DNA from: Bacilli bacterium
GTDB lineage: Bacteria; Bacillota_I; Bacilli_A; RF39; UBA660
Direction of reading: 5' to 3'
Assembly: GCA_022791775.1 (NCBI GenBank)
Contig: JAAVZT010000003.1
Location: 38,980-102,979 of the forward strand
DNA length: 64,000 nucleotides
Shown here: in pieces, positions 1-64,000 of the stretch
Position numbering within the stretch: position 1 is the stretch's first letter
Layout: each line of letters starts with the position of its first letter
Made by a program: the position numbers and the translations under genes
The notes under the pieces: model-generated
Seen by the model: the letters and a program-made list of their open reading frames with translations, nothing else
Told to the model about the DNA's origin: nothing
Databases searched by the model: none

Positions 1-17
1 AACAAATTGAGTTAAAT

Positions 18-779
18 ATGGAAAGTGCTTTACAAAAACAGGAATTTAAAATTTATTATCAACCTAAAGTGTATGTACGAAATGGCTCTCTTGCTGGAGC
101 AGAAGCACTAGTTAGATGGGAGAAAGATGAAACTTTAATTCCACCAAATCATTTTATTCCTCTTTTTGAGAAAAATAAATTCATTATTAAATTAGATTTA
201 TATGTATTTGAAACAGTTTGTAAACACATGAAAGAATGGCGAGAAAAGTGGGAGCATTTTCCTGTGATATCAGTAAATATTTCAAAAGAGCATTTTACGG
301 ATGAAAATTTTATAATAAAATATGCTAAAATTGCCGATAAATATAGCATTCCCCACGAAATGATTGACTTAGAAATAACGGAAAGTGCAACATCTGATGA
401 AAGTATTAATATTGTTCAAATCATCAATAATATCAAAAAACAGGGATTTTTAATCTCTTTAGACGATTTCGGGGTAGGATCCTCATCTTTAGGTATGCTA
501 CAACAATTAAATATTGATATTATCAAAATTGATAAGACCTTTATTGATCAAGCCAATTTAAAAAGTGATCGAAATATTATTAATTACATTGCCTTGATGT
601 CTCAAAAATTAGGTGTCAAAACAATCGTAGAAGGGATCGAAAAAAAAGATCAAGTAGAATTTATCCAAAAATTAAAATGTGATATGATTCAGGGATATTA
701 TTATTCGAAACCGCTACCCAAAAAAGATTTTGAAGAATATCTTCAAGAAAATAAATATTATAAAAAAGGTAAGAAATAA
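18..779 (+). CDS. EAL-domain protein (c-di-GMP phosphodiesterase-like). The reading frame is open back to the window edge, so the gene may be 5'-truncated here
   Basis: Motifs YYQP, EALVRW, DDFGVGSSSL, KIDKTFI, EGIE and QGYYYS are typical of EAL domains. There is no in-frame stop between position 3 and the ATG at 18. Confidence 0.75.
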   Translation: MESALQKQEFKIYYQPKVYVRNGSLAGAEALVRWEKDETLIPPNHFIPLFEKNKFIIKLDLYVFETVCKHMKEWREKWEHFPVISVNISKEHFTDENFIIKYAKIADKYSIPHEMIDLEITESATSDESINIVQIINNIKKQGFLISLDDFGVGSSSLGMLQQLNIDIIKIDKTFIDQANLKSDRNIINYIALMSQKLGVKTIVEGIEKKDQVEFIQKLKCDMIQGYYYSKPLPKKDFEEYLQENKYYKKGKK

Positions 780-857
780 AATAGATCATGATTCATTTCA
801 TGATTTTTTCTTTGCTATACATGAAAAAAAGCATTGATTTATCATCAATGCCTCATA

Positions 858-1103
858 TTATAGCGTTATTTCACCTAGTTTAAGCAATTCCACAACTGCT
901 TGAGCACGACCTTTTACCCCAAGCTTCTGCATTGCATTTGAAATATGATTTCGAACTGTTTTTTCGCTAATTCCAAGAAAATCAGCAATCTCCTTTGTCG
1001 ATTTATTTAATACCAAAAGTTCAAAAACCTCTTGTTCTCGTATTGTTAGTATTTTTTTGTTCATAACTTCCCTCACTTTCTTGATGATACTTCTAATACT
1101 CAT
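858..1103 (-). CDS. gerE: GerE, a LuxR-family HTH sporulation transcription regulator
   Basis: 81 aa consisting of the HTH only. The stretch REQEVFELLV..KEIA..ISEKTVRNHISNAMQKLGVKGRAQAVVELLKLGE is near-identical to Bacillus GerE as remembered. Confidence 0.8.
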   Translation of the reverse strand: MSIRSIIKKVREVMNKKILTIREQEVFELLVLNKSTKEIADFLGISEKTVRNHISNAMQKLGVKGRAQAVVELLKLGEITL

Positions 1104-1155
1104 AATATTTTATGAAATAAAAAAAGAGTTGTGAGAGAAACCGCCCAAAATTACG

Positions 1156-1662
1156 TTATTTTTGAAACTTAACAGTAATATACATTTTTTTAGAATATAG
1201 TGATTGAATACTTCGTATAATATTATTTGCTGTTTCTACACTATGATCTTTTGATTCAACAACCACACTTATTTGATCATTTTGTACTTTTACAAAACTA
1301 TTCAACTGAAATTCATCTTTAATTTTCTTTTCTAATTCTTCTTCTTTACCCTTATTCGCATTTAAGGCAATGAGTTCGTCGTATGCATCATTTTTTTCTT
1401 GTAAGGTAGCTGTATCATCCAATAAAATAGTCTGTAGTTCATTCATAGCTTTTAACATTTCTTCTTCATCATCTACTCTTAAAGCAGCCAAAATACTAGA
1501 TTCTTCAATATTAACATTTGCTGGAGTCGTGTTTTCGTTGATGTCATTGTTATTATCCAAAATTCGGGAAAGCGTATCATCACTCATAGTGACGTAATAG
1601 ATACTAAGTACTAAAATTAAACTAAAAAGCGTTACAAACCATAATCCTTGTTTATTAATCAT
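1156..1662 (-). CDS. spoIIIAH: SpoIIIAH-like membrane-anchored protein. It stands alone, with no other spoIIIA genes adjacent
   Basis: The N-terminus MINKQGLWFVTLFSLILVLSIYYVTMS closely parallels B. subtilis SpoIIIAH (MLKKQTVWLLTMLSLVVVLSVYYIMS). It has a single TM segment, an acidic linker and a conserved C-terminal domain. Confidence 0.55.
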   Translation of the reverse strand: MINKQGLWFVTLFSLILVLSIYYVTMSDDTLSRILDNNNDINENTTPANVNIEESSILAALRVDDEEEMLKAMNELQTILLDDTATLQEKNDAYDELIALNANKGKEEELEKKIKDEFQLNSFVKVQNDQISVVVESKDHSVETANNIIRSIQSLYSKKMYITVKFQK

Positions 1663-1767
1663 ATGATCCCTCCATAGAACTATTATAATATATGGGATTG
1701 TTTGGCAATTTATTACATGAAATGAAAGTTATATGTTATAATAAAAAAATAGAAGAGTGGTGCCACT

Positions 1768-2499
1768 ATGTATGAAATTTCCAAAGTGTTTTTGGTGTTC
1801 TTATTATATTGTTTATTCGGATATATTGCAGAAATGACCATGTGTATTATCGTCGATCATAAAATAACAAATCGTGGATTTTTATGTGGGCCCGTTATTC
1901 CAATTTATGGAGTTGGAAGCGTTTTTTTAACTTTAATATTGGAACCATTTAAACATAATCCTTTCATTATTTTTTTCTTTGGAATTATCATTACCACAGT
2001 AATTGAATATATCACCAGCTATTTATTAGAAAAGATATTTCATAATCGTTGGTGGGATTATAGTAATAATAAATTTAATATTAATGGTCGAATATGTCTT
2101 TTAAACAGTACTTTATTTGGAATCGGATCCTTAATAATTATTTATTTAGCCAATCCAATTTTTCATGATTTTTTAAATCAAATGAATCGTATTGCATTAA
2201 TTATTACTGCCATTGTTTTATTTATTATCTTTTGTGCAGATGTAGTTTATTCCTGTATTGTGGCATATAATTTACGAAATCAAATCATTATTTTTAGTGA
2301 ATTAAAAAATGAAAAATTAGCTCGAATTCCAGGAATGCTAGAACGTATGTTAAAAAAACGAGTAAAAAAACTAAAAAAATATCCAAATCGTTTATTAAAA
2401 GCTTTTCCTTATTTACAAAAAAGCAATGAAAAAGAATTTGAAATTATTAAAAAATTACAAAATAATGCAAAGAAAAAGAAAGCAAAAAAGAAAAAATAA
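1768..2499 (+). CDS. polytopic membrane protein, possibly of the putative ABC-transporter type IV / CmpB-like family, with a Lys-rich C-terminal tail
   Basis: Several predicted TM helices; CGPVIPIYG motif; the C-terminus is KK-rich. Confidence 0.4.
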   Translation: MYEISKVFLVFLLYCLFGYIAEMTMCIIVDHKITNRGFLCGPVIPIYGVGSVFLTLILEPFKHNPFIIFFFGIIITTVIEYITSYLLEKIFHNRWWDYSNNKFNINGRICLLNSTLFGIGSLIIIYLANPIFHDFLNQMNRIALIITAIVLFIIFCADVVYSCIVAYNLRNQIIIFSELKNEKLARIPGMLERMLKKRVKKLKKYPNRLLKAFPYLQKSNEKEFEIIKKLQNNAKKKKAKKKK

Positions 2500-2510
2500 A
2501 GATTGCCAAA

Positions 2511-2537
2511 TAGCCCTCTGCTGGCTATTTTTTTTTT
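2511..2537 (+). terminator. rho-independent terminator
   Basis: Stem tagcc/ggcta followed by T10. Confidence 0.6.
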
Positions 2538-2644
2538 GCCTAATTGCAATAGATAAGTTTTAAGGTAACAAATTGTAACATAAAAAATAAAAATAAAAAA
2601 GGAAATGAGCTTTTTTTATTGTATATGAATAGTGGAGGGAGAAA

Positions 2645-4717
2645 ATGCAAAAAAGAGTAATTATTAAGCAACAAGATCAAAAGGACTGCGGACCTTGTTG
2701 TTTATTATCTTTTATTAAATATTATGGCGGTTATGTTCCACTAGAAAAAATTCGAATAGATTGCAACACCTCATCTAGGGGAACAAGTGCTTTTCATATG
2801 ATCGAAGGATTAAAATCATATGGCTTTGATGCATATGGTACCAAAATAAAAAAAGATCTTTTTTTTAAAACTAATTTTCCACTGCCAGCAATTGTTCATG
2901 TGGTATTAGATAATGGGCTAAATCATTATATGGTCTTATATGAAAAGCGAAAAGACAAAGTGATATTAATGGATCCAAGTAGTGGAAAGAAGGTGATGAA
3001 TGACACTGAATTTTTTTGGATATGGTCTGAATTTTTGTTAGTAGCTTATCCAAAAGAGAAAATTAAAATACTTGATGAAGAAAAAAGTTTTTTTCAATTA
3101 AGTAAACAATACTTAGGTCAAGAGAAATTATTACTGTGGAAAAATTTAAAAACACATTTTTTGTTTGCTTTAATCGGTTTAATATTAACATTTTATGTCA
3201 GGACATCCTTAAATTATTTAGATCAAAAAGAAAAACTAATCGCTTGTATGATTTTATTTGGGGTTCTTCTGATTTTCAAATTACTTTTAACACAAGAGTA
3301 TTTATTAGAACAAAAAGAATTAAACAAAAAATTAGAATTGACCCATGCTTCAAATTATTTAGAACATATTTTTAAACTCCCTCTATTATATTATAAATTG
3401 CGCAGTTCCAGTGATTATTTAATCCGCTTTTGGGAAGCTATGGAATTAAAATTAATATATAGTGATGTAATGCAAAAGATTATTTTAGGTAGTGTTACCA
3501 TTGTAATATGTTTTTATTTCATATATTTTTTATTTCCTACCTTTTTCCCATTTTTAGGGATTACCGCTGGAATATACTATATATTTCACGTTTTAATAGT
3601 AAAAATAAGCTACCAACAAGAGCAAAAGTTTTTAAAGGCCAAAGTAAAATTTCAACAAGAATTATTAGAAAATATAGAAGGATATGAAGTTTATTATTAT
3701 TTAAATCAAAGAAAAATTCAAAAGCAAAAGGTAGAAGAGGAATTTATTTCGTTTTTAGAAATAAAGGATGAGAAAACTGTTTTTTATCAAAGAGTATCTT
3801 TTATACAGCATGTATTAAAAGAATGTATTCATTTTAGCGTCTTAACATTAGGCATTATAGCGATCTATAAAAAAGAGATTCCCATTGTAAATTTTCTGTT
3901 CCTTCAAGAAATGACCTCTTACTTAATTCAATCCTTAGAAAGTTTAGCCAGTCAAATTCCTAAAGAAAAATATTTGTTATCTCTATTGAGAAAGAATGCC
4001 GAATTTTTAACTATTCCAGTAGAAAAAGATGATACCAAAAAAGAAATATTCAAAATAAATGGCGACATATATTTTAAGCAGATATCATATTCTTATAATC
4101 AATATAATTATGTTTTAAAAAATCTGAATTTACATATTATATTCGGATCGCACGTGCAATTATTTGGACAAAGTGGCTGTGGGAAAAGTACTATTTGTAA
4201 ATTAATATTACGCCTATTAGAGCCACTAGAGGGTAAAATATTAATAGGTCCTATAAATATTTTAGACATAAACCTACCATCTATCAGATCTTCAATTCTT
4301 TATTTGAATCAGAGAAGTCATTTACTTACAGGAACAATTTGGGAAAATATAATTATGGGCCGAAATATAGATATGAAGCGTTTTTACCAAGTTTGCGAGA
4401 TTTGTCATTTAGAAGAAATCGTAGCCAAAAAGCCGTTGCGTTATGAAACCACAATCCAATGTCATGAGGAAAATTTGTCAGGAGGTGAAAAACAAAGGAT
4501 CATGTTAGCAAGAACACTATATGGAAATGCTTTCATATATTTATTTGATGAATCATTAAGTGAGGTGGATGAAAAATTAGAAAAAGATATTATCAAGCGA
4601 ATGCGAGAATTTTTGAAAGCAAAAACAATTATATATATTAGTCATAAAAATTATAAATCTTTGTTTGATGAAGTAGTAAAGTTAGAAGCATGTTATGATA
4701 GAGTCCTTATATCATAA
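2645..4717 (+). CDS. ABC transporter with an N-terminal peptidase C39 domain (bacteriocin / double-glycine peptide processing and export; LagD/ComA/LcnC type)
   Basis: N-terminal QKDCGPCCLLSF (catalytic Cys) with His/Asp further downstream. Six TM helices. Walker A GQSGCGKST and ABC signature LSGGEKQRIMLAR. Confidence 0.85.
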   Translation: MQKRVIIKQQDQKDCGPCCLLSFIKYYGGYVPLEKIRIDCNTSSRGTSAFHMIEGLKSYGFDAYGTKIKKDLFFKTNFPLPAIVHVVLDNGLNHYMVLYEKRKDKVILMDPSSGKKVMNDTEFFWIWSEFLLVAYPKEKIKILDEEKSFFQLSKQYLGQEKLLLWKNLKTHFLFALIGLILTFYVRTSLNYLDQKEKLIACMILFGVLLIFKLLLTQEYLLEQKELNKKLELTHASNYLEHIFKLPLLYYKLRSSSDYLIRFWEAMELKLIYSDVMQKIILGSVTIVICFYFIYFLFPTFFPFLGITAGIYYIFHVLIVKISYQQEQKFLKAKVKFQQELLENIEGYEVYYYLNQRKIQKQKVEEEFISFLEIKDEKTVFYQRVSFIQHVLKECIHFSVLTLGIIAIYKKEIPIVNFLFLQEMTSYLIQSLESLASQIPKEKYLLSLLRKNAEFLTIPVEKDDTKKEIFKINGDIYFKQISYSYNQYNYVLKNLNLHIIFGSHVQLFGQSGCGKSTICKLILRLLEPLEGKILIGPINILDINLPSIRSSILYLNQRSHLLTGTIWENIIMGRNIDMKRFYQVCEICHLEEIVAKKPLRYETTIQCHEENLSGGEKQRIMLARTLYGNAFIYLFDESLSEVDEKLEKDIIKRMREFLKAKTIIYISHKNYKSLFDEVVKLEACYDRVLIS

Positions 4718-5129
4718 TAAAGTATCTTACTTAAGTAAGAAGAAAAAAATAATTCCAGTGGGATTGTATTTTAGTATGATCGTAACTTGCTTTCTTTTGC
4801 TTTCATGTAGTATTTCCATATCATCAACAAATCCAATATTTGCAATTTATCAAAAAGAAAATAACACCTTGCTTTTTTCTTGGCCAATTAGCGAAATAGA
4901 AACGTTATCTTATTATGAGAAGATGAAAATAGAAAATCAAATAGTAGATTTTAAAATAAAAAATATGAGTAACTTATTGGTAGATGAGGTTACAATGCAG
5001 AATGTTCAAAAAATCGAAATAGAATCTCCTAAAAGTTTTTTAGATCAGCAAGTATTAAAAGTATACCTATTAGATCGAAAAGAAAAAATAATCTTAAAAA
5101 TTAAAAAAATAATATGGAAAGGAAAATAA
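4695..5129 (+). CDS. small putative lipoprotein encoded between the exporter and the peptide genes. The true start is probably the ATG at 4776. Candidate immunity or accessory protein
   Basis: The internal Met is followed by IVTCFLLLSCSISISS, a lipobox-like LLSC. The ORF overlaps the end of the exporter gene if started at 4695. Confidence 0.45.
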   Translation: MIESLYHNKVSYLSKKKKIIPVGLYFSMIVTCFLLLSCSISISSTNPIFAIYQKENNTLLFSWPISEIETLSYYEKMKIENQIVDFKIKNMSNLLVDEVTMQNVQKIEIESPKSFLDQQVLKVYLLDRKEKIILKIKKIIWKGK

Positions 5130-5270
5130 ATGAAATTATCCAATATACAATTGCAAGAAATATATGGAGGGGAGGCAGCAGGACTTATTATTTTAGGACT
5201 AGCTTTAATGACTACATTAATTGTAGGAATTATAGATGGTTTAGTACGTCCGTTAAAATGTCATGAATAA
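5130..5270 (+). CDS. double-glycine-leader peptide precursor (46 aa), putative class II bacteriocin peptide A
   Basis: Translation MKLSNIQLQEIYGG|EAAGLIILGLALMTTLIVGIIDGLVRPLKCHE. The leader fits the LSxxELxxIxGG consensus (L-12, S-11, L-7, I-4, GG-1). The mature part is hydrophobic with GxxxG-like motifs. A GGAAAGG ribosome-binding site lies upstream. Not in the ORF track because it is under 60 aa. Confidence 0.6.
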   Translation: MKLSNIQLQEIYGGEAAGLIILGLALMTTLIVGIIDGLVRPLKCHE

Positions 5271-5277
5271 ATTAAAA

Positions 5278-5430
5278 ATGGAAGAATTAATCCAAATAAA
5301 CGGAGGAAGTTCTTATTTAACTGCAAGTTTTATCAATGCGCTTGCGAGATGTATTGATTCAATTTTGGAGATAGGTAGATCCCTTGGTACAGCGATCGCC
5401 CGTTTAAAAAGTGGCAACATGTGCTCTTAA
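5278..5430 (+). CDS. second double-glycine-leader peptide precursor (50 aa), putative bacteriocin peptide B
   Basis: Translation MEELIQINGG|SSYLTASFINALARCIDSILEIGRSLGTAIARLKSGNMCS. The leader has E-8, L-7, I-4 and GG. The mature peptide is amphipathic with two Cys. It starts 8 nt after peptide A. Confidence 0.6.
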   Translation: MEELIQINGGSSYLTASFINALARCIDSILEIGRSLGTAIARLKSGNMCS

Positions 5431-5487
5431 ACTTGAAGATTATTTATTTTAATTATATAATAAAAATAATAAGAAAGGAGGGGTAAA

Positions 5488-6333
5488 ATGAAAAAGAAAA
5501 ATGGTTTTATTGCCGTTTCTTTAATTTACTCTTTCTTTCTAGTCTTTCTAATGTTAATGCTTTCGTCCTCCATTAAAAATGCTCAGACGCGATTATTACT
5601 AGGTACAATAAAAGAGGACATCAAAAATCAATTAGGGGCAAAATCAGAATTTATTATTACTTCTTTGCCAGCTAAAAATCCACTCACTAATGCCGATTAT
5701 CGAATTGGTGATGAAGTGAATTTTGTAGGAGAAAGTTGGTTTGTTGTGTCAAATCAAAATAATTCAGTAGTTTTAGTTTTAAAAAGAGCCTTAAACAAAG
5801 AAGAAGTGACGCAAGCTTTAGAAGTTTCTGAAACCAATAACAATTTCTTTGCTGGACAATGCAATGATACAAGTTGTCAAGTTCGCATGTGTATGTCCAC
5901 GTATTTTGATAATCTTTGCTATTATCAATCTAATAGCAACTTTGTATATTATAATTGGGATAAAAGTATCGCCAAACGAATTGTAGAATCTTGGTTTGAA
6001 AATAATCAAAATCTTCAAAAAGTTTGCCGTTTACAATATAATGCCACACTAGGAAAACGGATGTGTAGTAAAGATACCTTAATTCATATGACCTTTCATG
6101 ATGGAGTTCAAAATAACACTGGATATATTAGAATAGCTAGCAATAATGAAGCAGCAGCTGGTAGAACAACTTGGGTAAATAATAATGGAGGGTATTTAGC
6201 AACTGAATCATGGACTTTAACAAGACAAAATGCGACGAACGGAAAAAGTTTCATATATGATATAAAGGGCAATATTAGGCAAAATGAAAATGTAATGGCT
6301 ATAAGACCTGTAATTGAAGTGCGAAAAAGCTAG
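5488..6333 (+). CDS. hypothetical membrane-anchored, Cys-rich, Asn-rich extracytoplasmic protein
   Basis: N-terminal TM segment, then a roughly 250-aa domain with at least 8 Cys. No family recognised. Promoter-like TTGAAG and TATAAT elements and an AGGAGG site lie upstream. Confidence 0.4.
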   Translation: MKKKNGFIAVSLIYSFFLVFLMLMLSSSIKNAQTRLLLGTIKEDIKNQLGAKSEFIITSLPAKNPLTNADYRIGDEVNFVGESWFVVSNQNNSVVLVLKRALNKEEVTQALEVSETNNNFFAGQCNDTSCQVRMCMSTYFDNLCYYQSNSNFVYYNWDKSIAKRIVESWFENNQNLQKVCRLQYNATLGKRMCSKDTLIHMTFHDGVQNNTGYIRIASNNEAAAGRTTWVNNNGGYLATESWTLTRQNATNGKSFIYDIKGNIRQNENVMAIRPVIEVRKS

Positions 6334-6383
6334 AAGTAAAAAAGAAGTTGTGATAATATAATTAATATAAAGGAGGAAAAAAT

Positions 6384-6932
6384 ATGTGGTGGATTATTCC
6401 AATCGTTTTCATTATCATAATTGTTATTTATATAATCGGAATATATAATAAATTAATCGTCTTACGTAATAGAGTAAAAGATCAGTGGGCACAAATCGAT
6501 GTTCAATTAAAACGTCGTTTTGATTTAATTCCAAATTTAGTAAATACAATTAAAGGATATGCCAAGCATGAAAGTGAAACATTCGAAAATGTCATTAAAG
6601 CTCGAAATACATTCTTAAGCGCATCTTCAAAAGAAGAAGAGATCGAAGCAAACGGTGAACTTACAAATGCTATTTCAAAATTATTTGCCTTAACAGAGAG
6701 TTATCCTGACTTAAAAGCCAATCAAAACTTTCTAGATTTACAAGCGGATTTAAAGGATACTGAAAATAAAATAGCAGCAGCTAGACAATTTTATAACGAT
6801 ACAGTATTAAACTATAATAATCGAGTTGAATTATTTCCAAGTAATTTAATAGCAGGCTTGTTTCATTTTAAAAAAGAGTCTTTCTTTGAAGTAAACAAAC
6901 AAGAAAGAGAAAATGTAAAAGTTGAATTTTAA
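6384..6932 (+). CDS. lemA: LemA family protein
   Basis: N-terminal TM helix; QWAQIDVQLKRRFDLIPNLV matches the LemA signature. Confidence 0.85.
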   Translation: MWWIIPIVFIIIIVIYIIGIYNKLIVLRNRVKDQWAQIDVQLKRRFDLIPNLVNTIKGYAKHESETFENVIKARNTFLSASSKEEEIEANGELTNAISKLFALTESYPDLKANQNFLDLQADLKDTENKIAAARQFYNDTVLNYNNRVELFPSNLIAGLFHFKKESFFEVNKQERENVKVEF

Positions 6933-6971
6933 GCTTACAAAATGTAAGCTTATATTTTTGAGAGGAATTAT

Positions 6972-8879
6972 ATGAAAAAATTTTTATTTAGTTTAATAGT
7001 TTTCTTCCTACCGATAATTGTTCGAGCTTCATCCATTAATTATGATATTACTAATTTTTTAATTGATGCAACCGTTCAACCAAATGGCGATTTAAGTGTA
7101 AAAGAATTAATTGTTTTAGATGGAAATTTTAATGGATATGTGCGTGAATTACAATATAAAAATTTAAAATTAGATACCTATACTCCTGGCAATATTAATT
7201 TTGCTAATAGCGCAATTTATAATGCAGAAGGAATATATAATGTTCAGCTCGCAACTAAAAAAATGCGAACAAACGAAGTGGATTTTGAAACATTCCAAGA
7301 AACTTTTACCCCTTTAACAAAAGTAAGTAATGAAAAAATCGCTCAAAATGGAAATTACATTTTTAAAAATGACGAGCAAGTATTAAGTTATAAAATGTAT
7401 CAACGAGCAGAAGATGAAATGATAGCATTTTTAATCACTTACACGATTGATAAAGCTGTAGTAATTCATCAAGACATTGCTGAATTATACTGGACCTTTA
7501 TTGGTAGTGGATTTACAGATAAAATATATAATTTAAAAATTAGAGTTAACTTACCAAATTATCAAAAACCAGAATTTTATTTTTGGGCCCATGGTGATAT
7601 TACTGGAGAAATAGATAAGATTAGTTCTAGCCAAGTTTTAGCACAAATGAAGTCAGTCGATAAAAATTCTCCGATCGATCTAAGAATTCTATTTGCCAAA
7701 GATTGGCTGATAGAACCAAATGATTTGCGAAAATCAGAAGAAGAAGCTTTACCAAAAATTCGGGCAATTGAGGAGGAGCGAGCAGAAAGTGTAAATAAGC
7801 AACGAGAGTTTATAAGAGCTTTAGTAAAAATTGCAAGAGCTGGAACAAACTTTTATTATATCTTTCTGTTCAGTTTATGGATTTATATTTATTGGAAATT
7901 TGACCGAGAATACAAAAGCGATTTTAATTCAAAATATTATCGCGAATTTACTGGCGAATATAATGTTGAAGTAATTGATTATTTAATGAAGCATACCATT
8001 ACCCCAAATGCCATGAGTGCTTCAATCATGAATTTGATTTATAAAAAGAACATCAAAGTAGAAGAGTTAGACAATGAGAAAAAAAAGCAATATCGATTTT
8101 ATTATCTCAATAATGAAAATGTAAATGATACAGAACAAATTTTACTTGATTTTTTATTCGAACAGGTTGGAAAAAATGGAGAATTTACTACAAAAGACTT
8201 AGAAAAATATGCTAAATCTACGAAAACATATACTGATTTTTCGAAGCATTATTTAGAATGGGAGAATTGTGTCAAAAAAGACGCAGAGAAAGAACAATTC
8301 TATGAAACAAATGGCATACCAGTTGTAATGGGAATATTAGTTCTTTTATTCACTATCTTACTTTTTATGGTAGTGATGTATTATCATATAGATTACTTTC
8401 CTTGTTATTTTTTACTTCCAGTATCTATTGTTTTTTTAATATATACTATTGTAATCAAAAAAAGAACTAGAAAGGGAAACGAGCATTATTTAAGATGGAA
8501 AGCTTTTAAAAACTTTTTAGCTGACTTTGGAAATTTTAAAATAAAAGAATTACCTGAGATCATTTTATGGGAAAAATATTTGGTATATGCAACCTTATTT
8601 GGATTAGCCTCTGAAGTAGAAAAAAGCATGAATGTAAAGATAGCAGAATATGAGAGAACCCCTATGCATACAGAAGTTTATAATGGTTGGCATCCTTATA
8701 TTGATTTTCAAATTTTCCAAGCCATTAATCATTCTGTGAATCATGCAGTCTCAAGTAATATCCGCGCTACAACCGCTAATGCAAATAGTCGAAATAGCAG
8801 TGGATCAGGCTTGGGTGGTGGCGGATTCTCTGGCGGATCAGGTTTTGGAGGTGGCGGCGGCGGTGGCCACGGATTCTAA
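6972..8879 (+). CDS. DUF2207-type membrane protein, the usual partner of LemA, with a Gly-rich C-terminal tail
   Basis: Signal peptide, large N-terminal ectodomain, central TM helices and a C-terminal GGGGFSGGSGFGGGGGGGHGF. It sits immediately downstream of lemA. Confidence 0.7.
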   Translation: MKKFLFSLIVFFLPIIVRASSINYDITNFLIDATVQPNGDLSVKELIVLDGNFNGYVRELQYKNLKLDTYTPGNINFANSAIYNAEGIYNVQLATKKMRTNEVDFETFQETFTPLTKVSNEKIAQNGNYIFKNDEQVLSYKMYQRAEDEMIAFLITYTIDKAVVIHQDIAELYWTFIGSGFTDKIYNLKIRVNLPNYQKPEFYFWAHGDITGEIDKISSSQVLAQMKSVDKNSPIDLRILFAKDWLIEPNDLRKSEEEALPKIRAIEEERAESVNKQREFIRALVKIARAGTNFYYIFLFSLWIYIYWKFDREYKSDFNSKYYREFTGEYNVEVIDYLMKHTITPNAMSASIMNLIYKKNIKVEELDNEKKKQYRFYYLNNENVNDTEQILLDFLFEQVGKNGEFTTKDLEKYAKSTKTYTDFSKHYLEWENCVKKDAEKEQFYETNGIPVVMGILVLLFTILLFMVVMYYHIDYFPCYFLLPVSIVFLIYTIVIKKRTRKGNEHYLRWKAFKNFLADFGNFKIKELPEIILWEKYLVYATLFGLASEVEKSMNVKIAEYERTPMHTEVYNGWHPYIDFQIFQAINHSVNHAVSSNIRATTANANSRNSSGSGLGGGGFSGGSGFGGGGGGGHGF

Positions 8880-8899
8880 GCATAATTTATGCTTTTTTT
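8878..8899 (+). terminator. rho-independent terminator
   Basis: aagcata/tatgctt hairpin followed by T7. Confidence 0.5.
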
Positions 8900-8951
8900 C
8901 TTGTTATTTTAAACGAAATAAGTTAAAATATAAGCGAAAAGAAGTGAGAAA

Positions 8952-9368
8952 ATGATTAAAGAATTTAAAGAGTTTATTCATCGTGGAAATGTAATGGATT
9001 TAGCCGTGGGAGTCATCGTTGGTGGAGCTTTTTCCAGTATTGTTACATCTTTAGTTAATAACATATTAACCCCTATTTTGGGAATCTTTTTAGGAGGAGT
9101 AGATTTTAGTGGCTTAACTATAACCATTAAAGATGCTACCATTAGCTATGGCTTATTTGTTCAAAGTGTCATCGACTTTTTAATTGTAGCGTTTTGCATT
9201 TTCTTATTTGTTAAAATGATAAACAAGATTATGTCAGTCGGAAAGAAAGAAACAAAAGAAGAGCCAATTGTCTTAAAAAAGAAGGAAGAAGTCTTATTAT
9301 TAGAAGAGATTCGAGATTTGTTAAAAAAGAAGAGCCCAAAAAAAACGAAGCTAAAAAAGCAGGAATAA
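8952..9368 (+). CDS. mscL: large-conductance mechanosensitive channel MscL
   Basis: [31 protein letters not shown] is the canonical MscL N-terminus. Confidence 0.9.
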
Positions 9369-9369
9369 A

Positions 9370-10002
9370 ATGGAACTAATCATTCTTGGCGAAAAAATTG
9401 AAGTAGTTATTGAAAGAAAAAAAAATAAAAATGTGTATCTTCGATTCATAGATGAATATACACTTCAAATCACATGTAATTCATTCATAAGTAAACATCA
9501 AATAGAAAAAATTATAAAACAAAATGAAACTTCAATAACCAAAATGTATCTTCAAAAGAAAAAAGAAAGAAGCGATTCTAAATACTTTAAATATTTAGGC
9601 AAAAACTATACTCCTATTTATGAAAGTAATAATTCTGAGATTAGATTTACTACAGACACGATTTATGCTAAAAATGAAAAAAGTTTACAAAAATTTTATC
9701 ATGCAGAATGTTTTCGTATTTTTCAAAATGAACTAGAACGCATTTTACCTTGCTTTACTAATATTCCAAAATTTACATTAAAAGTAAGAACCATGAAAAC
9801 AAGATGGGGAGTAAATAATTTTGGAAGCCATACGATTACATTAAATAGTGAGTTATTAAAAAAGGATTTAGATTTAATTGATTATGTAATCATTCATGAA
9901 TTGTGTCATTTTTATGAGCCAAATCACAGTCCAAGCTTTTGGAGACATGTAGAAGAATTTTATCCAAAATACAAAGACGCTAGAAAGCGGTTAAGAGGTT
10001 AA
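9370..10002 (+). CDS. YgjP/DUF45-family metal-dependent hydrolase (M48-like)
   Basis: HELCHF zinc motif near the C-terminus with WRHVEEFYP, which is typical of DUF45. Confidence 0.6.
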   Translation: MELIILGEKIEVVIERKKNKNVYLRFIDEYTLQITCNSFISKHQIEKIIKQNETSITKMYLQKKKERSDSKYFKYLGKNYTPIYESNNSEIRFTTDTIYAKNEKSLQKFYHAECFRIFQNELERILPCFTNIPKFTLKVRTMKTRWGVNNFGSHTITLNSELLKKDLDLIDYVIIHELCHFYEPNHSPSFWRHVEEFYPKYKDARKRLRG

Positions 10003-10004
10003 AA

Positions 10005-10745
10005 ATGAAAATAGAATCCTTACAAAACAAAAAAGTAAAAGAATGGCAAAAATTAAAAGAAAAAAAATATCGTGATCAAAATAAATGCTTTTTGATAGAA
10101 GGTGATCATCTTCTAAAAGAAGCCTTAAAAAAAGACTTAGTCCTAGAGATTATTTCTATAAACTCGCATTATGCGAATTTAAATCTTCCATTTTTTGAAG
10201 TAACGCCTAATATTTTGCAAAAGATATCGCAACAAAAAAGCATACCAGAAGTAATAGCTATTTGTAAAAAAATAGAAAGTCATGAAATATCAGGAAGCGT
10301 TTGTATTTTGGATGGAATCCAAGACCCAGGAAATTTAGGAACAATTATTCGAAGCGCTATAGCTTTTCATGTAGAAACGCTTATATTGAGCAAAGATACA
10401 GTTGATATATATAATGAAAAAGTATTACGAGCAACAGAAGGAATGATATTTCATATAAATTTTATTCGCGAAGATCTTGACAAAATAATTCCCCTATTAA
10501 AACAACAAAAATATAAAATATATGGAACCGATGTACAAACAGGTATTCCCTTAAATGAAGTGACTTTTTCTAAAAAAAAATGTATTATAATCGGAAATGA
10601 AGGAAACGGAATGAAGGAAAAACAAAAAAAAGAATGTGATTCATTAATTCATATTCCAATTAATCCTGAATGCGAAAGTTTAAATGCTGCGATTGCTACA
10701 AGTATTATATTTTATGAAATGAATAGAAGTGTTGGGATATCATGA
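10005..10745 (+). CDS. TrmH/SpoU-family RNA 2'-O-methyltransferase
   Basis: SpoU methylase motifs (GIQDPGNLGTIIRSA, IIGNEGNGM, ESLNAAIA). Adjacent to rimM. Confidence 0.7.
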   Translation: MKIESLQNKKVKEWQKLKEKKYRDQNKCFLIEGDHLLKEALKKDLVLEIISINSHYANLNLPFFEVTPNILQKISQQKSIPEVIAICKKIESHEISGSVCILDGIQDPGNLGTIIRSAIAFHVETLILSKDTVDIYNEKVLRATEGMIFHINFIREDLDKIIPLLKQQKYKIYGTDVQTGIPLNEVTFSKKKCIIIGNEGNGMKEKQKKECDSLIHIPINPECESLNAAIATSIIFYEMNRSVGIS

Positions 10746-11236
10746 CAAAAGTATATGTGGGGAAAATTGTAAACACTCATGGAATTAAAGGTGAACTGAG
10801 ACTATTAAGTGATTTTGACTATAAAGAACGAATTTTTGTTTCGGGAAGTAAGATATTTATTGGAACAGAGTATCAAAAAGAAATAATAAAATCATATCGT
10901 CGTCATAAAAAGTTCGATATGATTGAATTAGAAGGATACCAAAATATAAATGAAGTGTTAGCTTATGTAGGAAAAAAAGTATATTGCAATCGAGAGGATC
11001 TTTATTTAAATCAGAAGGAATATTTGCTAGAGGACTTACTCCATTGCCATATTATAGAAAATCGAATAAATTATGGAGAAGTAACAGAAATTGTCTATAA
11101 TAATAACAATATTTTATTAAAAGTAAAGTATCAGAATAAATTCTTTTATATTCCAAAACAAGAGTACTTTATAGAAAAAATAAATATAAATGAAAAAAAG
11201 ATTTATGTAAATCACGTGAAAGGTTTGATCTTATGA
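10742..11236 (+). CDS. rimM: 16S rRNA processing protein RimM
   Basis: VGKIVNTHGIKGELRL N-terminus. In an operon with trmD, with overlapping stop and start. Confidence 0.85.
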   Translation: MTKVYVGKIVNTHGIKGELRLLSDFDYKERIFVSGSKIFIGTEYQKEIIKSYRRHKKFDMIELEGYQNINEVLAYVGKKVYCNREDLYLNQKEYLLEDLLHCHIIENRINYGEVTEIVYNNNNILLKVKYQNKFFYIPKQEYFIEKININEKKIYVNHVKGLIL

Positions 11237-11910
11237 GAATTGATATCCTGACACTTTTTCCAACTATGTTTCAAGGATTTTTAAGTGAATCCATCATTCA
11301 TCGAGCAATCGAGCAAAAAATAGTAGAAATCAATTTAATTAATTTTCGAGAATTCTCAACTTTAAACAATCATCAAGTAGATGATACTCCTTATGGAGGA
11401 GGAGGAGGAATGGTTTTAAGAATAGAACCATTGGTTTCTGCATTAGAATCTGTGAAAAGTGAAAATTCAAAAGTAATTTTATTATCTCCACAAGGAAAAA
11501 CTTGGAACCAAAAAAAAGCTGAATCTTTAAGTCAAGAAAAACATCTGATTTTAATCTGTGGTCATTATGAAGGCTTTGATGAGCGAATTTATCACTATAT
11601 TGATGAAGAAATTTCTATCGGTGATTACGTACTAACAGGAGGAGAAATTCCCGCTATGGTACTTTCAGATAGTATCATTCGCTTACTTCCTGGAGTTATA
11701 AAAGAAAATTCATTTAAAAATGAGTCCTTTCAAAACAATTTATTAGATTTTCCAACTTATACAAAGCCATATGAATTTCAAGGATTAAAAGTACCAGATA
11801 TTTTATTAAGTGGAGATCATGCTAAAATTGCTTCTTGGCGTTATGAAATGCAAGTGAAAAAAACCAAAGAAAATCGCCAAGATTTACTAAGGAGCGAAAG
11901 TGATGAATAA
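11233..11910 (+). CDS. trmD: tRNA (guanine37-N1)-methyltransferase TrmD
   Basis: MRIDILTLFPTMF plus GGGGGMVL and the SPQG motif. Confidence 0.9.
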   Translation: MRIDILTLFPTMFQGFLSESIIHRAIEQKIVEINLINFREFSTLNNHQVDDTPYGGGGGMVLRIEPLVSALESVKSENSKVILLSPQGKTWNQKKAESLSQEKHLILICGHYEGFDERIYHYIDEEISIGDYVLTGGEIPAMVLSDSIIRLLPGVIKENSFKNESFQNNLLDFPTYTKPYEFQGLKVPDILLSGDHAKIASWRYEMQVKKTKENRQDLLRSESDE

Positions 11911-12364
11911 ATTTATTTTAGAGTCAGAAAAAAAGAAAATGAAATGTAAAAAAGTACTCAATAATTTGAATGGGCTTCGAATGCATCCGCATTTTAAAAA
12001 TAAACCAGCATTAATTTCTATTAAAGAAATTATAATTATAAGAGAAGATTTAAAAAAAATCATTATTATAAAGCGCTTCAATAAAACCTATCGTTCCTTA
12101 ATTTCAATTGTCTTAGATGTTACAAGTAGCGATAATGCGACATCTTCTGATTGTATGATAGCTTTAAACGAAGTACGAAAGTTAGGCAATATACTTGATC
12201 AAAAATATCAATGTGATCTAGAAAAGAAAGAATACGATAAATTACAGAAGAAATTAGAAATATTACAAACAAAATTAAAAGAGAAATTAGTAGAAATACG
12301 CACGAATATTTTGCTTGAACAAATGAAAGAAATGCAAGAAAAAGAAAAAGGAAAAAGCCGTTAA
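11900..12364 (+). CDS. hypothetical coiled-coil protein
   Basis: ORF only. Lys/Glu-rich C-terminal coiled coil. No recognisable family. Confidence 0.3.
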   Translation: MMNKFILESEKKKMKCKKVLNNLNGLRMHPHFKNKPALISIKEIIIIREDLKKIIIIKRFNKTYRSLISIVLDVTSSDNATSSDCMIALNEVRKLGNILDQKYQCDLEKKEYDKLQKKLEILQTKLKEKLVEIRTNILLEQMKEMQEKEKGKSR

Positions 12365-12394
12365 TAGAAAAACTTGGCAGTATAATAAAAATAT

Positions 12395-12473
12395 GGTATA
12401 CTAAAAAAATAAAATTTCTTCATCCGCTGAAAAAATTCATGATGAAGAGGAAAAAAGAAAGGAAATGATTTAA
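12395..12473 (+). promoter_or_regulatory. rplS 5' leader with a promoter-like TTGGCA...TATAAT and a hairpin (cttcatc...gatgaag). Possible L19 autoregulatory leader
   Basis: 7-bp inverted repeat at about 12421-12453, immediately upstream of the L19 gene. Firmicutes are known to carry an L19 leader structure upstream of rplS. Confidence 0.3.
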
Positions 12474-12815
12474 ATGACAAATCTCGTAGACAAAATTAAT
12501 AAGAAACATTTAAGACCTGATGTACCAGAATTCCGTGTTGGAGATACTGTTCGGGTTGATGTTTGGGTTAAAGAAGGAAAAAAGGAAAGAATCCAAGCTT
12601 TTGAGGGTTTAGTAGTAGCTAAAAAAGGCGGAAGTATATCAGAAACTTTCACCGTACGTAAAAAAAGTGGTGGTATTGGAGTAATTCGTGTATTTCCTGT
12701 AAATGCACCAACAATCGACAAAATCACAGTAGTGAAAAAAGGTAAAGTACGCCGTGCAAAACTAAACTTCATCAAAGGTATGAGAAAAGAATATAAAGTA
12801 AAAGAAAGAAATTAG
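12474..12815 (+). CDS. rplS: 50S ribosomal protein L19
   Basis: Full-length match to the L19 consensus (RPDVPEFRVGDTVRV...GGIGVIRVFPVNAP). Confidence 0.95.
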   Translation: MTNLVDKINKKHLRPDVPEFRVGDTVRVDVWVKEGKKERIQAFEGLVVAKKGGSISETFTVRKKSGGIGVIRVFPVNAPTIDKITVVKKGKVRRAKLNFIKGMRKEYKVKERN

Positions 12816-12838
12816 GGGTAAAAACCTAATTTTTTTTA
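12811..12838 (+). terminator. rho-independent terminator after rplS
   Basis: attagg/cctaat stem followed by T8. Confidence 0.55.
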
Positions 12839-12939
12839 CTGTTTCAAAAAGCTTCAAAGAAAAATGTAAATTTCAAAAACAATTATTGCTTTTTGTAAAA
12901 GAGGAAAAAATAAGATATAATGATAAAGGAAGTGATAAA

Positions 12940-13419
12940 GTGAAATTAGGAAAAGAGTTATTACCTTATATTGGCATCTTACTTATTGTAATATTAGTGC
13001 GAACATTTATTGTCACCCCCATTAAAGTAAATGGGTCTAGTATGTATAAAACTTTAAATGGAAATGAAATTATGTTATTGTGGAAAAACAAAAAATGGGA
13101 ACGATTTGATATTATAGTAGCCAAAACACCGACAGATACCTTAATTAAAAGACTATATGCTTTTCCAAATGAAAGCATTGAATGTAAAAATGGAGACATT
13201 TATATTAATGATACAAAAATAGAAGATCCTTATGGATTCGGAGAAACAGAAGATTTTGAAAAAATCATTTTAAAAGAGGATGAATATTTTATAATGGGTG
13301 ACAATCGCCTTATTTCATTAGATAGTAGAAGAATTGGTGCCATCACAAAAGATCAAATTGAAGGAGTCACAGATTTTATCTTATTTCCATTTTCAAAATT
13401 TGGAAAGACAAAAAATTAG
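12940..13419 (+). CDS. lepB: signal peptidase I. The probable start is the GTG at 12940. The six-frame ORF begins at 12886
   Basis: GSSMYKTL box B (catalytic Ser) and GDNRLISLDSR box E. AAGGAAG lies 7 nt before the GTG. Confidence 0.8.
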   Translation: MKLGKELLPYIGILLIVILVRTFIVTPIKVNGSSMYKTLNGNEIMLLWKNKKWERFDIIVAKTPTDTLIKRLYAFPNESIECKNGDIYINDTKIEDPYGFGETEDFEKIILKEDEYFIMGDNRLISLDSRRIGAITKDQIEGVTDFILFPFSKFGKTKN

Positions 13420-13422
13420 GAA

Positions 13423-14028
13423 GTGAAAAAGATGAAAAAATTGTTATTTGCTACAAACAATGAAAGTAAAATTAATATATTTCGTGAGAAATTATCAAAA
13501 CATGGAATTAAGCTTTTAAGTTTAAAAGATGTAAATATAACATTAGAACTAGAAGAAGACGGAACGTCTGCCATTGAAAATGCATTAAAAAAAGCTCGAG
13601 AAGGATATCTTAAAACTGGATTACCAACAATAGGAATGGACGATACGTTATATTTAGAAAACATACCAAAATCGAAACAACCTGGTTTATTTGTAAGAAG
13701 AGTAAATGGTAAAACTTTAACGGATGAAGAAATGATAAAATATTATACAAACTTAGTAAAAGAATATGGAAAAAAAGGCAAAATAAATAGTAAATGGATA
13801 TATGGTTTCGCAATTATAAATGAAAATGGCATAGAAAAAACTTATTCATGGGAAAAAAGCGACTTTTTTCTAGTAGAATCAGCATCAAAAGTAAGAAATT
13901 TAGGCTATCCTTTAAATTCTATTTCAATAGACAAAAAATCACAAAAATACTTTTCCGAAATGAAACAAGAAGAAAAAACAGTAACAACATACGATAGAGT
14001 AATTCAATTTATTAAAGAAAATATTTGA
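13423..14028 (+). CDS. divergent Ham1/RdgB-like non-canonical purine NTP pyrophosphatase family protein
   Basis: LFATNNESKINIF resembles ATxNxGKxxE, and GMDDTL resembles ADDSGL. The C-terminal half is divergent. Confidence 0.4.
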   Translation: MKKMKKLLFATNNESKINIFREKLSKHGIKLLSLKDVNITLELEEDGTSAIENALKKAREGYLKTGLPTIGMDDTLYLENIPKSKQPGLFVRRVNGKTLTDEEMIKYYTNLVKEYGKKGKINSKWIYGFAIINENGIEKTYSWEKSDFFLVESASKVRNLGYPLNSISIDKKSQKYFSEMKQEEKTVTTYDRVIQFIKENI

Positions 14029-14702
14029 TAAAAGAAACGGTGAAGCGAATGGCTAAAATAATTCAAAAAGAAGAAATGAATTCTGCCCAAATCTTAGAAA
14101 TAGCAGAAGCTTTAAAAAATGGAAAATTAATTGTTTTCCCCACAGATACTGTTTATGGAATTGGAACCAATGCTTTTGATTCAGTAGCTTGTGAAAAGAT
14201 TTATCAAGCAAAAAATAGACCAAAACATAAACCTCTACTTGTTTTAATTTCAGATATATCCATGTTAAAAGAAATGGTAAACGAAATATCTTTAACAGAA
14301 CAAAAATTAATGGCTCATTTTTGGCCAGGTTCTTTAACAATAAAGTTTAAAAAAAAGAATAAAATACTACCTGATATCATATCTGCCAATGACGATTATG
14401 TCAGAGTACGAATGATCAAAGAAGGAGTTATTTTTAAAATAATTCAAACCGCTAAAATTCCTATCGTCGCCCCTAGTGCAAACTTATCCGGAAGTTTAAC
14501 TGGTACAAAAATTGAAAATATAAAAAGAGAATTAGAAGATAAAGTGGATTATATTTTAGATTACGGTGATATAGAAAGTGATATTACTTCAACTATTGTT
14601 CAGGTAGAAAAAGAAGAAATAATGATCTTGCGAGAAGGAAAAATAACAAAAGAAGAATTAGCTAAAATAGCCCCAATAAAAGAAGAGGATATGGAATTAT
14701 AG
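14025..14702 (+). CDS. tsaC: L-threonylcarbamoyladenylate synthase, YrdC/TsaC/YwlC family (short form)
   Basis: VFPTDTVYGIGTNAFD and IVAPSANLSG motifs of the YrdC domain. Confidence 0.75.
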   Translation: MIKETVKRMAKIIQKEEMNSAQILEIAEALKNGKLIVFPTDTVYGIGTNAFDSVACEKIYQAKNRPKHKPLLVLISDISMLKEMVNEISLTEQKLMAHFWPGSLTIKFKKKNKILPDIISANDDYVRVRMIKEGVIFKIIQTAKIPIVAPSANLSGSLTGTKIENIKRELEDKVDYILDYGDIESDITSTIVQVEKEEIMILREGKITKEELAKIAPIKEEDMEL

Positions 14703-14760
14703 AGGTCTTGTAAATAGAAATTGTTAAAAATTTATATAAATAATAGAAAAGGATGAAAAT

Positions 14761-15288
14761 ATGATAATCAATTATTCGGATCAAGAGATTATAAAGGGAA
14801 AAAAATCTATATTTTTAGCGGGGCCAACTCCACGAGCTGATAAAGATGCTTCATGGCGAACAGAGGCTTGTCAAATTTTAGAACAAATGGGATTTGATGG
14901 AGTAGTTTATGTTCCCGAATACTCTACTTGGAAACCTAAAGAAGATTATGTTGATCAAGCAATGTGGGAAAGAATTGCTTTAACGAATGCTACAGTAATA
15001 TCATTTTGGGTGCCTAGAAAATTACCAGAAATGTCAGCTTTTACTACAAATGTTGAATTTGGATATTGGCTACATAGTGGAAAAGTTATTTATGGAAGGC
15101 CAAATAATGCTTCTAAAATCAAATATCTTGACTGGTTATATAGATTAGACTATGATCAAAATCCTTATGAAAATCTACAACCGTTATTAGAGGCATCAGT
15201 AGAATTAGTAAATAATTTATATGATGAACAAATAAGTGAAATAATACCATTAGGAGAAAGAAAAATGATAAAAAAACTAAGGAAGTGA
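14761..15288 (+). CDS. nucleoside 2-deoxyribosyltransferase-like (YtoQ/NDT-type Rossmann) protein
   Basis: FLAGP near the N-terminus and NVEFGYW, which resembles the ELGYA active-site region of NDTs. Weak. Confidence 0.35.
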   Translation: MIINYSDQEIIKGKKSIFLAGPTPRADKDASWRTEACQILEQMGFDGVVYVPEYSTWKPKEDYVDQAMWERIALTNATVISFWVPRKLPEMSAFTTNVEFGYWLHSGKVIYGRPNNASKIKYLDWLYRLDYDQNPYENLQPLLEASVELVNNLYDEQISEIIPLGERKMIKKLRK

Positions 15289-16148
15289 TAAAAATGAACA
15301 ATAATCAACAAAAAACGATAATTAACTGGTTTCCTGGTCATATGGCCAAAGCAAGAAGATTAATTCAAGAAAAATATGATTTAATTGATATTGTTTATGA
15401 AGTAGTAGATGCAAGAATACCGTTATCTTCAAAAATTAAAGATATTTATAATATTATTGGGAAAAAGCCAAAAATATTAATTATGACTAAAAAAGATTTG
15501 TGCGACGAAAAAGCAACAAATTATTGGGTAAAATATTACGAAAATTTAGGAAATAATGTATTATTAGTAGATCTCAATAACAAAGACGACTATCAAAAAA
15601 TTACAGATATGACAAAAAAATTAATGAAAGACACACAAGATAAGCGCTTAAAAAAAGGGATGAAAGAAAAAGAAATTAAAGCCTTAGTAATAGGTATTCC
15701 AAATGTAGGAAAAAGTACATTAATTAATCGAATGTGTGAACGGAAAGCAGCTATGGTAGGAAATAATCCTGGAGTCACACAAAGTTTAACTTGGCTGAAA
15801 ACCAAAAGTGACATTTTATTACTAGATACTCCCGGAATTTTGTGGCCTAAATTAGAAAATCAGGAAATTGCTTTAAATCTAGCAACATTTGCAGCAATTA
15901 AACAAGAAATACTGCCTATTGATGATGTAGCTATACATATTATTAAGAAACTGCACACGTACTATCCCAAAATTTTAAAAGAGCGATATGATGTCAAAAA
16001 TATAGAAGATTTTGAAGAAGTTTATGAAATTATTGGCAAAAAAATCGGTGCAATGAAAAATCATGAACCTGATTATGAGCGAATTAGTAGTCGAATTGTA
16101 AATGATATAAAATCAGAATATATTAAAGGAGTAACATTTGACCGGTGA
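15285..16148 (+). CDS. rbgA: ribosome biogenesis GTPase A (YlqF)
   Basis: INWFPGHMAKA, G4-G1-G3 circular permutation (TKKDL...GIPNVGKST...DTPG). Confidence 0.85.
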   Translation: MIKMNNNQQKTIINWFPGHMAKARRLIQEKYDLIDIVYEVVDARIPLSSKIKDIYNIIGKKPKILIMTKKDLCDEKATNYWVKYYENLGNNVLLVDLNNKDDYQKITDMTKKLMKDTQDKRLKKGMKEKEIKALVIGIPNVGKSTLINRMCERKAAMVGNNPGVTQSLTWLKTKSDILLLDTPGILWPKLENQEIALNLATFAAIKQEILPIDDVAIHIIKKLHTYYPKILKERYDVKNIEDFEEVYEIIGKKIGAMKNHEPDYERISSRIVNDIKSEYIKGVTFDR

Positions 16149-16798
16149 AAACAAAAGAAAAAATTGACTTACGTTCTTATGAAAAAAGATTATGGTTAGA
16201 AGGATTTGAATACATTGCAGGAGTAGATGAAGCAGGAAGAGGTCCATTGGTAGGACCAGTTGTTGCAGGAGCTGTTATTCTTCCTAAAAACTATGATTTA
16301 GAAGGATTGAATGATTCCAAACAATTAAGTGAAAAAAAAAGAGAAAAGTATTATGAAATAATTTTAAAAGATGCCATTGCATATGGAATCGGAATTGTGG
16401 ACGCAAAAACAATTGACGAAATAAACATTTATAACGCCAGTCGATTAGCTATGAATAAGGCCTTAGAAAATTTACAAATAAAACCCCAATATGTGCTTTC
16501 AGATGCCATGCCTTTATCCTTAGAAATTCCATCCGTTCCAATTATCCATGGGGATGCATTATCCATAAGTATTGCGGCCGGCAGTGTAATAGCGAAAGTG
16601 ACAAGAGACCGATTAATGGTGGAATTGGACAAATTACATCCAGAGTATGAATTTAAAAATCACAAAGGATATCCAACGAAAAGACATTTAGAATTACTAA
16701 AAAAATATGGGCCCTTAGATAATTATCGGTTTACATATAAGCCTGTTCGTGATTTAATGGGAAAAGAAGAAAGACAAAAGGAGGAAGAGAAACGTTGA
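16145..16798 (+). CDS. rnhB: ribonuclease HII
   Basis: AGVDEAGRGPLVGPVVAGAVIL is the canonical RNase HII motif. Confidence 0.9.
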   Translation: MKTKEKIDLRSYEKRLWLEGFEYIAGVDEAGRGPLVGPVVAGAVILPKNYDLEGLNDSKQLSEKKREKYYEIILKDAIAYGIGIVDAKTIDEINIYNASRLAMNKALENLQIKPQYVLSDAMPLSLEIPSVPIIHGDALSISIAAGSVIAKVTRDRLMVELDKLHPEYEFKNHKGYPTKRHLELLKKYGPLDNYRFTYKPVRDLMGKEERQKEEEKR

Positions 16799-18828
16799 AA
16801 AAATTAGTAATTGTCGAATCCCCACATAAATGCAAACCAATTGGGGCATACTTGGGTTCAGAATATAAAGTAGTATCATCCAAAGGTCACATTAGAGATT
16901 TGGCTACCACTGGAAAATTTGGCCTTGGAGTTGATGTGGAAAATGAATTTGAGCCAAATTATGTCCCGATTAAAGGAAAAAAACAAGTAATTACAGAATT
17001 AAAAAAAGATGTCAAAAACGCCAGTTTTGTTTATCTAGCTACCGACCCAGATCGAGAAGGTGAAGCCATTAGTTGGCATCTAAAAGAAGCATTAGAGATT
17101 AAAGAAGAAAATTATGAACGTGTTACCTTTAACGAAATTACTAAAAATGTAGTGCAAAACGCTTTTAATGAAACACGAAAGATAGATGACAATTTAGTAA
17201 AAAGTCAAGAGACAAGAAGAATATTAGACCGAATTATAGGTTTTCGCTTAAGTAAATTAATGCAAGCTAAAACAGGCGGAAAAAGTGCAGGGCGTGTTCA
17301 AAGTGTTGCCTTAAAGCTAATTGTGGATCGAGAAAGAGAAATCGAAGCATTTAAACCAGAAGAGTATTGGACGATTGAAGCAGATTTTAAAGAATTTGTA
17401 GCAACATTAGAAAAATATCGTGGCAAAAAAATAGAAATTCATGGTGAAAAAGAAGCTGATGACATTTTATCACAATTATCAAAATCATTTCGTATAGAAA
17501 GTGTAGATTCAAAAGATACCAAAAAAGCTAGCAAACCAGCATTCATTACATCTACTCTTCAACGAATGGCTGCGACAAGTATTAATTTTGCTCCATCTAA
17601 AACAATGCGAATTGCTCAAAAATTGTATGAAGGAGTAGAATTAGAACATGAAACAGTAGGATTGATTACTTATATGAGAACCGACTCGGAAAGATTATCT
17701 CCAGAATTTGTAACGGATACCATGAATTATATAAAAAACAAATACGGAGAACAATATGTTGGAAGTGTGAAAATTCCAAAAGGTAAAAAAAACATGCAAG
17801 ATGCACACGAAGCCATTCGTCCAACTAGTATTTTAAGAACTCCCGATTCGATTAAAGCTTATATATCAAATGAAGAATATAAATTATATAAACTAATTTA
17901 TGATCGCACCCTAGCTAGTTTAATGGCAAGTGCAACATCACTATCTACAACAGTTATCTTAGAAAATAATGGATATACCTTTAAAACGACAGGAAGTATA
18001 TTAAAATTTGACGGATATTTAAAAATATATTCTCCTTATGAAGAAACCAAAGATGTTATCTTACCAAATTTTGCAAACTACAAAAGCGAAGTAATCATTG
18101 CGAATGATATTTTAAAATATCAGCATTTTACAAAACCTCTTCCAAGATTTTCAGAAAGTTCTTTAATTAAAGAATTAGAAAGTTTAGGAATTGGTCGCCC
18201 TAGTACTTATGCTACCATTGTCCAAACAATTAAAGAACGGGGTTACGTAATATTAGAAGATAAAAAGTTTCAACCGACCGAAATCGGAAGAGAAACTACC
18301 GATAAACTTCAAGAATTTTTTAGTGATATCGTTAATGTCAAATATACAGCAAATATGGAATCAGATTTGGACGAAATAGCAGAAGATAAAATGGAAAGCC
18401 TTCAAGTTTTACAAGAATTCTATGATCAATTTGAACCGTTAGTAGAAAAGGCATTCCAGCAAATGGAAAAGAAAGAAGCAGAAAAAACAGGAGAAATATG
18501 TCCTGAATGTGGAAGTGACTTAGTAATCCGAAAAGGAAAGTATGGCGAATTTGTAGCGTGCTCAAATTATCCAAATTGTAAATATATCAAAAAAGAAGAG
18601 ATAGAAAAAAAATCTATCATAGATTGTCCAAAATGTGGAAAAGAAATTATTGAAAAAAGAACGCGAAAAGGGAAGATTTTTTATGGCTGTACAGGATATC
18701 CGAATTGTGATTTTGCAACTTGGTATAAACCAACCAATGAAAAATGTACAAATTGCGGAAATATTTTAGTGGAAAAAAAAGATGGACTAGAATGCTTAGA
18801 ATGTAAAAATAAAAACGAGGCAAAATAA
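16795..18828 (+). CDS. topA: DNA topoisomerase I
   Basis: TOPRIM N-terminus (LVIVESPHKCKPI, DPDREGEAISWH), catalytic-Tyr region and C-terminal CxxC zinc ribbons. Confidence 0.9.
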   Translation: MKKLVIVESPHKCKPIGAYLGSEYKVVSSKGHIRDLATTGKFGLGVDVENEFEPNYVPIKGKKQVITELKKDVKNASFVYLATDPDREGEAISWHLKEALEIKEENYERVTFNEITKNVVQNAFNETRKIDDNLVKSQETRRILDRIIGFRLSKLMQAKTGGKSAGRVQSVALKLIVDREREIEAFKPEEYWTIEADFKEFVATLEKYRGKKIEIHGEKEADDILSQLSKSFRIESVDSKDTKKASKPAFITSTLQRMAATSINFAPSKTMRIAQKLYEGVELEHETVGLITYMRTDSERLSPEFVTDTMNYIKNKYGEQYVGSVKIPKGKKNMQDAHEAIRPTSILRTPDSIKAYISNEEYKLYKLIYDRTLASLMASATSLSTTVILENNGYTFKTTGSILKFDGYLKIYSPYEETKDVILPNFANYKSEVIIANDILKYQHFTKPLPRFSESSLIKELESLGIGRPSTYATIVQTIKERGYVILEDKKFQPTEIGRETTDKLQEFFSDIVNVKYTANMESDLDEIAEDKMESLQVLQEFYDQFEPLVEKAFQQMEKKEAEKTGEICPECGSDLVIRKGKYGEFVACSNYPNCKYIKKEEIEKKSIIDCPKCGKEIIEKRTRKGKIFYGCTGYPNCDFATWYKPTNEKCTNCGNILVEKKDGLECLECKNKNEAK

Positions 18829-18865
18829 TTACAAATGTTAAAGTAATGAAAGAGAAAGGAATATT

Positions 18866-19498
18866 ATGCAATACTTTTTATGTCTAGAATATAAAGAACC
18901 TAAAAAAGATTATGGAAAAAGCTATATCTCATTTGACCAAAATGGACTAATCTTTGAAAAATTGTATAGTTATTCCTTAGAACAAATTGATGCTTTTTTA
19001 GCAAAGCATCCCTTATTAGAAATTCTAAAGTCATTGCAAGAAGCAAATGTAATATACTTTTTAAAGGAAATACCTGATTTAAGATATATAACATTATCCA
19101 TTCATTATTTTGAAGAAAAAAAAGAACGACATTTAAACGTGCTAGAAAATGGAGTTTTTGCTTTTGATTTAAATAATTTTTTGCAGCAAGAATTAACCTA
19201 TGAGATGAGAAAAAATTTATTCAATCATTTTGGAGGTTATTATAACAAAAATAGCACAAGCGAAAAAATGAAATGCTTTATTCGAAGTTTAAAGACAGAA
19301 GATATTAAAATAATCTTCCAAAATTATCAACTGTTGCAATATGAAGAGCAAAGAAAAGTAAAAAGTATTATCTATAAATTTGCACCATCAAAATATCAAC
19401 AAAAATTTGAAAGATTACATAATTTTAAATTAAATGGTGATCAAAAAGATGTTTTAAAACCCACTTATTCTTTAAAAAAGTACCAAAGAGAGGAGTAG
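18866..19498 (+). CDS. hypothetical protein
   Basis: ORF only. No recognisable motifs. Confidence 0.35.
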   Translation: MQYFLCLEYKEPKKDYGKSYISFDQNGLIFEKLYSYSLEQIDAFLAKHPLLEILKSLQEANVIYFLKEIPDLRYITLSIHYFEEKKERHLNVLENGVFAFDLNNFLQQELTYEMRKNLFNHFGGYYNKNSTSEKMKCFIRSLKTEDIKIIFQNYQLLQYEEQRKVKSIIYKFAPSKYQQKFERLHNFKLNGDQKDVLKPTYSLKKYQREE

Positions 19499-19506
19499 AA
19501 GTCAAA

Positions 19507-20130
19507 ATGAACGAAAATGAAAAAGTAGAAGTCGTAAAAGCAATCTTAGAAATGAACAGATTGAAATGGAATGAGGACCCAAGTTTTACCAAAGAATTAA
19601 TGGATTGTACAGATGCAAAATTAGCTTATTTCTTTTTCAAAAATTTGCAAATTTTAAAAAGTCAAAAACAAACTAAGATTAGACAAAATTATGTTTCTAA
19701 TGAATTATTTCAATATATGCTCCTGTTAATAAAGCATACGAAAAGAAGCGATCTAGAACAAGAAGAAATGGAACAAATTCGAAAAGAATTAATCAATATG
19801 AGACGAAAAGATTTTATACCAACCGAAGATAAAAATATGCCATTATTTAATCCTATTAAACTATATTTCAATTCACCAGAAGAGCTAGATGATATTCTAG
19901 CACTATGTCTATATTTTCAAATTCAGCAAAAACCATTCAAAGAAAATGATTTCGTCATTCAAAAAATCAAACAGTATTTTCCATTTATCACTGATTTTCG
20001 CCAAAGTTTAATTCGTATGCAAGTTGCAAATTGGGAAAACAAAACATTAGAAGAAAAACGCAAAGCTGTAATGAAATGCCTAGATAAAAACCTATCTTAT
20101 CCTGATTTAAGAAAAACGAGACAAAAATAG
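19507..20130 (+). CDS. hypothetical protein
   Basis: ORF only. Tightly linked to the previous ORF (8-nt gap). Confidence 0.35.
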   Translation: MNENEKVEVVKAILEMNRLKWNEDPSFTKELMDCTDAKLAYFFFKNLQILKSQKQTKIRQNYVSNELFQYMLLLIKHTKRSDLEQEEMEQIRKELINMRRKDFIPTEDKNMPLFNPIKLYFNSPEELDDILALCLYFQIQQKPFKENDFVIQKIKQYFPFITDFRQSLIRMQVANWENKTLEEKRKAVMKCLDKNLSYPDLRKTRQK

Positions 20131-20171
20131 AAAGATAATTTACTTTCTATTTTTAGTTTGCTAAACTAAAG

Positions 20172-21065
20172 ATGAGGGATAAAATGAAATATCAACAGAA
20201 ATTTATCGAATACTTACAATATGAACGGAATTATTCGGATCATACTATTATAAGCTATCAAAAAGAATTAGAAAAATTTTTTGAATATTTAAAAAGCAAT
20301 CATATTCCGTATGAACAAATCACCAAAAAAGAAATTCGCACCTATTTAAAACATTTAGACAGCTTAAATTATACCAATACTACAATCGCTCATCATGTTA
20401 GCACCATCCGTACTTTTTACAGTTACCTAGTACGAAAAGGATATTTAAAAACAAATATTTGGACGCAAATTGAAAATCCTAAAATTACGCGTCAAATTCC
20501 GAATTTTCTTACTACAATGGAATTAGAACAATTATTTACCCCAAAGTATTTCACAAATAGTTTTGAAATTCGAAATCGATTCATCTTAGAATTACTATTT
20601 GCAACTGGACTACGAGTTTCGGAGTTGATAAATATTAAAGAAAAGGATATCGATTTATCCGAAAATTGCATTCGTACATTAGGAAAGGGCAGAAAAGAAA
20701 GAATTGTTTTTTTTGGAGATTATGCAAAAGATATGTTAATTCTTTATCAAACAAAATCTCGCTCAGAACTACTTGGAAATATAAAAAGTGAATATTTAAT
20801 GGTAGGAAAAAAAAGGCCCAAACTTACGCGTCAAAGAATTTCTGAAATATTAAACGAAGAAGTAAAAAAAATAGGTCTTCAGCACCATATTTCTCCTCAT
20901 GTATTAAGACATACTTTTGCGACACAATTATTAAATGGAGGAGCTGATATTAGAAGTGTCCAAGAATTATTAGGACATGAAAGCCTTAGCACTACACAAA
21001 TTTATACTCATATTACCAATGATCAGCTTCGAAAATCATATTTAGATAATATGCCTAGAAAATAA
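20172..21065 (+). CDS. xerC: tyrosine recombinase XerC/CodV
   Basis: Phage-integrase N-terminal SAM-like domain, catalytic core with the R...HxxR...Y arrangement (LRHTFATQLL, ...IYTHIT). Sits in the conserved position after topA. Confidence 0.8.
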   Translation: MRDKMKYQQKFIEYLQYERNYSDHTIISYQKELEKFFEYLKSNHIPYEQITKKEIRTYLKHLDSLNYTNTTIAHHVSTIRTFYSYLVRKGYLKTNIWTQIENPKITRQIPNFLTTMELEQLFTPKYFTNSFEIRNRFILELLFATGLRVSELINIKEKDIDLSENCIRTLGKGRKERIVFFGDYAKDMLILYQTKSRSELLGNIKSEYLMVGKKRPKLTRQRISEILNEEVKKIGLQHHISPHVLRHTFATQLLNGGADIRSVQELLGHESLSTTQIYTHITNDQLRKSYLDNMPRK

Positions 21066-21238
21066 TATTTTCTATTTAAATGTCATATAAATGATTTAAT
21101 TAAATATATTCTACCAAAAGATAACATAAAGAGTATTATAGAGTATGAAAAGTAATATACATGTTTTTATTTATATATATATTCTAATTTCTATAGTTAT
21201 ATGATACAATAAAAAAAGAATAGAAAGTGGGAATATAA

Positions 21239-23860
21239 ATGAAATACGTATACTCTTTCGTAGAAGGTAATAAAGATATGAAAGAAATCTTAGGTGGAAA
21301 AGGTGCTAATCTAGCTGAGATGACAAATCTAGGTCTTCCAGTTCCCCAAGGATTTACAATCACAACGATAGCTTGTCAAAATTATTATGAAAGTGCAGGA
21401 CGTATCAAAGCTGATATTGTAAACGAAATCATATTAAATATCAAAAAATTAGAAACAAATACAGGTAAAACGTTTGGACAAGGAAAAAATCCCTTATTAT
21501 TAAGTATCCGTTCAGGTTCTCCTATAAGTATGCCTGGAATGATGGATACCATTTTAAATTTGGGAATGAATGAAGAAGTGGCAAATTCATTGATAGATTT
21601 AACTCAAAATCCAAAGTTCGTCTATGATTCTTATCGTCGTTTTATTATGATGTTTTCCGAAGTAGTGAAAGGATTCCCAAGAGATATTTTTGAATCTCGA
21701 TTAGAAGAATATAAAGTAGCTAGAAATGTGCAAAAAGATATTGATTTGAGTGCCGAAGATTTACAAAGTTTAACAAAAGATTATTTAAAAATATATGAAG
21801 CATTAAATAAAAAGCCATTTCCAACAGATCCAACCCGTCAGTTACTTGAAGCCGTATCCGCCGTATTTAGAAGCTGGAATAATGAAAGAGCAATTTATTA
21901 TCGAAAAATAAATAATATACCAAATAATTTAGGAACAGCAGTGAATGTACAAGAAATGGTTTATGGAAACATTGGTACCAATTCGGGTTCCGGGGTTGCT
22001 TTTACAAGGAATCCTTCAACTGGTGAAAATGAATTATATGGGGAATATTTAATGAATGCTCAAGGAGAAGATGTGGTCGCAGGAATACGTACGCCATCTC
22101 CCATTCAAAATTTACAAATTCAAATGCCAAACGTTTATCAAGAATTTCAAATATATGCCAAGCGCTTAGAAATGCATTATAAAGAGATGCAAGATATGGA
22201 GTTTACGATTGAAAACGGAAAATTATATTTATTGCAGACAAGAAATGGAAAAAGAGCCCCAAAAGCAGCCTTAAAAATAGCAGTAGATATGAAAGAAGAA
22301 GGATTAATTAGTGAGACAGAAGCCCTAATGAAATTAAATCCCCTTGATTTAGAGCATATTCTTCATCCTAACTTTGCCTCTATAGACAAATTGCCAATTG
22401 CCAAAGGGTTAGCAGCCAGTCCTGGTGCAGCAGTAGGAAACATATTTTTTAGTGCGAAAGATGTCATTCTTGCTCAAAATTCTGGCCTCAGTCCGATTTT
22501 AGTTCGAATGGAAACAAGTCCAGAAGATATTGAAGGAATGAATCATGCTAGAGGAATTCTAACAATCCGTGGTGGGGTGACTTCTCATGCAGCTGTAGTT
22601 GCTAGAGGTATGGGAATTTGCTGTATTTGTGGTTGTGAAGAAATCGAAATAAATATCGATAAAAAAGAACTGTATTTGAAAAATGGAACAATTTTAAGAG
22701 AAGGTGATTTGTTATCGCTAGATGGCAATACTGGAAATGTATATTTAGGAGAACTTCCGTTAGCAGAAAATAAAGAAAACTTAGAATTAGAAAAATTTCT
22801 AACTTGGGCTGATTCAAATGCTTCCATTAAAGTTCACGCTAATGCAGATACTGAAAAAGATTGTATAATGGCCAAAAAGCTAGGAGCAAAAGGAATTGGA
22901 TTATGTCGTACAGAACATATGTTTTTTGAAACAAATCGTATTTTTTCTTTTCGGAAAATGATTTTAGCCAAAACTATGCCAGAAAGAGTTAAATATTTAA
23001 ATGAGTTATTGCCATTTCAAAGAGAAGATTTTTATAAGTTATTTAAAATTATGACTCCAAATTCTGTGGTAATTCGTTATTTAGATCCTCCTCTTCATGA
23101 GTTTTTACCGAAAAACGAAGAAGAGAAAAACACTTTGGCCCAAGCGCTTAATATTAGCAAGCAAGAACTAGAAATTAGAATTGACTCCTTAAAAGAGTTT
23201 AATCCAATGATGGGCCACCGAGGCTGTAGATTAGCAGTAACATATCCAGAAATAGCGATCATGCAAACAAAAGCAATTATGGAAGCGGTAATTTTATTAA
23301 ACCAAGAAAATAAAACGATTTCTCCAGAAATTATGATTCCGCTCACTTCTGATCAAAAAGAATTTGATTACGTAAAAAAAATGATCGAAGATACTGCCAA
23401 TAAAATAATGACGGATCATCACGTTAAAATTGACTACAAAATTGGAACAATGATAGAGCTTCCTAGAGCATGTATTCTTGCTGACCAAATCGCTACAACT
23501 GCTGAATTTTTTAGCTTTGGAACCAATGATTTAACTCAATTAACTTATGGTTTTAGTCGTGACGACTCTCCAAAATTTTTAAAAGAATATCAAAATCGAG
23601 AAATTCTAGAAATAGATCCATTTAAAACAATTGATCAAAAGGGCGTAGGATCACTCATGAAAGTTGCTGTAGAAATTGCTAGGCAAGAAAGACCAAACAT
23701 TTCGTTAGGGATTTGCGGAGAACATGCAGGAGATCCAGAAAGCATTGCCTTTTGCGATGAGATAGGACTAGATTATGTTTCTTGCAGTCCATATCGAATT
23801 CCCATTGCTCGTCTAGCCGCAGCCCAATCAAAAATAAAACAAAGCCAAAAGAAGATATAA
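21239..23860 (+). CDS. ppdK: pyruvate, phosphate dikinase
   Basis: 873 aa; PEP-utilising phospho-His region GGVTSHAAVVARGMG; N-terminal ATP-grasp and C-terminal PEP/pyruvate-binding domains. Confidence 0.9.
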   Translation: MKYVYSFVEGNKDMKEILGGKGANLAEMTNLGLPVPQGFTITTIACQNYYESAGRIKADIVNEIILNIKKLETNTGKTFGQGKNPLLLSIRSGSPISMPGMMDTILNLGMNEEVANSLIDLTQNPKFVYDSYRRFIMMFSEVVKGFPRDIFESRLEEYKVARNVQKDIDLSAEDLQSLTKDYLKIYEALNKKPFPTDPTRQLLEAVSAVFRSWNNERAIYYRKINNIPNNLGTAVNVQEMVYGNIGTNSGSGVAFTRNPSTGENELYGEYLMNAQGEDVVAGIRTPSPIQNLQIQMPNVYQEFQIYAKRLEMHYKEMQDMEFTIENGKLYLLQTRNGKRAPKAALKIAVDMKEEGLISETEALMKLNPLDLEHILHPNFASIDKLPIAKGLAASPGAAVGNIFFSAKDVILAQNSGLSPILVRMETSPEDIEGMNHARGILTIRGGVTSHAAVVARGMGICCICGCEEIEINIDKKELYLKNGTILREGDLLSLDGNTGNVYLGELPLAENKENLELEKFLTWADSNASIKVHANADTEKDCIMAKKLGAKGIGLCRTEHMFFETNRIFSFRKMILAKTMPERVKYLNELLPFQREDFYKLFKIMTPNSVVIRYLDPPLHEFLPKNEEEKNTLAQALNISKQELEIRIDSLKEFNPMMGHRGCRLAVTYPEIAIMQTKAIMEAVILLNQENKTISPEIMIPLTSDQKEFDYVKKMIEDTANKIMTDHHVKIDYKIGTMIELPRACILADQIATTAEFFSFGTNDLTQLTYGFSRDDSPKFLKEYQNREILEIDPFKTIDQKGVGSLMKVAVEIARQERPNISLGICGEHAGDPESIAFCDEIGLDYVSCSPYRIPIARLAAAQSKIKQSQKKI

Positions 23861-23878
23861 AAAGAAAGGATGTAAAAA

Positions 23879-24856
23879 ATGATCGCATTAAGTATAGGTC
23901 AAACGACATATGATATTAATTTACCAATAGATAGTTACCCCTTGGAAAATGGAAAATATTATTTAAAAGAAAAATTTGAAAGTGTTGGGGGAGGAGCAGC
24001 TATTGTAGCTTGTTTACTTGCTAAATGGAATGTAGAAACTTATTTTTCTAGTGTAGTAGGATATGACGAATTTGGAACATCTATCAAAAAAGAAATGGAA
24101 AAATCAGGAATTAAAACTTCTTTTTTGGAAACCATTTATGATAAAAAAACGTCCTCTTCCTTTATTTTAATGAATCAAACCAATCATAGCCACACAATTT
24201 TTAATATTCAACCTGAAGAGTATCATTTAAAAAAATATGAATATGATATGAATCCAGATGTCATTTATTTAGATGGTTACGAATATTCTGCTACAATGGC
24301 AGCCATTAATAAATATCAAACTGCTAAAACAATATTCGATGCTTCAATTCCATCTAAACAAATTATAACTATGGCTAGAACAGCTAAATATTTAGTTTGC
24401 TCTTTAGAATTTGTAGAAAATATAGCAGGAATGAGAGCAGACTTTAATAATCCAGTATCTCTTTTAACCATCTATAAACGTGTAAAAGACACTTTTCCAA
24501 ATAATGAAATTATTATCACATTAAAACAGTATGGAGCGTTATATTGCATGAACAAAGAAGTGAAAGTCATGCCACCTTTAAATGTAGCAGAAGTAGATAG
24601 GACAGGAGTAGGAGATATTTTTCGTGGTGCTTTTACTTATGCAATTGGTCAAAATTATGATATAGAGAAATGCGTTCGTATTGCAAATATTGCAGCAGGA
24701 CTTTCCACAACCAAAAGGGGAGGAAAAGATTCCATTCCGTTATTAAGTGAAGTGATTCAAAATTATGAAAGTCGCTTTGGTTCTATAAATCCTCCAGAAA
24801 TTCAGCAACCGAATTCATCACAAGTATCGGAACCACCTAAACAAAATACAATATGA
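23879..24856 (+). CDS. PfkB-family carbohydrate/nucleoside kinase
   Basis: GGGAA N-terminal motif and DRTGVGD anion hole near the C-terminus. Confidence 0.7.
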   Translation: MIALSIGQTTYDINLPIDSYPLENGKYYLKEKFESVGGGAAIVACLLAKWNVETYFSSVVGYDEFGTSIKKEMEKSGIKTSFLETIYDKKTSSSFILMNQTNHSHTIFNIQPEEYHLKKYEYDMNPDVIYLDGYEYSATMAAINKYQTAKTIFDASIPSKQIITMARTAKYLVCSLEFVENIAGMRADFNNPVSLLTIYKRVKDTFPNNEIIITLKQYGALYCMNKEVKVMPPLNVAEVDRTGVGDIFRGAFTYAIGQNYDIEKCVRIANIAAGLSTTKRGGKDSIPLLSEVIQNYESRFGSINPPEIQQPNSSQVSEPPKQNTI

Positions 24857-25116
24857 ACAACTCATTTTATCCCACTTTAGATGTTCATGGAGAAACAAGA
24901 GATACAGTCGTATATCCTGTAAAAAGTTTTATTCAAGATAACCTAAAACTTCAAAAAAAAAGAATTGTTATTATCCATGGAAGAGGCGAAGGCATTTTAA
25001 AAAAACAAGTTCATGAAATTTTAAAAAAACATCCGAAAGTATTAAATTATTATATAGATGGAATGAACCTAGGAGCTACTATGGTAGAACTTAAAATCGC
25101 GAAATTTGACAAATAA
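24853..25116 (+). CDS. Smr-domain protein
   Basis: LDVHGETRDT...IIHGRGEGILKK, the Smr signature. Confidence 0.6.
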   Translation: MNNSFYPTLDVHGETRDTVVYPVKSFIQDNLKLQKKRIVIIHGRGEGILKKQVHEILKKHPKVLNYYIDGMNLGATMVELKIAKFDK

Positions 25117-25171
25117 AGAGAAACGTGGTATATTAAAAAAGCAATAGGAAATAATAAAATTATACAGAAAT

Positions 25172-25200
25172 TTGACAATTTATTAATTATATGTTATAAT
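25172..25200 (+). promoter_or_regulatory. near-consensus sigma-A promoter (TTGACA - 17 nt - TATAAT)
   Basis: Exact -35 and -10 hexamers with a 17-nt spacer, 34 nt upstream of the 25234 ORF. Confidence 0.5.
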
Positions 25201-25233
25201 TAGCATATCAAAGAATTTTTTAGGGGGTAAAAA

Positions 25234-25653
25234 ATGAAAGGTTATGTTTTAGATTATATTGATGAAAATGAATTTCGCAAATTAGAAAGAGCTTTAAAAA
25301 AGTATAATATGTTAGCTTTTAAAAAGCTAAACTTTGAATATTATCCAGCATTAAGAAGTGGACAATTTTTAGGAGAATTAGTTTCACAAAATAAGAAAAA
25401 TGGAACTGAAACTTATGAATTAAAACTTCCAAGTGACAAAATGTTTGCTCAAGTTCATGGAGAAGTAAAATTAGTATATACCGTTTATAAAAAAGAAGAG
25501 ACAGTAATGTTAGATAAGATTACACCTACAGATATTTTACTAGAAGGACATAAATCTGAACTTACTACTTATAAAGGTATCATGATTTCTAAAGCGAATG
25601 CTTCAAAAGATATTTTTAAAATAGATTTATTAAATCGATTACAAGAAAAATAA
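25234..25653 (+). CDS. hypothetical protein in a standalone transcription unit
   Basis: ORF with a GGGGG ribosome-binding site, its own consensus promoter and a strong terminator. The C-terminal region KLVYTVYKKEETVMLDKI..GHKSELTTYKG loosely resembles the RelE/ParE C-terminus. Not confirmed. Confidence 0.4.
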   Translation: MKGYVLDYIDENEFRKLERALKKYNMLAFKKLNFEYYPALRSGQFLGELVSQNKKNGTETYELKLPSDKMFAQVHGEVKLVYTVYKKEETVMLDKITPTDILLEGHKSELTTYKGIMISKANASKDIFKIDLLNRLQEK

Positions 25654-25685
25654 AAGCTATTAATAAAAAATTGCCAGTAATTTTA

Positions 25686-25720
25686 CTCCAATTGAGTTTT
25701 ATCCTCAATTGGAGTTTTAT
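25686..25720 (+). terminator. rho-independent terminator with a perfect 11-bp stem
   Basis: ctccaattgag / ctcaattggag inverted repeat followed by TTTTAT. Confidence 0.65.
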
Positions 25721-25922
25721 AATTTAAAGAACAATCTTAAGATCTGCAGATCATTTATAAACTCCCGTTATGCAATTATTTATATTCATAATGAAAAAGA
25801 AAAAACAATATTTTTCTTACATATAGGTTTTTTACAATTTATTATCCCAATTTGCATAATAATTAAAATAATTCTAGATTCTAATTTTAGTAAAATAGTC
25901 TTTAAATTTTAAGTTTATTAAT

Positions 25923-26063
25923 TATTTCTCTATATTTTAAAAAATCTTTATTTTCTTTATCAAAATGAATAGATTCATATATAGTTCTAAATTTACCATT
26001 ATTTTTTAATACTTTATATATTCTTTGGAATATTATCATTTAATCATCATAATAACTCTAAAC
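25923..26063 (-). pseudogene. remnant of a class I SAM-dependent methyltransferase gene (C-terminal fragment only)
   Basis: The minus-strand translation MIIFQRIYKVLKNNGKFRTIYESIHFDKEN... looks like a methyltransferase post-motif region (RVLKPGG-like). The upstream frames are broken by stops. Confidence 0.3.
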
Positions 26064-26140
26064 CATAACGACTGATTAAAATAGGAAAAGAGTTCGAGTT
26101 AATCAATCAATGGCCTAAAAAAGGACGTTCAACAACTTTT

Positions 26141-26737
26141 TTAAGAATATATATGTTCTATTCCTAATTCTTTGTATGTGTAGTATTTCTTTAAAATTTT
26201 CCCTATAACAATTATATTATCTTCTTGATAAGTTTCTAGGTGCTCAAGGTATTCGGAATCTAACAGTATTAATTCTCCATTTTTTTTCATTTGTAAAATA
26301 AATTTATTTGCTGGATCTATAATATACTTATTATTCAATAAGATTGCTTGATGGTTAGCTTTTTCGATTGCAGGATTTACTTTATACCAAAGTCCAGTTT
26401 CATTATCTACTAAAATGTATATTAAAGATGGATGAAAATTTAAAATACACAATAAATCATAAAGAAATTCTGCAGCATGTCTACAGCAACAAATACCATA
26501 CATAACTTGGACTCTTTGATTTATTTCTACAGGTAATCCCAAATAGTGGAAGTTATTATCAAAATTAATTGTTCTGTTTATGCTAAAAAAACCACTATGA
26601 AGCATGTGAAAAACTATTTTTGAATATTCTAATGCATCTTTCGCATCGTATTGTTGCAAATAATTTCTTAGATTAAGTAAAATTATTTTATAAGCATCTT
26701 TAATAACTTTCTTATCATCATCAGTAAAATTTAACAT
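26141..26737 (-). CDS. hypothetical protein with a Cys...His...Asp arrangement (possible papain/transglutaminase-like cysteine peptidase)
   Basis: YGICCCRHAAEF, later KANHQAILLNNKYIIDPAN. No TM segment. The fold assignment is an inference. Confidence 0.4.
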   Translation of the reverse strand: MLNFTDDDKKVIKDAYKIILLNLRNYLQQYDAKDALEYSKIVFHMLHSGFFSINRTINFDNNFHYLGLPVEINQRVQVMYGICCCRHAAEFLYDLLCILNFHPSLIYILVDNETGLWYKVNPAIEKANHQAILLNNKYIIDPANKFILQMKKNGELILLDSEYLEHLETYQEDNIIVIGKILKKYYTYKELGIEHIYS

Positions 26738-27032
26738 ATTAATATCTCCTTAAAAAAATTATTTATCACACGTTCATGGATGAGGCAATGTACAAGTGTG
26801 TTTACTAAATTGATATAATTTAGTAGAATGATTGTTTCAAGAATAATATTTGCAATAATATATTTGGAGCATTTAATATTAGGGGATTGCCAATTATACT
26901 ATTAATAAAAAAATCACCTAACTCAGCAAAGACTTAGGTGAAATCAAATATCTTGGCAGCAATCAACTCAGCAAAATGGAATGTTCCATTTTTGTTTTAT
27001 GCAAGTTCTATTGATGAATACATAATATCATA

Positions 27033-27064
27033 AAACGACTTTTTAACAAGTCGTTTCTTTTATA
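27033..27064 (+). terminator. rho-independent terminator (9-bp stem)
   Basis: aaacgactt / aagtcgttt stem, loop tttaac, then CTTTTAT. Confidence 0.5.
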
Positions 27065-27092
27065 CTCGAAAAATTCGCGTTTAATATCAATT

Positions 27093-27177
27093 TGGTGCAG
27101 GCGAAGGGACTTGAACCCCCATGGATCACTCCGCTAGATCCTAAGTCTAGTGCGTCTACCAATTTCGCCACGCCTGC
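27093..27177 (-). tRNA. tRNA-Leu (anticodon TAG)
   Basis: The reverse complement folds as a cloverleaf: GCAGGCG acceptor stem, anticodon loop CTTAGGA, long variable arm, encoded CCA. Confidence 0.85.
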
Positions 27178-27188
27178 ATATTTTAAAA

Positions 27189-27265
27189 TGGTGGACCTTG
27201 TAGGACTCGAACCTACGACCGACCGGTTATGAGCCGGTTGCTCTAACCAACTGAGCTAAAGGTCC
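27189..27265 (-). tRNA. tRNA with a CAT anticodon, probably tRNA-Ile2 (lysidine), possibly elongator Met
   Basis: Reverse complement GGACCTTTAGCTCAGTTGGTTAGAGC...CTCATAA...GGTTCGAGTCCTACAAGGTCCACCA. The acceptor C4/C5 resembles ileX-type tRNAs. Confidence 0.8.
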
Positions 27266-27390
27266 ATTGCTATTTAATGATAGCACAAAAAGAAATTGCA
27301 TGCAAGTAAAAGATAACACAGTTTTAAATCGAATCCAAATTAGAATTAAATTGATAATTTTGGGAACTATGATATAATAAATATCGATAA

Positions 27391-29103
27391 GTGAGTGATG
27401 AAGAAGTGAAAAATAATATTGTCAAAAAAATAAGTGTTATTTTAATAGGATTTTTAGCTTTTTTTGGAGTGAATCAAGTAAATGCAGGAATTAATTATTC
27501 AGATGGTTTAAAATGTGGTCCAGATAAAGTTGAATCAGATGGCAGAGTTTCGAAAACTTGTACATTAGGATTTACGGTTACAGAAAAAGATGCGAATTAT
27601 AACAAAATAACAGCCAAATTTACTTTGAAAAACGCAATTTTATCTAAATTTGAAGTAGAAAATGGTTGGAATATAAGCAATTCTAGCACAAATGCTTATA
27701 CATTAGAAACAGGTTCTCCTTCACTAAGTGTAGGTTATCACAAATTAGCAACCGTTGTATTTTATAAAGTAGATACAGCAGCAGAATGTACAATTACTTT
27801 TCAATATCAATTTGCTAAGATTAATCGTTCTTGTTCTATTTATCAAAATAATTATTATGGAAAAAATGGAACTATTGTAGATAAATTGACGTATCAAAAA
27901 GAATGTGAACGAAATGTTTGTACGATCCTATCTGATGGTACGAGATATGGAAAAAATGGAACCATCGTTGATGAACTAACGTACCAAAAAGAATGTGAAC
28001 AAAATGTTTGTAGGATTCTATCCGATGGCACAAGATATGGAAAAAATGGAACCATTGTAGATGAATTAACATACCAAAAAGAATGTGAACGAAATGTCTG
28101 TAAAATATTATCCGATGGTACAAGATATGGAAAAAATGGAACCATTGTTGATGAACTAACATACCAAAAAGAATGTGAGCGAAATGTCTGCAAGATATTA
28201 TCCGATGGCACCAGATATGGAAAAAATGGAACTATTGTAGATGAATTAACGTATCAAAAAGAGTGTGGAGAAAATGTCTGTAAAATATTACCAGATGGCA
28301 CCAGATATGGAAAAAATGGAACTATTGTAGATGAACTAACCTATCAAAAAGAATGTGAGCGAAATGTCTGTAGAATATTATCAGATGGGACCATCTATGG
28401 TAAAGATGGTATCATTGTCGATAAATTAACCTATCAAAAAGAATGTGAAACAAATATCTGTAAAGTATTACCAGATGGAACAAGATACGGAAAGAATGGA
28501 ACCATCGTGGATGAACTAACCTATCAAAAAGAATGTGAACGAAATGTCTGTAAAATCTTATCAGATGGTACGAGATATGGAAAAGATGGAATCATTGTGG
28601 ATGAGTTAACTTATCAAAAAGAATGTGAAAAAAATATTTGTAAAATCTTATCAGATGGGACTATTTATGGTCCAACTGGAAGCATTATTGATAAATTAAC
28701 ATACCAAAAAGAATGTGAAGAAAATTATTGTAGAATCTTAACCGATGGTACCATTTATGGAAAAGATGGACTAATTGTAGATCAAGAGACCTATGATAAA
28801 GATTGTAGTGAAAAACTTTACTGTGAAAAGATCGATGGAAATTATTATGGGAAAAATGGCGAAAAAGTATCAGAAGCGCAATATAAACTGGAATGTTTTA
28901 AACATTATTGTGAACAAATAGGAGACAAATACTTTGATAATCAAGGAAAAGAAGTTTCAAAAGCAGATTATCAAAAAGCCTGTTTAAACGAAATAGATAA
29001 TCCGCAAACTGGTTCTATGATTCCAGGTTTATACTTAGTAGCAGCAATCGCAATTGGAAGTGGCATGATCTATATTTCAAAAAAGAAAAATCGTTTCTTA
29101 TAA
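27391..29103 (+). CDS. cell-surface repeat protein: signal peptide, about eleven tandem 30-aa Cys-containing repeats and a C-terminal NPQTG cell-wall sorting signal
   Basis: Repeat unit YGKNGTIVDELTYQKECERNVCKILSDGTR. The C-terminus NPQTG + GSMIPGLYLVAAIAIGSGMIYI + SKKKNRFL is sortase-B-like (S. aureus NPQTN, B. anthracis NPKTG) followed by a hydrophobic segment and a basic tail. Confidence 0.7.
   Translation: MSDEEVKNNIVKKISVILIGFLAFFGVNQVNAGINYSDGLKCGPDKVESDGRVSKTCTLGFTVTEKDANYNKITAKFTLKNAILSKFEVENGWNISNSSTNAYTLETGSPSLSVGYHKLATVVFYKVDTAAECTITFQYQFAKINRSCSIYQNNYYGKNGTIVDKLTYQKECERNVCTILSDGTRYGKNGTIVDELTYQKECEQNVCRILSDGTRYGKNGTIVDELTYQKECERNVCKILSDGTRYGKNGTIVDELTYQKECERNVCKILSDGTRYGKNGTIVDELTYQKECGENVCKILPDGTRYGKNGTIVDELTYQKECERNVCRILSDGTIYGKDGIIVDKLTYQKECETNICKVLPDGTRYGKNGTIVDELTYQKECERNVCKILSDGTRYGKDGIIVDELTYQKECEKNICKILSDGTIYGPTGSIIDKLTYQKECEENYCRILTDGTIYGKDGLIVDQETYDKDCSEKLYCEKIDGNYYGKNGEKVSEAQYKLECFKHYCEQIGDKYFDNQGKEVSKADYQKACLNEIDNPQTGSMIPGLYLVAAIAIGSGMIYISKKKNRFL
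27856..28845 (+). repeat. tandem 90-bp coding repeats (about 11 copies, 85-95 % identical)
   Basis: The repeated DNA unit tatggaaaaaatggaac...gatggtacgaga is visible directly in the sequence. More degenerate copies continue to about 28990. Confidence 0.8.
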
Positions 29104-29107
29104 CAAA

Positions 29108-29144
29108 AAGTTAATACAAATGAAAAAAGTATTAACTTTTTTTG
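29108..29144 (+). terminator. rho-independent terminator (10-bp stem)
   Basis: aagttaatac / gtattaactt stem followed by a T-run. Confidence 0.6.
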
Positions 29145-29169
29145 TAAGTATGATATAATAAAAAAGAAT

Positions 29170-29245
29170 TGTCCTATAGCCAAGCGGTAAGGCAACGGGC
29201 TCTGACCCCGTCATTTCATTGGTTCGAATCCAATTAGGACAGCCA
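29170..29245 (+). tRNA. tRNA-Gln (anticodon CTG)
   Basis: TGTCCTA/TAGGACA acceptor, D-loop AGCCAAGCGGTAAGGC typical of Gln/Glu, anticodon loop CTCTGAC, encoded CCA. Confidence 0.8.
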
Positions 29246-29256
29246 AATAAATAAAA

Positions 29257-29279
29257 AAGCTCTCAAAAGGAGCTTTTTA
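29257..29279 (+). terminator. short terminator hairpin after tRNA-Gln
   Basis: agctc/gagct stem followed by T4. Confidence 0.35.
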
Positions 29280-29280
29280 A

Positions 29281-30540
29281 ATGGAAAGAATAAATTACTA
29301 TTTATATAAAATATTTGGTATACTAAAAGTAGGTGGAAACATGAAAAAAGTGTTAAATTTCAAAAAAGAAAATTTAAAAATTTGCTTGACTGTAATAAGT
29401 GTACTTTTAATGCTAATGGGTTTTGGCTTTTATTATTACCAAAATAATTCTGTAAATCAAGCCAAAGAATTAGAACGAAAAAGAGCGGAAAAAATAGCAG
29501 AAATCTTGCAAAAAGAAATCAATTCCTCTTTAATAGAACAAACGGAAATACAAAACACAATTATTCAAATGGTATTTCAAACAAAAGATCAAGAAAGAAA
29601 AACTTATCTAATTCGAATGCAAGATGGAGAAGAAGTAGGTTTAAAAGAATTAATTAAAGAAGAGCACATGGAAAATTTTAAAAAAAAGGTTAGAGAGTTA
29701 ATCAATTTAAAATATCCTAAATTTATTGCTGATGTTTTAAACTATGGGAATGGGACTGTATCTTACCAACTAAAAGAAAACGAATTAATTTTATATTTTT
29801 ACCAATTTATAATAAACCCGAAATTAGAAGAAGAGATAAACTTGCATGTTAATTATAACGAAATAAAAGATTACATTTCCGTTCCTGTGAAATTAGATGA
29901 TGAATATGAGGTAGAGAATGGCTATCATTATCAAAAGGATAAAAAAACAATTGCTTTAACATTTGATGATGGTCCAAATGGAAAAAGAACTCGAAAATTA
30001 TTAGAATTATTAAGTCAAAATAAAATGCACGCAACATTTTTTATGGTAGGAAATCGAATGGCTGCATCTCCGGATTTGGTAAAAGAAGTATTACAAAGCG
30101 AAAACGAAATAGGAAGTCATTCTTACAATCATAAAAATTTAAGTCGTTTACAAGTGGAAGAATTAAAAAAAGATGCAGAAAATATCAACCATATTTATGA
30201 AAGTATTACTGGCCAAAACTTACATTTATTAAGACCACCTTATGGTAGTGTAAATAATCGAATGAAAGAAAATTTAAATTACGCTTTTGTAAACTGGAAT
30301 TTAGATACAGAAGATTGGCGATATCGTGATTCAAATCATGTATATAATGCAGTGCTAAATAAAGTAGGAGATGGAGATATTATACTAATGCATGACTTAT
30401 ATGATAGCACAGTAGAAGCCGTAGAAAAATTATTGCCCGAATTATATGTACGCGGCTTTCAGGTAGTTAGTGTAACCGAGTTAGCAACCTTAAAAGGAAA
30501 AACATTAGAGCTTCATAATACATATCATTCTTTTAAATAA
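29281..30540 (+). CDS. polysaccharide deacetylase (NodB / carbohydrate esterase 4 domain) with an N-terminal TM helix and a long N-terminal extension. The likely start is the Met at 29341
   Basis: TFDDGP, HSYNH and LRPPYG NodB motifs in the C-terminal half. MKKVLNFKKENLKICLTVISVLLMLMGF is the TM anchor. Confidence 0.8.
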   Translation: MERINYYLYKIFGILKVGGNMKKVLNFKKENLKICLTVISVLLMLMGFGFYYYQNNSVNQAKELERKRAEKIAEILQKEINSSLIEQTEIQNTIIQMVFQTKDQERKTYLIRMQDGEEVGLKELIKEEHMENFKKKVRELINLKYPKFIADVLNYGNGTVSYQLKENELILYFYQFIINPKLEEEINLHVNYNEIKDYISVPVKLDDEYEVENGYHYQKDKKTIALTFDDGPNGKRTRKLLELLSQNKMHATFFMVGNRMAASPDLVKEVLQSENEIGSHSYNHKNLSRLQVEELKKDAENINHIYESITGQNLHLLRPPYGSVNNRMKENLNYAFVNWNLDTEDWRYRDSNHVYNAVLNKVGDGDIILMHDLYDSTVEAVEKLLPELYVRGFQVVSVTELATLKGKTLELHNTYHSFK

Positions 30541-30913
30541 GTTCGTCAGGTTCAGTATCAATCGTGGTACTAAAAATCTCTGTAAATAAATAAATGATAC
30601 CACCAATTAAAAACAAACAAGCTGCCACAAAATTTGCTTCTTGTAAAAATAATTGCTTTAAAGAAACGTTATTTCTAGTCTCCTTAATATGTTTGTAATT
30701 TAAATAAACAAAATATAAATAGATTAAAAAACTGACAAAAAAAATAGTAATATTAATGAAACGAAATTCTTTTCGTGATTTATCCTCGTGCTTTATAATC
30801 CAATCCCGTTCTAAGACATTAGAAATGATTGCTCCTAAAACAATAAAGGAGTAAACAATCCAAATAAAATCCTCTGTTTCCAATTCTTGCAATATTTGAG
30901 ATAGATTTGCCAT
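30533..30913 (-). CDS. hypothetical small membrane protein
   Basis: ORF with 3-4 predicted TM helices. Confidence 0.4.
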   Translation of the reverse strand: MANLSQILQELETEDFIWIVYSFIVLGAIISNVLERDWIIKHEDKSRKEFRFINITIFFVSFLIYLYFVYLNYKHIKETRNNVSLKQLFLQEANFVAACLFLIGGIIYLFTEIFSTTIDTEPDELI

Positions 30914-30999
30914 AATAAAAATATATGATATCTATGAAATAAGTATTAAATTTGATTGACTATATAAAATATATAGTGTAAAATGAAAAAGTAAGAAAT

Positions 31000-31090
31000 G
31001 GAGCAGTACTCAAGAGGCCGAAGAGGGCGCCCTGCTAAGGCGTTAGGTCGGGTAACCGGCGCGGAGGTTCAAATCCTCTCTGCTCCGCCA
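31000..31090 (+). tRNA. tRNA-Ser (anticodon GCT)
   Basis: GGAGCAG acceptor, anticodon loop CTGCTAA, long variable arm, encoded CCA. Confidence 0.85.
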
Positions 31091-31100
31091 TAAAAAAAAT

Positions 31101-31123
31101 AACCGTAAATAACGGTTTTTTTG
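31101..31123 (+). terminator. rho-independent terminator after tRNA-Ser
   Basis: aaccgt/acggtt stem followed by T7. Confidence 0.55.
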
Positions 31124-31135
31124 TTTTTCTAAAAA

Positions 31136-31447
31136 TTACCTATTCTTAAATCGTGGAATTTTTATGGCAAATTGATTTAATACTTTTATTCGAATAAAAT
31201 AGGATCCTCCTAAAAATATGAACGAAAAAATTAACAAAGAAATAGCGGAAAAATAATTCCAAATGGTGTGTTCATTTTTTAAGAAAATTTGTCCAAATAA
31301 GAAAACAGAAAACAAAATTCCTAAAATTCCAAGCCAACTAAGCCGAATTAATCTTAAATGCATTTCTTTTCCTTTGGGAGTAGAATAATACATTTTTTGG
31401 CACTCCTTTTTTTCTTCTTTTGTTAATCTTTGATACTTATTTTTCAT
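31136..31447 (-). CDS. hypothetical small membrane protein
   Basis: ORF with 2 TM helices. The N-terminal region is KE-rich. Confidence 0.4.
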   Translation of the reverse strand: MKNKYQRLTKEEKKECQKMYYSTPKGKEMHLRLIRLSWLGILGILFSVFLFGQIFLKNEHTIWNYFSAISLLIFSFIFLGGSYFIRIKVLNQFAIKIPRFKNR

Positions 31448-31639
31448 GTTATGACCTCACCGTTATTCTACCATACAAATTATGAAAAAAACAACTATTA
31501 ATACAATAAGATAGAAGATAAATATATATTTTTTAAAAAGTCATAAACAGAAATCTTATTAGAAAAAGAAATAAAAAATGTATGAAAGTATTTTCATATT
31601 CTTTTTTTTATGCTATACTAAACAAGTAATCAAATTTAT

Positions 31640-31715
31640 GGGCTGTTAGCTCAGCTGGTAGAGCAACTGACTCTTAATCAGTGGGTCTAGGGTTCGAATC
31701 CCTAACAGCCCACCA
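31640..31715 (+). tRNA. tRNA-Lys (anticodon CTT)
   Basis: GGGCTGTTAGCTCAGCTGGTAGAGC...CTCTTAA...GGTTCGAATCCCTAACAGCCCACCA. Confidence 0.85.
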
Positions 31716-31730
31716 TTTATTTGATTAAGA

Positions 31731-31749
31731 AAGCCCTTAAGGCTTTTTT
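31731..31749 (+). terminator. terminator hairpin after tRNA-Lys
   Basis: aagcc/ggctt stem followed by T-rich sequence. Confidence 0.45.
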
Positions 31750-31799
31750 ATTTTAGCATAGAAATAATAAAAACTGACATCCTATCAGTAGGAGGAAGT

Positions 31800-32993
31800 A
31801 TGAAAAAAATTTATACAATACTAATTACGATTTTAGTCGTTATACTTTTAGGTGGAAGTTTTTTTTGGTTTACAAATGCTTCCAAAGAAATAGATGAAGT
31901 TGCGATATGGGCAGAAGAACAACTAAAAACACTATCCTTAGATGAAAAAATAGGTCAAATGTTAATTATATCTGATCGAACCCCTACCATGACAGAAAAC
32001 TTATTAAATACTTTAGAAATGACCAAACCAGGTGGCTTTATTTTATTTAGCGAAAACTTTACAACTTATGAAAACACACTTCAATTGATTCAAGCGTTGG
32101 AAGAAACTGCTACAATTCCCTTAATAATGTCCATCGATCAAGAAGGTGGAAGGGTACAACGACTAAAAAATTTAATCAACCAACAAGTGACCAATTTTCC
32201 ATCAATGAATGAACTAAGTTTATTTGGAACAGAAGAAAAAGCTTATCAAGTCGGAAAAGCAATAGGGGAAGAATTACGGGTATTTGGAGTTAATGTTGAT
32301 TTTGCACCCATTTTAGATGTATTAAATACTCCAAATAATGTAATTGGTAATCGTAGCTTCGGAAATAATCCATACTTAGTTTCGAAATTTGGATTAGCAT
32401 TGGCAAAAGGATTGAAAGAAGTCGGCGTAACACCTACATACAAACATTTTCCAGGCCATGGAAGTACGAGCGAAGATTCTCATCAAGAATTACCTATAAT
32501 TGAAAAAACAATCGAGGAATTAAAATCAAATGATCTCATTCCTTTTCAAAATGCTATTGAAAATGGAGCAGAAATTATTATGGTGGGACATTTAGCTTTA
32601 CCAAAAATAACCAATGACAACGTACCTGCTTCGATTTCTTCGAAAATCATAACAGAATTATTAAAAAAAGATATGAATTATCAAGGACTTGTAATTACGG
32701 ATGCCTTAAACATGAAAGCTTTAACAAATCATTTTAGCGAAAAAGAAATTATTATAAAAGCTATTAATGCTGGAGTGGATCTACTATTAATGCCTACGGA
32801 TCCAAAAAGAACCATTAAAATTATAAAACAAGGAATTTTAGATCATGAAATAACAGAAGAGCAAATTAATGACTCTGTCAATAAAATATTACAATTTAAA
32901 AAAAGAAATATAACCAATTTAAAATTAAATCGAGAATATTTAGGAAAGAAAGAACATCAAGAACTAATAGAAAGTTTGAAAAAAAATGAGTAA
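31800..32993 (+). CDS. nagZ: glycoside hydrolase family 3 N-terminal domain protein (beta-N-acetylhexosaminidase NagZ-like), membrane-anchored
   Basis: KIGQMLII, DQEGGRVQRL and KHFPGHG motifs of GH3. N-terminal TM anchor. Confidence 0.8.
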   Translation: MKKIYTILITILVVILLGGSFFWFTNASKEIDEVAIWAEEQLKTLSLDEKIGQMLIISDRTPTMTENLLNTLEMTKPGGFILFSENFTTYENTLQLIQALEETATIPLIMSIDQEGGRVQRLKNLINQQVTNFPSMNELSLFGTEEKAYQVGKAIGEELRVFGVNVDFAPILDVLNTPNNVIGNRSFGNNPYLVSKFGLALAKGLKEVGVTPTYKHFPGHGSTSEDSHQELPIIEKTIEELKSNDLIPFQNAIENGAEIIMVGHLALPKITNDNVPASISSKIITELLKKDMNYQGLVITDALNMKALTNHFSEKEIIIKAINAGVDLLLMPTDPKRTIKIIKQGILDHEITEEQINDSVNKILQFKKRNITNLKLNREYLGKKEHQELIESLKKNE

Positions 32994-33145
32994 TATTTTG
33001 TTTTAAACCAATTTTTTATAAGTATGAGATAGAACGTTAGTTCATTTATCGTTCGATTTCTCATACTTTTTTATTTTATCTTACAGGAAAGAATATATTG
33101 CATTTATTCCAAATATTATATCGAAAGCAAAAAAGAAAATAAAAA

Positions 33146-33172
33146 AACGAACCATAACTAGTTCGTATATAA
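33146..33172 (-). terminator. terminator hairpin downstream of the minus-strand tRNA pair
   Basis: cgaac/gttcg stem. On the minus strand it is followed by a T-run. Confidence 0.4.
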
Positions 33173-33177
33173 CTTTT

Positions 33178-33254
33178 TGGTGACCCGTACGGGATTTGAA
33201 CCCATGAATGCATGCGTGAAAGGCATGTGTGTTCAACCACTTCACCAACGGGCC
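33178..33254 (-). tRNA. tRNA-Glu (anticodon TTC)
   Basis: Reverse complement GGCCCGTTGGT...CCTTTCAC...GGGTTCAAATCCCGTACGGGTCACCA, which matches the Bacillus tRNA-Glu pattern. Confidence 0.85.
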
Positions 33255-33264
33255 AATTAACAAA

Positions 33265-33341
<77 letters not shown>

Positions 33342-33453
33342 ATTATCTGTCAAGGACTATTTCATTTTATCGTATAAATATTCATTTGGCAAGTCTTTTT
33401 TTTAATTTTTACTAATATTTTTGGAAGAAAATAAAATTCAAAATAAAAAATGC

Positions 33454-34320
33454 CTAATTTAAAACAGCATTTTTAATATTATCAATAAATTCTTGCATCA
33501 AAATGAAATAATTATCATTATTTTTTCGGTTTTCATCAGATAAAGTAGTCATTGTATGCACAGTTATAATATTCGCACCATTATTTTTCATTTCGTGAAT
33601 AACATCATTAGAATCTTCTGTATTTTTCATAAATAAATATTTATAAGTGCCATTTTTAAAATCTTTTTTTAAAATATTTAGACTATTTTCTGAACTATTA
33701 TCTTCTAACGAAATAATGTGAAATCCATAATCTTCTAAAAATTTAAACATATTAGATGAGACGATTAGCGTATTTTTACCCTTATCTTGCGCATTTCTAG
33801 AAATATTTCTTAATTCTGCGTCTTGAACGGATAATGTTTCTTCTAAAGTTTTATATTTTGTATTAATTTCTTCATTAATAAATTTATTGCCAATAAAAGT
33901 CTCTAGATTATTTTTTATAGTTGAAGCAAGCATTAAAGCATTACTAGGACTTAACCATAATTCTTCCATACCATATTTATATTTTAGTCCATAAGCGACA
34001 TCAATAATTTGTAAATGGCGATTAGAATTACTAAAGTCTTTTGCGATTTGTTTTTCATCTGATAAACCATTGTAAATAAAAACGTTTCCTTTACTATATT
34101 CAGCTTTTTGCTTATCTGTAAGTTGATAAGTTAAAATATTTGCGCCATCTGGGTAAATACTATTGATTTTGGAATGAGTCCCATACAAAACTTCCGTAAA
34201 ATAACTAATTGGATATACTGTAGTATAAATAGTCGCATTATCCAAATTATTTTTTTCCAAACACCCTGATGATAGCAAAACAAGTGCCCCCAAAAAAGTT
34301 GCTAAAATAGTTTTTTTCAA
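33454..34320 (-). CDS. lipoprotein, possibly a TroA/ZnuA-like solute-binding protein (divergent)
   Basis: Lipobox LLSSGC. TTVYPISYFTEVL resembles the N-terminal strand of cluster-A-I solute-binding proteins. Metal-binding His residues are not obvious. Confidence 0.4.
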   Translation of the reverse strand: MKKTILATFLGALVLLSSGCLEKNNLDNATIYTTVYPISYFTEVLYGTHSKINSIYPDGANILTYQLTDKQKAEYSKGNVFIYNGLSDEKQIAKDFSNSNRHLQIIDVAYGLKYKYGMEELWLSPSNALMLASTIKNNLETFIGNKFINEEINTKYKTLEETLSVQDAELRNISRNAQDKGKNTLIVSSNMFKFLEDYGFHIISLEDNSSENSLNILKKDFKNGTYKYLFMKNTEDSNDVIHEMKNNGANIITVHTMTTLSDENRKNNDNYFILMQEFIDNIKNAVLN

Positions 34321-34541
34321 AATTTTTCCTCCTTTTTTGGAACCGGATCATACCCGCATGTTCCAAAGGGACGACATTTATTTATTCGCTTTAAACCCAT
34401 CCAAAAACCCTTCCAAGCACCAAAAGATTCAATCGCCTCAATCATATAATTAGAACATGTTGGCATATGACGGCAAAATTGATGAGAAGAAAAAGGGATG
34501 ATCTGATAAACTCGAATAAAAAAAATGAGAATACGTCCCAT
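34317..34541 (-). CDS. yidD: membrane protein insertion efficiency factor YidD
   Basis: YQIIPFSS...CRHMPTCSNY...GYDPVP, the YidD signature. Confidence 0.8.
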   Translation of the reverse strand: MGRILIFFIRVYQIIPFSSHQFCRHMPTCSNYMIEAIESFGAWKGFWMGLKRINKCRPFGTCGYDPVPKKEEKF

Positions 34542-34646
34542 AAAACCACCTATGAGATATTTTACTATAGAAAAAAAAAATTGTAAAATACCTTTTGCTT
34601 ATTCCGAGCTTTTTCGATATAATTATATAAGAAAAGAGGCTTAAAA

Positions 34647-35303
34647 ATGAACTTTCTAAACCAATTTAACATCAAATTTAAGGACCCAAATCTGTTAGAT
34701 CAAGCTTTAACACACAGTTCCTATTCCAATGAACACCAATGTAAGAATTATGAACGCTTAGAATTTTTAGGAGATGCTGTATTAGAATTAGCCACAAGCG
34801 ACTATTTTTATCGAATGACAACTTATAAAGAGGGCGAAATGAGCAAGATTCGTGCTTCCTTTGTATGCGAAAAAGCGTTAGCTACTTATGCCCGAAATTT
34901 AAAAATGAATGAATATATACGGGTTGGTCATGGGCAAGAGCAAAATATTAACGATACCATCATTGCTGACGTTTTTGAAGCTGTTGTTGGAGCAATTTAT
35001 TTAGATCAAGGGTATGAAGCTGCTAAAAAATATATAGATGCCATTTTAATTCCTTATATTAATTCAGGGACTTATTTTTTAGAAGATTATAAATCTGCAT
35101 TACAAGAAATGGTTCAAACTGATAAAAAATCATTAGAATATATCTTAATATCTGATAAAGGTCCCGCTCATAATAAAGAATTTGAAATGGAAGTTCGGAT
35201 TGATGGGATGGTTTATGGAACTGGAATTGGAAAAAGTAAAAAAGAGGCAGAACAAAATGCAGCTCTAAATGCCATTAAAAAAAGTGCCGGGAGAAAACTA
35301 TGA
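34647..35303 (+). CDS. rnc: ribonuclease III
   Basis: ERLEFLGDAVLEL signature plus a C-terminal dsRBD. Confidence 0.9.
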   Translation: MNFLNQFNIKFKDPNLLDQALTHSSYSNEHQCKNYERLEFLGDAVLELATSDYFYRMTTYKEGEMSKIRASFVCEKALATYARNLKMNEYIRVGHGQEQNINDTIIADVFEAVVGAIYLDQGYEAAKKYIDAILIPYINSGTYFLEDYKSALQEMVQTDKKSLEYILISDKGPAHNKEFEMEVRIDGMVYGTGIGKSKKEAEQNAALNAIKKSAGRKL

Positions 35304-38242
35304 AATTAACAAGTATTAAAGCCTGGGGATTTAAATCTTTTGCTGATAAAATTGATATTCAAATCAAACATAATATTACAGCCATAGTAGGGCCAAATGG
35401 TTCAGGTAAAAGTAATATAGTAGACGCAGTTCGTTGGGTATTAGGAAGTCAATCTTTAAAATCCTTAAGAGGAGTCGGCAGTATGACAGACTGTATTTTT
35501 GCAGGAAGTAAAACAAGAGAGCCTTCTAAACGAGCAGAAGTTTCGTTAGAATTTGATAATACAGATCACACCCTAAACAGTGATTTAAATGAAATTGAAA
35601 TTAAAAGAGTTTTATATCATACTGGAGAAAATGAATATTTCATTAACAACACTCGTGTAAGGTTAAAAGATATTACTGATTTGTTCTTAGATTCAGGAGC
35701 AGGGGTAGAATCTTTTAACATTATTAGTCAAGGAAATATTGAAAACGTGATTAATAGTAAGCCAGAAGAGCGACGAACAATTATAGAAGAAGCCGCTGGA
35801 GTGATTAAATATAAAAAAAGGAAAGAAGAATCTTTAAAAAAGTTAGACAAAACAAAAGAAAATTTAGAAAAAGTTGGACTTGTAATTGCCGAATTGGAAA
35901 ACAGTGTCTTCCCACTGAAAGAACAAAGTGAAAAAGCAGAAAAATATTTAAAATTAAAAAAAGAATTAGAAGAATTAGAAATTTCTTTTATGGCTACAGA
36001 TATTAAAGAAAAAAATGAAGAATATCAAATTTTAAAATCGGAAGTAGAAGAATTAGAAAAAAAAGTATTAGAAGGCCACAGCAAAACAACGCAAAATAAT
36101 AGTAAAACAGAAAGTCTTCGTTTAACAAATTTAAAATTAGAAGAAGAAATTGGCCAAAAAAATGCAAAATTGTTAAAAATAACCGAAGAATTAGCAGCAA
36201 AAAGTAGTGAAAAAGAAATTACATTAGAACGACAAAAATATTCCTATGAAAAAGACAAAATAAATGAGGGAATTTTAAATTTAAAAGAAGAAGTCTTACA
36301 ATTTCAAAAACAAGAGCAAATTTTAACAATTGATGTAAAAAATGCCGAAGAAGATTTGAAACAAACAGAACAATTATTGCAGCAATTAGAAGAAGATATC
36401 TCTTTAAACCGAGTGAAAGAAAAAAGTGTAGCGACTGGAAAAAATAATTTAATGCGAGAAATGTGGGAATTAAAAAATAAAATAGATATCTTAGAGAACA
36501 ATTTAACAAACGATAGCAAGTTACCTATAGCGGTTAAAAATGTTTTAAATAATCCTCGTTTAGAAGGAATCCACGGCACAATAGGAAAATTAATTACCAC
36601 AGATGACCACTTGTTATTAGCTATGGAAACCGCTTTAGGAGCAAGCACGAATTTCATTGTAGTAGAAAATGAAACACATGCTCAAAAATCCATTCAATAT
36701 TTAAAAGAAAATCATTTAGGAAGAGCCACTTTTTTTCCATTAAATATTATAAAAGGACGAAAATTAGAGGAAAAAATTTTAATAGAATTAAAGAAAGAGC
36801 AAGGCTATTTGGGAGTAGCATCTGATTTAGTAAAATATGATTCGCAATATAAAAATATTATAGACAATCAATTAGGGAACATTATTGTAGTAAATAATAT
36901 GGATAATATGAATCGCCTTGGGAAAAAATTATCTTATAAATATCGAATTGTAACTTTAGAAGGAGAAATTTTACATACTGGAGGTTCTCTTACAGGAGGA
37001 ACACAGAAAAATACCAATAGTAGTTTAAGCGATAAATTAGAGCTAGAAAAAAGTCAGTCAAAATATCAAACTACGAAAGTAAAGTTAGATAAAGTGGAAC
37101 AAGAATGGGAACAAATCACGAAAAAATTAAATCATGCATACAATAATCGTCTAGAAATTGAAACTCAGAAAGTCTTAAAAAATGAAGAATGGCAGCAAAA
37201 AAAATTACAGATGGAAGAAATTATTCGAAAAAAAGAAGAGAAACAAAAAGAGTTAGAAGGAATGGCGAATATCCTAGAAAACAAACTAGACAAACATTTA
37301 ATTAAGATTTTAGAAGAATTAAGTGAATTAGAAAAAGAAAATGAAATACTAAAAAAAGAATTACTAGTTCTAAAAAATCGTAAGCAAGATATAATGGCTT
37401 TAATTCTAGAGCAGGAAAAAGAACTTCGCGAAAGAAATTCTGCTCAAAACCAAATCGAACAAGAATTAAAACAAAAAGAAATTCGATTAGGAAAATTGGA
37501 TATATTTCTAAATCATTTATTAACTAGTTTAAGTGCCAACTATAATCTAACTTATGAAAAAGCTATTCAAGATTATCCATTAGAAATAGAATATAATACT
37601 GCTAAAGAACAAGTAAACAATTTGAAAAGAAAAATAGAACTTCTAGGCAGTGTGAATTTAGGTAGTATAGAAGAGTATGAACGAATCAATGGTCGATATC
37701 AATTTTTAATGACTCAAAAAGAAGACCTAGAGCAGAGTAGTCAAAATTTACATCAAGTGATTTCAGAAATGGATGAAATCATGAAAGAAAAATTTGCAAC
37801 CGCTTTTGAACAAATAAAGGAAGAATTTCAAGGTGTTTTTAAACAATTATTTAAAGGTGGTAATGGTGTTTTAAAACTGACTAATCCAAATGATTTATTA
37901 ACTACTGGAATCGAAATAATTGCCGAACCCCCAGGAAAAAAATTAAATAATATTACATTATTAAGTGGAGGAGAAAAAACGCTTACTGCGATTTCTTTAT
38001 TATTTGCTATATTAAACGTTAAACCCGTGCCATTTTGTATTTTAGATGAAGTAGAAGCAGCTTTAGATGAAGCCAATGTTGACACATTTGGAGCATATTT
38101 ACAAAGTAAAAAAGAAAAAAGTGAATATCTTTTAATTACTCATAAAAAAAGAACAATGGAATACGCAGATACTTTATACGGAATCACAATGCAAGAGTCA
38201 GGAGTTAGCAAAATTGTAAGTGTAGAATTAGAAAAAATATAA
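35300..38242 (+). CDS. smc: chromosome partition protein SMC
   Basis: N-terminal Walker A GPNGSGKSN, long coiled coils, hinge, C-terminal LSGGEK signature and DE. Confidence 0.9.
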   Translation: MKLTSIKAWGFKSFADKIDIQIKHNITAIVGPNGSGKSNIVDAVRWVLGSQSLKSLRGVGSMTDCIFAGSKTREPSKRAEVSLEFDNTDHTLNSDLNEIEIKRVLYHTGENEYFINNTRVRLKDITDLFLDSGAGVESFNIISQGNIENVINSKPEERRTIIEEAAGVIKYKKRKEESLKKLDKTKENLEKVGLVIAELENSVFPLKEQSEKAEKYLKLKKELEELEISFMATDIKEKNEEYQILKSEVEELEKKVLEGHSKTTQNNSKTESLRLTNLKLEEEIGQKNAKLLKITEELAAKSSEKEITLERQKYSYEKDKINEGILNLKEEVLQFQKQEQILTIDVKNAEEDLKQTEQLLQQLEEDISLNRVKEKSVATGKNNLMREMWELKNKIDILENNLTNDSKLPIAVKNVLNNPRLEGIHGTIGKLITTDDHLLLAMETALGASTNFIVVENETHAQKSIQYLKENHLGRATFFPLNIIKGRKLEEKILIELKKEQGYLGVASDLVKYDSQYKNIIDNQLGNIIVVNNMDNMNRLGKKLSYKYRIVTLEGEILHTGGSLTGGTQKNTNSSLSDKLELEKSQSKYQTTKVKLDKVEQEWEQITKKLNHAYNNRLEIETQKVLKNEEWQQKKLQMEEIIRKKEEKQKELEGMANILENKLDKHLIKILEELSELEKENEILKKELLVLKNRKQDIMALILEQEKELRERNSAQNQIEQELKQKEIRLGKLDIFLNHLLTSLSANYNLTYEKAIQDYPLEIEYNTAKEQVNNLKRKIELLGSVNLGSIEEYERINGRYQFLMTQKEDLEQSSQNLHQVISEMDEIMKEKFATAFEQIKEEFQGVFKQLFKGGNGVLKLTNPNDLLTTGIEIIAEPPGKKLNNITLLSGGEKTLTAISLLFAILNVKPVPFCILDEVEAALDEANVDTFGAYLQSKKEKSEYLLITHKKRTMEYADTLYGITMQESGVSKIVSVELEKI

Positions 38243-38250
38243 TCAAAAAA

Positions 38251-38276
38251 GTCTTAAAATTTCTTTAAGACTTTTT
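38251..38276. terminator. bidirectional terminator between smc (+) and def (-)
   Basis: gtcttaaa/tttaagac stem flanked by A- and T-runs. Confidence 0.5.
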
Positions 38277-38826
38277 ATATTTCTCGCATCATTTCTGCAT
38301 TTTTAAAAGGTTCTTTGGAATCAATATAATCTGTGAATAATTTTCCGTTTAAATGATCAATTTCATGTTGAAAAGCAATTGAAATATCTTCTCGTACTCG
38401 AATAGAAAAAGGATTTCCATTGACATCATAAGCTTCCACATTCATTCTAGCATGTCTTGGAACAATTCCTTCGATCTCGCGATTAATGCTTAAACATCCT
38501 TCTCCTTCTCCTACATATATAAGCTCTTCACTTACGCTTTTTATTTTTGGATTAATAACAATATAATTTTTGAATTGACCTTTCTCATATTCATCGACAA
38601 TAACAAAAATTCGCTTTAATATTCCCAATTGAACAGCAGATAAACCCATTCCAGCTCGCAAATCATATTTCTCTCGTTCCTCATCTATTTGACTCATTTT
38701 TAAATATAATAACATATCTTCTATCATATTTTTGTCAGCTTGAGAAAGCGGAAAAGAAACCTCTTTACTCACTTGTCGAAGACGTTTATCTTTTTCATCT
38801 AAAATCGTAATATTTGGTAACTTCAT
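38275..38826 (-). CDS. def: peptide deformylase
   Basis: GxGLAAxQ-like GMGLSAVQ, EGCLS and QHEIDHLNG motifs. Confidence 0.9.
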   Translation of the reverse strand: MKLPNITILDEKDKRLRQVSKEVSFPLSQADKNMIEDMLLYLKMSQIDEEREKYDLRAGMGLSAVQLGILKRIFVIVDEYEKGQFKNYIVINPKIKSVSEELIYVGEGEGCLSINREIEGIVPRHARMNVEAYDVNGNPFSIRVREDISIAFQHEIDHLNGKLFTDYIDSKEPFKNAEMMREI

Positions 38827-38856
38827 AAAAATTCTCCCCTCATAACTTACGATTTA

Positions 38857-39843
38857 TTGTATCATAATTTAAAAAAATTGGAAGGAAAAGATAAAATAAG
38901 ATATAATAAAAAAGATTTTAGAAATGAGGACTGTATGATAAAATTAGTAAACACATTAAAAGAAGCGAATGCCGTTACACATAGTGGCTCTTTTCATGCG
39001 GACGATATTTTTTCTACCATATTTTTGGCCCAATTAAAACCAATTTATTTATATCGTATGAAAGAATTTTTAAGCGCAGAAGATTATCAAAATAAAATCG
39101 TATTTGATATCGGAATGGGAGAGTTTGACCATCATGATATAGATGCTAAAAAAAGAGAAAATGGTTTGAAGTATTCTGCCTTTGGTCTTTTGTTTGAAAA
39201 ATTTGGCCGAAATTATATAGCAAAAAAAGGAATAGAAGATATTGAATTGGCTTATCAAATGTTTTTAAATGAATTGGTCTATCAAATTGATGCAATTGAT
39301 AATGGAATATTTCCTCTTAATTCCTCTAATCATAAAATTACAACTTTATCCGAAACGATCGAGTTATTTAATTGTACTTGGAAAGAAGAGCAAGATAGCG
39401 ATTTGGCCTTTTCTTCTTGTCTAAGCGTTGCAGAAAAAATATTTAACCGAGTAGAAACACGAATAAAAGATAAAATAGCAGCTAGAAATATAGTAGAGAA
39501 ATCGATTTTAGCAAGCCAAAATGGAATATTGATATTAGAACAGTACGTACCTTTTATGGACTATTTATTAGCGAGCAGTGATAAGAAAGCTCAAGAAATC
39601 GTATTCGCTATTTTTCCATCCAATCGAGGTGGTTATAATATTAGAGCCATTCCAAAAGAATCAAATAGCTTAGAAAATCGTTTTAATTTTCCAATAGATT
39701 GGGGAGGAAAAACAAAAGAAGAATTGGTAAAATTAACTGCCATATCATCCTTTCGATTTTGCCATATTAATTTATTTCTTTGTGCATGTGATACTCTAGA
39801 AGATGCAATTAAAATAGCTCAATTAGCTATAAAAAAAGAATAA
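38857..39843 (+). CDS. MYG1/UPF0160-family metal-dependent hydrolase-like protein
   Basis: THSGSFHADDIF near the N-terminus resembles the MYG1 HxGxFHxDE motif. Confidence 0.45.
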   Translation: MYHNLKKLEGKDKIRYNKKDFRNEDCMIKLVNTLKEANAVTHSGSFHADDIFSTIFLAQLKPIYLYRMKEFLSAEDYQNKIVFDIGMGEFDHHDIDAKKRENGLKYSAFGLLFEKFGRNYIAKKGIEDIELAYQMFLNELVYQIDAIDNGIFPLNSSNHKITTLSETIELFNCTWKEEQDSDLAFSSCLSVAEKIFNRVETRIKDKIAARNIVEKSILASQNGILILEQYVPFMDYLLASSDKKAQEIVFAIFPSNRGGYNIRAIPKESNSLENRFNFPIDWGGKTKEELVKLTAISSFRFCHINLFLCACDTLEDAIKIAQLAIKKE

Positions 39844-39875
39844 TTAAATCCAATTATTCTTTTTTTTAGTTAAAA

Positions 39876-40067
39876 TTAATTATTGTTACAGTTACCGCCG
39901 AAACTCCAGCCTGCTCCAATTATAATAACAAGTAAGATAAATAACACAATCCAAATTGCAGCGCCAACACCATAGCCAGAAGTATAACCAGCATATCCAG
40001 TATTACAACAAGGTTGTTGATAGCCATATCCGCCACCATAGTATCCATTATTTCCGTAATAATACAT
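39876..40067 (-). CDS. tiny Gly/Tyr-rich membrane protein of the YjcZ-like (sporulation-associated) type
   Basis: MYYYGNNGYYGGGYGYQQPCC...AAIWIVLFILLVIIIGAGW resembles the tiny_TM_bacill family (FALIVVLFILLIIVG). Confidence 0.5.
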   Translation of the reverse strand: MYYYGNNGYYGGGYGYQQPCCNTGYAGYTSGYGVGAAIWIVLFILLVIIIGAGWSFGGNCNNN

Positions 40068-40214
40068 TTTTTTACCTCCTTTATGTATCTAATATAGTGT
40101 ATTAATATTCCTTCTATTTTGACAATGAAAAACGCAAATTTTTTTAAAATAATCAATTTGATATTTAGTTTTCATTTAAATATATTTATGCTACAATGAA
40201 TAATAGGTGAGGAT

Positions 40215-41378
40215 ATGAAAAACTTAATAAGTAAAATGGATAAGCCGCTACTTATTTTAATGATCCTATATTCCGTATTAGGATTAGTTATGATTTTAAG
40301 TGCTTCTAGTGTTTCAGCAGTACTGAGATATCATGTATCATCTTATTATTTTTTTATACGTCAAGCAATTTTTATAATCGGTTCTTTTATGATTGGCTTT
40401 GGTTTTGTACTCCGCTTTCCAACCAGCAAATATAAGTATGTTACACCTTTAATGGTTTTTGGAATTATAATTGCTTTAGCTGGATTATTTATATACGGTA
40501 AAATATCAAATGGAGCGCAAAGTTGGTATCGTTTAGGTTTTTTTAATTTACAACCCACCGAATTTGCCAAATCGGTTATTATTATTTATATGGCAGTTTT
40601 TTATGGAAAGAGTCTCAAAAAGAAAAAAACTTTATACTATAATTTAATTCCTGTGGCAGTTGCAATTTGCTTTTTTGTTTTAATAGCGATGCAACCAGAT
40701 TTAGGTGGTGCAATCATCATTGCTGGGATTTCCTTTTTTCTATTTAATATTGTTCCTCTTGATAAAGCTGGTAAAACGAAATTAATTAAAGTGTTAGGTA
40801 TTGGAGGAGTCTTAGTAGGAGTACTGGTTTTATATAGTGGAACCGAACTTTTAAATGCTATGCAAATGAGTCGTCTTCAATTTAAAAATCCTTGCAGCCG
40901 CTATGCTGAAAATACGGGGTATCAAGTTTGTAATGGTTTTATTGCCATTCATAATGGCGGGGTATTTGGTGTAGGCCTTGGAAATTCCTCGCAAAAATAT
41001 TTATATTTACCTGAAGCACATACTGATTTTATTTTTCCCATCATAGTCGAAGAATTGGGATTGTTATTTGGAATTATAGTTATAATAGGATATGGTTATA
41101 TGTTATATCGTATCTTAAAAATTGCCAAGCATGCGGATAATCCTCGAGGATCGATATTAGCTTATGGTACCTTTTTGTTGATTTTATTCCATTTATTAGT
41201 AAATTTAATGGGTATTTTAGCTTTAATTCCCTTAACAGGTGTTCCATTGCCATATTTAAGTTATGGTGGTTCTTTTACCATTAATGTTGTTTTAATGACG
41301 TTTGTAGTTCAAAGAGTAGCTATTGAAACCAAAATGAATCAAACCAAAAGAGAAATTTCAAAACTTGGTCAAAATTAA
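40215..41378 (+). CDS. SEDS-family peptidoglycan glycosyltransferase (FtsW/RodA/SpoVE)
   Basis: 10-TM topology. HNGGVFGVGLGNS and the PLTGVPLPYLSYGGS C-terminal motif. Confidence 0.85.
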   Translation: MKNLISKMDKPLLILMILYSVLGLVMILSASSVSAVLRYHVSSYYFFIRQAIFIIGSFMIGFGFVLRFPTSKYKYVTPLMVFGIIIALAGLFIYGKISNGAQSWYRLGFFNLQPTEFAKSVIIIYMAVFYGKSLKKKKTLYYNLIPVAVAICFFVLIAMQPDLGGAIIIAGISFFLFNIVPLDKAGKTKLIKVLGIGGVLVGVLVLYSGTELLNAMQMSRLQFKNPCSRYAENTGYQVCNGFIAIHNGGVFGVGLGNSSQKYLYLPEAHTDFIFPIIVEELGLLFGIIVIIGYGYMLYRILKIAKHADNPRGSILAYGTFLLILFHLLVNLMGILALIPLTGVPLPYLSYGGSFTINVVLMTFVVQRVAIETKMNQTKREISKLGQN

Positions 41379-41398
41379 AAGGAAAAAAGAAACTTACC

Positions 41399-42124
41399 TT
41401 GTATATGTATAATAGGAGGTTTCTTATGGAAATAACAGAATTTATTTATCATCATAAAATCACCTTGTTGGTGGTACTATTACTGGGAATAGGGTGTGTT
41501 TTTGTTGGATATACATTATTTACGGAAGAGCAAAAAAATGAATTAACAGAAATAAGCGATAGTACAGAAATAGAAGAACAAAAAGAAGAAGAAATTTTAC
41601 CAAAAGAGCTAGAATTGACAGAAACTCAAAAAGAAATGATAAGTGTGGATATAAAAGGAGCCATAGAAAAACCAGGAGTCTATCAAGTGCCAAAAGATAC
41701 GCGTATTCATGAAGGAATTGATTTAGCAGGTGGATTAACAGAAACAGCTTATACAGGTAATCTAAATTTGAGTAAGAAAATGCATGATGAAATGGTAATT
41801 TATATTTATACCTTAAAAGAATATCAAAAAAAAATCACCTGTATTCCGAAAAATGATTATGAAGGGGAAATAACACAAGAGATTTTAGAAAAAGAATCCA
41901 TAACAGAGAAGAAAGAGAGTAGTTCCTTAAATTTTCCCATTTCTATCAATGAAGCAAAAATGGAAGATTTGTTAGAAATAGATGGGATTGGGAAATCAAA
42001 AGCGGAAAATATTATTCAATATAGAGAAACCAACGGACCCTTTAAAAACTTAGAAGAATTAAAAGAAGTTAGTGGAATAGGGGAAGCGATTTACGAAAAA
42101 ATTAAAGATCGATTGGTCCTTTAA
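41399..42124 (+). CDS. comEA: competence protein ComEA (helix-hairpin-helix DNA receptor)
   Basis: N-terminal TM segment, SLBB-like middle and C-terminal tandem HhH (LLEIDGIGKSKAENII, VSGIGEAIYEKI). Confidence 0.8.
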   Translation: MYMYNRRFLMEITEFIYHHKITLLVVLLLGIGCVFVGYTLFTEEQKNELTEISDSTEIEEQKEEEILPKELELTETQKEMISVDIKGAIEKPGVYQVPKDTRIHEGIDLAGGLTETAYTGNLNLSKKMHDEMVIYIYTLKEYQKKITCIPKNDYEGEITQEILEKESITEKKESSSLNFPISINEAKMEDLLEIDGIGKSKAENIIQYRETNGPFKNLEELKEVSGIGEAIYEKIKDRLVL

Positions 42125-42287
42125 TCACTTTCTAGCTTGGTGCCTTTTCTTCACCAGTTGTTATATTATATGGAATATTCAGAATCCTCAGAAATCTTCA
42201 TTTTCTTCCAATCAATTTGTTTTTATAAGTGGTAAGGTATTAGAATACTCTTGGTCAGAAAAAAATCAATTATCCGTAAAATTAAAA

Positions 42288-44120
42288 TTGCCACAAGAAA
42301 ATATGATTGGATATTATTCTAATGAAAAAGAAAATTTCTTTTTAAAACAAAATATTATGATCGGTTCTACGATAAGAATAAAAGGAAAATTAAAAGCTCC
42401 AAGTCATAATACTATTCCCAATACTTTTTCCTATCGTAAATATTTGAAAAGTCAAAATATTTTCTTTGAAATAGAAATAGAAGAAATAGAGCTCATAAAA
42501 CAAGGGGGATTATTAGCCCAAGTGCGAAAATGGATCATCAATCGTTGCAACCGGTTTCCATACGCTTCCTATTTAAAGCAAATTTTGCTAGGAATAAAAG
42601 AGAAAACTGATATCGAAGAGGTGTATCGTCAAAATGGTTTAAGCCACATCTTTGTCATTTCTGGAATGCACATGGGGATGATTTACCAATGGTTTCAAAA
42701 ATTTTGCTCCCGAAAAGTATCTACAAAAAAATCTCAATTAATAGCACTCATTATCTTAACGATTTATCGTTTATTAATTATTCCATCTGCTTCAAGTAAA
42801 CGTGCATATTCTTTTTTTGTTTTTCTGAGTTGGAATAAATGGTCAAAGATAAACTTATCTACGAAACAAATATTTTGGTTTAATTTATGTTTTCATCTGA
42901 TACAAAATCCCAGCTCTATATTCCAAATTAGTTTTCAATATTCATTTTTATTGTCTTTTGCTTTTCTCTATTTTAAAAAGAAATCCTCCAATCAAATATG
43001 GAATCTTTTTTATCATAGTTTATTAGCCTTTTTATTTAGTCTTCCAATTACAGCCTATTATCAATATGCAATAAATCCATGGTCGATTCTAATCAATTGT
43101 ATTATGCTTCCTATTATCACAAAAGTTCTATTTCCATGTTTAATCCTCAGTTTTGCTATTTTCCCTCTTCAGATTTTCGCTTCTAAATGGATCCATATTA
43201 TTGAGAAACTCAATACATATTTTTTTAAGATGCCTGAAAGAGAGTGGATATTACCGAAAGTTCATCCGATTTTACCCATTTTATATTTTCTAATTTTAAT
43301 TTTATTATTGAAGTTTAAAAAAAGAATATTTCGATTTATCTTAGTTTTAATTTTGTTATTTTGGCATTATTATTATAAATTAGATTACCATGGATATCTT
43401 TTCTTTTTGGATGTAGGACAAGGGGATAGTTGTCTCATTATATCACCCTATCAAAAAGAAGTTATTTTGTTAGATACTGGATATAAAAATAAATATTTAA
43501 CAGATAATTTCCTAGTGTTTTTAAAAAGCTATGGTCTTCAAAAAATAAACTTATTAATACTATCACACGGGGATAATGATCATCTAGGAAATGCCAAGGA
43601 ACTTTTAAAAAAAATAGAAATAGATTACATTTGGATGAATGAGGGAAGAAAAAATGCAGCAGAAATAGAACTTGAAGAAACGTATCCCTCAAAAATTATT
43701 ACAAAATATCAACCAATTAATTTAAGTTTTCATAACTTAAGCCATGTAAAAAGAACCACCGAAAATGAAAATAGTCTTGTATTTCATATTTGTATCTATA
43801 AGATGTGTACGTTATTTTTAGGAGATTTAGATAGGACTGGTGAAGAAGAAATTATAAGAAAATATCATCTAAATGCCTCCTTATTAAAAGTAGCACATCA
43901 TGGAGCAAAAACAAGCACAAGTGAAGAACTTTTAAGAAAAATACAGTTTAAAATGGCAATTATTAGCGCTGGGAGAAATAATCAATATCTTCATCCCCAT
44001 AATGAAGTACTAAAAAAACTGGCAAAGTATCAAATTACTATTTTAAATACTCAAGAACAAGGAACCATAAGTTGGAAAATAACCCCTAAAAGATACACCA
44101 TAATAACAAATCCACCATAA
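42288..44120 (+). CDS. comEC: DNA internalisation competence protein ComEC/Rec2. The listed ORF starts at TTG. The in-frame N-terminal TM/OB region extends upstream to about 42081 without a canonical start codon
   Basis: Competence domain with many TM helices and a C-terminal metallo-beta-lactamase domain (FLDVGQGDSCLI...HHGAKTSTS). Upstream in frame is FNHFLAWCLFFTSCYIIW (a TM segment) and a DUF4131-like stretch. Confidence 0.75.
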   Translation: MPQENMIGYYSNEKENFFLKQNIMIGSTIRIKGKLKAPSHNTIPNTFSYRKYLKSQNIFFEIEIEEIELIKQGGLLAQVRKWIINRCNRFPYASYLKQILLGIKEKTDIEEVYRQNGLSHIFVISGMHMGMIYQWFQKFCSRKVSTKKSQLIALIILTIYRLLIIPSASSKRAYSFFVFLSWNKWSKINLSTKQIFWFNLCFHLIQNPSSIFQISFQYSFLLSFAFLYFKKKSSNQIWNLFYHSLLAFLFSLPITAYYQYAINPWSILINCIMLPIITKVLFPCLILSFAIFPLQIFASKWIHIIEKLNTYFFKMPEREWILPKVHPILPILYFLILILLLKFKKRIFRFILVLILLFWHYYYKLDYHGYLFFLDVGQGDSCLIISPYQKEVILLDTGYKNKYLTDNFLVFLKSYGLQKINLLILSHGDNDHLGNAKELLKKIEIDYIWMNEGRKNAAEIELEETYPSKIITKYQPINLSFHNLSHVKRTTENENSLVFHICIYKMCTLFLGDLDRTGEEEIIRKYHLNASLLKVAHHGAKTSTSEELLRKIQFKMAIISAGRNNQYLHPHNEVLKKLAKYQITILNTQEQGTISWKITPKRYTIITNPP

Positions 44121-44211
44121 AATATAATACATTATATATAATGTTGAGATATAGAAAAAGGGGCTCCCTTTTTCCTTTTATTATGCTAAAATAAAAAAGA
44201 TGGTGGTATAG

Positions 44212-45150
44212 ATGAATATTTATTTAATCGAAGCAACAAGTCATATTTTATTAGAAGAAGAAGTTCAAAAAATTGTAAAGGATTCACAAAACAAAATCAT
44301 ATATAATGCAGAAGAATGTGAAATAGAAGAGATTTTAAATGAGGCTTCTTATGTATCCATGTTTCAGGAGATGAAGTATATAATTGTGAAAAATGCAAAT
44401 TTTTTTGGAACTCAGAAACGAAAAGAAGAAGAAATGCTTTTCAAATATTTAGAACAACCTTATCCTTTATGTACAATAATTTTTACAACTTATAATCCAG
44501 TCGATCAAAGAAAGAAAACAACCAAGCTTATAAAAGAAAATTATAAATGTATTAACATAGTTTCTCCAAAAGGACTAGAATTATACAATAAAGTCGCTTC
44601 TTTGTTAGTAGAAAAAAAATTTTTGGCAGAAAAAGAAGTCATAAACTACATTATAAATGCTTGTTTAGGGAATTATGACCTAATTTATAATGAAATATCA
44701 AAAATAGATTTATATTATGAAAAACCGACTAAGCTTACAATCGAAATGATAAAACAAATTATATCCAAAGGAATGGTAGACAATAATTTTAAATTTATAG
44801 ATGCCGTAATTCTAAAGGATTTAAAAAAAGCTCTTCAATATTTAGAAGAACTGATGATTCAAAAAATAGAACCCTTGTCATTAATAAATTTATTAGCTAG
44901 AGAATATCGTAATATGTTATTAATCAAAACAATGGTAGAAAAAAAATATTCCAAAAAAGAGATCACTTTGAAACTCCACATTCAGGATTGGCAGTATGAA
45001 AAAACTTATCAAAATTCTCAAAATTATCACAAGGACGACTTAAAAGATTACTTAATTAAAATGGAAAAATTAGATTATCAAATAAAATCAGGAGAAATTG
45101 ATAAAGTAATTGGATTGAAGATATTTTTATTGGAACTCTATGAATATTAA
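44212..45150 (+). CDS. holA: DNA polymerase III delta subunit
   Basis: The position after comEC is conserved in Firmicutes. Size and helical C-terminus fit HolA. Sequence signature weak. Confidence 0.6.
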   Translation: MNIYLIEATSHILLEEEVQKIVKDSQNKIIYNAEECEIEEILNEASYVSMFQEMKYIIVKNANFFGTQKRKEEEMLFKYLEQPYPLCTIIFTTYNPVDQRKKTTKLIKENYKCINIVSPKGLELYNKVASLLVEKKFLAEKEVINYIINACLGNYDLIYNEISKIDLYYEKPTKLTIEMIKQIISKGMVDNNFKFIDAVILKDLKKALQYLEELMIQKIEPLSLINLLAREYRNMLLIKTMVEKKYSKKEITLKLHIQDWQYEKTYQNSQNYHKDDLKDYLIKMEKLDYQIKSGEIDKVIGLKIFLLELYEY

Positions 45151-45151
45151 G

Positions 45152-46117
45152 CTAAGATTCTTGAATTTTTTGCGTATTTTTAAAATTTAACTTAGCAATT
45201 TCTCGTAACTTTTCAAAACCATATTTTTGAACAATTTCTTTTCCAATTTGATCTACCACATGATTCGCACCTTTAGGTAAAGTAATTTGAATATTTTTAC
45301 TCATTTCTTCCATTTGCATTAAAAAAATGTATCTGCTAATACAACTAGCAGCAGCTACACTCGCACATTTGCTTTCGGCTTTCGTCGTAAAAGTAATATT
45401 ACTAACAATATCTTTCGCCTCTTTAATATGCTCAAAATATTTTTTGGGATATACAAATTGATCTACTACAATTCGATCAGCTGGATAATTTCTTTCTTTT
45501 ATTTGATATAAAACTTTGTTATGTAAAATGGCTTTGATTTGATTCATATTATATCCTTTTTCCTGCCAATTATTATAATCTTGATTATTCAGTGTATAAG
45601 TAACATATGGAATACGTTTGATAAGTTTTGGAATAATTTTTTTAATTTTATCATCCGTTAATTTTTTAGAATCTTTCACTCCAAGTTCATCTAAAAAAGC
45701 AATATTTTCTTTCGAAACATAAGCAGCTGTTACTACAATGGGGCCAAAAAAATCGCCGGTGCCCACTTCATCGGATCCAATCGTACTTTGATAAAAATAA
45801 CAACCATTTTCTTTTTCTTCTTTTTTCTTCGGTTCGTTAATATCAATAACACGTTGATTTAAATGTTTTTCCATATCTACCCATAGATGAGCATCAACAT
45901 CAGCACTCACGCCTTGAAACATAGCTTTACCAGATTCATAAAGCGTAATGATAGTATCAGCTTCTTCCGCCTGAAAAATTGCATAGGGTGGAGTTTTCGG
46001 TCTCATTTTATCTTTATAAAATTCTTTCATTTTTTCTTGCACATTCTTACTTACTTGAAATACGATTGTCATAAAACACCTCAAAACCATTTTATCATAG
46101 TTCAAAGATTCTAACAA
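45152..46117 (-). CDS. rnhC: ribonuclease HIII
   Basis: N-terminal TBP-like domain plus IGSDEVGTGDFFGPIVV catalytic motif. Confidence 0.85.
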   Translation of the reverse strand: MLESLNYDKMVLRCFMTIVFQVSKNVQEKMKEFYKDKMRPKTPPYAIFQAEEADTIITLYESGKAMFQGVSADVDAHLWVDMEKHLNQRVIDINEPKKKEEKENGCYFYQSTIGSDEVGTGDFFGPIVVTAAYVSKENIAFLDELGVKDSKKLTDDKIKKIIPKLIKRIPYVTYTLNNQDYNNWQEKGYNMNQIKAILHNKVLYQIKERNYPADRIVVDQFVYPKKYFEHIKEAKDIVSNITFTTKAESKCASVAAASCISRYIFLMQMEEMSKNIQITLPKGANHVVDQIGKEIVQKYGFEKLREIAKLNFKNTQKIQES

Positions 46118-46206
46118 AAAAATATATATTCTGACAAAAAAAGTTATTTCGTGTTTTCTTTTTCAAATTAATATAATATAATGAAATAGGAATAGGAGAG
46201 TATCAT

Positions 46207-46920
46207 ATGTTTTCAATTGTAGATGCTATTATCATCTTATTTTTACTTTTAGGTGCCGCTATTGGATTTAAACGAGGCGTAATTAAAAGTGCCACAATAT
46301 TTATAGGAATCATTATAGTTATTGTATTGTCCTACTACTTAAAAAATCCTCTTTCCAAATTAATGTATACTTACTTGCCATTTTTTCAATTTAAAGGATT
46401 TTTAGAAGGAGTAACCGTATTAAATATTTTAATTTATGAAGCATTAGCTTTTTTGATTGTATTTTTAATTTTAAACACGTTATTACATGTAGTGATTAAA
46501 ATTACAGGAATTGTGGAAATGATTCTAAAATTCACAATTATTCTTGGCATTCCATCCAAAATGTTAGGTGCTATTTTTGGACTTTTAGAACAATTTATTT
46601 ACTTGTTTGTATTTTTATTTTTATTATCTAGATTAAGTATTACAGCACCCTATATACAGGAAAGTATGTTAGGAAATAAAATATTAAATAGTACGCCAAT
46701 ATTATCAAATGTAGTTGAGGCATCTTATCAATCATTTCAAGAAATTTATAGTTTAAAAGAAAAATATCAAAATACACCAAATAAAAATGAATATAATAAG
46801 GAAGCTTTAGACATACTATTAAAATATTCAATAATTACTCCAGAAGGAGCGGAAAATTTAGTGGAAAATAAAAAATTAGATATAGATGGTGTAGACGATA
46901 TCATTCAAAAATACAAATAG
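46207..46920 (+). CDS. cvpA: CvpA-family membrane protein
   Basis: MFSIVDAIIILFLLLGAAIGFKRG is the CvpA N-terminus. 4 TM helices. Sits in the conserved position next to rnhC. Confidence 0.8.
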   Translation: MFSIVDAIIILFLLLGAAIGFKRGVIKSATIFIGIIIVIVLSYYLKNPLSKLMYTYLPFFQFKGFLEGVTVLNILIYEALAFLIVFLILNTLLHVVIKITGIVEMILKFTIILGIPSKMLGAIFGLLEQFIYLFVFLFLLSRLSITAPYIQESMLGNKILNSTPILSNVVEASYQSFQEIYSLKEKYQNTPNKNEYNKEALDILLKYSIITPEGAENLVENKKLDIDGVDDIIQKYK

Positions 46921-46924
46921 GAGA

Positions 46925-47218
46925 GTGAATATGATTAAATATTTAAAAGAAGAAAAGTTAGAAAACCTTGTGCAAGATGGAACGCACATTGTTGATTTTT
47001 ATGCGGATTGGTGTGGTCCATGTAAAATGCTTGGAAGTGTTTTAGAGAGTATGGAAGATGTTAGTATTATCAAAGTAAATGTAGATGAACATCCAGAATT
47101 AGCCACTAAATTCGGAGTAATGAGTATTCCAACCATTATTATTTTTAAAAATGGAGTAGAGACCAAAAAACAAATTGGCTTTGTAAATGCGGATACTCTT
47201 CGAGAATTATTAAAATAG
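46925..47218 (+). CDS. trxA: thioredoxin
   Basis: WCGPCK active site. Confidence 0.85.
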   Translation: MNMIKYLKEEKLENLVQDGTHIVDFYADWCGPCKMLGSVLESMEDVSIIKVNVDEHPELATKFGVMSIPTIIIFKNGVETKKQIGFVNADTLRELLK

Positions 47219-47224
47219 CGGACA

Positions 47225-47590
47225 TTAGTCCGTTTTTTTTATAGATTCCACTACTTGCTTTGCAGCCAAGCGATAACTATGCATTAAGCCTCCAGCCCCT
47301 AACTTTATTCCACCAAAATAGCGCACCACAAAAATAGCATGATTACGATAACAAGAGTTTTCTAATACATAAAAAATAGGAGTGCCAGCTGTGTTGGAAG
47401 GTTCTTTATCATCACTTTTGCCAGCAGTTGTATCTAGAAAATACGCATATGGAATGTGACGAGCCTTTTTATGTTCTTTTTTTAACTGTCCTAAAATAAC
47501 TTTTATTTCTTCTTTAGCTTGGATATGATAAAAGTAAGCAATAAATTTTGATCTTTTTACTTCCAAAGTTACCGAATTTAATAATTGCAT
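47225..47590 (-). CDS. IMPACT/YigZ-family (UPF0029) protein, N-terminal domain only
   Basis: RYFGGIKLGAGGL motif. Confidence 0.7.
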   Translation of the reverse strand: MQLLNSVTLEVKRSKFIAYFYHIQAKEEIKVILGQLKKEHKKARHIPYAYFLDTTAGKSDDKEPSNTAGTPIFYVLENSCYRNHAIFVVRYFGGIKLGAGGLMHSYRLAAKQVVESIKKTD

Positions 47591-47689
47591 AGTATCACCT
47601 CATCCAAATTATAACGATTTAGAAACCATTCGTAAAGTTATTAGAAAAAAAAGAAAGAAAATTCAAAATTATAGTATACTAAAACGTAG

Positions 47690-49486
47690 GTGATTTTTAT
47701 GTTTAAAGATAAATTAAGTCTTGTACCTCATTTACCAGGATCTTATCAAATGAAAAATAAAGATGGGATTATTATTTATGTGGGAAAAGCAAAAGATTTA
47801 CATCGTCGCGTCTCATCCAATTTTAACAGAGCGCATACTGGAAAAACGGCTAAAATGGTGAGTGAAATAGCTGATTTTACCTATATTGTCGCAAATAGTG
47901 AAACAGAAGCCTTTATCATCGAAATCAACTTAATTAAACAGTACGATCCAAAGTACAATATTTTACTAAAAGATGATAAAAGTTATCCCTATATCGAATA
48001 CATTGCGAAACCTTATCCCAAATTAAAAGTATCTCGTTATTTGAATATAAAAAAAAGAGATAACAAAAAATTATTTGGACCATACCCCAATGCCTATGCA
48101 GCTCGTAAAATTGTCAACTTATTAAATCGGCTCTATCCCTTAAAAAAATGTGATCAAAATCCCAAAAAGGTTTGTTTGTATTATCACATCGAAGAATGTT
48201 TAGGCTATTGTGAAAAAAATGTAGATAATATCAAACAAACAAATATGGAAAAAGAAATTTTAAGTTTTTTAAATGGGAATGATAAAATATTAACAGATAA
48301 AATTAAAGAAAAAATGAATTTATATAGCGAAGCATTAAACTTCGAAATGGCTTTAGAATTAAAAAAAGAACTAGATTACATCAATATTGTGTTAGATAAA
48401 CAAAAAGTAGAATTACATGATTTGACCAATCGAGACATAATAGGTTATTTTTTTGACAAAGGATATATTAGTATGCAAATTTTCTTTATAAGGAATGGAA
48501 AATTGGTAGGAGGACATACAGATATTTTTCCAGTAATTAGTGAACCTACAGATGAAATAGAAACATATATTTTAAATTTTTATACTCGTCATGAAATACC
48601 GAAAGAAATATTAATGTCAATCGATTTAAAACTAGAAATTTTAGCTTCGATTTTAAAGACAAAATGTCTATATCCAACGAGAGGACCAAAGAAAAAATTA
48701 CTAGATATGGCTCAATTAAATGCTAAAATAAATTTAGAAAATGAATTAGAATTAACTTTAAAAGAAGAATACAAAACGGAAGAAGCAAATCAAGAATTAA
48801 GAAAAATACTTAGATTACCTATTTTAGATCGGATTGATTTATTTGATAATTCAAATTTATTTGGAGACTTTTCGGTAAGCGGAATGGTTGTATTTAAAAA
48901 TGGAAGAGAAGCCAAAAACGAATATCGAAAATATAAAATTAGTGTAGATAAAAATGACGATTTTAATACCATGAAAGAAGTAGTTTATCGTAGATATTAC
49001 CGGGCTTTAGTAGAAAAAAGTGAACTCCCAAATTTAATTATTGTAGATGGTGGCATCAATCAAATAAATGCCTGTAAAAGCGTTTTAGAAGAATTAAATT
49101 TGAAAATAAAAGTTTGTGGTCTTCGAAAAAATGATAAACACCGTACGAATGATTTAATTGATGGCTCTACTTATGAAGAAATTCCGATCGAAAAAAATAG
49201 CAATGTTTTTCACTATTTAACACGAATGCAAGATGAAGTGCATCGCTATACCATAACATATCATCGAACCATTCGAAGTAAAGGAAGTATTAGTAGCATT
49301 TTAGATAATATAGAGGGGATTGGAACAAAGCGAAAAAAAGAACTAATCAAACGTTTTGGTAGTGTTTCAAAAATGGAACAGGCTAGGTTAGAAGACTTAG
49401 CAGAAATTTTACCTACAGATGTGGCTCTAAATCTGCAAAAGTTTTTAAAAAGTCGAAAAGAAACAATAGAAAAAAAAGCAAGTTAG
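47690..49486 (+). CDS. uvrC: excinuclease ABC subunit C
   Basis: GIY-YIG N-terminus (PGSYQMKNKDGIIIYVGKAKDL), UvrBC region, RNase-H-like endonuclease domain and C-terminal HhH. Confidence 0.9.
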   Translation: MIFMFKDKLSLVPHLPGSYQMKNKDGIIIYVGKAKDLHRRVSSNFNRAHTGKTAKMVSEIADFTYIVANSETEAFIIEINLIKQYDPKYNILLKDDKSYPYIEYIAKPYPKLKVSRYLNIKKRDNKKLFGPYPNAYAARKIVNLLNRLYPLKKCDQNPKKVCLYYHIEECLGYCEKNVDNIKQTNMEKEILSFLNGNDKILTDKIKEKMNLYSEALNFEMALELKKELDYINIVLDKQKVELHDLTNRDIIGYFFDKGYISMQIFFIRNGKLVGGHTDIFPVISEPTDEIETYILNFYTRHEIPKEILMSIDLKLEILASILKTKCLYPTRGPKKKLLDMAQLNAKINLENELELTLKEEYKTEEANQELRKILRLPILDRIDLFDNSNLFGDFSVSGMVVFKNGREAKNEYRKYKISVDKNDDFNTMKEVVYRRYYRALVEKSELPNLIIVDGGINQINACKSVLEELNLKIKVCGLRKNDKHRTNDLIDGSTYEEIPIEKNSNVFHYLTRMQDEVHRYTITYHRTIRSKGSISSILDNIEGIGTKRKKELIKRFGSVSKMEQARLEDLAEILPTDVALNLQKFLKSRKETIEKKAS

Positions 49487-49535
49487 CTAGCTTTACGATT
49501 TCGAAAAGGTTTAGTATAATAAATAAGGTGAAGCA

Positions 49536-50684
49536 ATGAAAAAAATAACCTTAAAAAAAGACTATAGCATTAAGTTAAAGAGTCAAATAACAAAACATTT
49601 TATGCCGCAGTATGTTTACTTACCCATTCCAAAAGAAGATGAGTTATTCTCTAAAATACAAGTTAAAAAAGAAGAAAAAATTTCTAAATACTTGGTTTCT
49701 CCTGTATCAGGCAAAATTGTAGGTATAAAATATTGTCAAAATGCTTTAGGGGAAATTTTAAAATGTTTAACGATTTTAAATGATTATAAAGAAACTTACA
49801 TCAAACGGACATCAATTCGAAAAAATATTCAACAGTTAAGCCTAGAACAAATAGTGTTAGAATTAAAGGAATATCAATACCATGAAATCGCCGAGAAGCT
49901 TTGGCAGCAAAAAAATGCTAAAATACTTATTTTAAATGGAATCGAAGAAGAACCTTATGTTGCCAATGAAATTTTTTGTAATTTAACGAATCCAAGTATT
50001 ATGTTAGAGATGCTAGATGCTCTAAAAGAAATGAATACATATGAAGAAGTAAAAATAGTAATAAAAAATACAGATCGAGAAAATATTGAAGCATATCATA
50101 ACTTTTTAGGTACTTATCCAAATATGGAGCTTGTATTGGTACCCGATTTTTATCTCGTATCAGAATTCTTAGAGGATTATATGGAATTAAAAAAAGATTA
50201 TCTACTTCTTAAACCCAGTGAATTAAAAATAGCCTATAATGTTTTAAAACGTCGTCATTATCAAACCGAACACTTATTTACAATTAGCGGTGATGGCATT
50301 ACCAATCCCCAAATGATAGAAGCAAAATTGGGAAGTTCTGTTACGGAAATTATGCAAACATATATTCATTTCAAAAAAGAACCATTGAAAATATATATAA
50401 ATGGTATAATGAGAGGAAGAATAACTTCTCTAGAAAATATGATTGTAACTCCAGATCTGCAAGCTATTTTAATTATGAAAGAGTCAACAATTGAAGAAAA
50501 ACTTTGCATTAATTGCGGAAAATGCTATCAAGTTTGTCCCAAAGGATGTAATCCAAGAGCATATTTAGAAAATCGGAATAAAGAAGCCATAAAAAATTGT
50601 ATAGATTGTGGATTATGTTCTTATATATGTCCATCGTTTATTAACCTAAGAAAGGAAATGCAAGATGAAAAGAGAGAAGAATAA
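49536..50684 (+). CDS. RnfC-like protein (degenerate): N-terminal barrel-sandwich domain, ILILNGIEEEPY in place of the NGAECEPY motif, and two 4Fe-4S ferredoxin motifs at the C-terminus
   Basis: VSPVSGKIVGI resembles RnfC_N. CINCGKCYQVCP and CIDCGLCSYICP are two CxxCxxCxxxCP clusters. The Cys of the ECEP motif is replaced by Glu. Confidence 0.5.
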   Translation: MKKITLKKDYSIKLKSQITKHFMPQYVYLPIPKEDELFSKIQVKKEEKISKYLVSPVSGKIVGIKYCQNALGEILKCLTILNDYKETYIKRTSIRKNIQQLSLEQIVLELKEYQYHEIAEKLWQQKNAKILILNGIEEEPYVANEIFCNLTNPSIMLEMLDALKEMNTYEEVKIVIKNTDRENIEAYHNFLGTYPNMELVLVPDFYLVSEFLEDYMELKKDYLLLKPSELKIAYNVLKRRHYQTEHLFTISGDGITNPQMIEAKLGSSVTEIMQTYIHFKKEPLKIYINGIMRGRITSLENMIVTPDLQAILIMKESTIEEKLCINCGKCYQVCPKGCNPRAYLENRNKEAIKNCIDCGLCSYICPSFINLRKEMQDEKREE

Positions 50685-51627
50685 TCGGCCTTACTTAACC
50701 CAGTTTCAACCAAATGAATACCAAAAATATATAACCTATTCCTTAATCTTTTTGCTATGCTATGGTTTTTATAAAAATGGACTTTTACCAATCTTTCATC
50801 AGGACGCCAATATTTGGTATCTACTAAAATTAATGATTTATCCAATCGGAGGCTATCTTTTTGGAAAAATATCAGAAAAATATGGAAAAAATCAAAATGG
50901 CTTTTATGCATTTTACGGATTATTGATAGGAATGAGTATGCCCATTCAGCTAAATTGGTTGCTATTTCTTCTAATATTAGGAATATTATTTTGGCTTTTT
51001 CAAATCTTTTTAGCAAACATAAAATGGTTCAGTCCCTTATTACTAAGTAGAGGTATTTTTTCGCTTTTGATTGTGATAAACTCAGTATCTTTTTTAAATC
51101 CAAGCGAAGGAAATCAGGAAATGGTGTACACCACCTTAGACATATTTTTTGGTAGAAGTATTGGAGGAATTTATACTACAAGCATTTTTTGGCTTTTTAT
51201 TACTTTTTTAATTTTATGTTTTCATGATTTGTACAAAAAAGAAATCCCTGTTTTTGTTTTAATAACCTATATCATGAGTGCTTTATGCTTTGAAATTTTT
51301 CTTCCAACTGGAAATCTTCTTTTAACTATCTTAAATTCTTCCACCATTTTTGCAAGTATATTTCTAGCTTCGGAAATAGTCTCTGCACCCTATATAGATA
51401 AAAGTAAATGGACTTATGGAATACTAGTTGGTTTCTTTGGGTTTCTGTTTGTTCGCTTTATAAATGTCCAAGAAGGGATTTATTTAAGTCTAGCCTTATG
51501 TAGTTTTCTTCCTCCTTTATTGGATAAATGGTTTTATCATAGGCAAAAAAAGAGAAGTTTTGTCGATTCATCAAAGCCAAAAATACCTTTTGCAAAAAAT
51601 AACCTTCCAAAATTAAAAAAATCTTAA
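50665..51627 (+). CDS. RnfD/NqrB-like polytopic membrane protein (divergent)
   Basis: Position directly after the RnfC-like gene (overlapping by 20 nt). 8-10 TM helices. The FMN-attachment and Gly-rich RnfD motifs are not evident. Confidence 0.4.
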   Translation: MKREKNNRPYLTQFQPNEYQKYITYSLIFLLCYGFYKNGLLPIFHQDANIWYLLKLMIYPIGGYLFGKISEKYGKNQNGFYAFYGLLIGMSMPIQLNWLLFLLILGILFWLFQIFLANIKWFSPLLLSRGIFSLLIVINSVSFLNPSEGNQEMVYTTLDIFFGRSIGGIYTTSIFWLFITFLILCFHDLYKKEIPVFVLITYIMSALCFEIFLPTGNLLLTILNSSTIFASIFLASEIVSAPYIDKSKWTYGILVGFFGFLFVRFINVQEGIYLSLALCSFLPPLLDKWFYHRQKKRSFVDSSKPKIPFAKNNLPKLKKS

Positions 51628-51755
51628 ATAAATTTTCTTAAATCGTCAAAAAAAGGACTTTAATTTTATAAATTAGAGTCCTTTTTTCATGTCTTTACAA
51701 ATAAAAAAAACGATTTTATAGTATGACTGCGATTCGCAAATAGAAAGGAAAAATT

Positions 51756-53198
51756 ATGAAAAAGCTATTAAAATATCTCTTGTTGGGAGTTGGAATTTTT
51801 TTCATTGGGAAAGAAATAAGTTCTGCAGGAAGTGCTTTTTATTTAGAGCCAGCACCAAATGGATTAACCTATAAGATTAACAAAGGCTATAAAACAGTAA
51901 GACTTTATTTTCAAATGGTGCAAGATCGGATAACAAAAGAATATATTTATTGTTTAGAACCAGGGGTTCAGTTAAGTAATCAAACATATGAAGAATGGAA
52001 TGAATGGGATTACAATAAATTTAACTTAAGCAAAGAGCAAAAAGATTTTATTGTAAGAGTAGCATATTATGGTTATGGATATCAAAATCATACTAGCCTA
52101 GATTATTACTATGCAGCTCAATTATTAATATGGGAGAAAATTATTCCAAAAGATTGGGACATTTACTATACAACATCTTTAGACGGAGAACGCATTTTAC
52201 TTTATCAAAAAGAGCGAGAAGATATATTAACTTTAATTGAAAATGATCAAAAAAATTCTGCCTTTGAAAATCAAGTATTTGAGTGGAATGACAAAGAATC
52301 TCTTTATATAGAAGATCAAAATGGAGTGTTAAAAGATTATCGGCTTTTAACCAATTCAAGTTGGAAAATTACTCATAGCGGAAATTCGCTTCAAATTCAA
52401 AATACAAATTTACAAGAACAAGTTTTAGAATTTGAAAAAACATATGAAGGAGAACCTTTAAAATTTTATTGGCAAGAAGAAGGTCAAAAGGTATTAAAGC
52501 GAGGAAGTATCATTCCAAGACGATTTCGTATGACGCTAAAGCCGTTTCACATAAAGTTAGAAATAGATAAACAAAATGAAGAAAAAGAACCACTTGAAAA
52601 AGTTTTGTTTCACTTATATGCTAAGGAAGATATTAAAGATAAAGAAGAAAATATTCGTTTCCAAAAAAATGACAAAGTAGCAGAAGGTTGGACTGATCAA
52701 AACGGCAAAATAATTTTTGATAATTTATGGTCTGGAAATTACTACTTAAAAGAAATGGAATCTCCTAAGGATTACCAGTTATTAGAAGAAGACATACCAA
52801 TTACATTAGAAAAAGAATCAAAACATATCGTCATTCAAAATGAAAAAAAGAAACAAGATTTAATTCTTCAAAAAGTGGATAGCGATTCCAATGTTCCGTT
52901 GTCAAAAGTACGCTTTCAAATCAAAAATGCTCAAGAAGAGATCGTGTTTGATGGTCGAACAGACGAAAACGGGCAAATAATTTTAAAAGACCTACCAGTT
53001 GGAGATTATATAATTTTGGAAATAGAAACGATCGAAGATTACATCTTATTAAAAGAACCGCTTCGGATTACTTTGAACGGAGAAACATCGAAAACAGAAA
53101 TCAAAATTACTAATCGTAAAATAAAAAAAGTTCCAGATACCTACCAAAAAAGAATATGGATAGAATGGTTTTGGATTGATAGGAAAAGATACACATGA
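51756..53198 (+). CDS. secreted adhesin/pilin-like protein: signal peptide, putative thioester domain (YCLEP...AQLLIW), CnaB/SpaA-type domains and a C-terminal non-canonical sorting signal VPDTYQ + hydrophobic segment + DRKRYT
   Basis: CnaB signatures WTDQNGKIIFDNLWSGNYYLKEMESPKDY and TDENGQIILKDLPVGDYIILE. The C-terminal architecture mimics an LPXTG sorting signal. A sortase gene lies downstream. Confidence 0.6.
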   Translation: MKKLLKYLLLGVGIFFIGKEISSAGSAFYLEPAPNGLTYKINKGYKTVRLYFQMVQDRITKEYIYCLEPGVQLSNQTYEEWNEWDYNKFNLSKEQKDFIVRVAYYGYGYQNHTSLDYYYAAQLLIWEKIIPKDWDIYYTTSLDGERILLYQKEREDILTLIENDQKNSAFENQVFEWNDKESLYIEDQNGVLKDYRLLTNSSWKITHSGNSLQIQNTNLQEQVLEFEKTYEGEPLKFYWQEEGQKVLKRGSIIPRRFRMTLKPFHIKLEIDKQNEEKEPLEKVLFHLYAKEDIKDKEENIRFQKNDKVAEGWTDQNGKIIFDNLWSGNYYLKEMESPKDYQLLEEDIPITLEKESKHIVIQNEKKKQDLILQKVDSDSNVPLSKVRFQIKNAQEEIVFDGRTDENGQIILKDLPVGDYIILEIETIEDYILLKEPLRITLNGETSKTEIKITNRKIKKVPDTYQKRIWIEWFWIDRKRYT

Positions 53199-54169
53199 AA
53201 AAAAATTTATTAATCATCTTTTGTTTTCTTTTTCTCTTTTTAAAAAATACGAAAGCTAGCATGTTAAATTTTCATGTCACAGAATGGGTTCCAACTACTT
53301 ATCAAATAAATGATACATTAACTTCATTTCAAATTTATCAGAGCAATAATACAGAGCATTTTATGTATCAAGTAAGTCCTTTAGAAAAAATAAAATACCA
53401 AACAGATTATAAACAAAGTTCTCATTTAGAAGAAATGGATCGCACCGAATTAAATAAAATTAAATATTGGATTAGCGAGACCGAAAAATCAGAAGACATT
53501 AATGATAAATATTACTTTTATGTTAATATTCAACTTCTGATATGGAAACTCTTTCACCCCGACATTGAGGTGGAAATGGTAGGAAATAAAGAGTTGGTCG
53601 AAAAATATTATGATAAATTATTATTACTTCTTCCGAATCCACCAAATTGGGTACATGACTATGAAATGCAAGAAGAAATCATCTTAGAAGTCAGTGACCA
53701 ATATGAGATTATTTCAAATCAGTGTGAGGTAGAAAAAAACGAAAACCAAATCATTTTAACCAAATGTGAAGACAATGCCAAAATTGAAGTAAAAGAAAAA
53801 GGAGAAGATACCATCTTAGCGTTAGAAGATAAAACTGGAGAATTAAAAGTATTAGAAGGAGGAAATTTCCCTTGGACTTGGGAATTTCAGATCCTGCCTT
53901 CTAAACGGCCTGAAATTCCAGAAGAAAAGCCAAATCCTCCGATAAAAGAGGAAGAAGAAAAGCCAAATTCTCAACCGGAAGAGAAACCAGAGGACTCCAA
54001 TGACAATTTAAATTCGGATAAAATAGATAAGTCAGAAAATTTACCCAATCAATCAGAGTATGAAGAAGAAAAAAGAGTAATTACAAATGTTCCTAATACT
54101 TATCAAAGTTCTTTTGAAATTTTATGGCTCTTTCTCTTCCTCCTAGGAATTTATCAGTGGAAAAAATAA
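53195..54169 (+). CDS. paralogous secreted protein with a C-terminal VPNTYQ sorting-signal-like tail and a Pro/Glu-rich linker. It lacks the thioester Cys (YQVSP instead of YCLEP)
   Basis: Shares ...TYQIN..., ...QLLIW... and the C-terminal (K/N)VPxTYQ + hydrophobic segment + KK with the upstream gene. PEEKPNPPIKEEEEKPNSQPEEKPE is the stalk-like linker. Confidence 0.55.
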   Translation: MKKNLLIIFCFLFLFLKNTKASMLNFHVTEWVPTTYQINDTLTSFQIYQSNNTEHFMYQVSPLEKIKYQTDYKQSSHLEEMDRTELNKIKYWISETEKSEDINDKYYFYVNIQLLIWKLFHPDIEVEMVGNKELVEKYYDKLLLLLPNPPNWVHDYEMQEEIILEVSDQYEIISNQCEVEKNENQIILTKCEDNAKIEVKEKGEDTILALEDKTGELKVLEGGNFPWTWEFQILPSKRPEIPEEKPNPPIKEEEEKPNSQPEEKPEDSNDNLNSDKIDKSENLPNQSEYEEEKRVITNVPNTYQSSFEILWLFLFLLGIYQWKK

Positions 54170-54699
54170 AATATTTTCTGATCTTGCTTCTGATTTTTCT
54201 TTTATTTTGGGGATCAAGTATCAATTTCAGCAAAGAAATATTAAGAACTGAAACTCAGCAAAAAGACATGAATGAATATCTAAATCAAACGAATAATCAG
54301 CCTTTATTTGGAATTTTAGAAATCCCTAAAATTAATTTAAAACAACCCATTTATCCCAAAGATGACCCAAAAAATCAAGTGGATAAAAATATTACACTTT
54401 TAGAAGAAGACGTAACTCAAAATGTACCAAACCCAGTTATCATCCTGGCCTCTCATTCTGGAAATGGTCCATATGCATACTTTAAAAATTTGACATCCTT
54501 AAAAGAAGGAGATGCCATTTTTTTATGGCTAAAAAGCGAGCAAAAAGAATATCGGTTGATAAAGAAAGAAGAAGTAATGAAAAATGAAACCCTATATGTA
54601 AAAACATTTTCTTTTTCTCATTTAATTTTAATAACTTGTAGTAAAACAAATTCGAAAATTCAAGAGATATATTATGCCAAATATATTTCAAATAAATAA
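54124..54699 (+). CDS. srtA: sortase (class A-like transpeptidase). The probable start is the GTG at 54157
   Basis: Aligns by eye with S. aureus SrtA: GILEIPKINLKQPIYPK, LASHSG (His), FKNLTSLKEGDAIFL, LILITC (TLxTC catalytic Cys). N-terminal TM anchor KIKYFLILLLIFLLFW. AGGAA lies 9 nt before the GTG. Confidence 0.8.
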   Translation: MALSLPPRNLSVEKIKYFLILLLIFLLFWGSSINFSKEILRTETQQKDMNEYLNQTNNQPLFGILEIPKINLKQPIYPKDDPKNQVDKNITLLEEDVTQNVPNPVIILASHSGNGPYAYFKNLTSLKEGDAIFLWLKSEQKEYRLIKKEEVMKNETLYVKTFSFSHLILITCSKTNSKIQEIYYAKYISNK

Positions 54700-54737
54700 A
54701 AAATGCAAAAAAAATGGTTATTTTGCATTTTTTTGTT
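54700..54737 (+). terminator. rho-independent terminator after the sortase gene
   Basis: aaaatgcaaaa / ttttgcatttt 11-bp stem followed by T-run. Confidence 0.6.
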
Positions 54738-54797
54738 TAAAAAAAAAGGAAATTGGGCTTTTATCAGTAATGTATAATATTGTAAGGAGGTTTACAA

Positions 54798-56540
54798 ATG
54801 TTTCACATTGAAGAATCTGAAATTAATCAGATTCGTGAAAATGCTGATATTGTTGAGATAATTAGTAGTTATATACCTCTCACCCAAAAAGGAAAAAATT
54901 ATTTTGGTGTGTGCCCATTTCATAATGATCATGCTCCAAGTATGAGTGTATCCAAAGAAAAAGGAATTTTCAAATGTTTTTCTTGTGGAGCAACTGGAAA
55001 TGTATTTAAATTTGTCGCCGATTTTGAAAATATAGGATTTGTACAAGCCGTCAAAAGAGTCGCCGAAAAAATAGGAATGAATTTAAAAAGCGATATACCA
55101 ATCAAAACAGAAACGAAGCACCAAAAAGAATATCAAATTATGGAATTAAGTACGCTGTTTTTTCAAAATAATCTTTTAACGAGTGAAGGCGAAAGAGCTA
55201 TGAGGTATCTAAAGTCGCGCGGATTAAATGAAACCATAGTAAAAGAGTTTCAAATTGGTTTAGCGCTAGATAAAAATAGTTTATACCAATTATTACATCA
55301 GAAAAAATACCAAGATCAGCTCTTATTCAATTTAGGATTAATCAATCAAAATGGATTAAACTTTTATGATGTTTTTAAGAATCGAATTATGTTTCCGATT
55401 CATAATATAAATGGAGAACCAGTTGGTTTTACTGGGCGTATCTATCTACCAACCAGCCCTCCACCAAAATATCTAAATAGTAAAGAGACCATAATATTTA
55501 AAAAGGGAAACATTTTATTTAATTACCATCGAGCAAAAGATGCGGTTCGTTTAGAAAAAAAATTAATTATTGTTGAAGGAAATATGGATGCGATTCGTAT
55601 GTCTGCAAATGGCTTTAAAAATACGATCGCTTTAATGGGAGTTAGCTTAACAAATTATCAAATAAGTGAAATTAAAAAACTGCGAGTTCCAGTGATTTTA
55701 ATGTTAGATAATGATCGAGCAGGGGCTACAGCAACCTACCAATTAGGTACCATACTAGAAAAAGAAAAGATTGTAGTAAATGTCGTGCGTTTAAGTGGGG
55801 AAAAAGATCCAGATGAATACATTGTTAAAAATGGTATTGATGCAATGCAAGAAAATTTAAATGCCGCAATTTCCTTTTTAGAATTTAAATTATCCTATTT
55901 AAAACAAGATAAAAATTTAGAAGATAGTGAAGAATTAGCTAATTATTTAAAAGAAGTATTAAATAATTTAAAAGAGACTAACGATCCGATTTTACAAGAT
56001 ATAACCTTAAAAAAATTAAACCAAGAGTATAATTTATCCTATGATATATTAAAAGAAGAACTAAATCGCTATGAAAAAAAGAAGCAATTACAAGAAGAAA
56101 TCATCAAACAAAATTTACCAAAAAAAGAGCGAAAGAATAAATATCAAGATGGGTTAAATCACATTTTATATTTTATGATGAATGATAGTAAATATATTAA
56201 AATGTATAAAAGCAAATTAGGATTTATAGAAAATCCAATTTATCGAAATATAGCTAATGAGATTTTAGGATATTATGAAATAAAGAAAAAGATAGAATTA
56301 GCAGACTTTTTATCCTATATTGAAACGAGTAAATTAAAAGATGAAGTTTATGAATTAATAAAAAATATAAAAGATGATAACATGAGTGAAAAAATTATGG
56401 AAGAATATATTATTTCCATCAAAAGAATACGAAAAGAAAAAGAAATTGAACGTTTAAAAGAAGAACAACGAAATGAATTAGATGCCAATAAAAAAATTGA
56501 AATTGGAATGCGAATTCAACAAATCAAGAAAGAAGTGTAG
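54798..56540 (+). CDS. dnaG: DNA primase
   Basis: Zinc-ribbon CPFHNDHAPSMSV...CFSCG, TOPRIM domain (EGNMDAI, DNDRAG). Confidence 0.9.
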   Translation: MFHIEESEINQIRENADIVEIISSYIPLTQKGKNYFGVCPFHNDHAPSMSVSKEKGIFKCFSCGATGNVFKFVADFENIGFVQAVKRVAEKIGMNLKSDIPIKTETKHQKEYQIMELSTLFFQNNLLTSEGERAMRYLKSRGLNETIVKEFQIGLALDKNSLYQLLHQKKYQDQLLFNLGLINQNGLNFYDVFKNRIMFPIHNINGEPVGFTGRIYLPTSPPPKYLNSKETIIFKKGNILFNYHRAKDAVRLEKKLIIVEGNMDAIRMSANGFKNTIALMGVSLTNYQISEIKKLRVPVILMLDNDRAGATATYQLGTILEKEKIVVNVVRLSGEKDPDEYIVKNGIDAMQENLNAAISFLEFKLSYLKQDKNLEDSEELANYLKEVLNNLKETNDPILQDITLKKLNQEYNLSYDILKEELNRYEKKKQLQEEIIKQNLPKKERKNKYQDGLNHILYFMMNDSKYIKMYKSKLGFIENPIYRNIANEILGYYEIKKKIELADFLSYIETSKLKDEVYELIKNIKDDNMSEKIMEEYIISIKRIRKEKEIERLKEEQRNELDANKKIEIGMRIQQIKKEV

Positions 56541-56543
56541 AGA

Positions 56544-57836
56544 ATGAAGAAAAAAAATAGTATGGCTGTCAAAAATTTAATGGAACTTCAAAAAATACAA
56601 GGATATTTAACCATTGCAGATTTAAAAGAACAACAAGAAATTGGCTCTTTACAAGAAGAGGATGTAAAAGAAGTAATTGAGAGTTTAAAAAAAGTACAAA
56701 TAGAATTTTTAGAAAAAGCTCCGAAACAAGAAAAAAAGAAAGTAAGTAAATTAGTAGAAGTAAAAACATTTGAAGAACGAAAAGAAGAACTAATTCAAAA
56801 AGGAAAAGAAAAAGGAGCCATTACTTTTGAAGAATTGGCCGCAGCTTTAAAAGGCTTAGATGTTGATAATGATTCTTTAGATGAATTATATAATGCATTA
56901 ATGGAAAATAATATTGAAGTAGTTTCAGAAGAGGATAGTGCTTCTGCAGGAAAGAGCATGGAAGAACCTGTTATTTTGAGTGATAATGAAATTACAAAGG
57001 ATGTAAATATTAATGATCCAGTTCGGATGTATTTAAAAGAAATTGGAAGGATTCCTTTATTAAGTGCTGAGGAAGAATTAGCGTTATCAGTTCGAGTAGC
57101 AAATGGAGAAGAAGAAGCTAAAAATCGTCTTGCCGAATCTAACTTACGTTTGGTAGTTAGCATTGCCAAGCGATATGTGGGTAGGGGATTATTATTTTTA
57201 GATTTAATTCAAGAAGGAAATATTGGACTAATGAAAGCTGTTGATAAATTTGATTACGATAAAGGGTATAAGTTTTCAACTTATGCTACTTGGTGGATCA
57301 GACAAGCAATAACAAGAGCCCTAGCAGATCAAGCGAGAACGATTCGGGTTCCTGTTCATATGGTGGAAACCATAAATAAAATGGCTCGAATTCAAAGACA
57401 ATTGACACTAGAATTAAATCGAGAACCAAGTGAAGAAGAAATTGCGAAAAAAATGGGAATAACAGTCGAAAAAGTACGAGAAGTCATTAAAATTAGTCAA
57501 GACCCCGTTTCGCTTGAAACACCGATTGGGGAAGAAGATGATTCTCATTTAGGAGATTTTGTCAAAGATATTAATGCTATGACACCAGAAGAATATGCCA
57601 CAAATGAGATTTTAAAAGAGGAAATTAAAGCGGTATTAGAAACATTACAAGAAAGAGAACAAGAAGTATTAGAATTACGTTTTGGACTAATAGATGGAAC
57701 GAGTCATACCTTAGAAGAAGTAGGAAAAAAATTCAATGTAACGAGAGAACGTATTCGACAAATAGAAGCCAAAGCCTTGCGAAAATTACGTCATCCTTCT
57801 CGGGCCAAAAAATTGAAAGATTTCTTGACAGATTAA
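56544..57836 (+). CDS. sigA: RNA polymerase primary sigma factor
   Basis: Regions 1.2-4.2 including [19 protein letters not shown] and the region 4.2 HTH. In an operon with dnaG. Confidence 0.9.
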
Positions 57837-58519
57837 TGAAACAAAAGAGATTAGACGCCATTTGTGCGTTTTTAGATCCCAACGATTGTATTATCGATAT
57901 TGGTTGTGATCATGCTTATGTACCAATTGAAATGGCGAAAAGAGGAGCAAAAAAAATACTTGCTACCGATATTCATGAAAAAGCTTTGGAAATAGCCAAA
58001 AAAAACATTCAAAGAGAGCATTTGGAAAAAAAAATTACCTGTTTGGTAGCTGACGGTCTAAAAAAAGTAGATGTAAACGGATATGATACCCTTGTAATCG
58101 CTGGTATGGGAACAAATACTATAAAAAAGATACTAAATAATCCCAAAAAATTACAAGCAATTCAAAAAGTAATCATTCAATCAAATAACGACTTAAAAGA
58201 ACTGCGTCAGTTTTTGTCATCTTTACGATTTCAATTAATCGACGAAATTGTTTTACTTGAAAAAAATCATTACTATACGATTATGAAATGGAAAAAGGGC
58301 ACGTCTAAATTATCCAAAACAGAAGAAGAGTTAGGGATTTGGAGACAAGAAAATTTAGAATATTATCAAGTCTTAGAAGCAAAGTTTTTGGAAATAAAAC
58401 AAAAAATACCTCTTTTTCATATCAAAAAGCGATTCCAAATTTGGAGAAAAAAAACAAAAATAAAAACTTATATAAAAAAATCACAGAAAAAAAACAGGGG
58501 CATGATCGGACTGTTGTGA
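57836..58519 (+). CDS. trmK: tRNA (adenine22-N1)-methyltransferase TrmK (YqfN)
   Basis: DIGCDHAYVPI SAM-binding motif. Sits in the conserved position after sigA. Confidence 0.7.
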   Translation: MKQKRLDAICAFLDPNDCIIDIGCDHAYVPIEMAKRGAKKILATDIHEKALEIAKKNIQREHLEKKITCLVADGLKKVDVNGYDTLVIAGMGTNTIKKILNNPKKLQAIQKVIIQSNNDLKELRQFLSSLRFQLIDEIVLLEKNHYYTIMKWKKGTSKLSKTEEELGIWRQENLEYYQVLEAKFLEIKQKIPLFHIKKRFQIWRKKTKIKTYIKKSQKKNRGMIGLL

Positions 58520-58783
58520 GCCGATTGGTTCCGAAATTTGCTGTACTTTTGAAGATGTAGTAACCGGAATAGAAGGCGTTTTGCTTTCTTTTTTGATAGG
58601 ATTTTTTTCACTCGGAGTCGAAAATTCTTTTAAAACACGAAAAGCACTTTTCGCATTTTGAATCATGGGTTTAGCTTGTTGATAGATAGGGATTACTTGA
58701 TTTGCAATGGATAATGTTTTATTTAATCCAGATAATATTTTAACAAAGGAAAGACCTTTTCCAACAGCTTCAGTACCAAACAT
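58481..58783 (-). CDS. hypothetical protein (doubtful)
   Basis: ORF only. Low complexity. Convergent with trmK. Confidence 0.2.
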   Translation of the reverse strand: MFGTEAVGKGLSFVKILSGLNKTLSIANQVIPIYQQAKPMIQNAKSAFRVLKEFSTPSEKNPIKKESKTPSIPVTTSSKVQQISEPIGSQQSDHAPVFFL

Positions 58784-58907
58784 ACTATCACTTCCTTATT
58801 ATAATATATGAAAAAAAAGAAAAAAATTCTCCTTTCAAAAAATAGTCTTTTAAGCGTCAGACGAATGTGTTATAATAAAAAATAAGAAAAGAATAGGGAG
58901 GAAACTT

Positions 58908-60530
58908 ATGAATATGAATCCAACCACTGTAGAATCTAATAATAAAAATCCTTTCAAATTGCCATCTTTAGGTCTATTTATTACCTTTAAAACTATTGTG
59001 GAATATGTTATCTTAATTATTCAATTTGCTTTTCGCGGCTTTAAATTTTTAACAATTGATTTATTCATGGCTCTTTATAACGCTCTAAGTGGAGGAGTCG
59101 ATCATGCCTATCAAAAAACAAAACATATCGTCACAAAGGATAATATTGCTCCATCTACAGCTCCTAAAAAAGAAAGCATTTTAAATGCAGATCTATCAAC
59201 ATTATTTAAAAATTCCTTTTTTATGAAAAAAAAATTAGCCAAATTAGAAGCTCAGAAAATAGCCTTAGCAGAAGAACTAAAAGGAAATGGAGCTATCCGT
59301 TCTAAAGAACCCAAAGTATTTAAATTTACTGCCAAAAACAAAAATGGTAAAATTGAATCAGGGGTAATTAGTGGGTTTAGTAAATTAGATGTTAATACGT
59401 TCTTAGTTCAAGAAGAATACGAAGTATATAATATTATATCAAACGAGTGGACCGAATTTATATATGGACAAACAAGCATCTTTACTCCAAAAATGAAAAC
59501 GAAAGACTTATTATTTTGGTTAACACAATTATCTACTTATATTAAAAGTGGAATTACTTTAACAGACTCAATTAAAATCTTAAATAACCAAATGGGCAAA
59601 AACAAAAATTATAAAAGAGCTTTTCAGTCAATTGTTTACGAGTTAACCATGGGGGAATCATTCTCGAAAGCTTTAGAAAAACAAGGTGTCATGTTTCCAG
59701 CCTTACTCATCAATATGATTAAAGCTGCAGAGGCAACTGGTGAATTAGAAGAAACGTTGAGTGATATGGCCAATTATTACGATGAAATTGATAAAACCCA
59801 TAAACAAATGATCAGTGCAATTACCTATCCATCTGTTATTTTAGTATTTTCCATTGCAGTTATTACATTTATCTTAGTTTTTATCATTCCGCAATTTGTT
59901 GAAATTTATAAAGAATCTGAAGTAGAAATAAATGGTTTAACCTTATTTATTATCCATATGAGTGATTTCTTGAAAGAAAATATAGGATTTTTATTGATCA
60001 TTGCTATAGCGAGCATTGCAGTATTAATCTTTTCTTATCAAAAAGTAAAAGCATTTCGAAAAAGTATGCAAACTTTTTTAATGCATGTTCCCGTTTTTGG
60101 CAAAATTATGATATATAATGAAATGGCTGTTTTTGCCAAAACATTTTCTTCCTTATTACGAAATAATGTATTTATTACCGAAAGTATTGATATTTTGAGT
60201 AAGATTACAAATAATGAGATTTATAAAGAAATTATGTATAATACCATTAATAATATTGTAAAAGGGGAAAAAATAAGCGAAGCCTTTAAAAACCAATGGG
60301 CTGTTCCAGAAGTGGCATATTATATGATCGTAACAGGAGAATCAACTGGGCAATTAGCAGAAATGATGAGCAAAGTTAGTAGCTATTACCAAGAAATGCA
60401 TCGTAGTATTATTTCCAGCTTAAAAGCCTTCATAGAACCAGTATTGATTACCTTTCTTGCTGTAATTGTCGGAGGAATCATTTTAGCTGTTATTGTACCA
60501 ATGTTTAATTTAATGAACCAATTTGGGTAG
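58908..60530 (+). CDS. comGB: type II secretion / type IV pilus / competence platform protein (GspF/PilC/ComGB family) with a roughly 130-aa N-terminal extension
   Basis: Two T2SSF domains starting near FKFTAKNKNGKIESGVISGFS. GGGAGG ribosome-binding site before the ATG at 58908. Confidence 0.75.
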   Translation: MNMNPTTVESNNKNPFKLPSLGLFITFKTIVEYVILIIQFAFRGFKFLTIDLFMALYNALSGGVDHAYQKTKHIVTKDNIAPSTAPKKESILNADLSTLFKNSFFMKKKLAKLEAQKIALAEELKGNGAIRSKEPKVFKFTAKNKNGKIESGVISGFSKLDVNTFLVQEEYEVYNIISNEWTEFIYGQTSIFTPKMKTKDLLFWLTQLSTYIKSGITLTDSIKILNNQMGKNKNYKRAFQSIVYELTMGESFSKALEKQGVMFPALLINMIKAAEATGELEETLSDMANYYDEIDKTHKQMISAITYPSVILVFSIAVITFILVFIIPQFVEIYKESEVEINGLTLFIIHMSDFLKENIGFLLIIAIASIAVLIFSYQKVKAFRKSMQTFLMHVPVFGKIMIYNEMAVFAKTFSSLLRNNVFITESIDILSKITNNEIYKEIMYNTINNIVKGEKISEAFKNQWAVPEVAYYMIVTGESTGQLAEMMSKVSSYYQEMHRSIISSLKAFIEPVLITFLAVIVGGIILAVIVPMFNLMNQFG

Positions 60531-60538
60531 GGGGATTT

Positions 60539-61306
60539 ATGAATTATTTGAATACAACATTCTTTATCATAATTGGAGCCATTTTAGGTTCCTTTTATGC
60601 TGTAATTGGGACAAGACTTCCCAAAAACGAATCTATTATATCACCGAGAAGTCACTGTGAATATTGTGGACATATATTATCTTGGTATGAGTTGATCCCA
60701 ATTCTTTCCTTTTTCTTCCAAAAAGGAAAATGCAGAAACTGTCATCATCATTTATCATCTATGTATCCATTAACAGAATTGGCAACAGGACTATTATTTG
60801 GAATATCCTATTATTATTTTGGAATATCTGAGAAATTTTTTCATTTGCTTCTTTTATCTAGCCTAGTCATAATTATATTTGTTAGTGATATGAAATATAT
60901 GATTATACTTGATTCGCCTTTAGTAATAAGTGGAATTGGAATCTTTTTATTAAATATTAGTTTCCATGGCATAGAAAAAGCGTTATTAAGTTTAGGAGCG
61001 GGATTTCTTTCCTTTTTGACCCTTTTTTTTATTGGAAAATTAGGAAACATTTTATTTCAAAAAGAAGCGATGGGTGGGGGAGATATAAAACTATCTTTTA
61101 TTATGGGAATGAGTTTAGGATACAAAATGTATTTAATTGCATTTATCTTAGCGACTTTCTTAGCCTTACCTTATGCGTTAGGATGTCTATTTTTCCAAAA
61201 AGATCATGAAGTTCCTTTTGGACCTTTTTTAGTATCTTCATTATGGATTGTCTTTTTCTTCTATGAAAAATTTCATTATATTATAACTTTTTTATTAAAC
61301 CTTTAA
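60539..61306 (+). CDS. comC: prepilin peptidase (A24 family; PilD/ComC)
   Basis: N-terminal CxxC...CxxC zinc motif (CEYCGH...CRNCHH), 8 TM helices, and the catalytic Asp region GGGDIKL. Confidence 0.85.
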   Translation: MNYLNTTFFIIIGAILGSFYAVIGTRLPKNESIISPRSHCEYCGHILSWYELIPILSFFFQKGKCRNCHHHLSSMYPLTELATGLLFGISYYYFGISEKFFHLLLLSSLVIIIFVSDMKYMIILDSPLVISGIGIFLLNISFHGIEKALLSLGAGFLSFLTLFFIGKLGNILFQKEAMGGGDIKLSFIMGMSLGYKMYLIAFILATFLALPYALGCLFFQKDHEVPFGPFLVSSLWIVFFFYEKFHYIITFLLNL

Positions 61307-61338
61307 CGAATTCAAAACAATATGATATACTAAAGAAG

Positions 61339-61848
61339 GTGAGAAGTATGTTAGATTGGCTAACTAAAGAATTAGCTTGCATAGGATTTATTGGAAGCAT
61401 TATAGTATTTCTTCTATGCTTTCCATGGATTAAAAAAATATACAAACATTATGAAGAAATTATGAATTACTTAATCGTGGGGGTTTTAACAACCATTGTT
61501 AGCTTAGTAATTTATTATGGACTTGTATTTACGATATTAAATCCAAACAAAGCCTTAGAGTTACAAATTGCTAATATAATATCCTGGATCGGGGCAGTTT
61601 TATTTGCGTATATTACCAATCGGCGCTATGTATTTAAAAGTCAGAATAAAGAAACAAAAAAAGAATTTTGTTCCTTTTTTGGCTCTCGATTATTAACCTT
61701 AGGACTAGATATGGGAATTATGTTTTTAGGTGTAACCATATGTCATCAAAGTGATAAAAGTATGAAATTGCTCTCACAAATATTAGTAATTATAGGCAAT
61801 TATATTTTAAGTAAATTATTTGTATTTAAAAAGAAAACGGAAAAGTAA
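61339..61848 (+). CDS. GtrA-family membrane protein
   Basis: 4 TM helices. NRRYVF and the GNYILSKLFVF C-terminus are typical of GtrA. Confidence 0.65.
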   Translation: MRSMLDWLTKELACIGFIGSIIVFLLCFPWIKKIYKHYEEIMNYLIVGVLTTIVSLVIYYGLVFTILNPNKALELQIANIISWIGAVLFAYITNRRYVFKSQNKETKKEFCSFFGSRLLTLGLDMGIMFLGVTICHQSDKSMKLLSQILVIIGNYILSKLFVFKKKTEK

Positions 61849-61857
61849 TTTCCGTTT

Positions 61858-63246
61858 TTAAATGTCTAACGTTTCTAAAGCCGTTTCTTCACTGCTAGGT
61901 TCTACTTCTAAACTTTTTTTACCAAAAATAGCATCTTTAATTGCACTATCATGTTCTCCTAAGTCATCATCCACATCAATAACTCGTAATACTTCTTCGA
62001 AACTAGTAAGACCCTCTAAAACTTTATAAAGCCCGTCTTGTAAAATAGAAATCATATCTTGATTTTCATAAATCAAATGTCTCAAGTCTTCCTTTTTCAT
62101 ATTATTTACAATAGCATCTCGTAAATCTTGATTAATAATTAATACTTCATGTAAGGCTACTCGGCCATGATACCCATGATAACATTCGTTACAGCCCACA
62201 GGTGTATAAATATCAGTAATATCCATATTGAGTGCACTTTTAAAAACTTTTTGCTCATAAGGAGTTGCTTTTCGACTACTTCTACATTTTGGACACAATT
62301 TTTTACATAATCGTTGGGAAATAATACCTTCTAGGGCACTTCCTAATAAATATCGTTCTACATCCATATCGACAAGTCGTTCAATTGTATTTAGAGAGTT
62401 ATTTGTATGAATAGTAGATAAAACTAAGTGTCCAGTAATAGAAGCTCGAACGGCAATCCGGGCTGTTTCATTATCACGAATTTCTCCGATCATAATTACA
62501 TCGGGATCTTGACGAAGAATGCTTCGTAAAGCGCTCGCAAAGGTTAAACCAATTTCACTCATCGTTTGGACCTGATTGACTCCATTTAATTTCATTTCGA
62601 CTGGATCTTCAACAGTAATTACGTTGCGACTAATCGTATTTAATCGTTGTAAGATCGTATAAACTGTAGTAGACTTACCTGTCCCAGTGGCTCCAGTTAC
62701 TAATATAATTCCATTCGGCTTAGAAATCACTTTTAAGAGTTTTTCATAATTTGCTTCGGAAAATCCCAAAGTTTCCAAACCGCCAAGACTCATGGAATAA
62801 TCTAAAATACGGATAACCACTTTTTCTCCATACACAGTTGGCAGGGAACTGACACGCAAATCCAAATTAAGACCATCTACATTACTGCGAATCGCCCCAT
62901 CTTGAGGAAGACGAGATTCTGTAATATTCATTCCAGAAATAATTTTAATGCGAGTAATCAAATTCTTTTTTACAGCCATGGGTACTTCTGCATATTGAAT
63001 GAGTTCTCCATCAACTCGAATTCGCACAATTAAATTCCCAGGGGTTTGATCAAAATGAATATCACTTGCTTTTCGTCGCGCTGCATCAATTATCATATCA
63101 TTTACAATATCTACAATTGGCATATTGTCATAATCGTAATTCTTTAACACAAAATCACCAGTTCCTTTTATTCTTTCACTTATTATACAAAAAAAACCTT
63201 CAAAGAACAAGTTATAATCATAGATTTCAGATTCAAAATACGACAA
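61858..63246 (-). CDS. comGA: type II/IV secretion ATPase (GspE/PilB/ComGA family)
   Basis: Walker A VTGATGTGKSTT, Asp box, Walker B VIMIGEIRD, His box, and a C-terminal tetracysteine CxxC...CxxC. Confidence 0.85.
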   Translation of the reverse strand: MSYFESEIYDYNLFFEGFFCIISERIKGTGDFVLKNYDYDNMPIVDIVNDMIIDAARRKASDIHFDQTPGNLIVRIRVDGELIQYAEVPMAVKKNLITRIKIISGMNITESRLPQDGAIRSNVDGLNLDLRVSSLPTVYGEKVVIRILDYSMSLGGLETLGFSEANYEKLLKVISKPNGIILVTGATGTGKSTTVYTILQRLNTISRNVITVEDPVEMKLNGVNQVQTMSEIGLTFASALRSILRQDPDVIMIGEIRDNETARIAVRASITGHLVLSTIHTNNSLNTIERLVDMDVERYLLGSALEGIISQRLCKKLCPKCRSSRKATPYEQKVFKSALNMDITDIYTPVGCNECYHGYHGRVALHEVLIINQDLRDAIVNNMKKEDLRHLIYENQDMISILQDGLYKVLEGLTSFEEVLRVIDVDDDLGEHDSAIKDAIFGKKSLEVEPSSEETALETLDI

Positions 63247-63279
63247 AAAACATCAGAACATTATGGTATATCAAAAGAG

Positions 63280-63726
63280 GTGAGAAAAATGAAAAAAACA
63301 CTTATCATAATTATCATAGCGTTTCTTTTAGGAGCAAGTTTATCCTTTATTACTGTATTTGAATTAAAGGATCATTTAAATTTGTTTTGGGATGAAAATT
63401 TAGTGACTGCTTTTCAAATTGGAGTTTATAAATCAAAAGAAAATGCTTCCAAAATTGCAGAAGAATATCCAAATTCGATTACAATCCAGGATGGGGAATA
63501 TTATCGAGTTTATGTAGGAGTAGCAGCGAGTGATTCGTGGATCGAGTCTCTAGAAACCTATTTTTTAGATAAAAAAATGAATGTGTTTCCCAAAGAAGTG
63601 AAGGTAACATCTACTTTTTTTCAAGAACTAAATCAATATGAATCTCTTTTTGAAGTCACCGATACAAAGACTTATGAGCAATTAAATGGGGAAATATTAA
63701 AGAAATTTGCAGGACAACTTGTATGA
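63280..63726 (+). CDS. SPOR-domain (peptidoglycan-binding) membrane-anchored protein
   Basis: N-terminal TM segment. AFQIGVYKSKENASKIAEEY...GEYYRVYVGV fits the SPOR repeat pattern. Confidence 0.5.
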   Translation: MRKMKKTLIIIIIAFLLGASLSFITVFELKDHLNLFWDENLVTAFQIGVYKSKENASKIAEEYPNSITIQDGEYYRVYVGVAASDSWIESLETYFLDKKMNVFPKEVKVTSTFFQELNQYESLFEVTDTKTYEQLNGEILKKFAGQLV

Positions 63727-64000
63727 GTTTACTGATGAAGGAATTACCGCTTCAAGAGCGGCCGCGAGAAAAATTTAAAGAAAATGGAGTTGAGAGTTTA
63801 AGTGATGTAGATCTTTTAGCCATTTTATTAAGAACTGGAACCAAAGATATTTCCGTTCGTGATTTAGCTATGAAAATATTAATAGAACTAGAAAGTTTAG
63901 AAAATCTATCTAATACCTCATTAGAAAAACTATCTAAAATTCACGGAATAGGGGAAGTAAAAGCCATTACCCTGTTAAGTGCATTAGAGTTGGGGAAACG
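63723..64000 (+). CDS. radC: RadC-family (UPF0758, JAB-domain) protein. N-terminal part only; the gene continues beyond the window
   Basis: MKELPLQERPREKF...LSDVDLLAILLRTGTKDISV...KIHGIGEVKAITLLSALELG is the RadC N-terminal HhH region. The start overlaps the previous stop (ATGA). Confidence 0.75.
   Translation, partial: MSLLMKELPLQERPREKFKENGVESLSDVDLLAILLRTGTKDISVRDLAMKILIELESLENLSNTSLEKLSKIHGIGEVKAITLLSALELGK

Follow-up and report, generated by a model that had tools for sequence, protein, structure and literature searches.

An unusual surface-protein anchoring locus in a gut Bacilli genome: V-P-x-T motifs beside a sortase with glutamine where the catalytic arginine is expected

The locus described here, a chromosomal operon of three open reading frames in a low-GC, uncultured gut Bacilli genome, is genuine and represents an uncommon form of Gram-positive surface-protein anchoring. 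It encodes a thioester adhesin (P1), a paralogous protein devoid of the thioester cysteine (P2) and a sortase in which Gln appears to replace the catalytic Arg. From sequence and its conservation in related loci, we read it as encoding a surface adhesin that is assembled covalently: P1 and P2 would both be cleaved at a V-P-x-T motif and P1 would end up joined to P2. The probability of this scheme as a whole is put at about 50%.

The operon, its relatives and its host

Coordinates refer to the window, that is, the whole stretch of 64,000 nucleotides that was analysed, and all features lie on the + strand. The reading frames are those located by the first-pass annotation: P1 (51756-53198, 480 aa), P2 (53195-54169, 324 aa) and the sortase (54124-54699, 191 aa from the ATG at 54124). 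The P1 stop and P2 start overlap as ATGA, an arrangement seen in all two-gene loci. The start of the sortase overlaps the end of P2, as had been noticed, by 46 nt if translation begins at ATG 54124 or by 12 nt if it begins at GTG 54158. The latter is the more family-like start, a short N-terminus being typical of the family.

A hairpin resembling a terminator (51649..51687; 18-pair stem, then a T-run) follows the rnfD-like gene upstream and marks the 5' limit of the operon. The promoter-like site TTTACA-17-TATAGT (51694..51722; 10/12 consensus matches), 34 nt 5' of the P1 start, is a consensus match only, shuffled sequence having as many such sites as the region. Downstream of the sortase stop, an AT-rich hairpin with a T-run (54700..54737; -10.3 kcal/mol, z = -2.5 versus shuffles) is a probable weak terminator and 3' limit of the operon; it was not flagged by a consensus terminator scan.

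Related loci were found by scanning genomes with an alignment of 17 close sortase sequences as query. The order uvrC, rnfC-like, rnfD-like, P1, P2, sortase, dnaG, rpoD is kept down to sortase identities of 38-54%. P1 has orthologues at 8 further loci and P2 at 9. In single-substrate relatives (L004, L014-L021, L023, L026 and L027), a sortase of this kind accompanies one protein that has a thioester domain (TED) and SpaA domains and in which VPxT-X is followed by a membrane segment and a basic end. The related sortase gene always adjoins, and usually overlaps, the gene of a VPxT-bearing TED protein, and such pairs occur in chromosomes as well as in conjugative elements (L021, L023, L026).

The window also encodes an FtsW/RodA/SpoVE protein (1.6e-77), a polysaccharide deacetylase, a GH3 enzyme and a SpoIIIAH-like protein. 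Because peptidoglycan genes are present, the host probably has a cell wall. A wall-less host, considered in view of the 'Tenericutes' label on relatives, was rejected for this genome in view of these genes of the window; the relatives themselves carry Amidase_3, SleB-like and Mur ligase genes. An NPQTG protein encoded elsewhere in the window hints that the genome may have other sortases.

P1, P2 and the VPxT motif

P1 (51756..53198) is a secreted class-II TIE-type adhesin. It comprises a signal peptide, a TED, two SpaA/CnaB domains, VPDT and a short basic tail. Its best PDB match is BaTIE (6fwv, 8.5e-13), and SaTIE-TED (6fx6) was matched too. The core of the TED (51945..52172; Pfam TED PF08341, 33.8 bits against a cut-off of 22, 4.6e-08), absent from the first-pass annotation, holds Cys66 (51951-51953, in YCLEPGV) and Gln122 (52119-52121, in YYAAQLLIW). 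Both are invariant in alignment A5, and the predicted thioester pair is intact. The two SpaA/CnaB-type domains (52551..53120; Pfam SpaA PF17802, 107 bits, 4.6e-31, two stretches) had been recognised before. Their Lys/Glu/Asn sets, K272-E333-N362 and K373-E424-N453, are likewise invariant in A5 and, by analogy with the family, would form isopeptide bonds. The former label of MSCRAMM-type adhesin fits P1 less well than that of TIE-type thioester adhesin.

P2 (53195..54169) is built of a signal peptide, a Cys-less copy of the N-terminal region of P1, an acidic Pro/Glu/Lys stalk, VPNT, a membrane segment and KK. It has no Pfam match. Its TED-like region (residues 1-230, 53195..53884) aligns with residues 1-260 of P1 (hhalign probability 95.5%, E 1.4e-8), and the paralogy once claimed for the two proteins holds for these N-terminal parts and not beyond them. 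Every P2 orthologue has Gln, Ser or Thr where P1 has C66 (YQVSPL here), with QLLIW retained; the thioester Cys of TIE proteins is thus absent throughout. Two invariant cysteines, C177 and C191, lie in the TED-like region, and the mature N-terminus is conserved as A-x-x-L/I-N. There is no invariant Lys in mature P2 (alignment A3); a Lys does recur close to where the folded domain gives way to the stalk, a region in which the alignment is unreliable. The Pro-rich stalk (53885..54088) carries a net charge of -10 in the 70 residues that precede the motif, and charges of -5 to -13 are found in 9/11 P2-type tails, a count that includes the L007 fusion (see below). Protein searches with P2 recovered the query, a copy with 89% identity and a single orthologue and nothing else, its evolution being too rapid for the word index. 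Its predicted model (pLDDT 39.5) is unusable.

The C-terminal tails of both proteins read exactly as first quoted. They had been described as tripartite, which is correct for P2 and not for P1. In P2 the hydrophobic segment FEILWLFLFLLGIYQW and KK (54113..54166) provide the membrane anchor and basic end of a sorting signal. The best 15-residue hydropathy is 2.00 and reaches at least 1.4 in every P2 orthologue; a membrane segment is present in 10/10 P2 tails. The 18-aa tail of P1, YQKRIWIEWFWIDRKRYT (53142..53195), has an aromatic patch and a basic end and no membrane-spanning segment. The best 15-residue Kyte-Doolittle window after its Thr scores -0.85, and the longest run without charged or amide residues is 4 residues. 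It is therefore not a tripartite sorting signal. The membrane segment is missing in 9/9 orthologues: all eight P1 tails that were scored have a best 15-residue hydropathy below 0, and the ninth (L029) is of the same type by inspection.

What the two tails share is the motif itself. In VPDT of P1 (residues 459-462, 53130..53141), V, P and T are invariant in 9/9 orthologues; in VPNT of P2 (54089..54100), V299, P300, N301 and T302 are all invariant in A3. Alignment of orthologous loci, one of the checks first proposed, covered 24 loci and gave V-P-(N/K/D)-T in 33/33 tails beside related sortases, with V, P and T in every one and Asn as the third residue in 26. Within the window, VPxT occurs three times in 19,679 aa of translated reading frames, each time inside P1 or P2. 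This confinement, together with the 33/33 tails, places the motif beyond chance. VPTTYQ at residues 32-37 of P2 lacks conservation among the orthologues and is regarded as a chance occurrence. What precedes VPxT is unrelated in the two proteins, a SpaA domain in P1 and an acidic stalk in P2, yet the motif is conserved in both. As had been stated, neither P1 nor P2 contains LPXTG.

The residue after Thr is of 13 kinds in the 33 tails (K7, Y6, G5, L3, S3, N2 and others). The entropy of this position, 3.28 bits, matches that of unconstrained positions, and the residue differs between two substrates of one genome (L001 Y/K, L009 L/Y, L010 I/Y, L011 G/A, L029 E/L). A canonical pentapeptide, with Gly or a class-fixed residue after Thr, is not what is seen, Gly occurring in 5/33 tails. 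Thus, of the VPxTYQ motif originally proposed, the VPxT core survives and the Tyr-Gln pair does not; 'YQ' is specific to this genome because the residue after Thr is free across related loci. The ancestral form was likely VPKTG (L004, L018, L019 and P1 of L011). The conservation supports V-P-x-T as the probable recognition core for the co-encoded sortase, in keeping with the role first assigned to the motif.

The sortase

The third gene (54124..54699) encodes an N-terminal membrane helix followed by a sortase barrel. The LILITC motif reported earlier is present, and the protein scores above the cut-offs of Pfam Sortase PF04203 (46.3 bits versus 26.6, 4.5e-12) and TIGR01076 (52.6 versus 39.35). 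In the AF2 model (pLDDT 91.1) the helix spans residues 12-31, and Foldseek with this model returned sortases of classes A, C and E with a probability of 1.00 and E ~1e-9. Alignment with S. aureus SrtA by hhalign gave 98.2%. The protein belongs to the sortase superfamily, with a predicted eight-stranded beta-barrel fold.

Assignment to one of classes A-F by HMM, as had been suggested, was carried out, and no class model scored above its cut-off. The class A, B and F HMMs had no match at E<=0.1, and the description 'SrtA-like' has been dropped. The best class-specific score was that of class C (NF033745), 52.1 bits against a cut-off of 160; class D (31 versus 165), SrtD (33 versus 140), class E (17.6 versus 160) and GN (16.4 versus 158) also stayed below theirs. 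By inspection, residues 32-62 contain no DP[WFY] lid motif of class C, and the model has one short helix there, 43-53. The sortase is thus unclassified, fitting no class A-F model.

Two catalytic residues are readily recognised. His111 (54454..54456, in HSGNG) and Cys172 (54637..54639, in LITC, at the end of strand beta7 of the model) are invariant in A1, an alignment of 31 sortase sequences, and L[IVT]TC is found in all 195 clade sequences inspected. The canonical position of the catalytic Arg appears to be occupied by Gln180 (54661..54663), conserved in at least 90% of A1; about 190 of the 195 clade members have Gln at this position, and a conserved Arg is found nowhere in A1. The predicted placement of Gln180 rests on register, conservation, the relative P0049 and the strand boundaries of the model. 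Indeed, the Cys-to-Gln spacing is 8, the same as that of C208-R216 in S. pyogenes SrtA, and P0049, an Arg-type relative, has R in the A1 column of Gln180. The hhalign alignment with S. aureus SrtA ends just past LITC because loop lengths differ, and a PDB search with a 66-aa query, aimed at the equivalence of Gln180 with Arg197, gave no match.

To our knowledge, the His-Cys-Arg triad is treated as universal among sortases, and a literature search found no description of Arg-less ones. Since the canonical Arg is absent, the chemistry of this sortase could differ or its activity be weak. The clade comprises at least 620 clusters at 50% identity (representatives at E<=1e-30) and is under purifying selection.

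Proposed assembly and known systems

It is proposed that P1 and P2 would be exported by Sec, as their signal peptides suggest. The membrane-anchored sortase would then read V-P-(N/D/K)-T and cut after Thr by means of Cys172 and His111; to judge by conservation, Gln180 would stand in for the usual Arg and the residue after Thr would not be read. P2 would be the envelope-proximal subunit, most likely transferred to peptidoglycan. Export, cleavage at VPxT and anchoring of P2 are, by themselves, likely. The most likely fate of P1 would be ligation onto P2, at or near the mature N-terminus of the latter, giving a two-subunit stalked adhesin whose thioester would bind a host or partner ligand covalently, like other TIE adhesins. 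Considered alone, this joining step has slightly less than an even chance.

Joining of P1 to P2 is suggested by a natural fusion, by translational coupling and by the co-occurrence of a membrane-less P1 tail with P2. In L007, P1 and P2 form a single reading frame, in which VPDT is followed by 7 residues and then directly by the mature N-terminus of P2 (LNYRTN). The DNA is clean; the fusion was seen once, on a 5.1-kb MAG contig. A metagenome scan for more P1 loci or fusions produced no second fusion; it gave a single TED protein, L030, which is unrelated and has IPHTS followed by a short tail at its end. The membrane-less P1 tail and P2 co-occur exactly; yet the lone substrate of L024 is also membrane-less, and no P2-like partner was found nearby. 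A tail without a membrane segment thus need not go with a partner. That P1 has no stalk says little, because most single-substrate relatives are stalkless too. The lack of an invariant Lys in mature P2 also speaks against the scheme.

Alternatively, P1 and P2 might be two adhesins that simply share an operon, each attached by the sortase to the peptidoglycan cross-bridge (lipid II) in the manner of housekeeping or class B, D or E sortases, the L007 fusion being incidental. This would agree with the single-substrate relatives, in which the same kind of sortase accompanies a VPxT-X protein with a membrane segment, with the peptidoglycan genes of the window and with the description of solved TIE adhesins as sortase-anchored wall proteins. 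However, classical work holds that a membrane segment is needed to retain precursors for sorting, and P1 is without one in 9/9 loci. The exact co-occurrence of its tail with P2, the coupling of the two genes and a fusion point that coincides with the mature N-terminus of P2 are likewise not what separate anchoring would lead one to expect, and it is considered unlikely.

The Gln in the catalytic Arg position, the unconstrained residue after Thr and the substrates devoid of a membrane anchor could also be taken to mean that the sortase is degenerate, either inactive or a shedding protease that has lost its Arg. P2 would then be a plain membrane protein, P1 would be secreted or released and VPxT would be only a structural or cleavage site. 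Against this, His and Cys are invariant in about 195 sequences of a large clade under purifying selection, the gene adjoins a VPxT-bearing TED protein on chromosomes and conjugative elements alike, and VPxT is kept after unrelated contexts. Degeneracy is therefore judged highly improbable. Least probable of all is a multi-subunit pilus with P1 as tip adhesin, P2 as polymerising shaft or base and a class C-like pilin polymerase, for, although VPxTG-type motifs are typical of pilins, class C gives the best class-specific score and a TED tip adhesin beside a sortase resembles the FCT pilus loci of group A streptococci (GAS), that score is far below the cut-off, the lid motif was not seen N-terminal to the barrel, P2 has no YPKN-type pilin motif, invariant Lys or CnaB/SpaA domain, its long disordered acidic stalk is unlike a shaft pilin and there is a single sortase only.

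The reading preferred here, a covalently assembled P1-P2 adhesin, lends itself to a broader and tentative proposal, to which we give rather less than even odds. The clade, with its at least 620 clusters in gut Bacilli and conjugative elements, may be an unrecognised sortase class with a His-Cys-Gln site that would read only V-P-x-T, ignore the leaving-group residue and process anchorless substrates, here acting as a ligase between P1, the thioester adhesin, and the N-terminal region of the Cys-less P2, which would serve as the wall-anchored stalk.

The GAS FCT pilus likewise has a thioester-domain adhesin (Cpa/Spy0125, VPPTG) beside a dedicated sortase (SrtC2/Spy0129), with a motif that begins with V-P and ends with T, and its adhesin is attached to a further subunit and not to the wall itself, as is proposed here for P1 and P2. 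In contrast, Gly is kept after Thr in that system and is free here, the FCT sortase is class B-like with a His-Cys-Arg triad where Gln replaces Arg here, and the FCT pilus includes the chaperone SipA and a shaft pilin that polymerises, whereas the present locus has no shaft pilin and a P1 without membrane segment. VPxTG is already known in the pilins RrgC (VPDTG), Cpa and PitB (VPETG); a literature search found no paper pairing 'VPXTG' with 'sortase'. S. pneumoniae RrgC, with SrtC-3, and PitB are further cases of V-P-x-T read by a non-housekeeping sortase, but they have the conserved Gly after Thr, class C sortases with lid and Arg, and full tripartite signals. Class B (NPQTN) and class D (LPNTA) set a precedent for a residue other than Gly after the scissile Thr; there it is fixed by class (Asn, Ala), whereas here it varies within the clade and between substrates of one enzyme.

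The class II TIE adhesins BaTIE, SaTIE and EfmTIE86 (Miller et al. 2018, as presented in PMC8092201) have a P1-like signal peptide, a Cys-Gln TED and CnaB/SpaA domains with isopeptide residues. They end in LPXTG, a membrane segment and a basic tail for standard sortases, unlike P1, which ends in VPDT-Y and an 18-aa membrane-less tail and is accompanied by a Cys-less paralogue. TIEpLS20, from the B. subtilis plasmid pLS20, is also a TED/CnaB adhesin without canonical sorting signal and is linked to conjugation, which recalls the relatives of the present sortase-adhesin pair on conjugative elements. However, pLS20 has no sortase gene and TIEpLS20 works without host sortases (PMC8092201), while the loci described here always have a sortase gene next to the adhesin and a conserved VPxT.

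In surveys based on KEGG srtA/srtB, some orders related to Mycoplasmatales were reported to have no sortases (PMC10868615). A sortase as divergent as the present one would escape such surveys, and surface display in these gut lineages is therefore probably underestimated. A large natural clade with Gln for Arg offers a direct test of the role of that residue in sortases. The membrane-less sorting signal and the P1-P2 fusion point to sortase-made heterodimeric adhesins, intermediate between wall anchoring and pilus assembly. If borne out, the acceptance of any residue after Thr, together with a VPNT core that is orthogonal to LPXTG, would make such a natural sortase a useful tool for sortase-mediated protein ligation.

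Organization, inheritance and host of the locus

The gene for P1 (51756-53198, 480 aa), a thioester (TED) and SpaA/CnaB adhesin, is followed by those for its paralogue P2 (53195-54169, 324 aa) and for a sortase (54124-54699, 191 aa). In the ORF reading of the window, all three lie on the plus strand. The stop codon of P1 overlaps the start of P2 in an ATGA, as it does in every two-gene locus (translational coupling). The sortase ORF start overlaps the end of P2; an alternative GTG start at 54158 gives a short MxKK-type N-terminus, as in relatives. On the 5' side of P1, a strong T-run hairpin occupies 51649-51687 and the sequence at 51694-51722 resembles a promoter; beyond the sortase gene there is a weak hairpin, AT-rich and with a U-run (z = -2.5), so that the three genes look like one operon. 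Public gene calls begin the sortase (record P0001) at Met49 (143 aa), which drops 54124-54270 and with it the membrane helix, and P2 (record P0051) at an internal Met, inferred to be Met23 (302 aa), which drops 53195-53260 and with it the signal peptide. Family alignments are better matched by the longer ORFs.

An NCBI protein from a MAG named 'Bacilli bacterium' shows 100% identity to the sortase, whose relatives come from gut MAGs (mouse, rabbit, chicken and others) titled uncultured Bacilli, Tenericutes, Erysipelotrichaceae or Candidatus Faecimonas. Across the near clade, the order uvrC, rnfC-like, rnfD-like, P1, P2, sortase, dnaG, rpoD, trmK is kept despite a sortase identity of merely 38-54%, which argues that the operon is an old chromosomal feature, vertically inherited. 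The rnfC-like and rnfD-like pair (49536-51627, plus strand) is an orphan, with no other Rnf/Nqr subunits nearby; every syntenic relative has it directly 5' of the adhesin operon, with a terminator hairpin between. Remoter members combine a sortase with a single TED/SpaA protein. Such loci are found on chromosomes (L004, L014-L019, L024 and L027) and on conjugative-element-like DNA (L021-L023 and L026), which carries ParA/ParB, TnpV, SSB and TraG-like genes and giant SNF2 helicases (2,300 aa). The sortases of L021/L022, L023 and L026 are of the Gln type described below, each paired with a TED/SpaA adhesin. This suggests that the pair is also used as a mating adhesin module.

A 2024 survey (PMC10868615) reported srtA and srtB as absent from some Mycoplasmatales-related orders, in which several families are predicted to be without peptidoglycan. 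This survey and the Tenericutes label of relatives raised the possibility that the sortase works in a cell without a wall, which was rejected given the peptidoglycan-type genes of the window and of the relatives. The window encodes a SpoIIIAH-like protein (1156-1662, minus strand), a polysaccharide deacetylase (29281-30540), a GH3 NagZ-like enzyme (31800-32993) and an FtsW/RodA/SpoVE protein (40215-41378, 1.6e-77), and relatives have Amidase_3, SleB-like and Mur-ligase genes. The host thus likely has a wall, and possibly sporulates. Surveys based on KO assignments would miss divergent sortases of this kind. Close to the operon, but unrelated to it, the window also has a type IV pilus or competence machinery (58908-63246 and 41399-44120), a second system for surface filaments or DNA uptake, with T2SSF, T2SSE (minus strand), ComEA-like and ComEC-like genes and one gene with A24 prepilin-peptidase homologues in syntenic loci.

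The sorting motif and the sortase

Both C-terminal tails read exactly as quoted in the first-pass annotation, and what was observed is real, far outside what chance would give. VPxT occurs only three times in the 19,679 aa of the window ORF translation, always in P1 or P2. C-terminal tails were collected at 24 non-redundant loci, 33 in all, and every one has the Val, Pro and Thr. The position between Pro and Thr is Asn in 26, Lys in 4, Asp in 2 and Leu in one; the third position before Val is Ile or Leu in 26/33, and the second after Thr is Glu in 17/33. The residue just after Thr is of 13 different kinds (seven K, six Y, five G, three L, three S, two N and one each of I, E, A, F, R, D and V). 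Its entropy, 3.28 bits, is the same as at unconstrained flanking positions, and where a genome has two substrates, these often differ there (Y/K, L/Y, I/Y, G/A, E/L). These features argue that the recognition core is VPxT and not VPxTYQ, as had been proposed, the Tyr-Gln being peculiar to this genome. VPxTG is a known pilin-type motif (VPDTG in RrgC, VPPTG in Cpa, VPETG in PitB). VPKTG is seen in several deep branches, so Gly after Thr looks ancestral, its constraint having been lifted later.

A second copy, VPTTYQ, resembling the C-terminal VPNTYQ, stands near the mature N-terminus of P2 (residues 32-37, window 53288-53305). It is not conserved among orthologues and is probably due to chance. 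A secreted protein of 570 aa is encoded elsewhere in the window (27391-29103, plus strand). It has no Pfam match, and a Cys-containing unit of about 29 aa (C.ILSDGTRYGKNGTIVDELTYQKECERNV) is repeated in it about 14 times in tandem. At its C-terminus, NPQTG, a membrane segment and KKKNRFL make up a canonical sorting signal. The genome therefore has a third substrate of sortase type, one in which Gly follows the Thr; this calls for either another sortase or a reading of xPxT-G by the present one as well.

The sortase scores above the cut-offs of Pfam PF04203 and the generic TIGR01076. The label of SrtA-like does not hold, since no match was obtained with the class A, B and F models and the other class-specific models all remained below their cut-offs (C 52/160, D 31/165, E 18/160 and GN 16/158 bits). 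An AF2 model (pLDDT 91) shows a membrane helix at the N-terminus and a barrel of sortase type; by Foldseek it is about equally close to class A, C and E structures, and a PDB-sequence profile search gave the same picture.

In an alignment of 31 sortases, His111 and Cys172 are the only invariant residues of catalytic type, and no Arg is conserved at any position. Gln180, kept in at least 90% of the sequences, begins strand beta8 eight residues past the Cys, the same spacing as between C208 and R216 of S. pyogenes SrtA. The stretch Q-E-I-Y-Y-A-K is in register with R197-K-I-F-V-A-T of the S. aureus enzyme, a sequence partly confirmed by alignments from the profile search. In an exhaustive HMMER search the clade comprises 620 cluster representatives if E<=1e-30 is required; at E<=1e-10 the number is 2,798. 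In about 190 of the 195 family sequences inspected, L[IVT]TC-x(5-8)-Q is followed by a hydrophobic strand; two (P0049 and P0050) have Arg instead, and three neither Gln nor Arg. The Arg of P0049 shares one alignment column with Gln180. There is thus a strong inference that Gln180 replaces the canonical catalytic Arg. The TED/SpaA protein adjoining P0049 carries LPVTG, a single case suggestive of a correlation between Arg in the sortase and a Gly-type motif in the substrate. This protein (6647-7939 of its locus, L025) ends in ...RLPVTGM, followed by two stop codons; beyond these a hydrophobic stretch, VLVYIFIFTYF, continues in frame. Its signal seems to have lost the membrane part through nonsense codons, by decay or sequence error.

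Two unlike VPxT proteins and their possible linkage

P1 scores 33.8 bits with Pfam TED, for which the cut-off is 22, and, over two stretches, 107 bits with SpaA. Its closest solved structure is the class-II TIE adhesin BaTIE (6fwv, 8.5e-13), and SaTIE-TED also matches. The thioester residues Cys66 (YCLEPGV) and Gln122 (YYAAQLLIW) and two Lys/Glu/Asn sets of the isopeptide-forming kind are invariant in seven orthologues. P2 has no match in Pfam or NCBIfam. The two proteins had been called paralogues, and profile-profile comparison bears this out for P2 1-230 against P1 1-260 (probability 95.5%, E 1.4e-8); in P2 the thioester Cys is replaced by Gln, Ser or Thr, and the Q..IW motif is retained. 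Next in P2 is a Pro/Glu/Lys stalk of acidic character, with a net charge of -10 over 70 aa; VPNT, a hydrophobic segment of 16 residues and KK follow. No Lys is invariant in the alignment of P2 orthologues.

The tail of P1 is of another type. After the Thr it is 18-21 residues long; it includes a small patch that is aromatic or aliphatic, and its basic end (..IYE[EK]KRK) is conserved. Its best 15-residue Kyte-Doolittle window is negative, from -0.41 to -2.15, in the eight orthologues scored; that of locus L029 is of the same type by inspection. By this measure 10/10 P2 tails and 12/13 single-substrate tails reach at least 1.4. Therefore P1 lacks the tripartite LPXTG-style signal that had been ascribed to it. 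A TED/SpaA protein beside an IS-like gene in a further locus (L030, 780-2201) has the C-terminal end NIPHTSIDINIIYYIECKNDF, in which the tail after an IPHT-S motif is short and free of a membrane segment; the contig stops short of any sortase gene. This may be a further case of the anchor-less signal type.

P1 and P2 are tied together by four observations. Their genes are translationally coupled through the ATGA; the membrane-less P1 tail occurs exactly where P2 is present; charge is complementary, the P1 tail being basic and the P2 stalk acidic; and the two are fused in nature. In one related locus (L007, 12-1919 of contig CAOKLK010000060.1), P1 and P2 are fused in one ORF, with the sortase gene directly after it. 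The junction runs from ...NRKIERVPDT-LEEKSEG straight into ILLNYRTN..., the conserved mature N-terminus of P2. The internal VPDT is kept, the basic end of P1 and the signal peptide of P2 are deleted in frame, and the C-terminus retains VPNTYE and a membrane segment. The DNA is clean, and BLASTP aligns the product with P1 (7e-94) and P2 (3e-19). A metagenome scan added no second fusion. This fusion indicates that the C-terminus of P1 and the N-terminus of P2 are adjacent in the functional assembly.

We favour, with a probability of about 0.8, a functional core made of the sortase and two VPxT substrates. The sortase would cleave P1 and P2 after Thr, and P2 would be fixed to the envelope, with peptidoglycan the likeliest attachment site. 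P1 could then be ligated to the N-terminus of P2 or close to it, setting the thioester warhead of P1 atop the acidic stalk. This ligation step is tentative, and we give it somewhat short of an even chance: the fusion was met once, P2 has no invariant Lys, and the lone substrate of L024 is without a membrane segment although it has no P2-like neighbour. That P1 and P2 are each anchored to the wall independently appears rather unlikely. The fusion joins the two end to end, and the P1 tail carries no membrane segment.

Relation to known sortase systems

At the level of sequence, the locus presents three unusual features and one suggestive fusion. The kind of locus first proposed stands, but the definition of the motif, the class of the sortase and the reading of the P1 tail do not. 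No description of VPxT-X signals or of Arg-less sortases was found in the literature searched, coverage of which was incomplete. The sortase falls within none of the named classes, and P1 falls outside the canonical tripartite signal. Class B (NPQTN) and class D (LPNTA) signals have a residue other than Gly after Thr, which is fixed within each class, whereas in the present clade this residue is free. By analogy, the locus works like a dedicated sortase-adhesin locus. Nearest to it in logic are the sortase-anchored class-II TIE adhesins and the tip of the GAS FCT pilus, where Cpa, a TED adhesin with VPPTG, is served by a dedicated sortase.

Follow-up and report, generated by a model that had tools for sequence, protein, structure and literature searches.

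Three consecutive genes in the window (the whole stretch of 64,000 nucleotides analysed here, from a gut bacterium) are probably best explained together as one surface-adhesin module, composed of a thioester-domain (TED) protein (P1), a TED paralogue without the thioester residues (P2) and a dedicated sortase. The arrangement is most likely one of head and base, in which P1 would be the reactive head, carried or presented by P2, the sortase-anchored base. Sequence and structure model place P1 among the Class II TED adhesins of the TIE type.

The P1-P2-sortase locus

The features of the locus are collected in Table 1. The terminator-like hairpin and the promoter-like site ahead of P1 suggest, as sequence patterns, that P1, P2 and the sortase gene form a separate transcription unit. 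The P1 stop codon and the P2 start overlap as ATGA, and the order rnfC/D-like, P1, P2, sortase, dnaG is kept, with this overlap, in at least 8 other MAG species. The sortase ORF opens at 54124 with a likely true start at the GTG at 54157, which has AGGA ahead of it; the Pfam match of its product upholds the dedicated sortase that the first-pass annotation had placed beside the pair. Rfam and tRNA scans of the window gave no match relevant to the locus. Genetic code 4 (TGA = Trp) was considered, since MAG relatives are labelled Tenericutes, and was rejected: TGA within an ATGA overlap ends P1 and every one of its orthologues, and code 11 yields housekeeping ORFs of full length.

Table 1. Features of the P1-P2-sortase locus, in window positions and protein residues.
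Feature	Window position	Residues	Strand	Basis or remark
Terminator-like hairpin after rnfD-like gene	51649-51687		+	Sequence pattern match
Promoter-like site TTTACA-17-TATAGT, upstream of P1	51694-51722		+	Consensus scan, pattern match
P1	51756-53198	480 aa	+	Positions from direct translation of the window
P1 signal peptide		about 1-24	+	Domain layout
P1 TED		about 26-263	+	Pfam TED, AlphaFold, Foldseek
P1 YCLE, [YFL]CΦζ motif	51948-51959		+	Aligns with SaTIE C296 at Cys
P1 C66, predicted thioester Cys	51951-51953	66	+	End of β-strand 63-66
P1 AQLLIW, TQXXΦW motif on helix 115-129	52116-52133	121-126	+	Q122 adjoins the predicted thioester, not its partner
P1 Q244 (EEGQKVL), predicted thioester-forming Gln	52485-52487	244	+	Directly before β-strand 246-248
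P1 CnaB/SpaA isopeptide domains, two	52548-53120	about 265-362, 366-455	+	Pfam SpaA 4.6e-31
P1 sorting-signal remnant, VPDTY then QKRIWIEWFWIDRKRYT	53130-53195 (VPDTY 53130-53144)		+	No membrane-spanning helix
P2	53195-54169	324 aa	+	
P2 signal peptide		1-21	+	
P2 Class II TED-like domain, thioester-less		about 23-236	+	hhalign, AlphaFold
P2 Q59, column of the thioester Cys	53369-53371	59	+	Family HMM, hhalign alignments
P2 QLLIW, retained TQXXΦW-type helix motif	53531-53545	113-117	+	P2 orthologue alignment
P2 disordered Pro/Glu-rich linker		about 237-296	+	AlphaFold pLDDT <50
P2 VPNTY	54089-54103		+	Followed by TM helix and KK tail
Dedicated sortase	54124-54699		+	Pfam Sortase, 46 bits

Fold and predicted thioester residues of P1

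NCBI names P1 a 'Cys-Gln thioester bond-forming surface protein', and Pfam TED (PF08341) matches its residues 64-139 (33.8 bits; cut-off 22). Together with the two SpaA domains matched behind it, this agrees with the TED and Cna B folds anticipated by the first-pass annotation. An NCBIfam search of P1 gave no TED match, and a word-indexed protein search returned one match at 55% identity. Profile and structure comparisons reach further: the P1 family profile aligns with SaTIE-TED (6fx6) across the whole domain at E 2e-28 and with BaTIE (6fwv) at 9e-62, with identity to solved TEDs of about 18%. The AlphaFold model (pLDDT 92.7) has 6fwv BaTIE as its best Foldseek match (E 3e-27, 476 columns) and superposes on 6fx6 with a TM of 0.72 over 247 columns.

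These matches are to the Class II SaTIE/BaTIE type, and P1 is moved away from the Class I Cpa/SfbI-type family to which it had initially been compared: in the model, β-strands 174-248 after helix 151-164 would form the seven-stranded β-sandwich, inserted between α3 and strand P, that marks Class II. P1 has this insert as well as the Cys motif, the strand-Q Gln and the TQXXΦW helix by which a TED is recognised. It also has the CnaB-type stalk with Lys/Glu/Asn(Asp) triads of a TIE protein, the triads being conserved by column (K272/E333/N362 and K373/E422/N453); K272 aligns with the isopeptide Lys of BaTIE, K297.

Translation places the two motifs of the first-pass annotation where it had them, IYCLEPG at residues 64-70 and YYYAAQLLIW at residues 117-126; position 51951 is the start of the codon for C66, the sole Cys of the protein. 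By phmmer, YCLEP and AAQLLIWE of P1 pair with FCIEP and ATQMLIWE of SaTIE-TED 6fx6. Among 151 aligned homologues, Cys is kept in 149, the motif Gln in all 151 and Trp in 149, and P1 shares Ala for the Thr of TQXXΦW with 30 of them.

Q122 had been taken as the Gln of the thioester, and the Cys-to-Gln change alone as what kills P2. We regard this reading as hardly credible. It can call on two TED signatures that are real and almost invariant, and on the fact that the motif Gln adjoins the Cys in solved TEDs. However, helix α2 carries the Gln and Trp of TQXXΦW beside the bond, where they hydrogen-bond the Cys backbone and are non-bond-forming and non-essential, and the bond-forming Gln of Class II domains lies on β-strand Q, about 170-205 residues past the Cys (Miller 2018, PMC6194298). 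The 56 residues between C66 and Q122 fall far from the Cys-Gln spacing of solved Class II TEDs (171-204; 188 in TIEpLS20), and the proven Gln of SaTIE (Q467) and BaTIE (Q266) aligns instead with P1 Q244, 178 residues past C66. Q244 is conserved in 83/83 sequences, and in 142/144 among those with a residue at that column. In the model, C66, Q122 and Q244 map to strand C, helix α2 and strand Q, a placement that matches Miller 2018. From these alignments we predict that the thioester partner of C66 is Q244, not Q122. Adjacency of C66 and Q122 in a predicted structure, which had been suggested as a check, would therefore come out positive for the wrong reason, since Q122 adjoins the bond in any case.

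P2, the sorting signals and the sortase

P2 is annotated by NCBI as 'hypothetical protein'. Pfam and NCBIfam searches of P2 gave no match (Pfam TED included), a metagenome scan with a P2 profile gave none, and the word-indexed protein search found only P2 itself and a near-identical variant, even with a profile as the query. Its relation to P1 emerges from direct comparison: the motif positions of the two line up by BLASTP (E 0.001), by the family HMM (28.9 bits for P2) and, once the signal peptides are taken off, by hhalign (97.5%, E 6e-12, 191 columns). The AlphaFold model of P2 (core pLDDT 80-94, helix 306-323) has significant PDB fold matches only to 6fx6, 6fwv and 6fwy, three Class II TEDs, but its TED-like fold is partly built in, because the input alignment was dominated by true TEDs; the independent support for homology is the hhalign result and the HMM score. 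On these sequence comparisons P2 is a real, very diverged TED homologue.

At the position of the P1 Cys, P2 reads MYQVSP (residues 57-62) with Q59, and it keeps QLLIW, as the first-pass annotation had noticed. In the P2 orthologues, which were taken from neighbouring ORFs at related loci, the Cys column holds T in 5, S in 2 and L in 1. At the column of Q244, P2 itself has Gly or Glu, and no Gln is conserved there among the orthologues; the Q and W of IQLLIW are invariant in 9/9. P2 keeps the fold and the TQXXΦW helix of a TED and lacks both the bond-forming Cys and the bond-forming Gln, so that it would be thioester-dead twice over. The earlier claim of a dead copy thus holds on broader grounds than the lost Cys, and the kept QLLIW is uninformative on reactivity. 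A decaying pseudogene was also considered and rejected: the ORF is intact and has residues invariant in nine species.

The two proteins differ at their C-termini. A complete sortase signal consists of a motif, a hydrophobic helix and a basic tail, and in P1 the hydrophobic helix is missing: the tail after VPDTY is short, basic and non-hydrophobic (KD13 -0.51). We compared nine related MAG loci, found from an alignment of the 9 closest sequences. No hydrophobic segment follows VPxT in any of the 9/9 P1 orthologues (maximum KD13 <=0.07), whereas one is present in 9/9 P2 sequences, including the P2 part of a fusion (KD13 1.5-3.4). In the species with this fusion, P1 and P2 are a single ORF of 735 aa, which runs from VPDTLEE straight into the mature N-terminus of P2 and has lost both the P1 tail and the signal peptide of P2; the fused ORF is present in each of two independent assemblies, at 99.96% identity. 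With P1 lacking a helix, P2 having one and a natural fusion of the two, P2 is most likely a wall-anchored base for P1. We know of no sortase that processes a sorting signal without a membrane helix.

More distant relatives have a TED protein and a sortase at the same chromosomal site and no P2. One such TED protein (locus L022) has its own TM anchor and another (P0011, locus L021) ends directly after IPDT with no TM, which shows that anchor loss and the presence of P2 do not strictly go together. A further distant relative, L023, adjoins an SSB gene.

The sortase has catalytic residues His111 (ASHSG) and Cys172 (LITCS). The Arg expected after the Cys is absent in all 12 related sortases, and Q180-E181 is invariant in its place; without the catalytic Arg, activity is uncertain. 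The sortase passes generic sortase models only: the NCBIfam class C model (NF033745) gives 52.1 bits where its cut-off is 160, and the His-Cys-Arg triad that class C also demands is incomplete. Its presumed substrates carry VPxT followed by a variable residue.

The proposed head-and-base arrangement and comparison with known systems

We propose the following course of events. P1 would be secreted and its TED would fold, with C66 and Q244 forming an internal thioester against which Q122 and W126 of the neighbouring helix would pack, and with two isopeptide-stabilised CnaB domains as the stalk. By analogy with SfbI, the thioester would react with a nucleophile on the target, typically a Lys amine, and attach P1 covalently. 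P2 most likely arose within the clade by duplication of a TED gene. In the process the two bond-forming residues and the CnaB stalk would have been lost, a disordered, wall-spanning linker rich in Pro and Glu would have been added, and the fold, the TQXXΦW helix and what appears to be the pair's only complete sorting signal (VPNTY, TM, basic tail) would have been retained. P1 would have kept the VPxT motif and lost the membrane helix. It may be attached to P2 covalently, by sortase at its VPDT, or as a complex. The covalent route in its specific form is a tentative and rather doubtful proposal: the clade would have split one sortase-anchored adhesin into two genes, with P2 providing both the hold on the membrane and the anchor in the wall, and the Arg-less sortase would recognise VPxT with a variable residue after it and join Thr462 of P1 to P2, at a Lys or at the mature N-terminus. 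The fusion in the sister species would then mimic the sortase-joined product. The first-pass annotation had suggested a tip adhesin with a shaft or regulatory partner; a reactive head with a non-reactive partner is retained from that suggestion, and the partner looks instead like a wall-anchored base, with its linker and the sole real membrane anchor.

Tandem paralogous surface proteins with one shared sortase are common, and P1 and P2 could on that account be functionally independent, with P2 a non-covalent wall-anchored adhesin or spacer and P1 released or held by its basic tail. We judge this unlikely, given that the anchors are complementary at 9/9 loci, that the genes are translationally coupled through their ATGA overlaps and that the in-frame fusion drops precisely the two segments named above. 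The fusion, which speaks for a 1:1 ratio of head to base, also weighs on the view that P2 is a polymerising shaft pilin, built by the sortase into a P2 pilus fibre with P1 at its tip. That view draws on the [VI]PxTG-type motifs typical of pilins (e.g., RrgC VPDTG), on class C being the class that the sortase matches best, if weakly, and on an order of tip adhesin and sortase that recalls pilus islands. It appears quite improbable to us, since the disordered Pro/Glu/Lys-rich linker of 50-100 residues is typical of a wall-spanning region and not of a shaft pilin, the class C score is far too low, and P2 has no CnaA/CnaB pilin domains, no YPKN-type motif and no invariant Lys; as to a pilin-type acceptor Lys, none is conserved among the P2 orthologues, K88 being just near-invariant. 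Lastly, P2 might react by another chemistry, with an ester between Thr/Ser at the former Cys position and the retained Gln, or might be the nucleophile target meant for the P1 thioester, or its cap. Thr or Ser at the Cys column in 7/9 orthologues and the QxxIW Gln invariant in 9/9 would suit an ester, and Thr-Gln ester cross-links in other adhesin domains are described in a preprint on ester-bond crosslinks in adhesins. Yet the P2 of the window has Gln and the fused species Leu at this column, which leaves both unable to form an ester, there is no strand-Q Gln, the ester domains that are known have another fold and a catalytic triad, and no observation points to P2 as the thioester target. We hold such a role for P2 to be very improbable.

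TED adhesins bind their targets covalently and are abundant in gut Firmicutes; to our knowledge, almost all of those in gut Firmicutes lack a known target. P1 by itself is no novelty, given its existing NCBI annotation as a thioester protein. The new element is that an anchor-less TED, predicted to be reactive, is consistently paired with an anchored, thioester-less TED paralogue, together with a dedicated sortase that has Gln at the position of the catalytic Arg and presumed substrates with VPxT and a variable residue. If the head-and-base arrangement is true, it shows a covalent adhesin divided between two genes, and it would offer sortase biochemists a naturally divergent pair of enzyme and motif. 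If the sortase also joins the two proteins, adhesins in two pieces would have a new assembly route, and the enzyme would represent a sortase subfamily whose active site and motif are non-canonical. The analysis also corrects a common trap, in which the well-conserved Gln of TQXXΦW is mistaken for the thioester Gln.

Among known systems, the two-subunit Gram-positive pili with [VIY]PxTG motifs and class C sortases (S. pneumoniae RrgA/RrgC) likewise combine an adhesin, a smaller anchor gene and a sortase, and have VPxT-type sorting motifs in common with P1 and P2. The present locus, in contrast, encodes no major pilin, and its Arg-less sortase scores below class C. The sorting motifs have a residue other than Gly at their fifth position, a degenerate TED takes the place of a CnaB pilin as the base, and the tip subunit has no membrane helix. 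Cpa and SfbI of S. pyogenes (Class I; Walden 2015, PMC4450167) use the same Cys-Gln thioester to capture a target Lys and share the [YFL]C and TQXXΦW motifs with P1, and Cpa is a pilus tip adhesin; Class I TEDs, however, have an extra helix α0 and lack the β-sandwich insert of ~75 residues (PMC6194298), and P1 fits Class II.

Closer in class is TIEpLS20 (p34), an adhesin from plasmid pLS20 of B. subtilis that conjugation requires; its Class II TED (C68-Q256) is followed by CnaB-like domains, as in P1 (PMC8092201). It has no typical sorting signal and its retention at the surface is an open question (PMC8092201), a parallel to the anchor-less P1. TIEpLS20 is plasmid-borne, in a conjugation operon with no sortase (PMC8092201), whereas the P1 module is chromosomal, is flanked by an rnfD-like gene and dnaG and comes with P2 and a sortase of its own. 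The best profile and fold matches of P1 remain BaTIE (B. anthracis, 6FWV) and SaTIE (S. aureus, TED 6FX6; PMC6194298), which have the same layout of signal peptide, Class II TED, CnaB domains and sortase motif and share with P1 the three motifs and the Cys-Gln spacing. P1 differs from them in having two CnaB domains compared with three and VPDTY without a membrane helix in place of LPATG, and, unlike BaTIE and SaTIE, it is accompanied by a thioester-less TED paralogue downstream and a dedicated Arg-less sortase.

The P1–P2–sortase module and its setting

Three plus-strand genes make up the module, namely P1 (the thioester-domain protein), its paralogue P2 and a sortase gene, with rnfC-like and rnfD-like genes upstream and dnaG and rpoD downstream. 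G+C content is about 29% and the window sequence is matched by the Bacilli MAG contig GCA_965115265.1. A pattern scan placed a putative terminator-like hairpin and promoter-like site between the rnfD-like gene and P1. Related loci were collected from GTDB genomes and public assemblies (MAGs of uncultured Bacilli, Erysipelotrichaceae or "Tenericutes", some labelled as mouse-gut catalogue or rabbit samples). The order rnfC-like, rnfD-like, P1, P2, sortase, dnaG, rpoD is kept in at least eight further species, and the P1 stop and P2 start overlap (ATGA).

Features of the window
Feature	Position	Strand	Remarks
P1	51756-53198	+	480 aa; direct translation
P1 C66 codon	51951-53		
P1 sorting motif	53130-53144	+	[VI]PxT type
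P2	53195-54169	+	324 aa; direct translation
P2 C177	53723-53725		β-sandwich half
P2 C191	53765-53767		β-sandwich half
P2 sorting motif	54089-54103	+	[VI]PxT type
Sortase ORF	54124-54699	+	third gene, after P2
Likely sortase start	54157		GTG
Sortase C172 codon	54637-54639		TLxTC-type Cys
Sortase Q180-E181	54661-54666		
rnfC-like + rnfD-like genes	49536-51627		directly 5′ of TED module
Competence / type IV pilus-like genes	58908-63246	-	just 3′ of locus
ComEC gene	42288-44120		
Repeat protein	27391-29103	+	secreted, 570 aa
Polysaccharide deacetylase gene	29281-30540		3′ of repeat gene
GH3 gene	31800-32993		after deacetylase gene

The rnfC-like gene, with a weak Complex1_51K match and 4Fe-4S clusters, and its rnfD-like neighbour adjoin the module in every locus (the pair is seen in the window, L009, L010, L013-L017, L021 and L022) and are one fused ORF in L009 (122-2194); no further rnf subunits lie alongside the pair in these small genomes. 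The competence-like set comprises a T2SSF platform protein, a probable prepilin peptidase and a PilB/ComGA-like ATPase. The repeat protein is a second, different type of sortase substrate: it carries about 13 tandem Cys-containing repeats of about 27 residues (…CxILSDGTRYGKNGTIVDELTYQKECERNV…) without a Pfam match, and ends in a classical sorting signal (NPQTG, TM helix, basic tail).

P1 and its predicted thioester

P1 is a Class II TIE (thioester/isopeptide/ester domain) adhesin with one thioester domain (TED) and two CnaB domains, as shown by Pfam domain matches and by matches of phmmer, profile comparison and an AlphaFold model to the solved proteins SaTIE and BaTIE. The thioester domain suspected in the first-pass annotation is recognised by Pfam TED (PF08341; 33.8 bits, cut-off 22, residues 64-139), and the CnaB check that it proposed returns two SpaA/CnaB domains (4.6e-31). 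Direct translation places IYCLEPG at residues 64-70 and YYYAAQLLIW at 117-126 (Q122), as it had read them; C66 is the sole Cys. With the N-terminal 239 residues, phmmer retrieves SaTIE-TED (6fx6), pairing YCLEP with FCIEP and AAQLLIWE with ATQMLIWE. HMMER, run exhaustively against 1.84 billion representatives, gave 1007 homologues at E<1e-3 (467 at E<1e-10); for the best 150, the motif columns hold Cys in 149/151, Gln (the Q122 column) in 151/151 and Trp in 149/151 sequences. A profile of 83 homologues matches nearly the whole crystallised domain of 6fx6 (E 2e-28) and BaTIE (6fwv) at 9e-62. The best PDB matches of the model (mean pLDDT 92.7) are BaTIE (E 3e-27, 476 columns) and SaTIE-TED (TM 0.72), and conservation extends to the isopeptide triads K272/E333/N362 and K373/E422/N453, with K272 aligning to BaTIE K297. 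In NCBI this very protein is entered as "Cys-Gln thioester bond-forming surface protein". P1 alone is a routine, already annotated member of the Class II TED/TIE family, a very large one whose reported clusters count their MGnify homologues in the tens of thousands (PMC9210967).

Three TED motifs have been set out (Miller, Banfield and Schwarz-Linek, 2018; PMC6194298): strand C carries the bond Cys within [YFL]CΦζ, strand Q carries the bond-forming Gln within a weak ΦQζΦΦ motif, and the Gln and Trp of TQXXΦW (helix α2) adjoin the bond, hydrogen-bond the Cys backbone and are dispensable for bond formation. Proven Cys-Gln pairs are SaTIE C296-Q467, BaTIE C71-Q266 and EfmTIE86 C88-Q292 (PMC6194298); the TIEpLS20 pair C68-Q256 is modelled (PMC8092201). 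When the chains are numbered by offset from their aligned Cys residues, SaTIE Q467 (chain index 218) and BaTIE Q266 (index 235) both land in the column that P1 Q244 occupies in the profile; that column is Gln in 83/83 sequences, and in 142 of the 144 with a residue there in the wider alignment. In the P1 model, C66 ends strand 63-66, Q122 lies in helix 115-129 and Q244 just before strand 246-248, in agreement with the published TED topology. The predicted thioester is C66-Q244, with Q122 as the flanking TQXXΦW residue. Of the C66-Q122 pair proposed earlier, C66 stands as the predicted bond Cys and Q122 does not stand as its partner, since Q467 and Q266 align with Q244; the structural test suggested for that pair, C66 beside Q122, would pass without proving the intended point.

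P2 and the sortase

P2 is labelled hypothetical by NCBI and has no match in Pfam, NCBIfam or PDB sequence searches; it meets P1 in BLASTP at E 0.001 and the family HMM at 28.9 bits. A P2-type set (n=9: eight separate proteins plus the P2 portion of a fused ORF, signal peptides removed) aligned to the TED family by hhalign at 97.5% probability (E 6e-12, 191 columns, both lobes covered). The AlphaFold model was built on an alignment in which true TEDs predominate; its core reaches pLDDT values of about 80-94, and the three Class II TED structures are the only PDB entries that it matches significantly. MYQVSP (57-62, Q59) and QLLIW (113-117) lie where the first-pass annotation had read them, and its Cys-to-Gln, thioester-dead copy is borne out: the Cys column is Gln in the window's P2 and Thr (5), Ser (2) or Leu (1) in orthologues, and the Q244 equivalent is also absent (Gly or Glu by aligner, with no conserved Gln in orthologues). 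All nine P2 sequences keep the Gln and Trp of the TQXXΦW-type motif. As judged from these alignments, P2 is a TED homologue without either bond-forming residue. Cys-less TEDs also occur sporadically elsewhere, as 2/151 family members lack the Cys. Two Cys are conserved in the β-sandwich half of P2, C191 without exception and C177 in ≥90% of the sequences aligned. Placed on either side of a β-hairpin by the model, the two may form a disulfide; P1 has no counterpart of them.

P1 and P2 show complementary losses, of the anchor in P1 and of the reactive residues in P2. VPxT-x-(E/Q) is kept in 9/9 P1 orthologues; the tail of about 18-21 residues after it is non-hydrophobic and closes with a basic cluster (13-residue Kyte-Doolittle peak ≤0.07). 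The TED-like domain of P2 is followed by a linker of the wall-spanning type and then by a full sorting signal (VPNTY, TM helix, KK); in its model pLDDT is <50 at 253-305, spanning most of the Pro/Glu-rich linker, before a C-terminal helix at 306-323. A hydrophobic helix is found in 9/9 P2 sequences including the fused one (Kyte-Doolittle 1.5-3.4), and in 107/129 motif-bearing proteins of the wider family. Across that family (150 homologues, P0001-P0152) the sorting motif is [VI]PxT, its fifth position varying (Y, G, S, F, K, E, others), and LPxTG occurs in only 2 of about 129 motif-bearing proteins.

Only generic sortase models of Pfam/NCBIfam pass for the sortase (class C model 52 bits, cut-off 160). 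Its likely start is the GTG preceded by AGGA, giving an N-terminus resembling those of orthologues. His111 and Cys172 are conserved, and when the profile is aligned with solved sortases the match breaks off immediately past the Cys. No conserved Arg follows the Cys in 12/12 related sortases, nor is there an invariant Arg column in 9 aligned clade sortases; a conserved Gln follows it in 12/12 (L010-L023), within TCSK-x5-QE[IV]YYA[KR] in the P2-bearing clade and KQ[IL]V in remoter relatives. This Gln (Q180) probably occupies the position of R197 (RKIFVA) in SrtA.

A proposed head-and-base arrangement and related systems

We infer that P1 would be the distal reactive head, its C66-Q244 thioester atop a two-domain isopeptide stalk and directed at a target, and P2 the proximal base, which the sortase would process and anchor to the wall. 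P1 would reach the surface via P2, through sortase-catalysed transfer of the VPDT threonine to P2 or in a non-covalent complex. What the data themselves establish is the homology, the fold, the residue conservation, the complementary losses, the shared gene order and a gene fusion. The fusion occurs in one species, which encodes P1 and P2 together in one 735-aa ORF (L011 155-2362; L020 3-1919; 99.96% identity between two independent assemblies from different samples). In it an internal VPDTLEE is followed at once by the P2 part from its mature N-terminus onward, the P1 tail and P2 signal peptide having been precisely deleted.

A tip adhesin with a shaft or regulatory subunit had been proposed earlier. 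A reactive/non-reactive pair beside a sortase agrees with the comparison of loci; P2 is less probable as a shaft pilin, because its linker is disordered, it has no pilin domains and the natural fusion is 1:1. Independent function of P1 and P2 is a less likely alternative to the head-and-base model. Remoter relatives (31-35% identity) at the same chromosomal site have the sortase and lack P2, one bearing its own TM anchor, which suggests that P2 arose by a duplication specific to the clade and that the two copies then divided their tasks. Our literature search, limited in scope, did not turn up any account of a TED paralogue that lacks the thioester and serves as anchor partner of an anchor-less TED adhesin.

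A distant TED and sortase pair (L023, 1332-3914) lies beside an SSB gene and small uncharacterised genes, not at the rnfD/dnaG site, and possibly belongs to a mobile or conjugative element; its setting recalls TIEpLS20, a TED adhesin with a role in conjugation.
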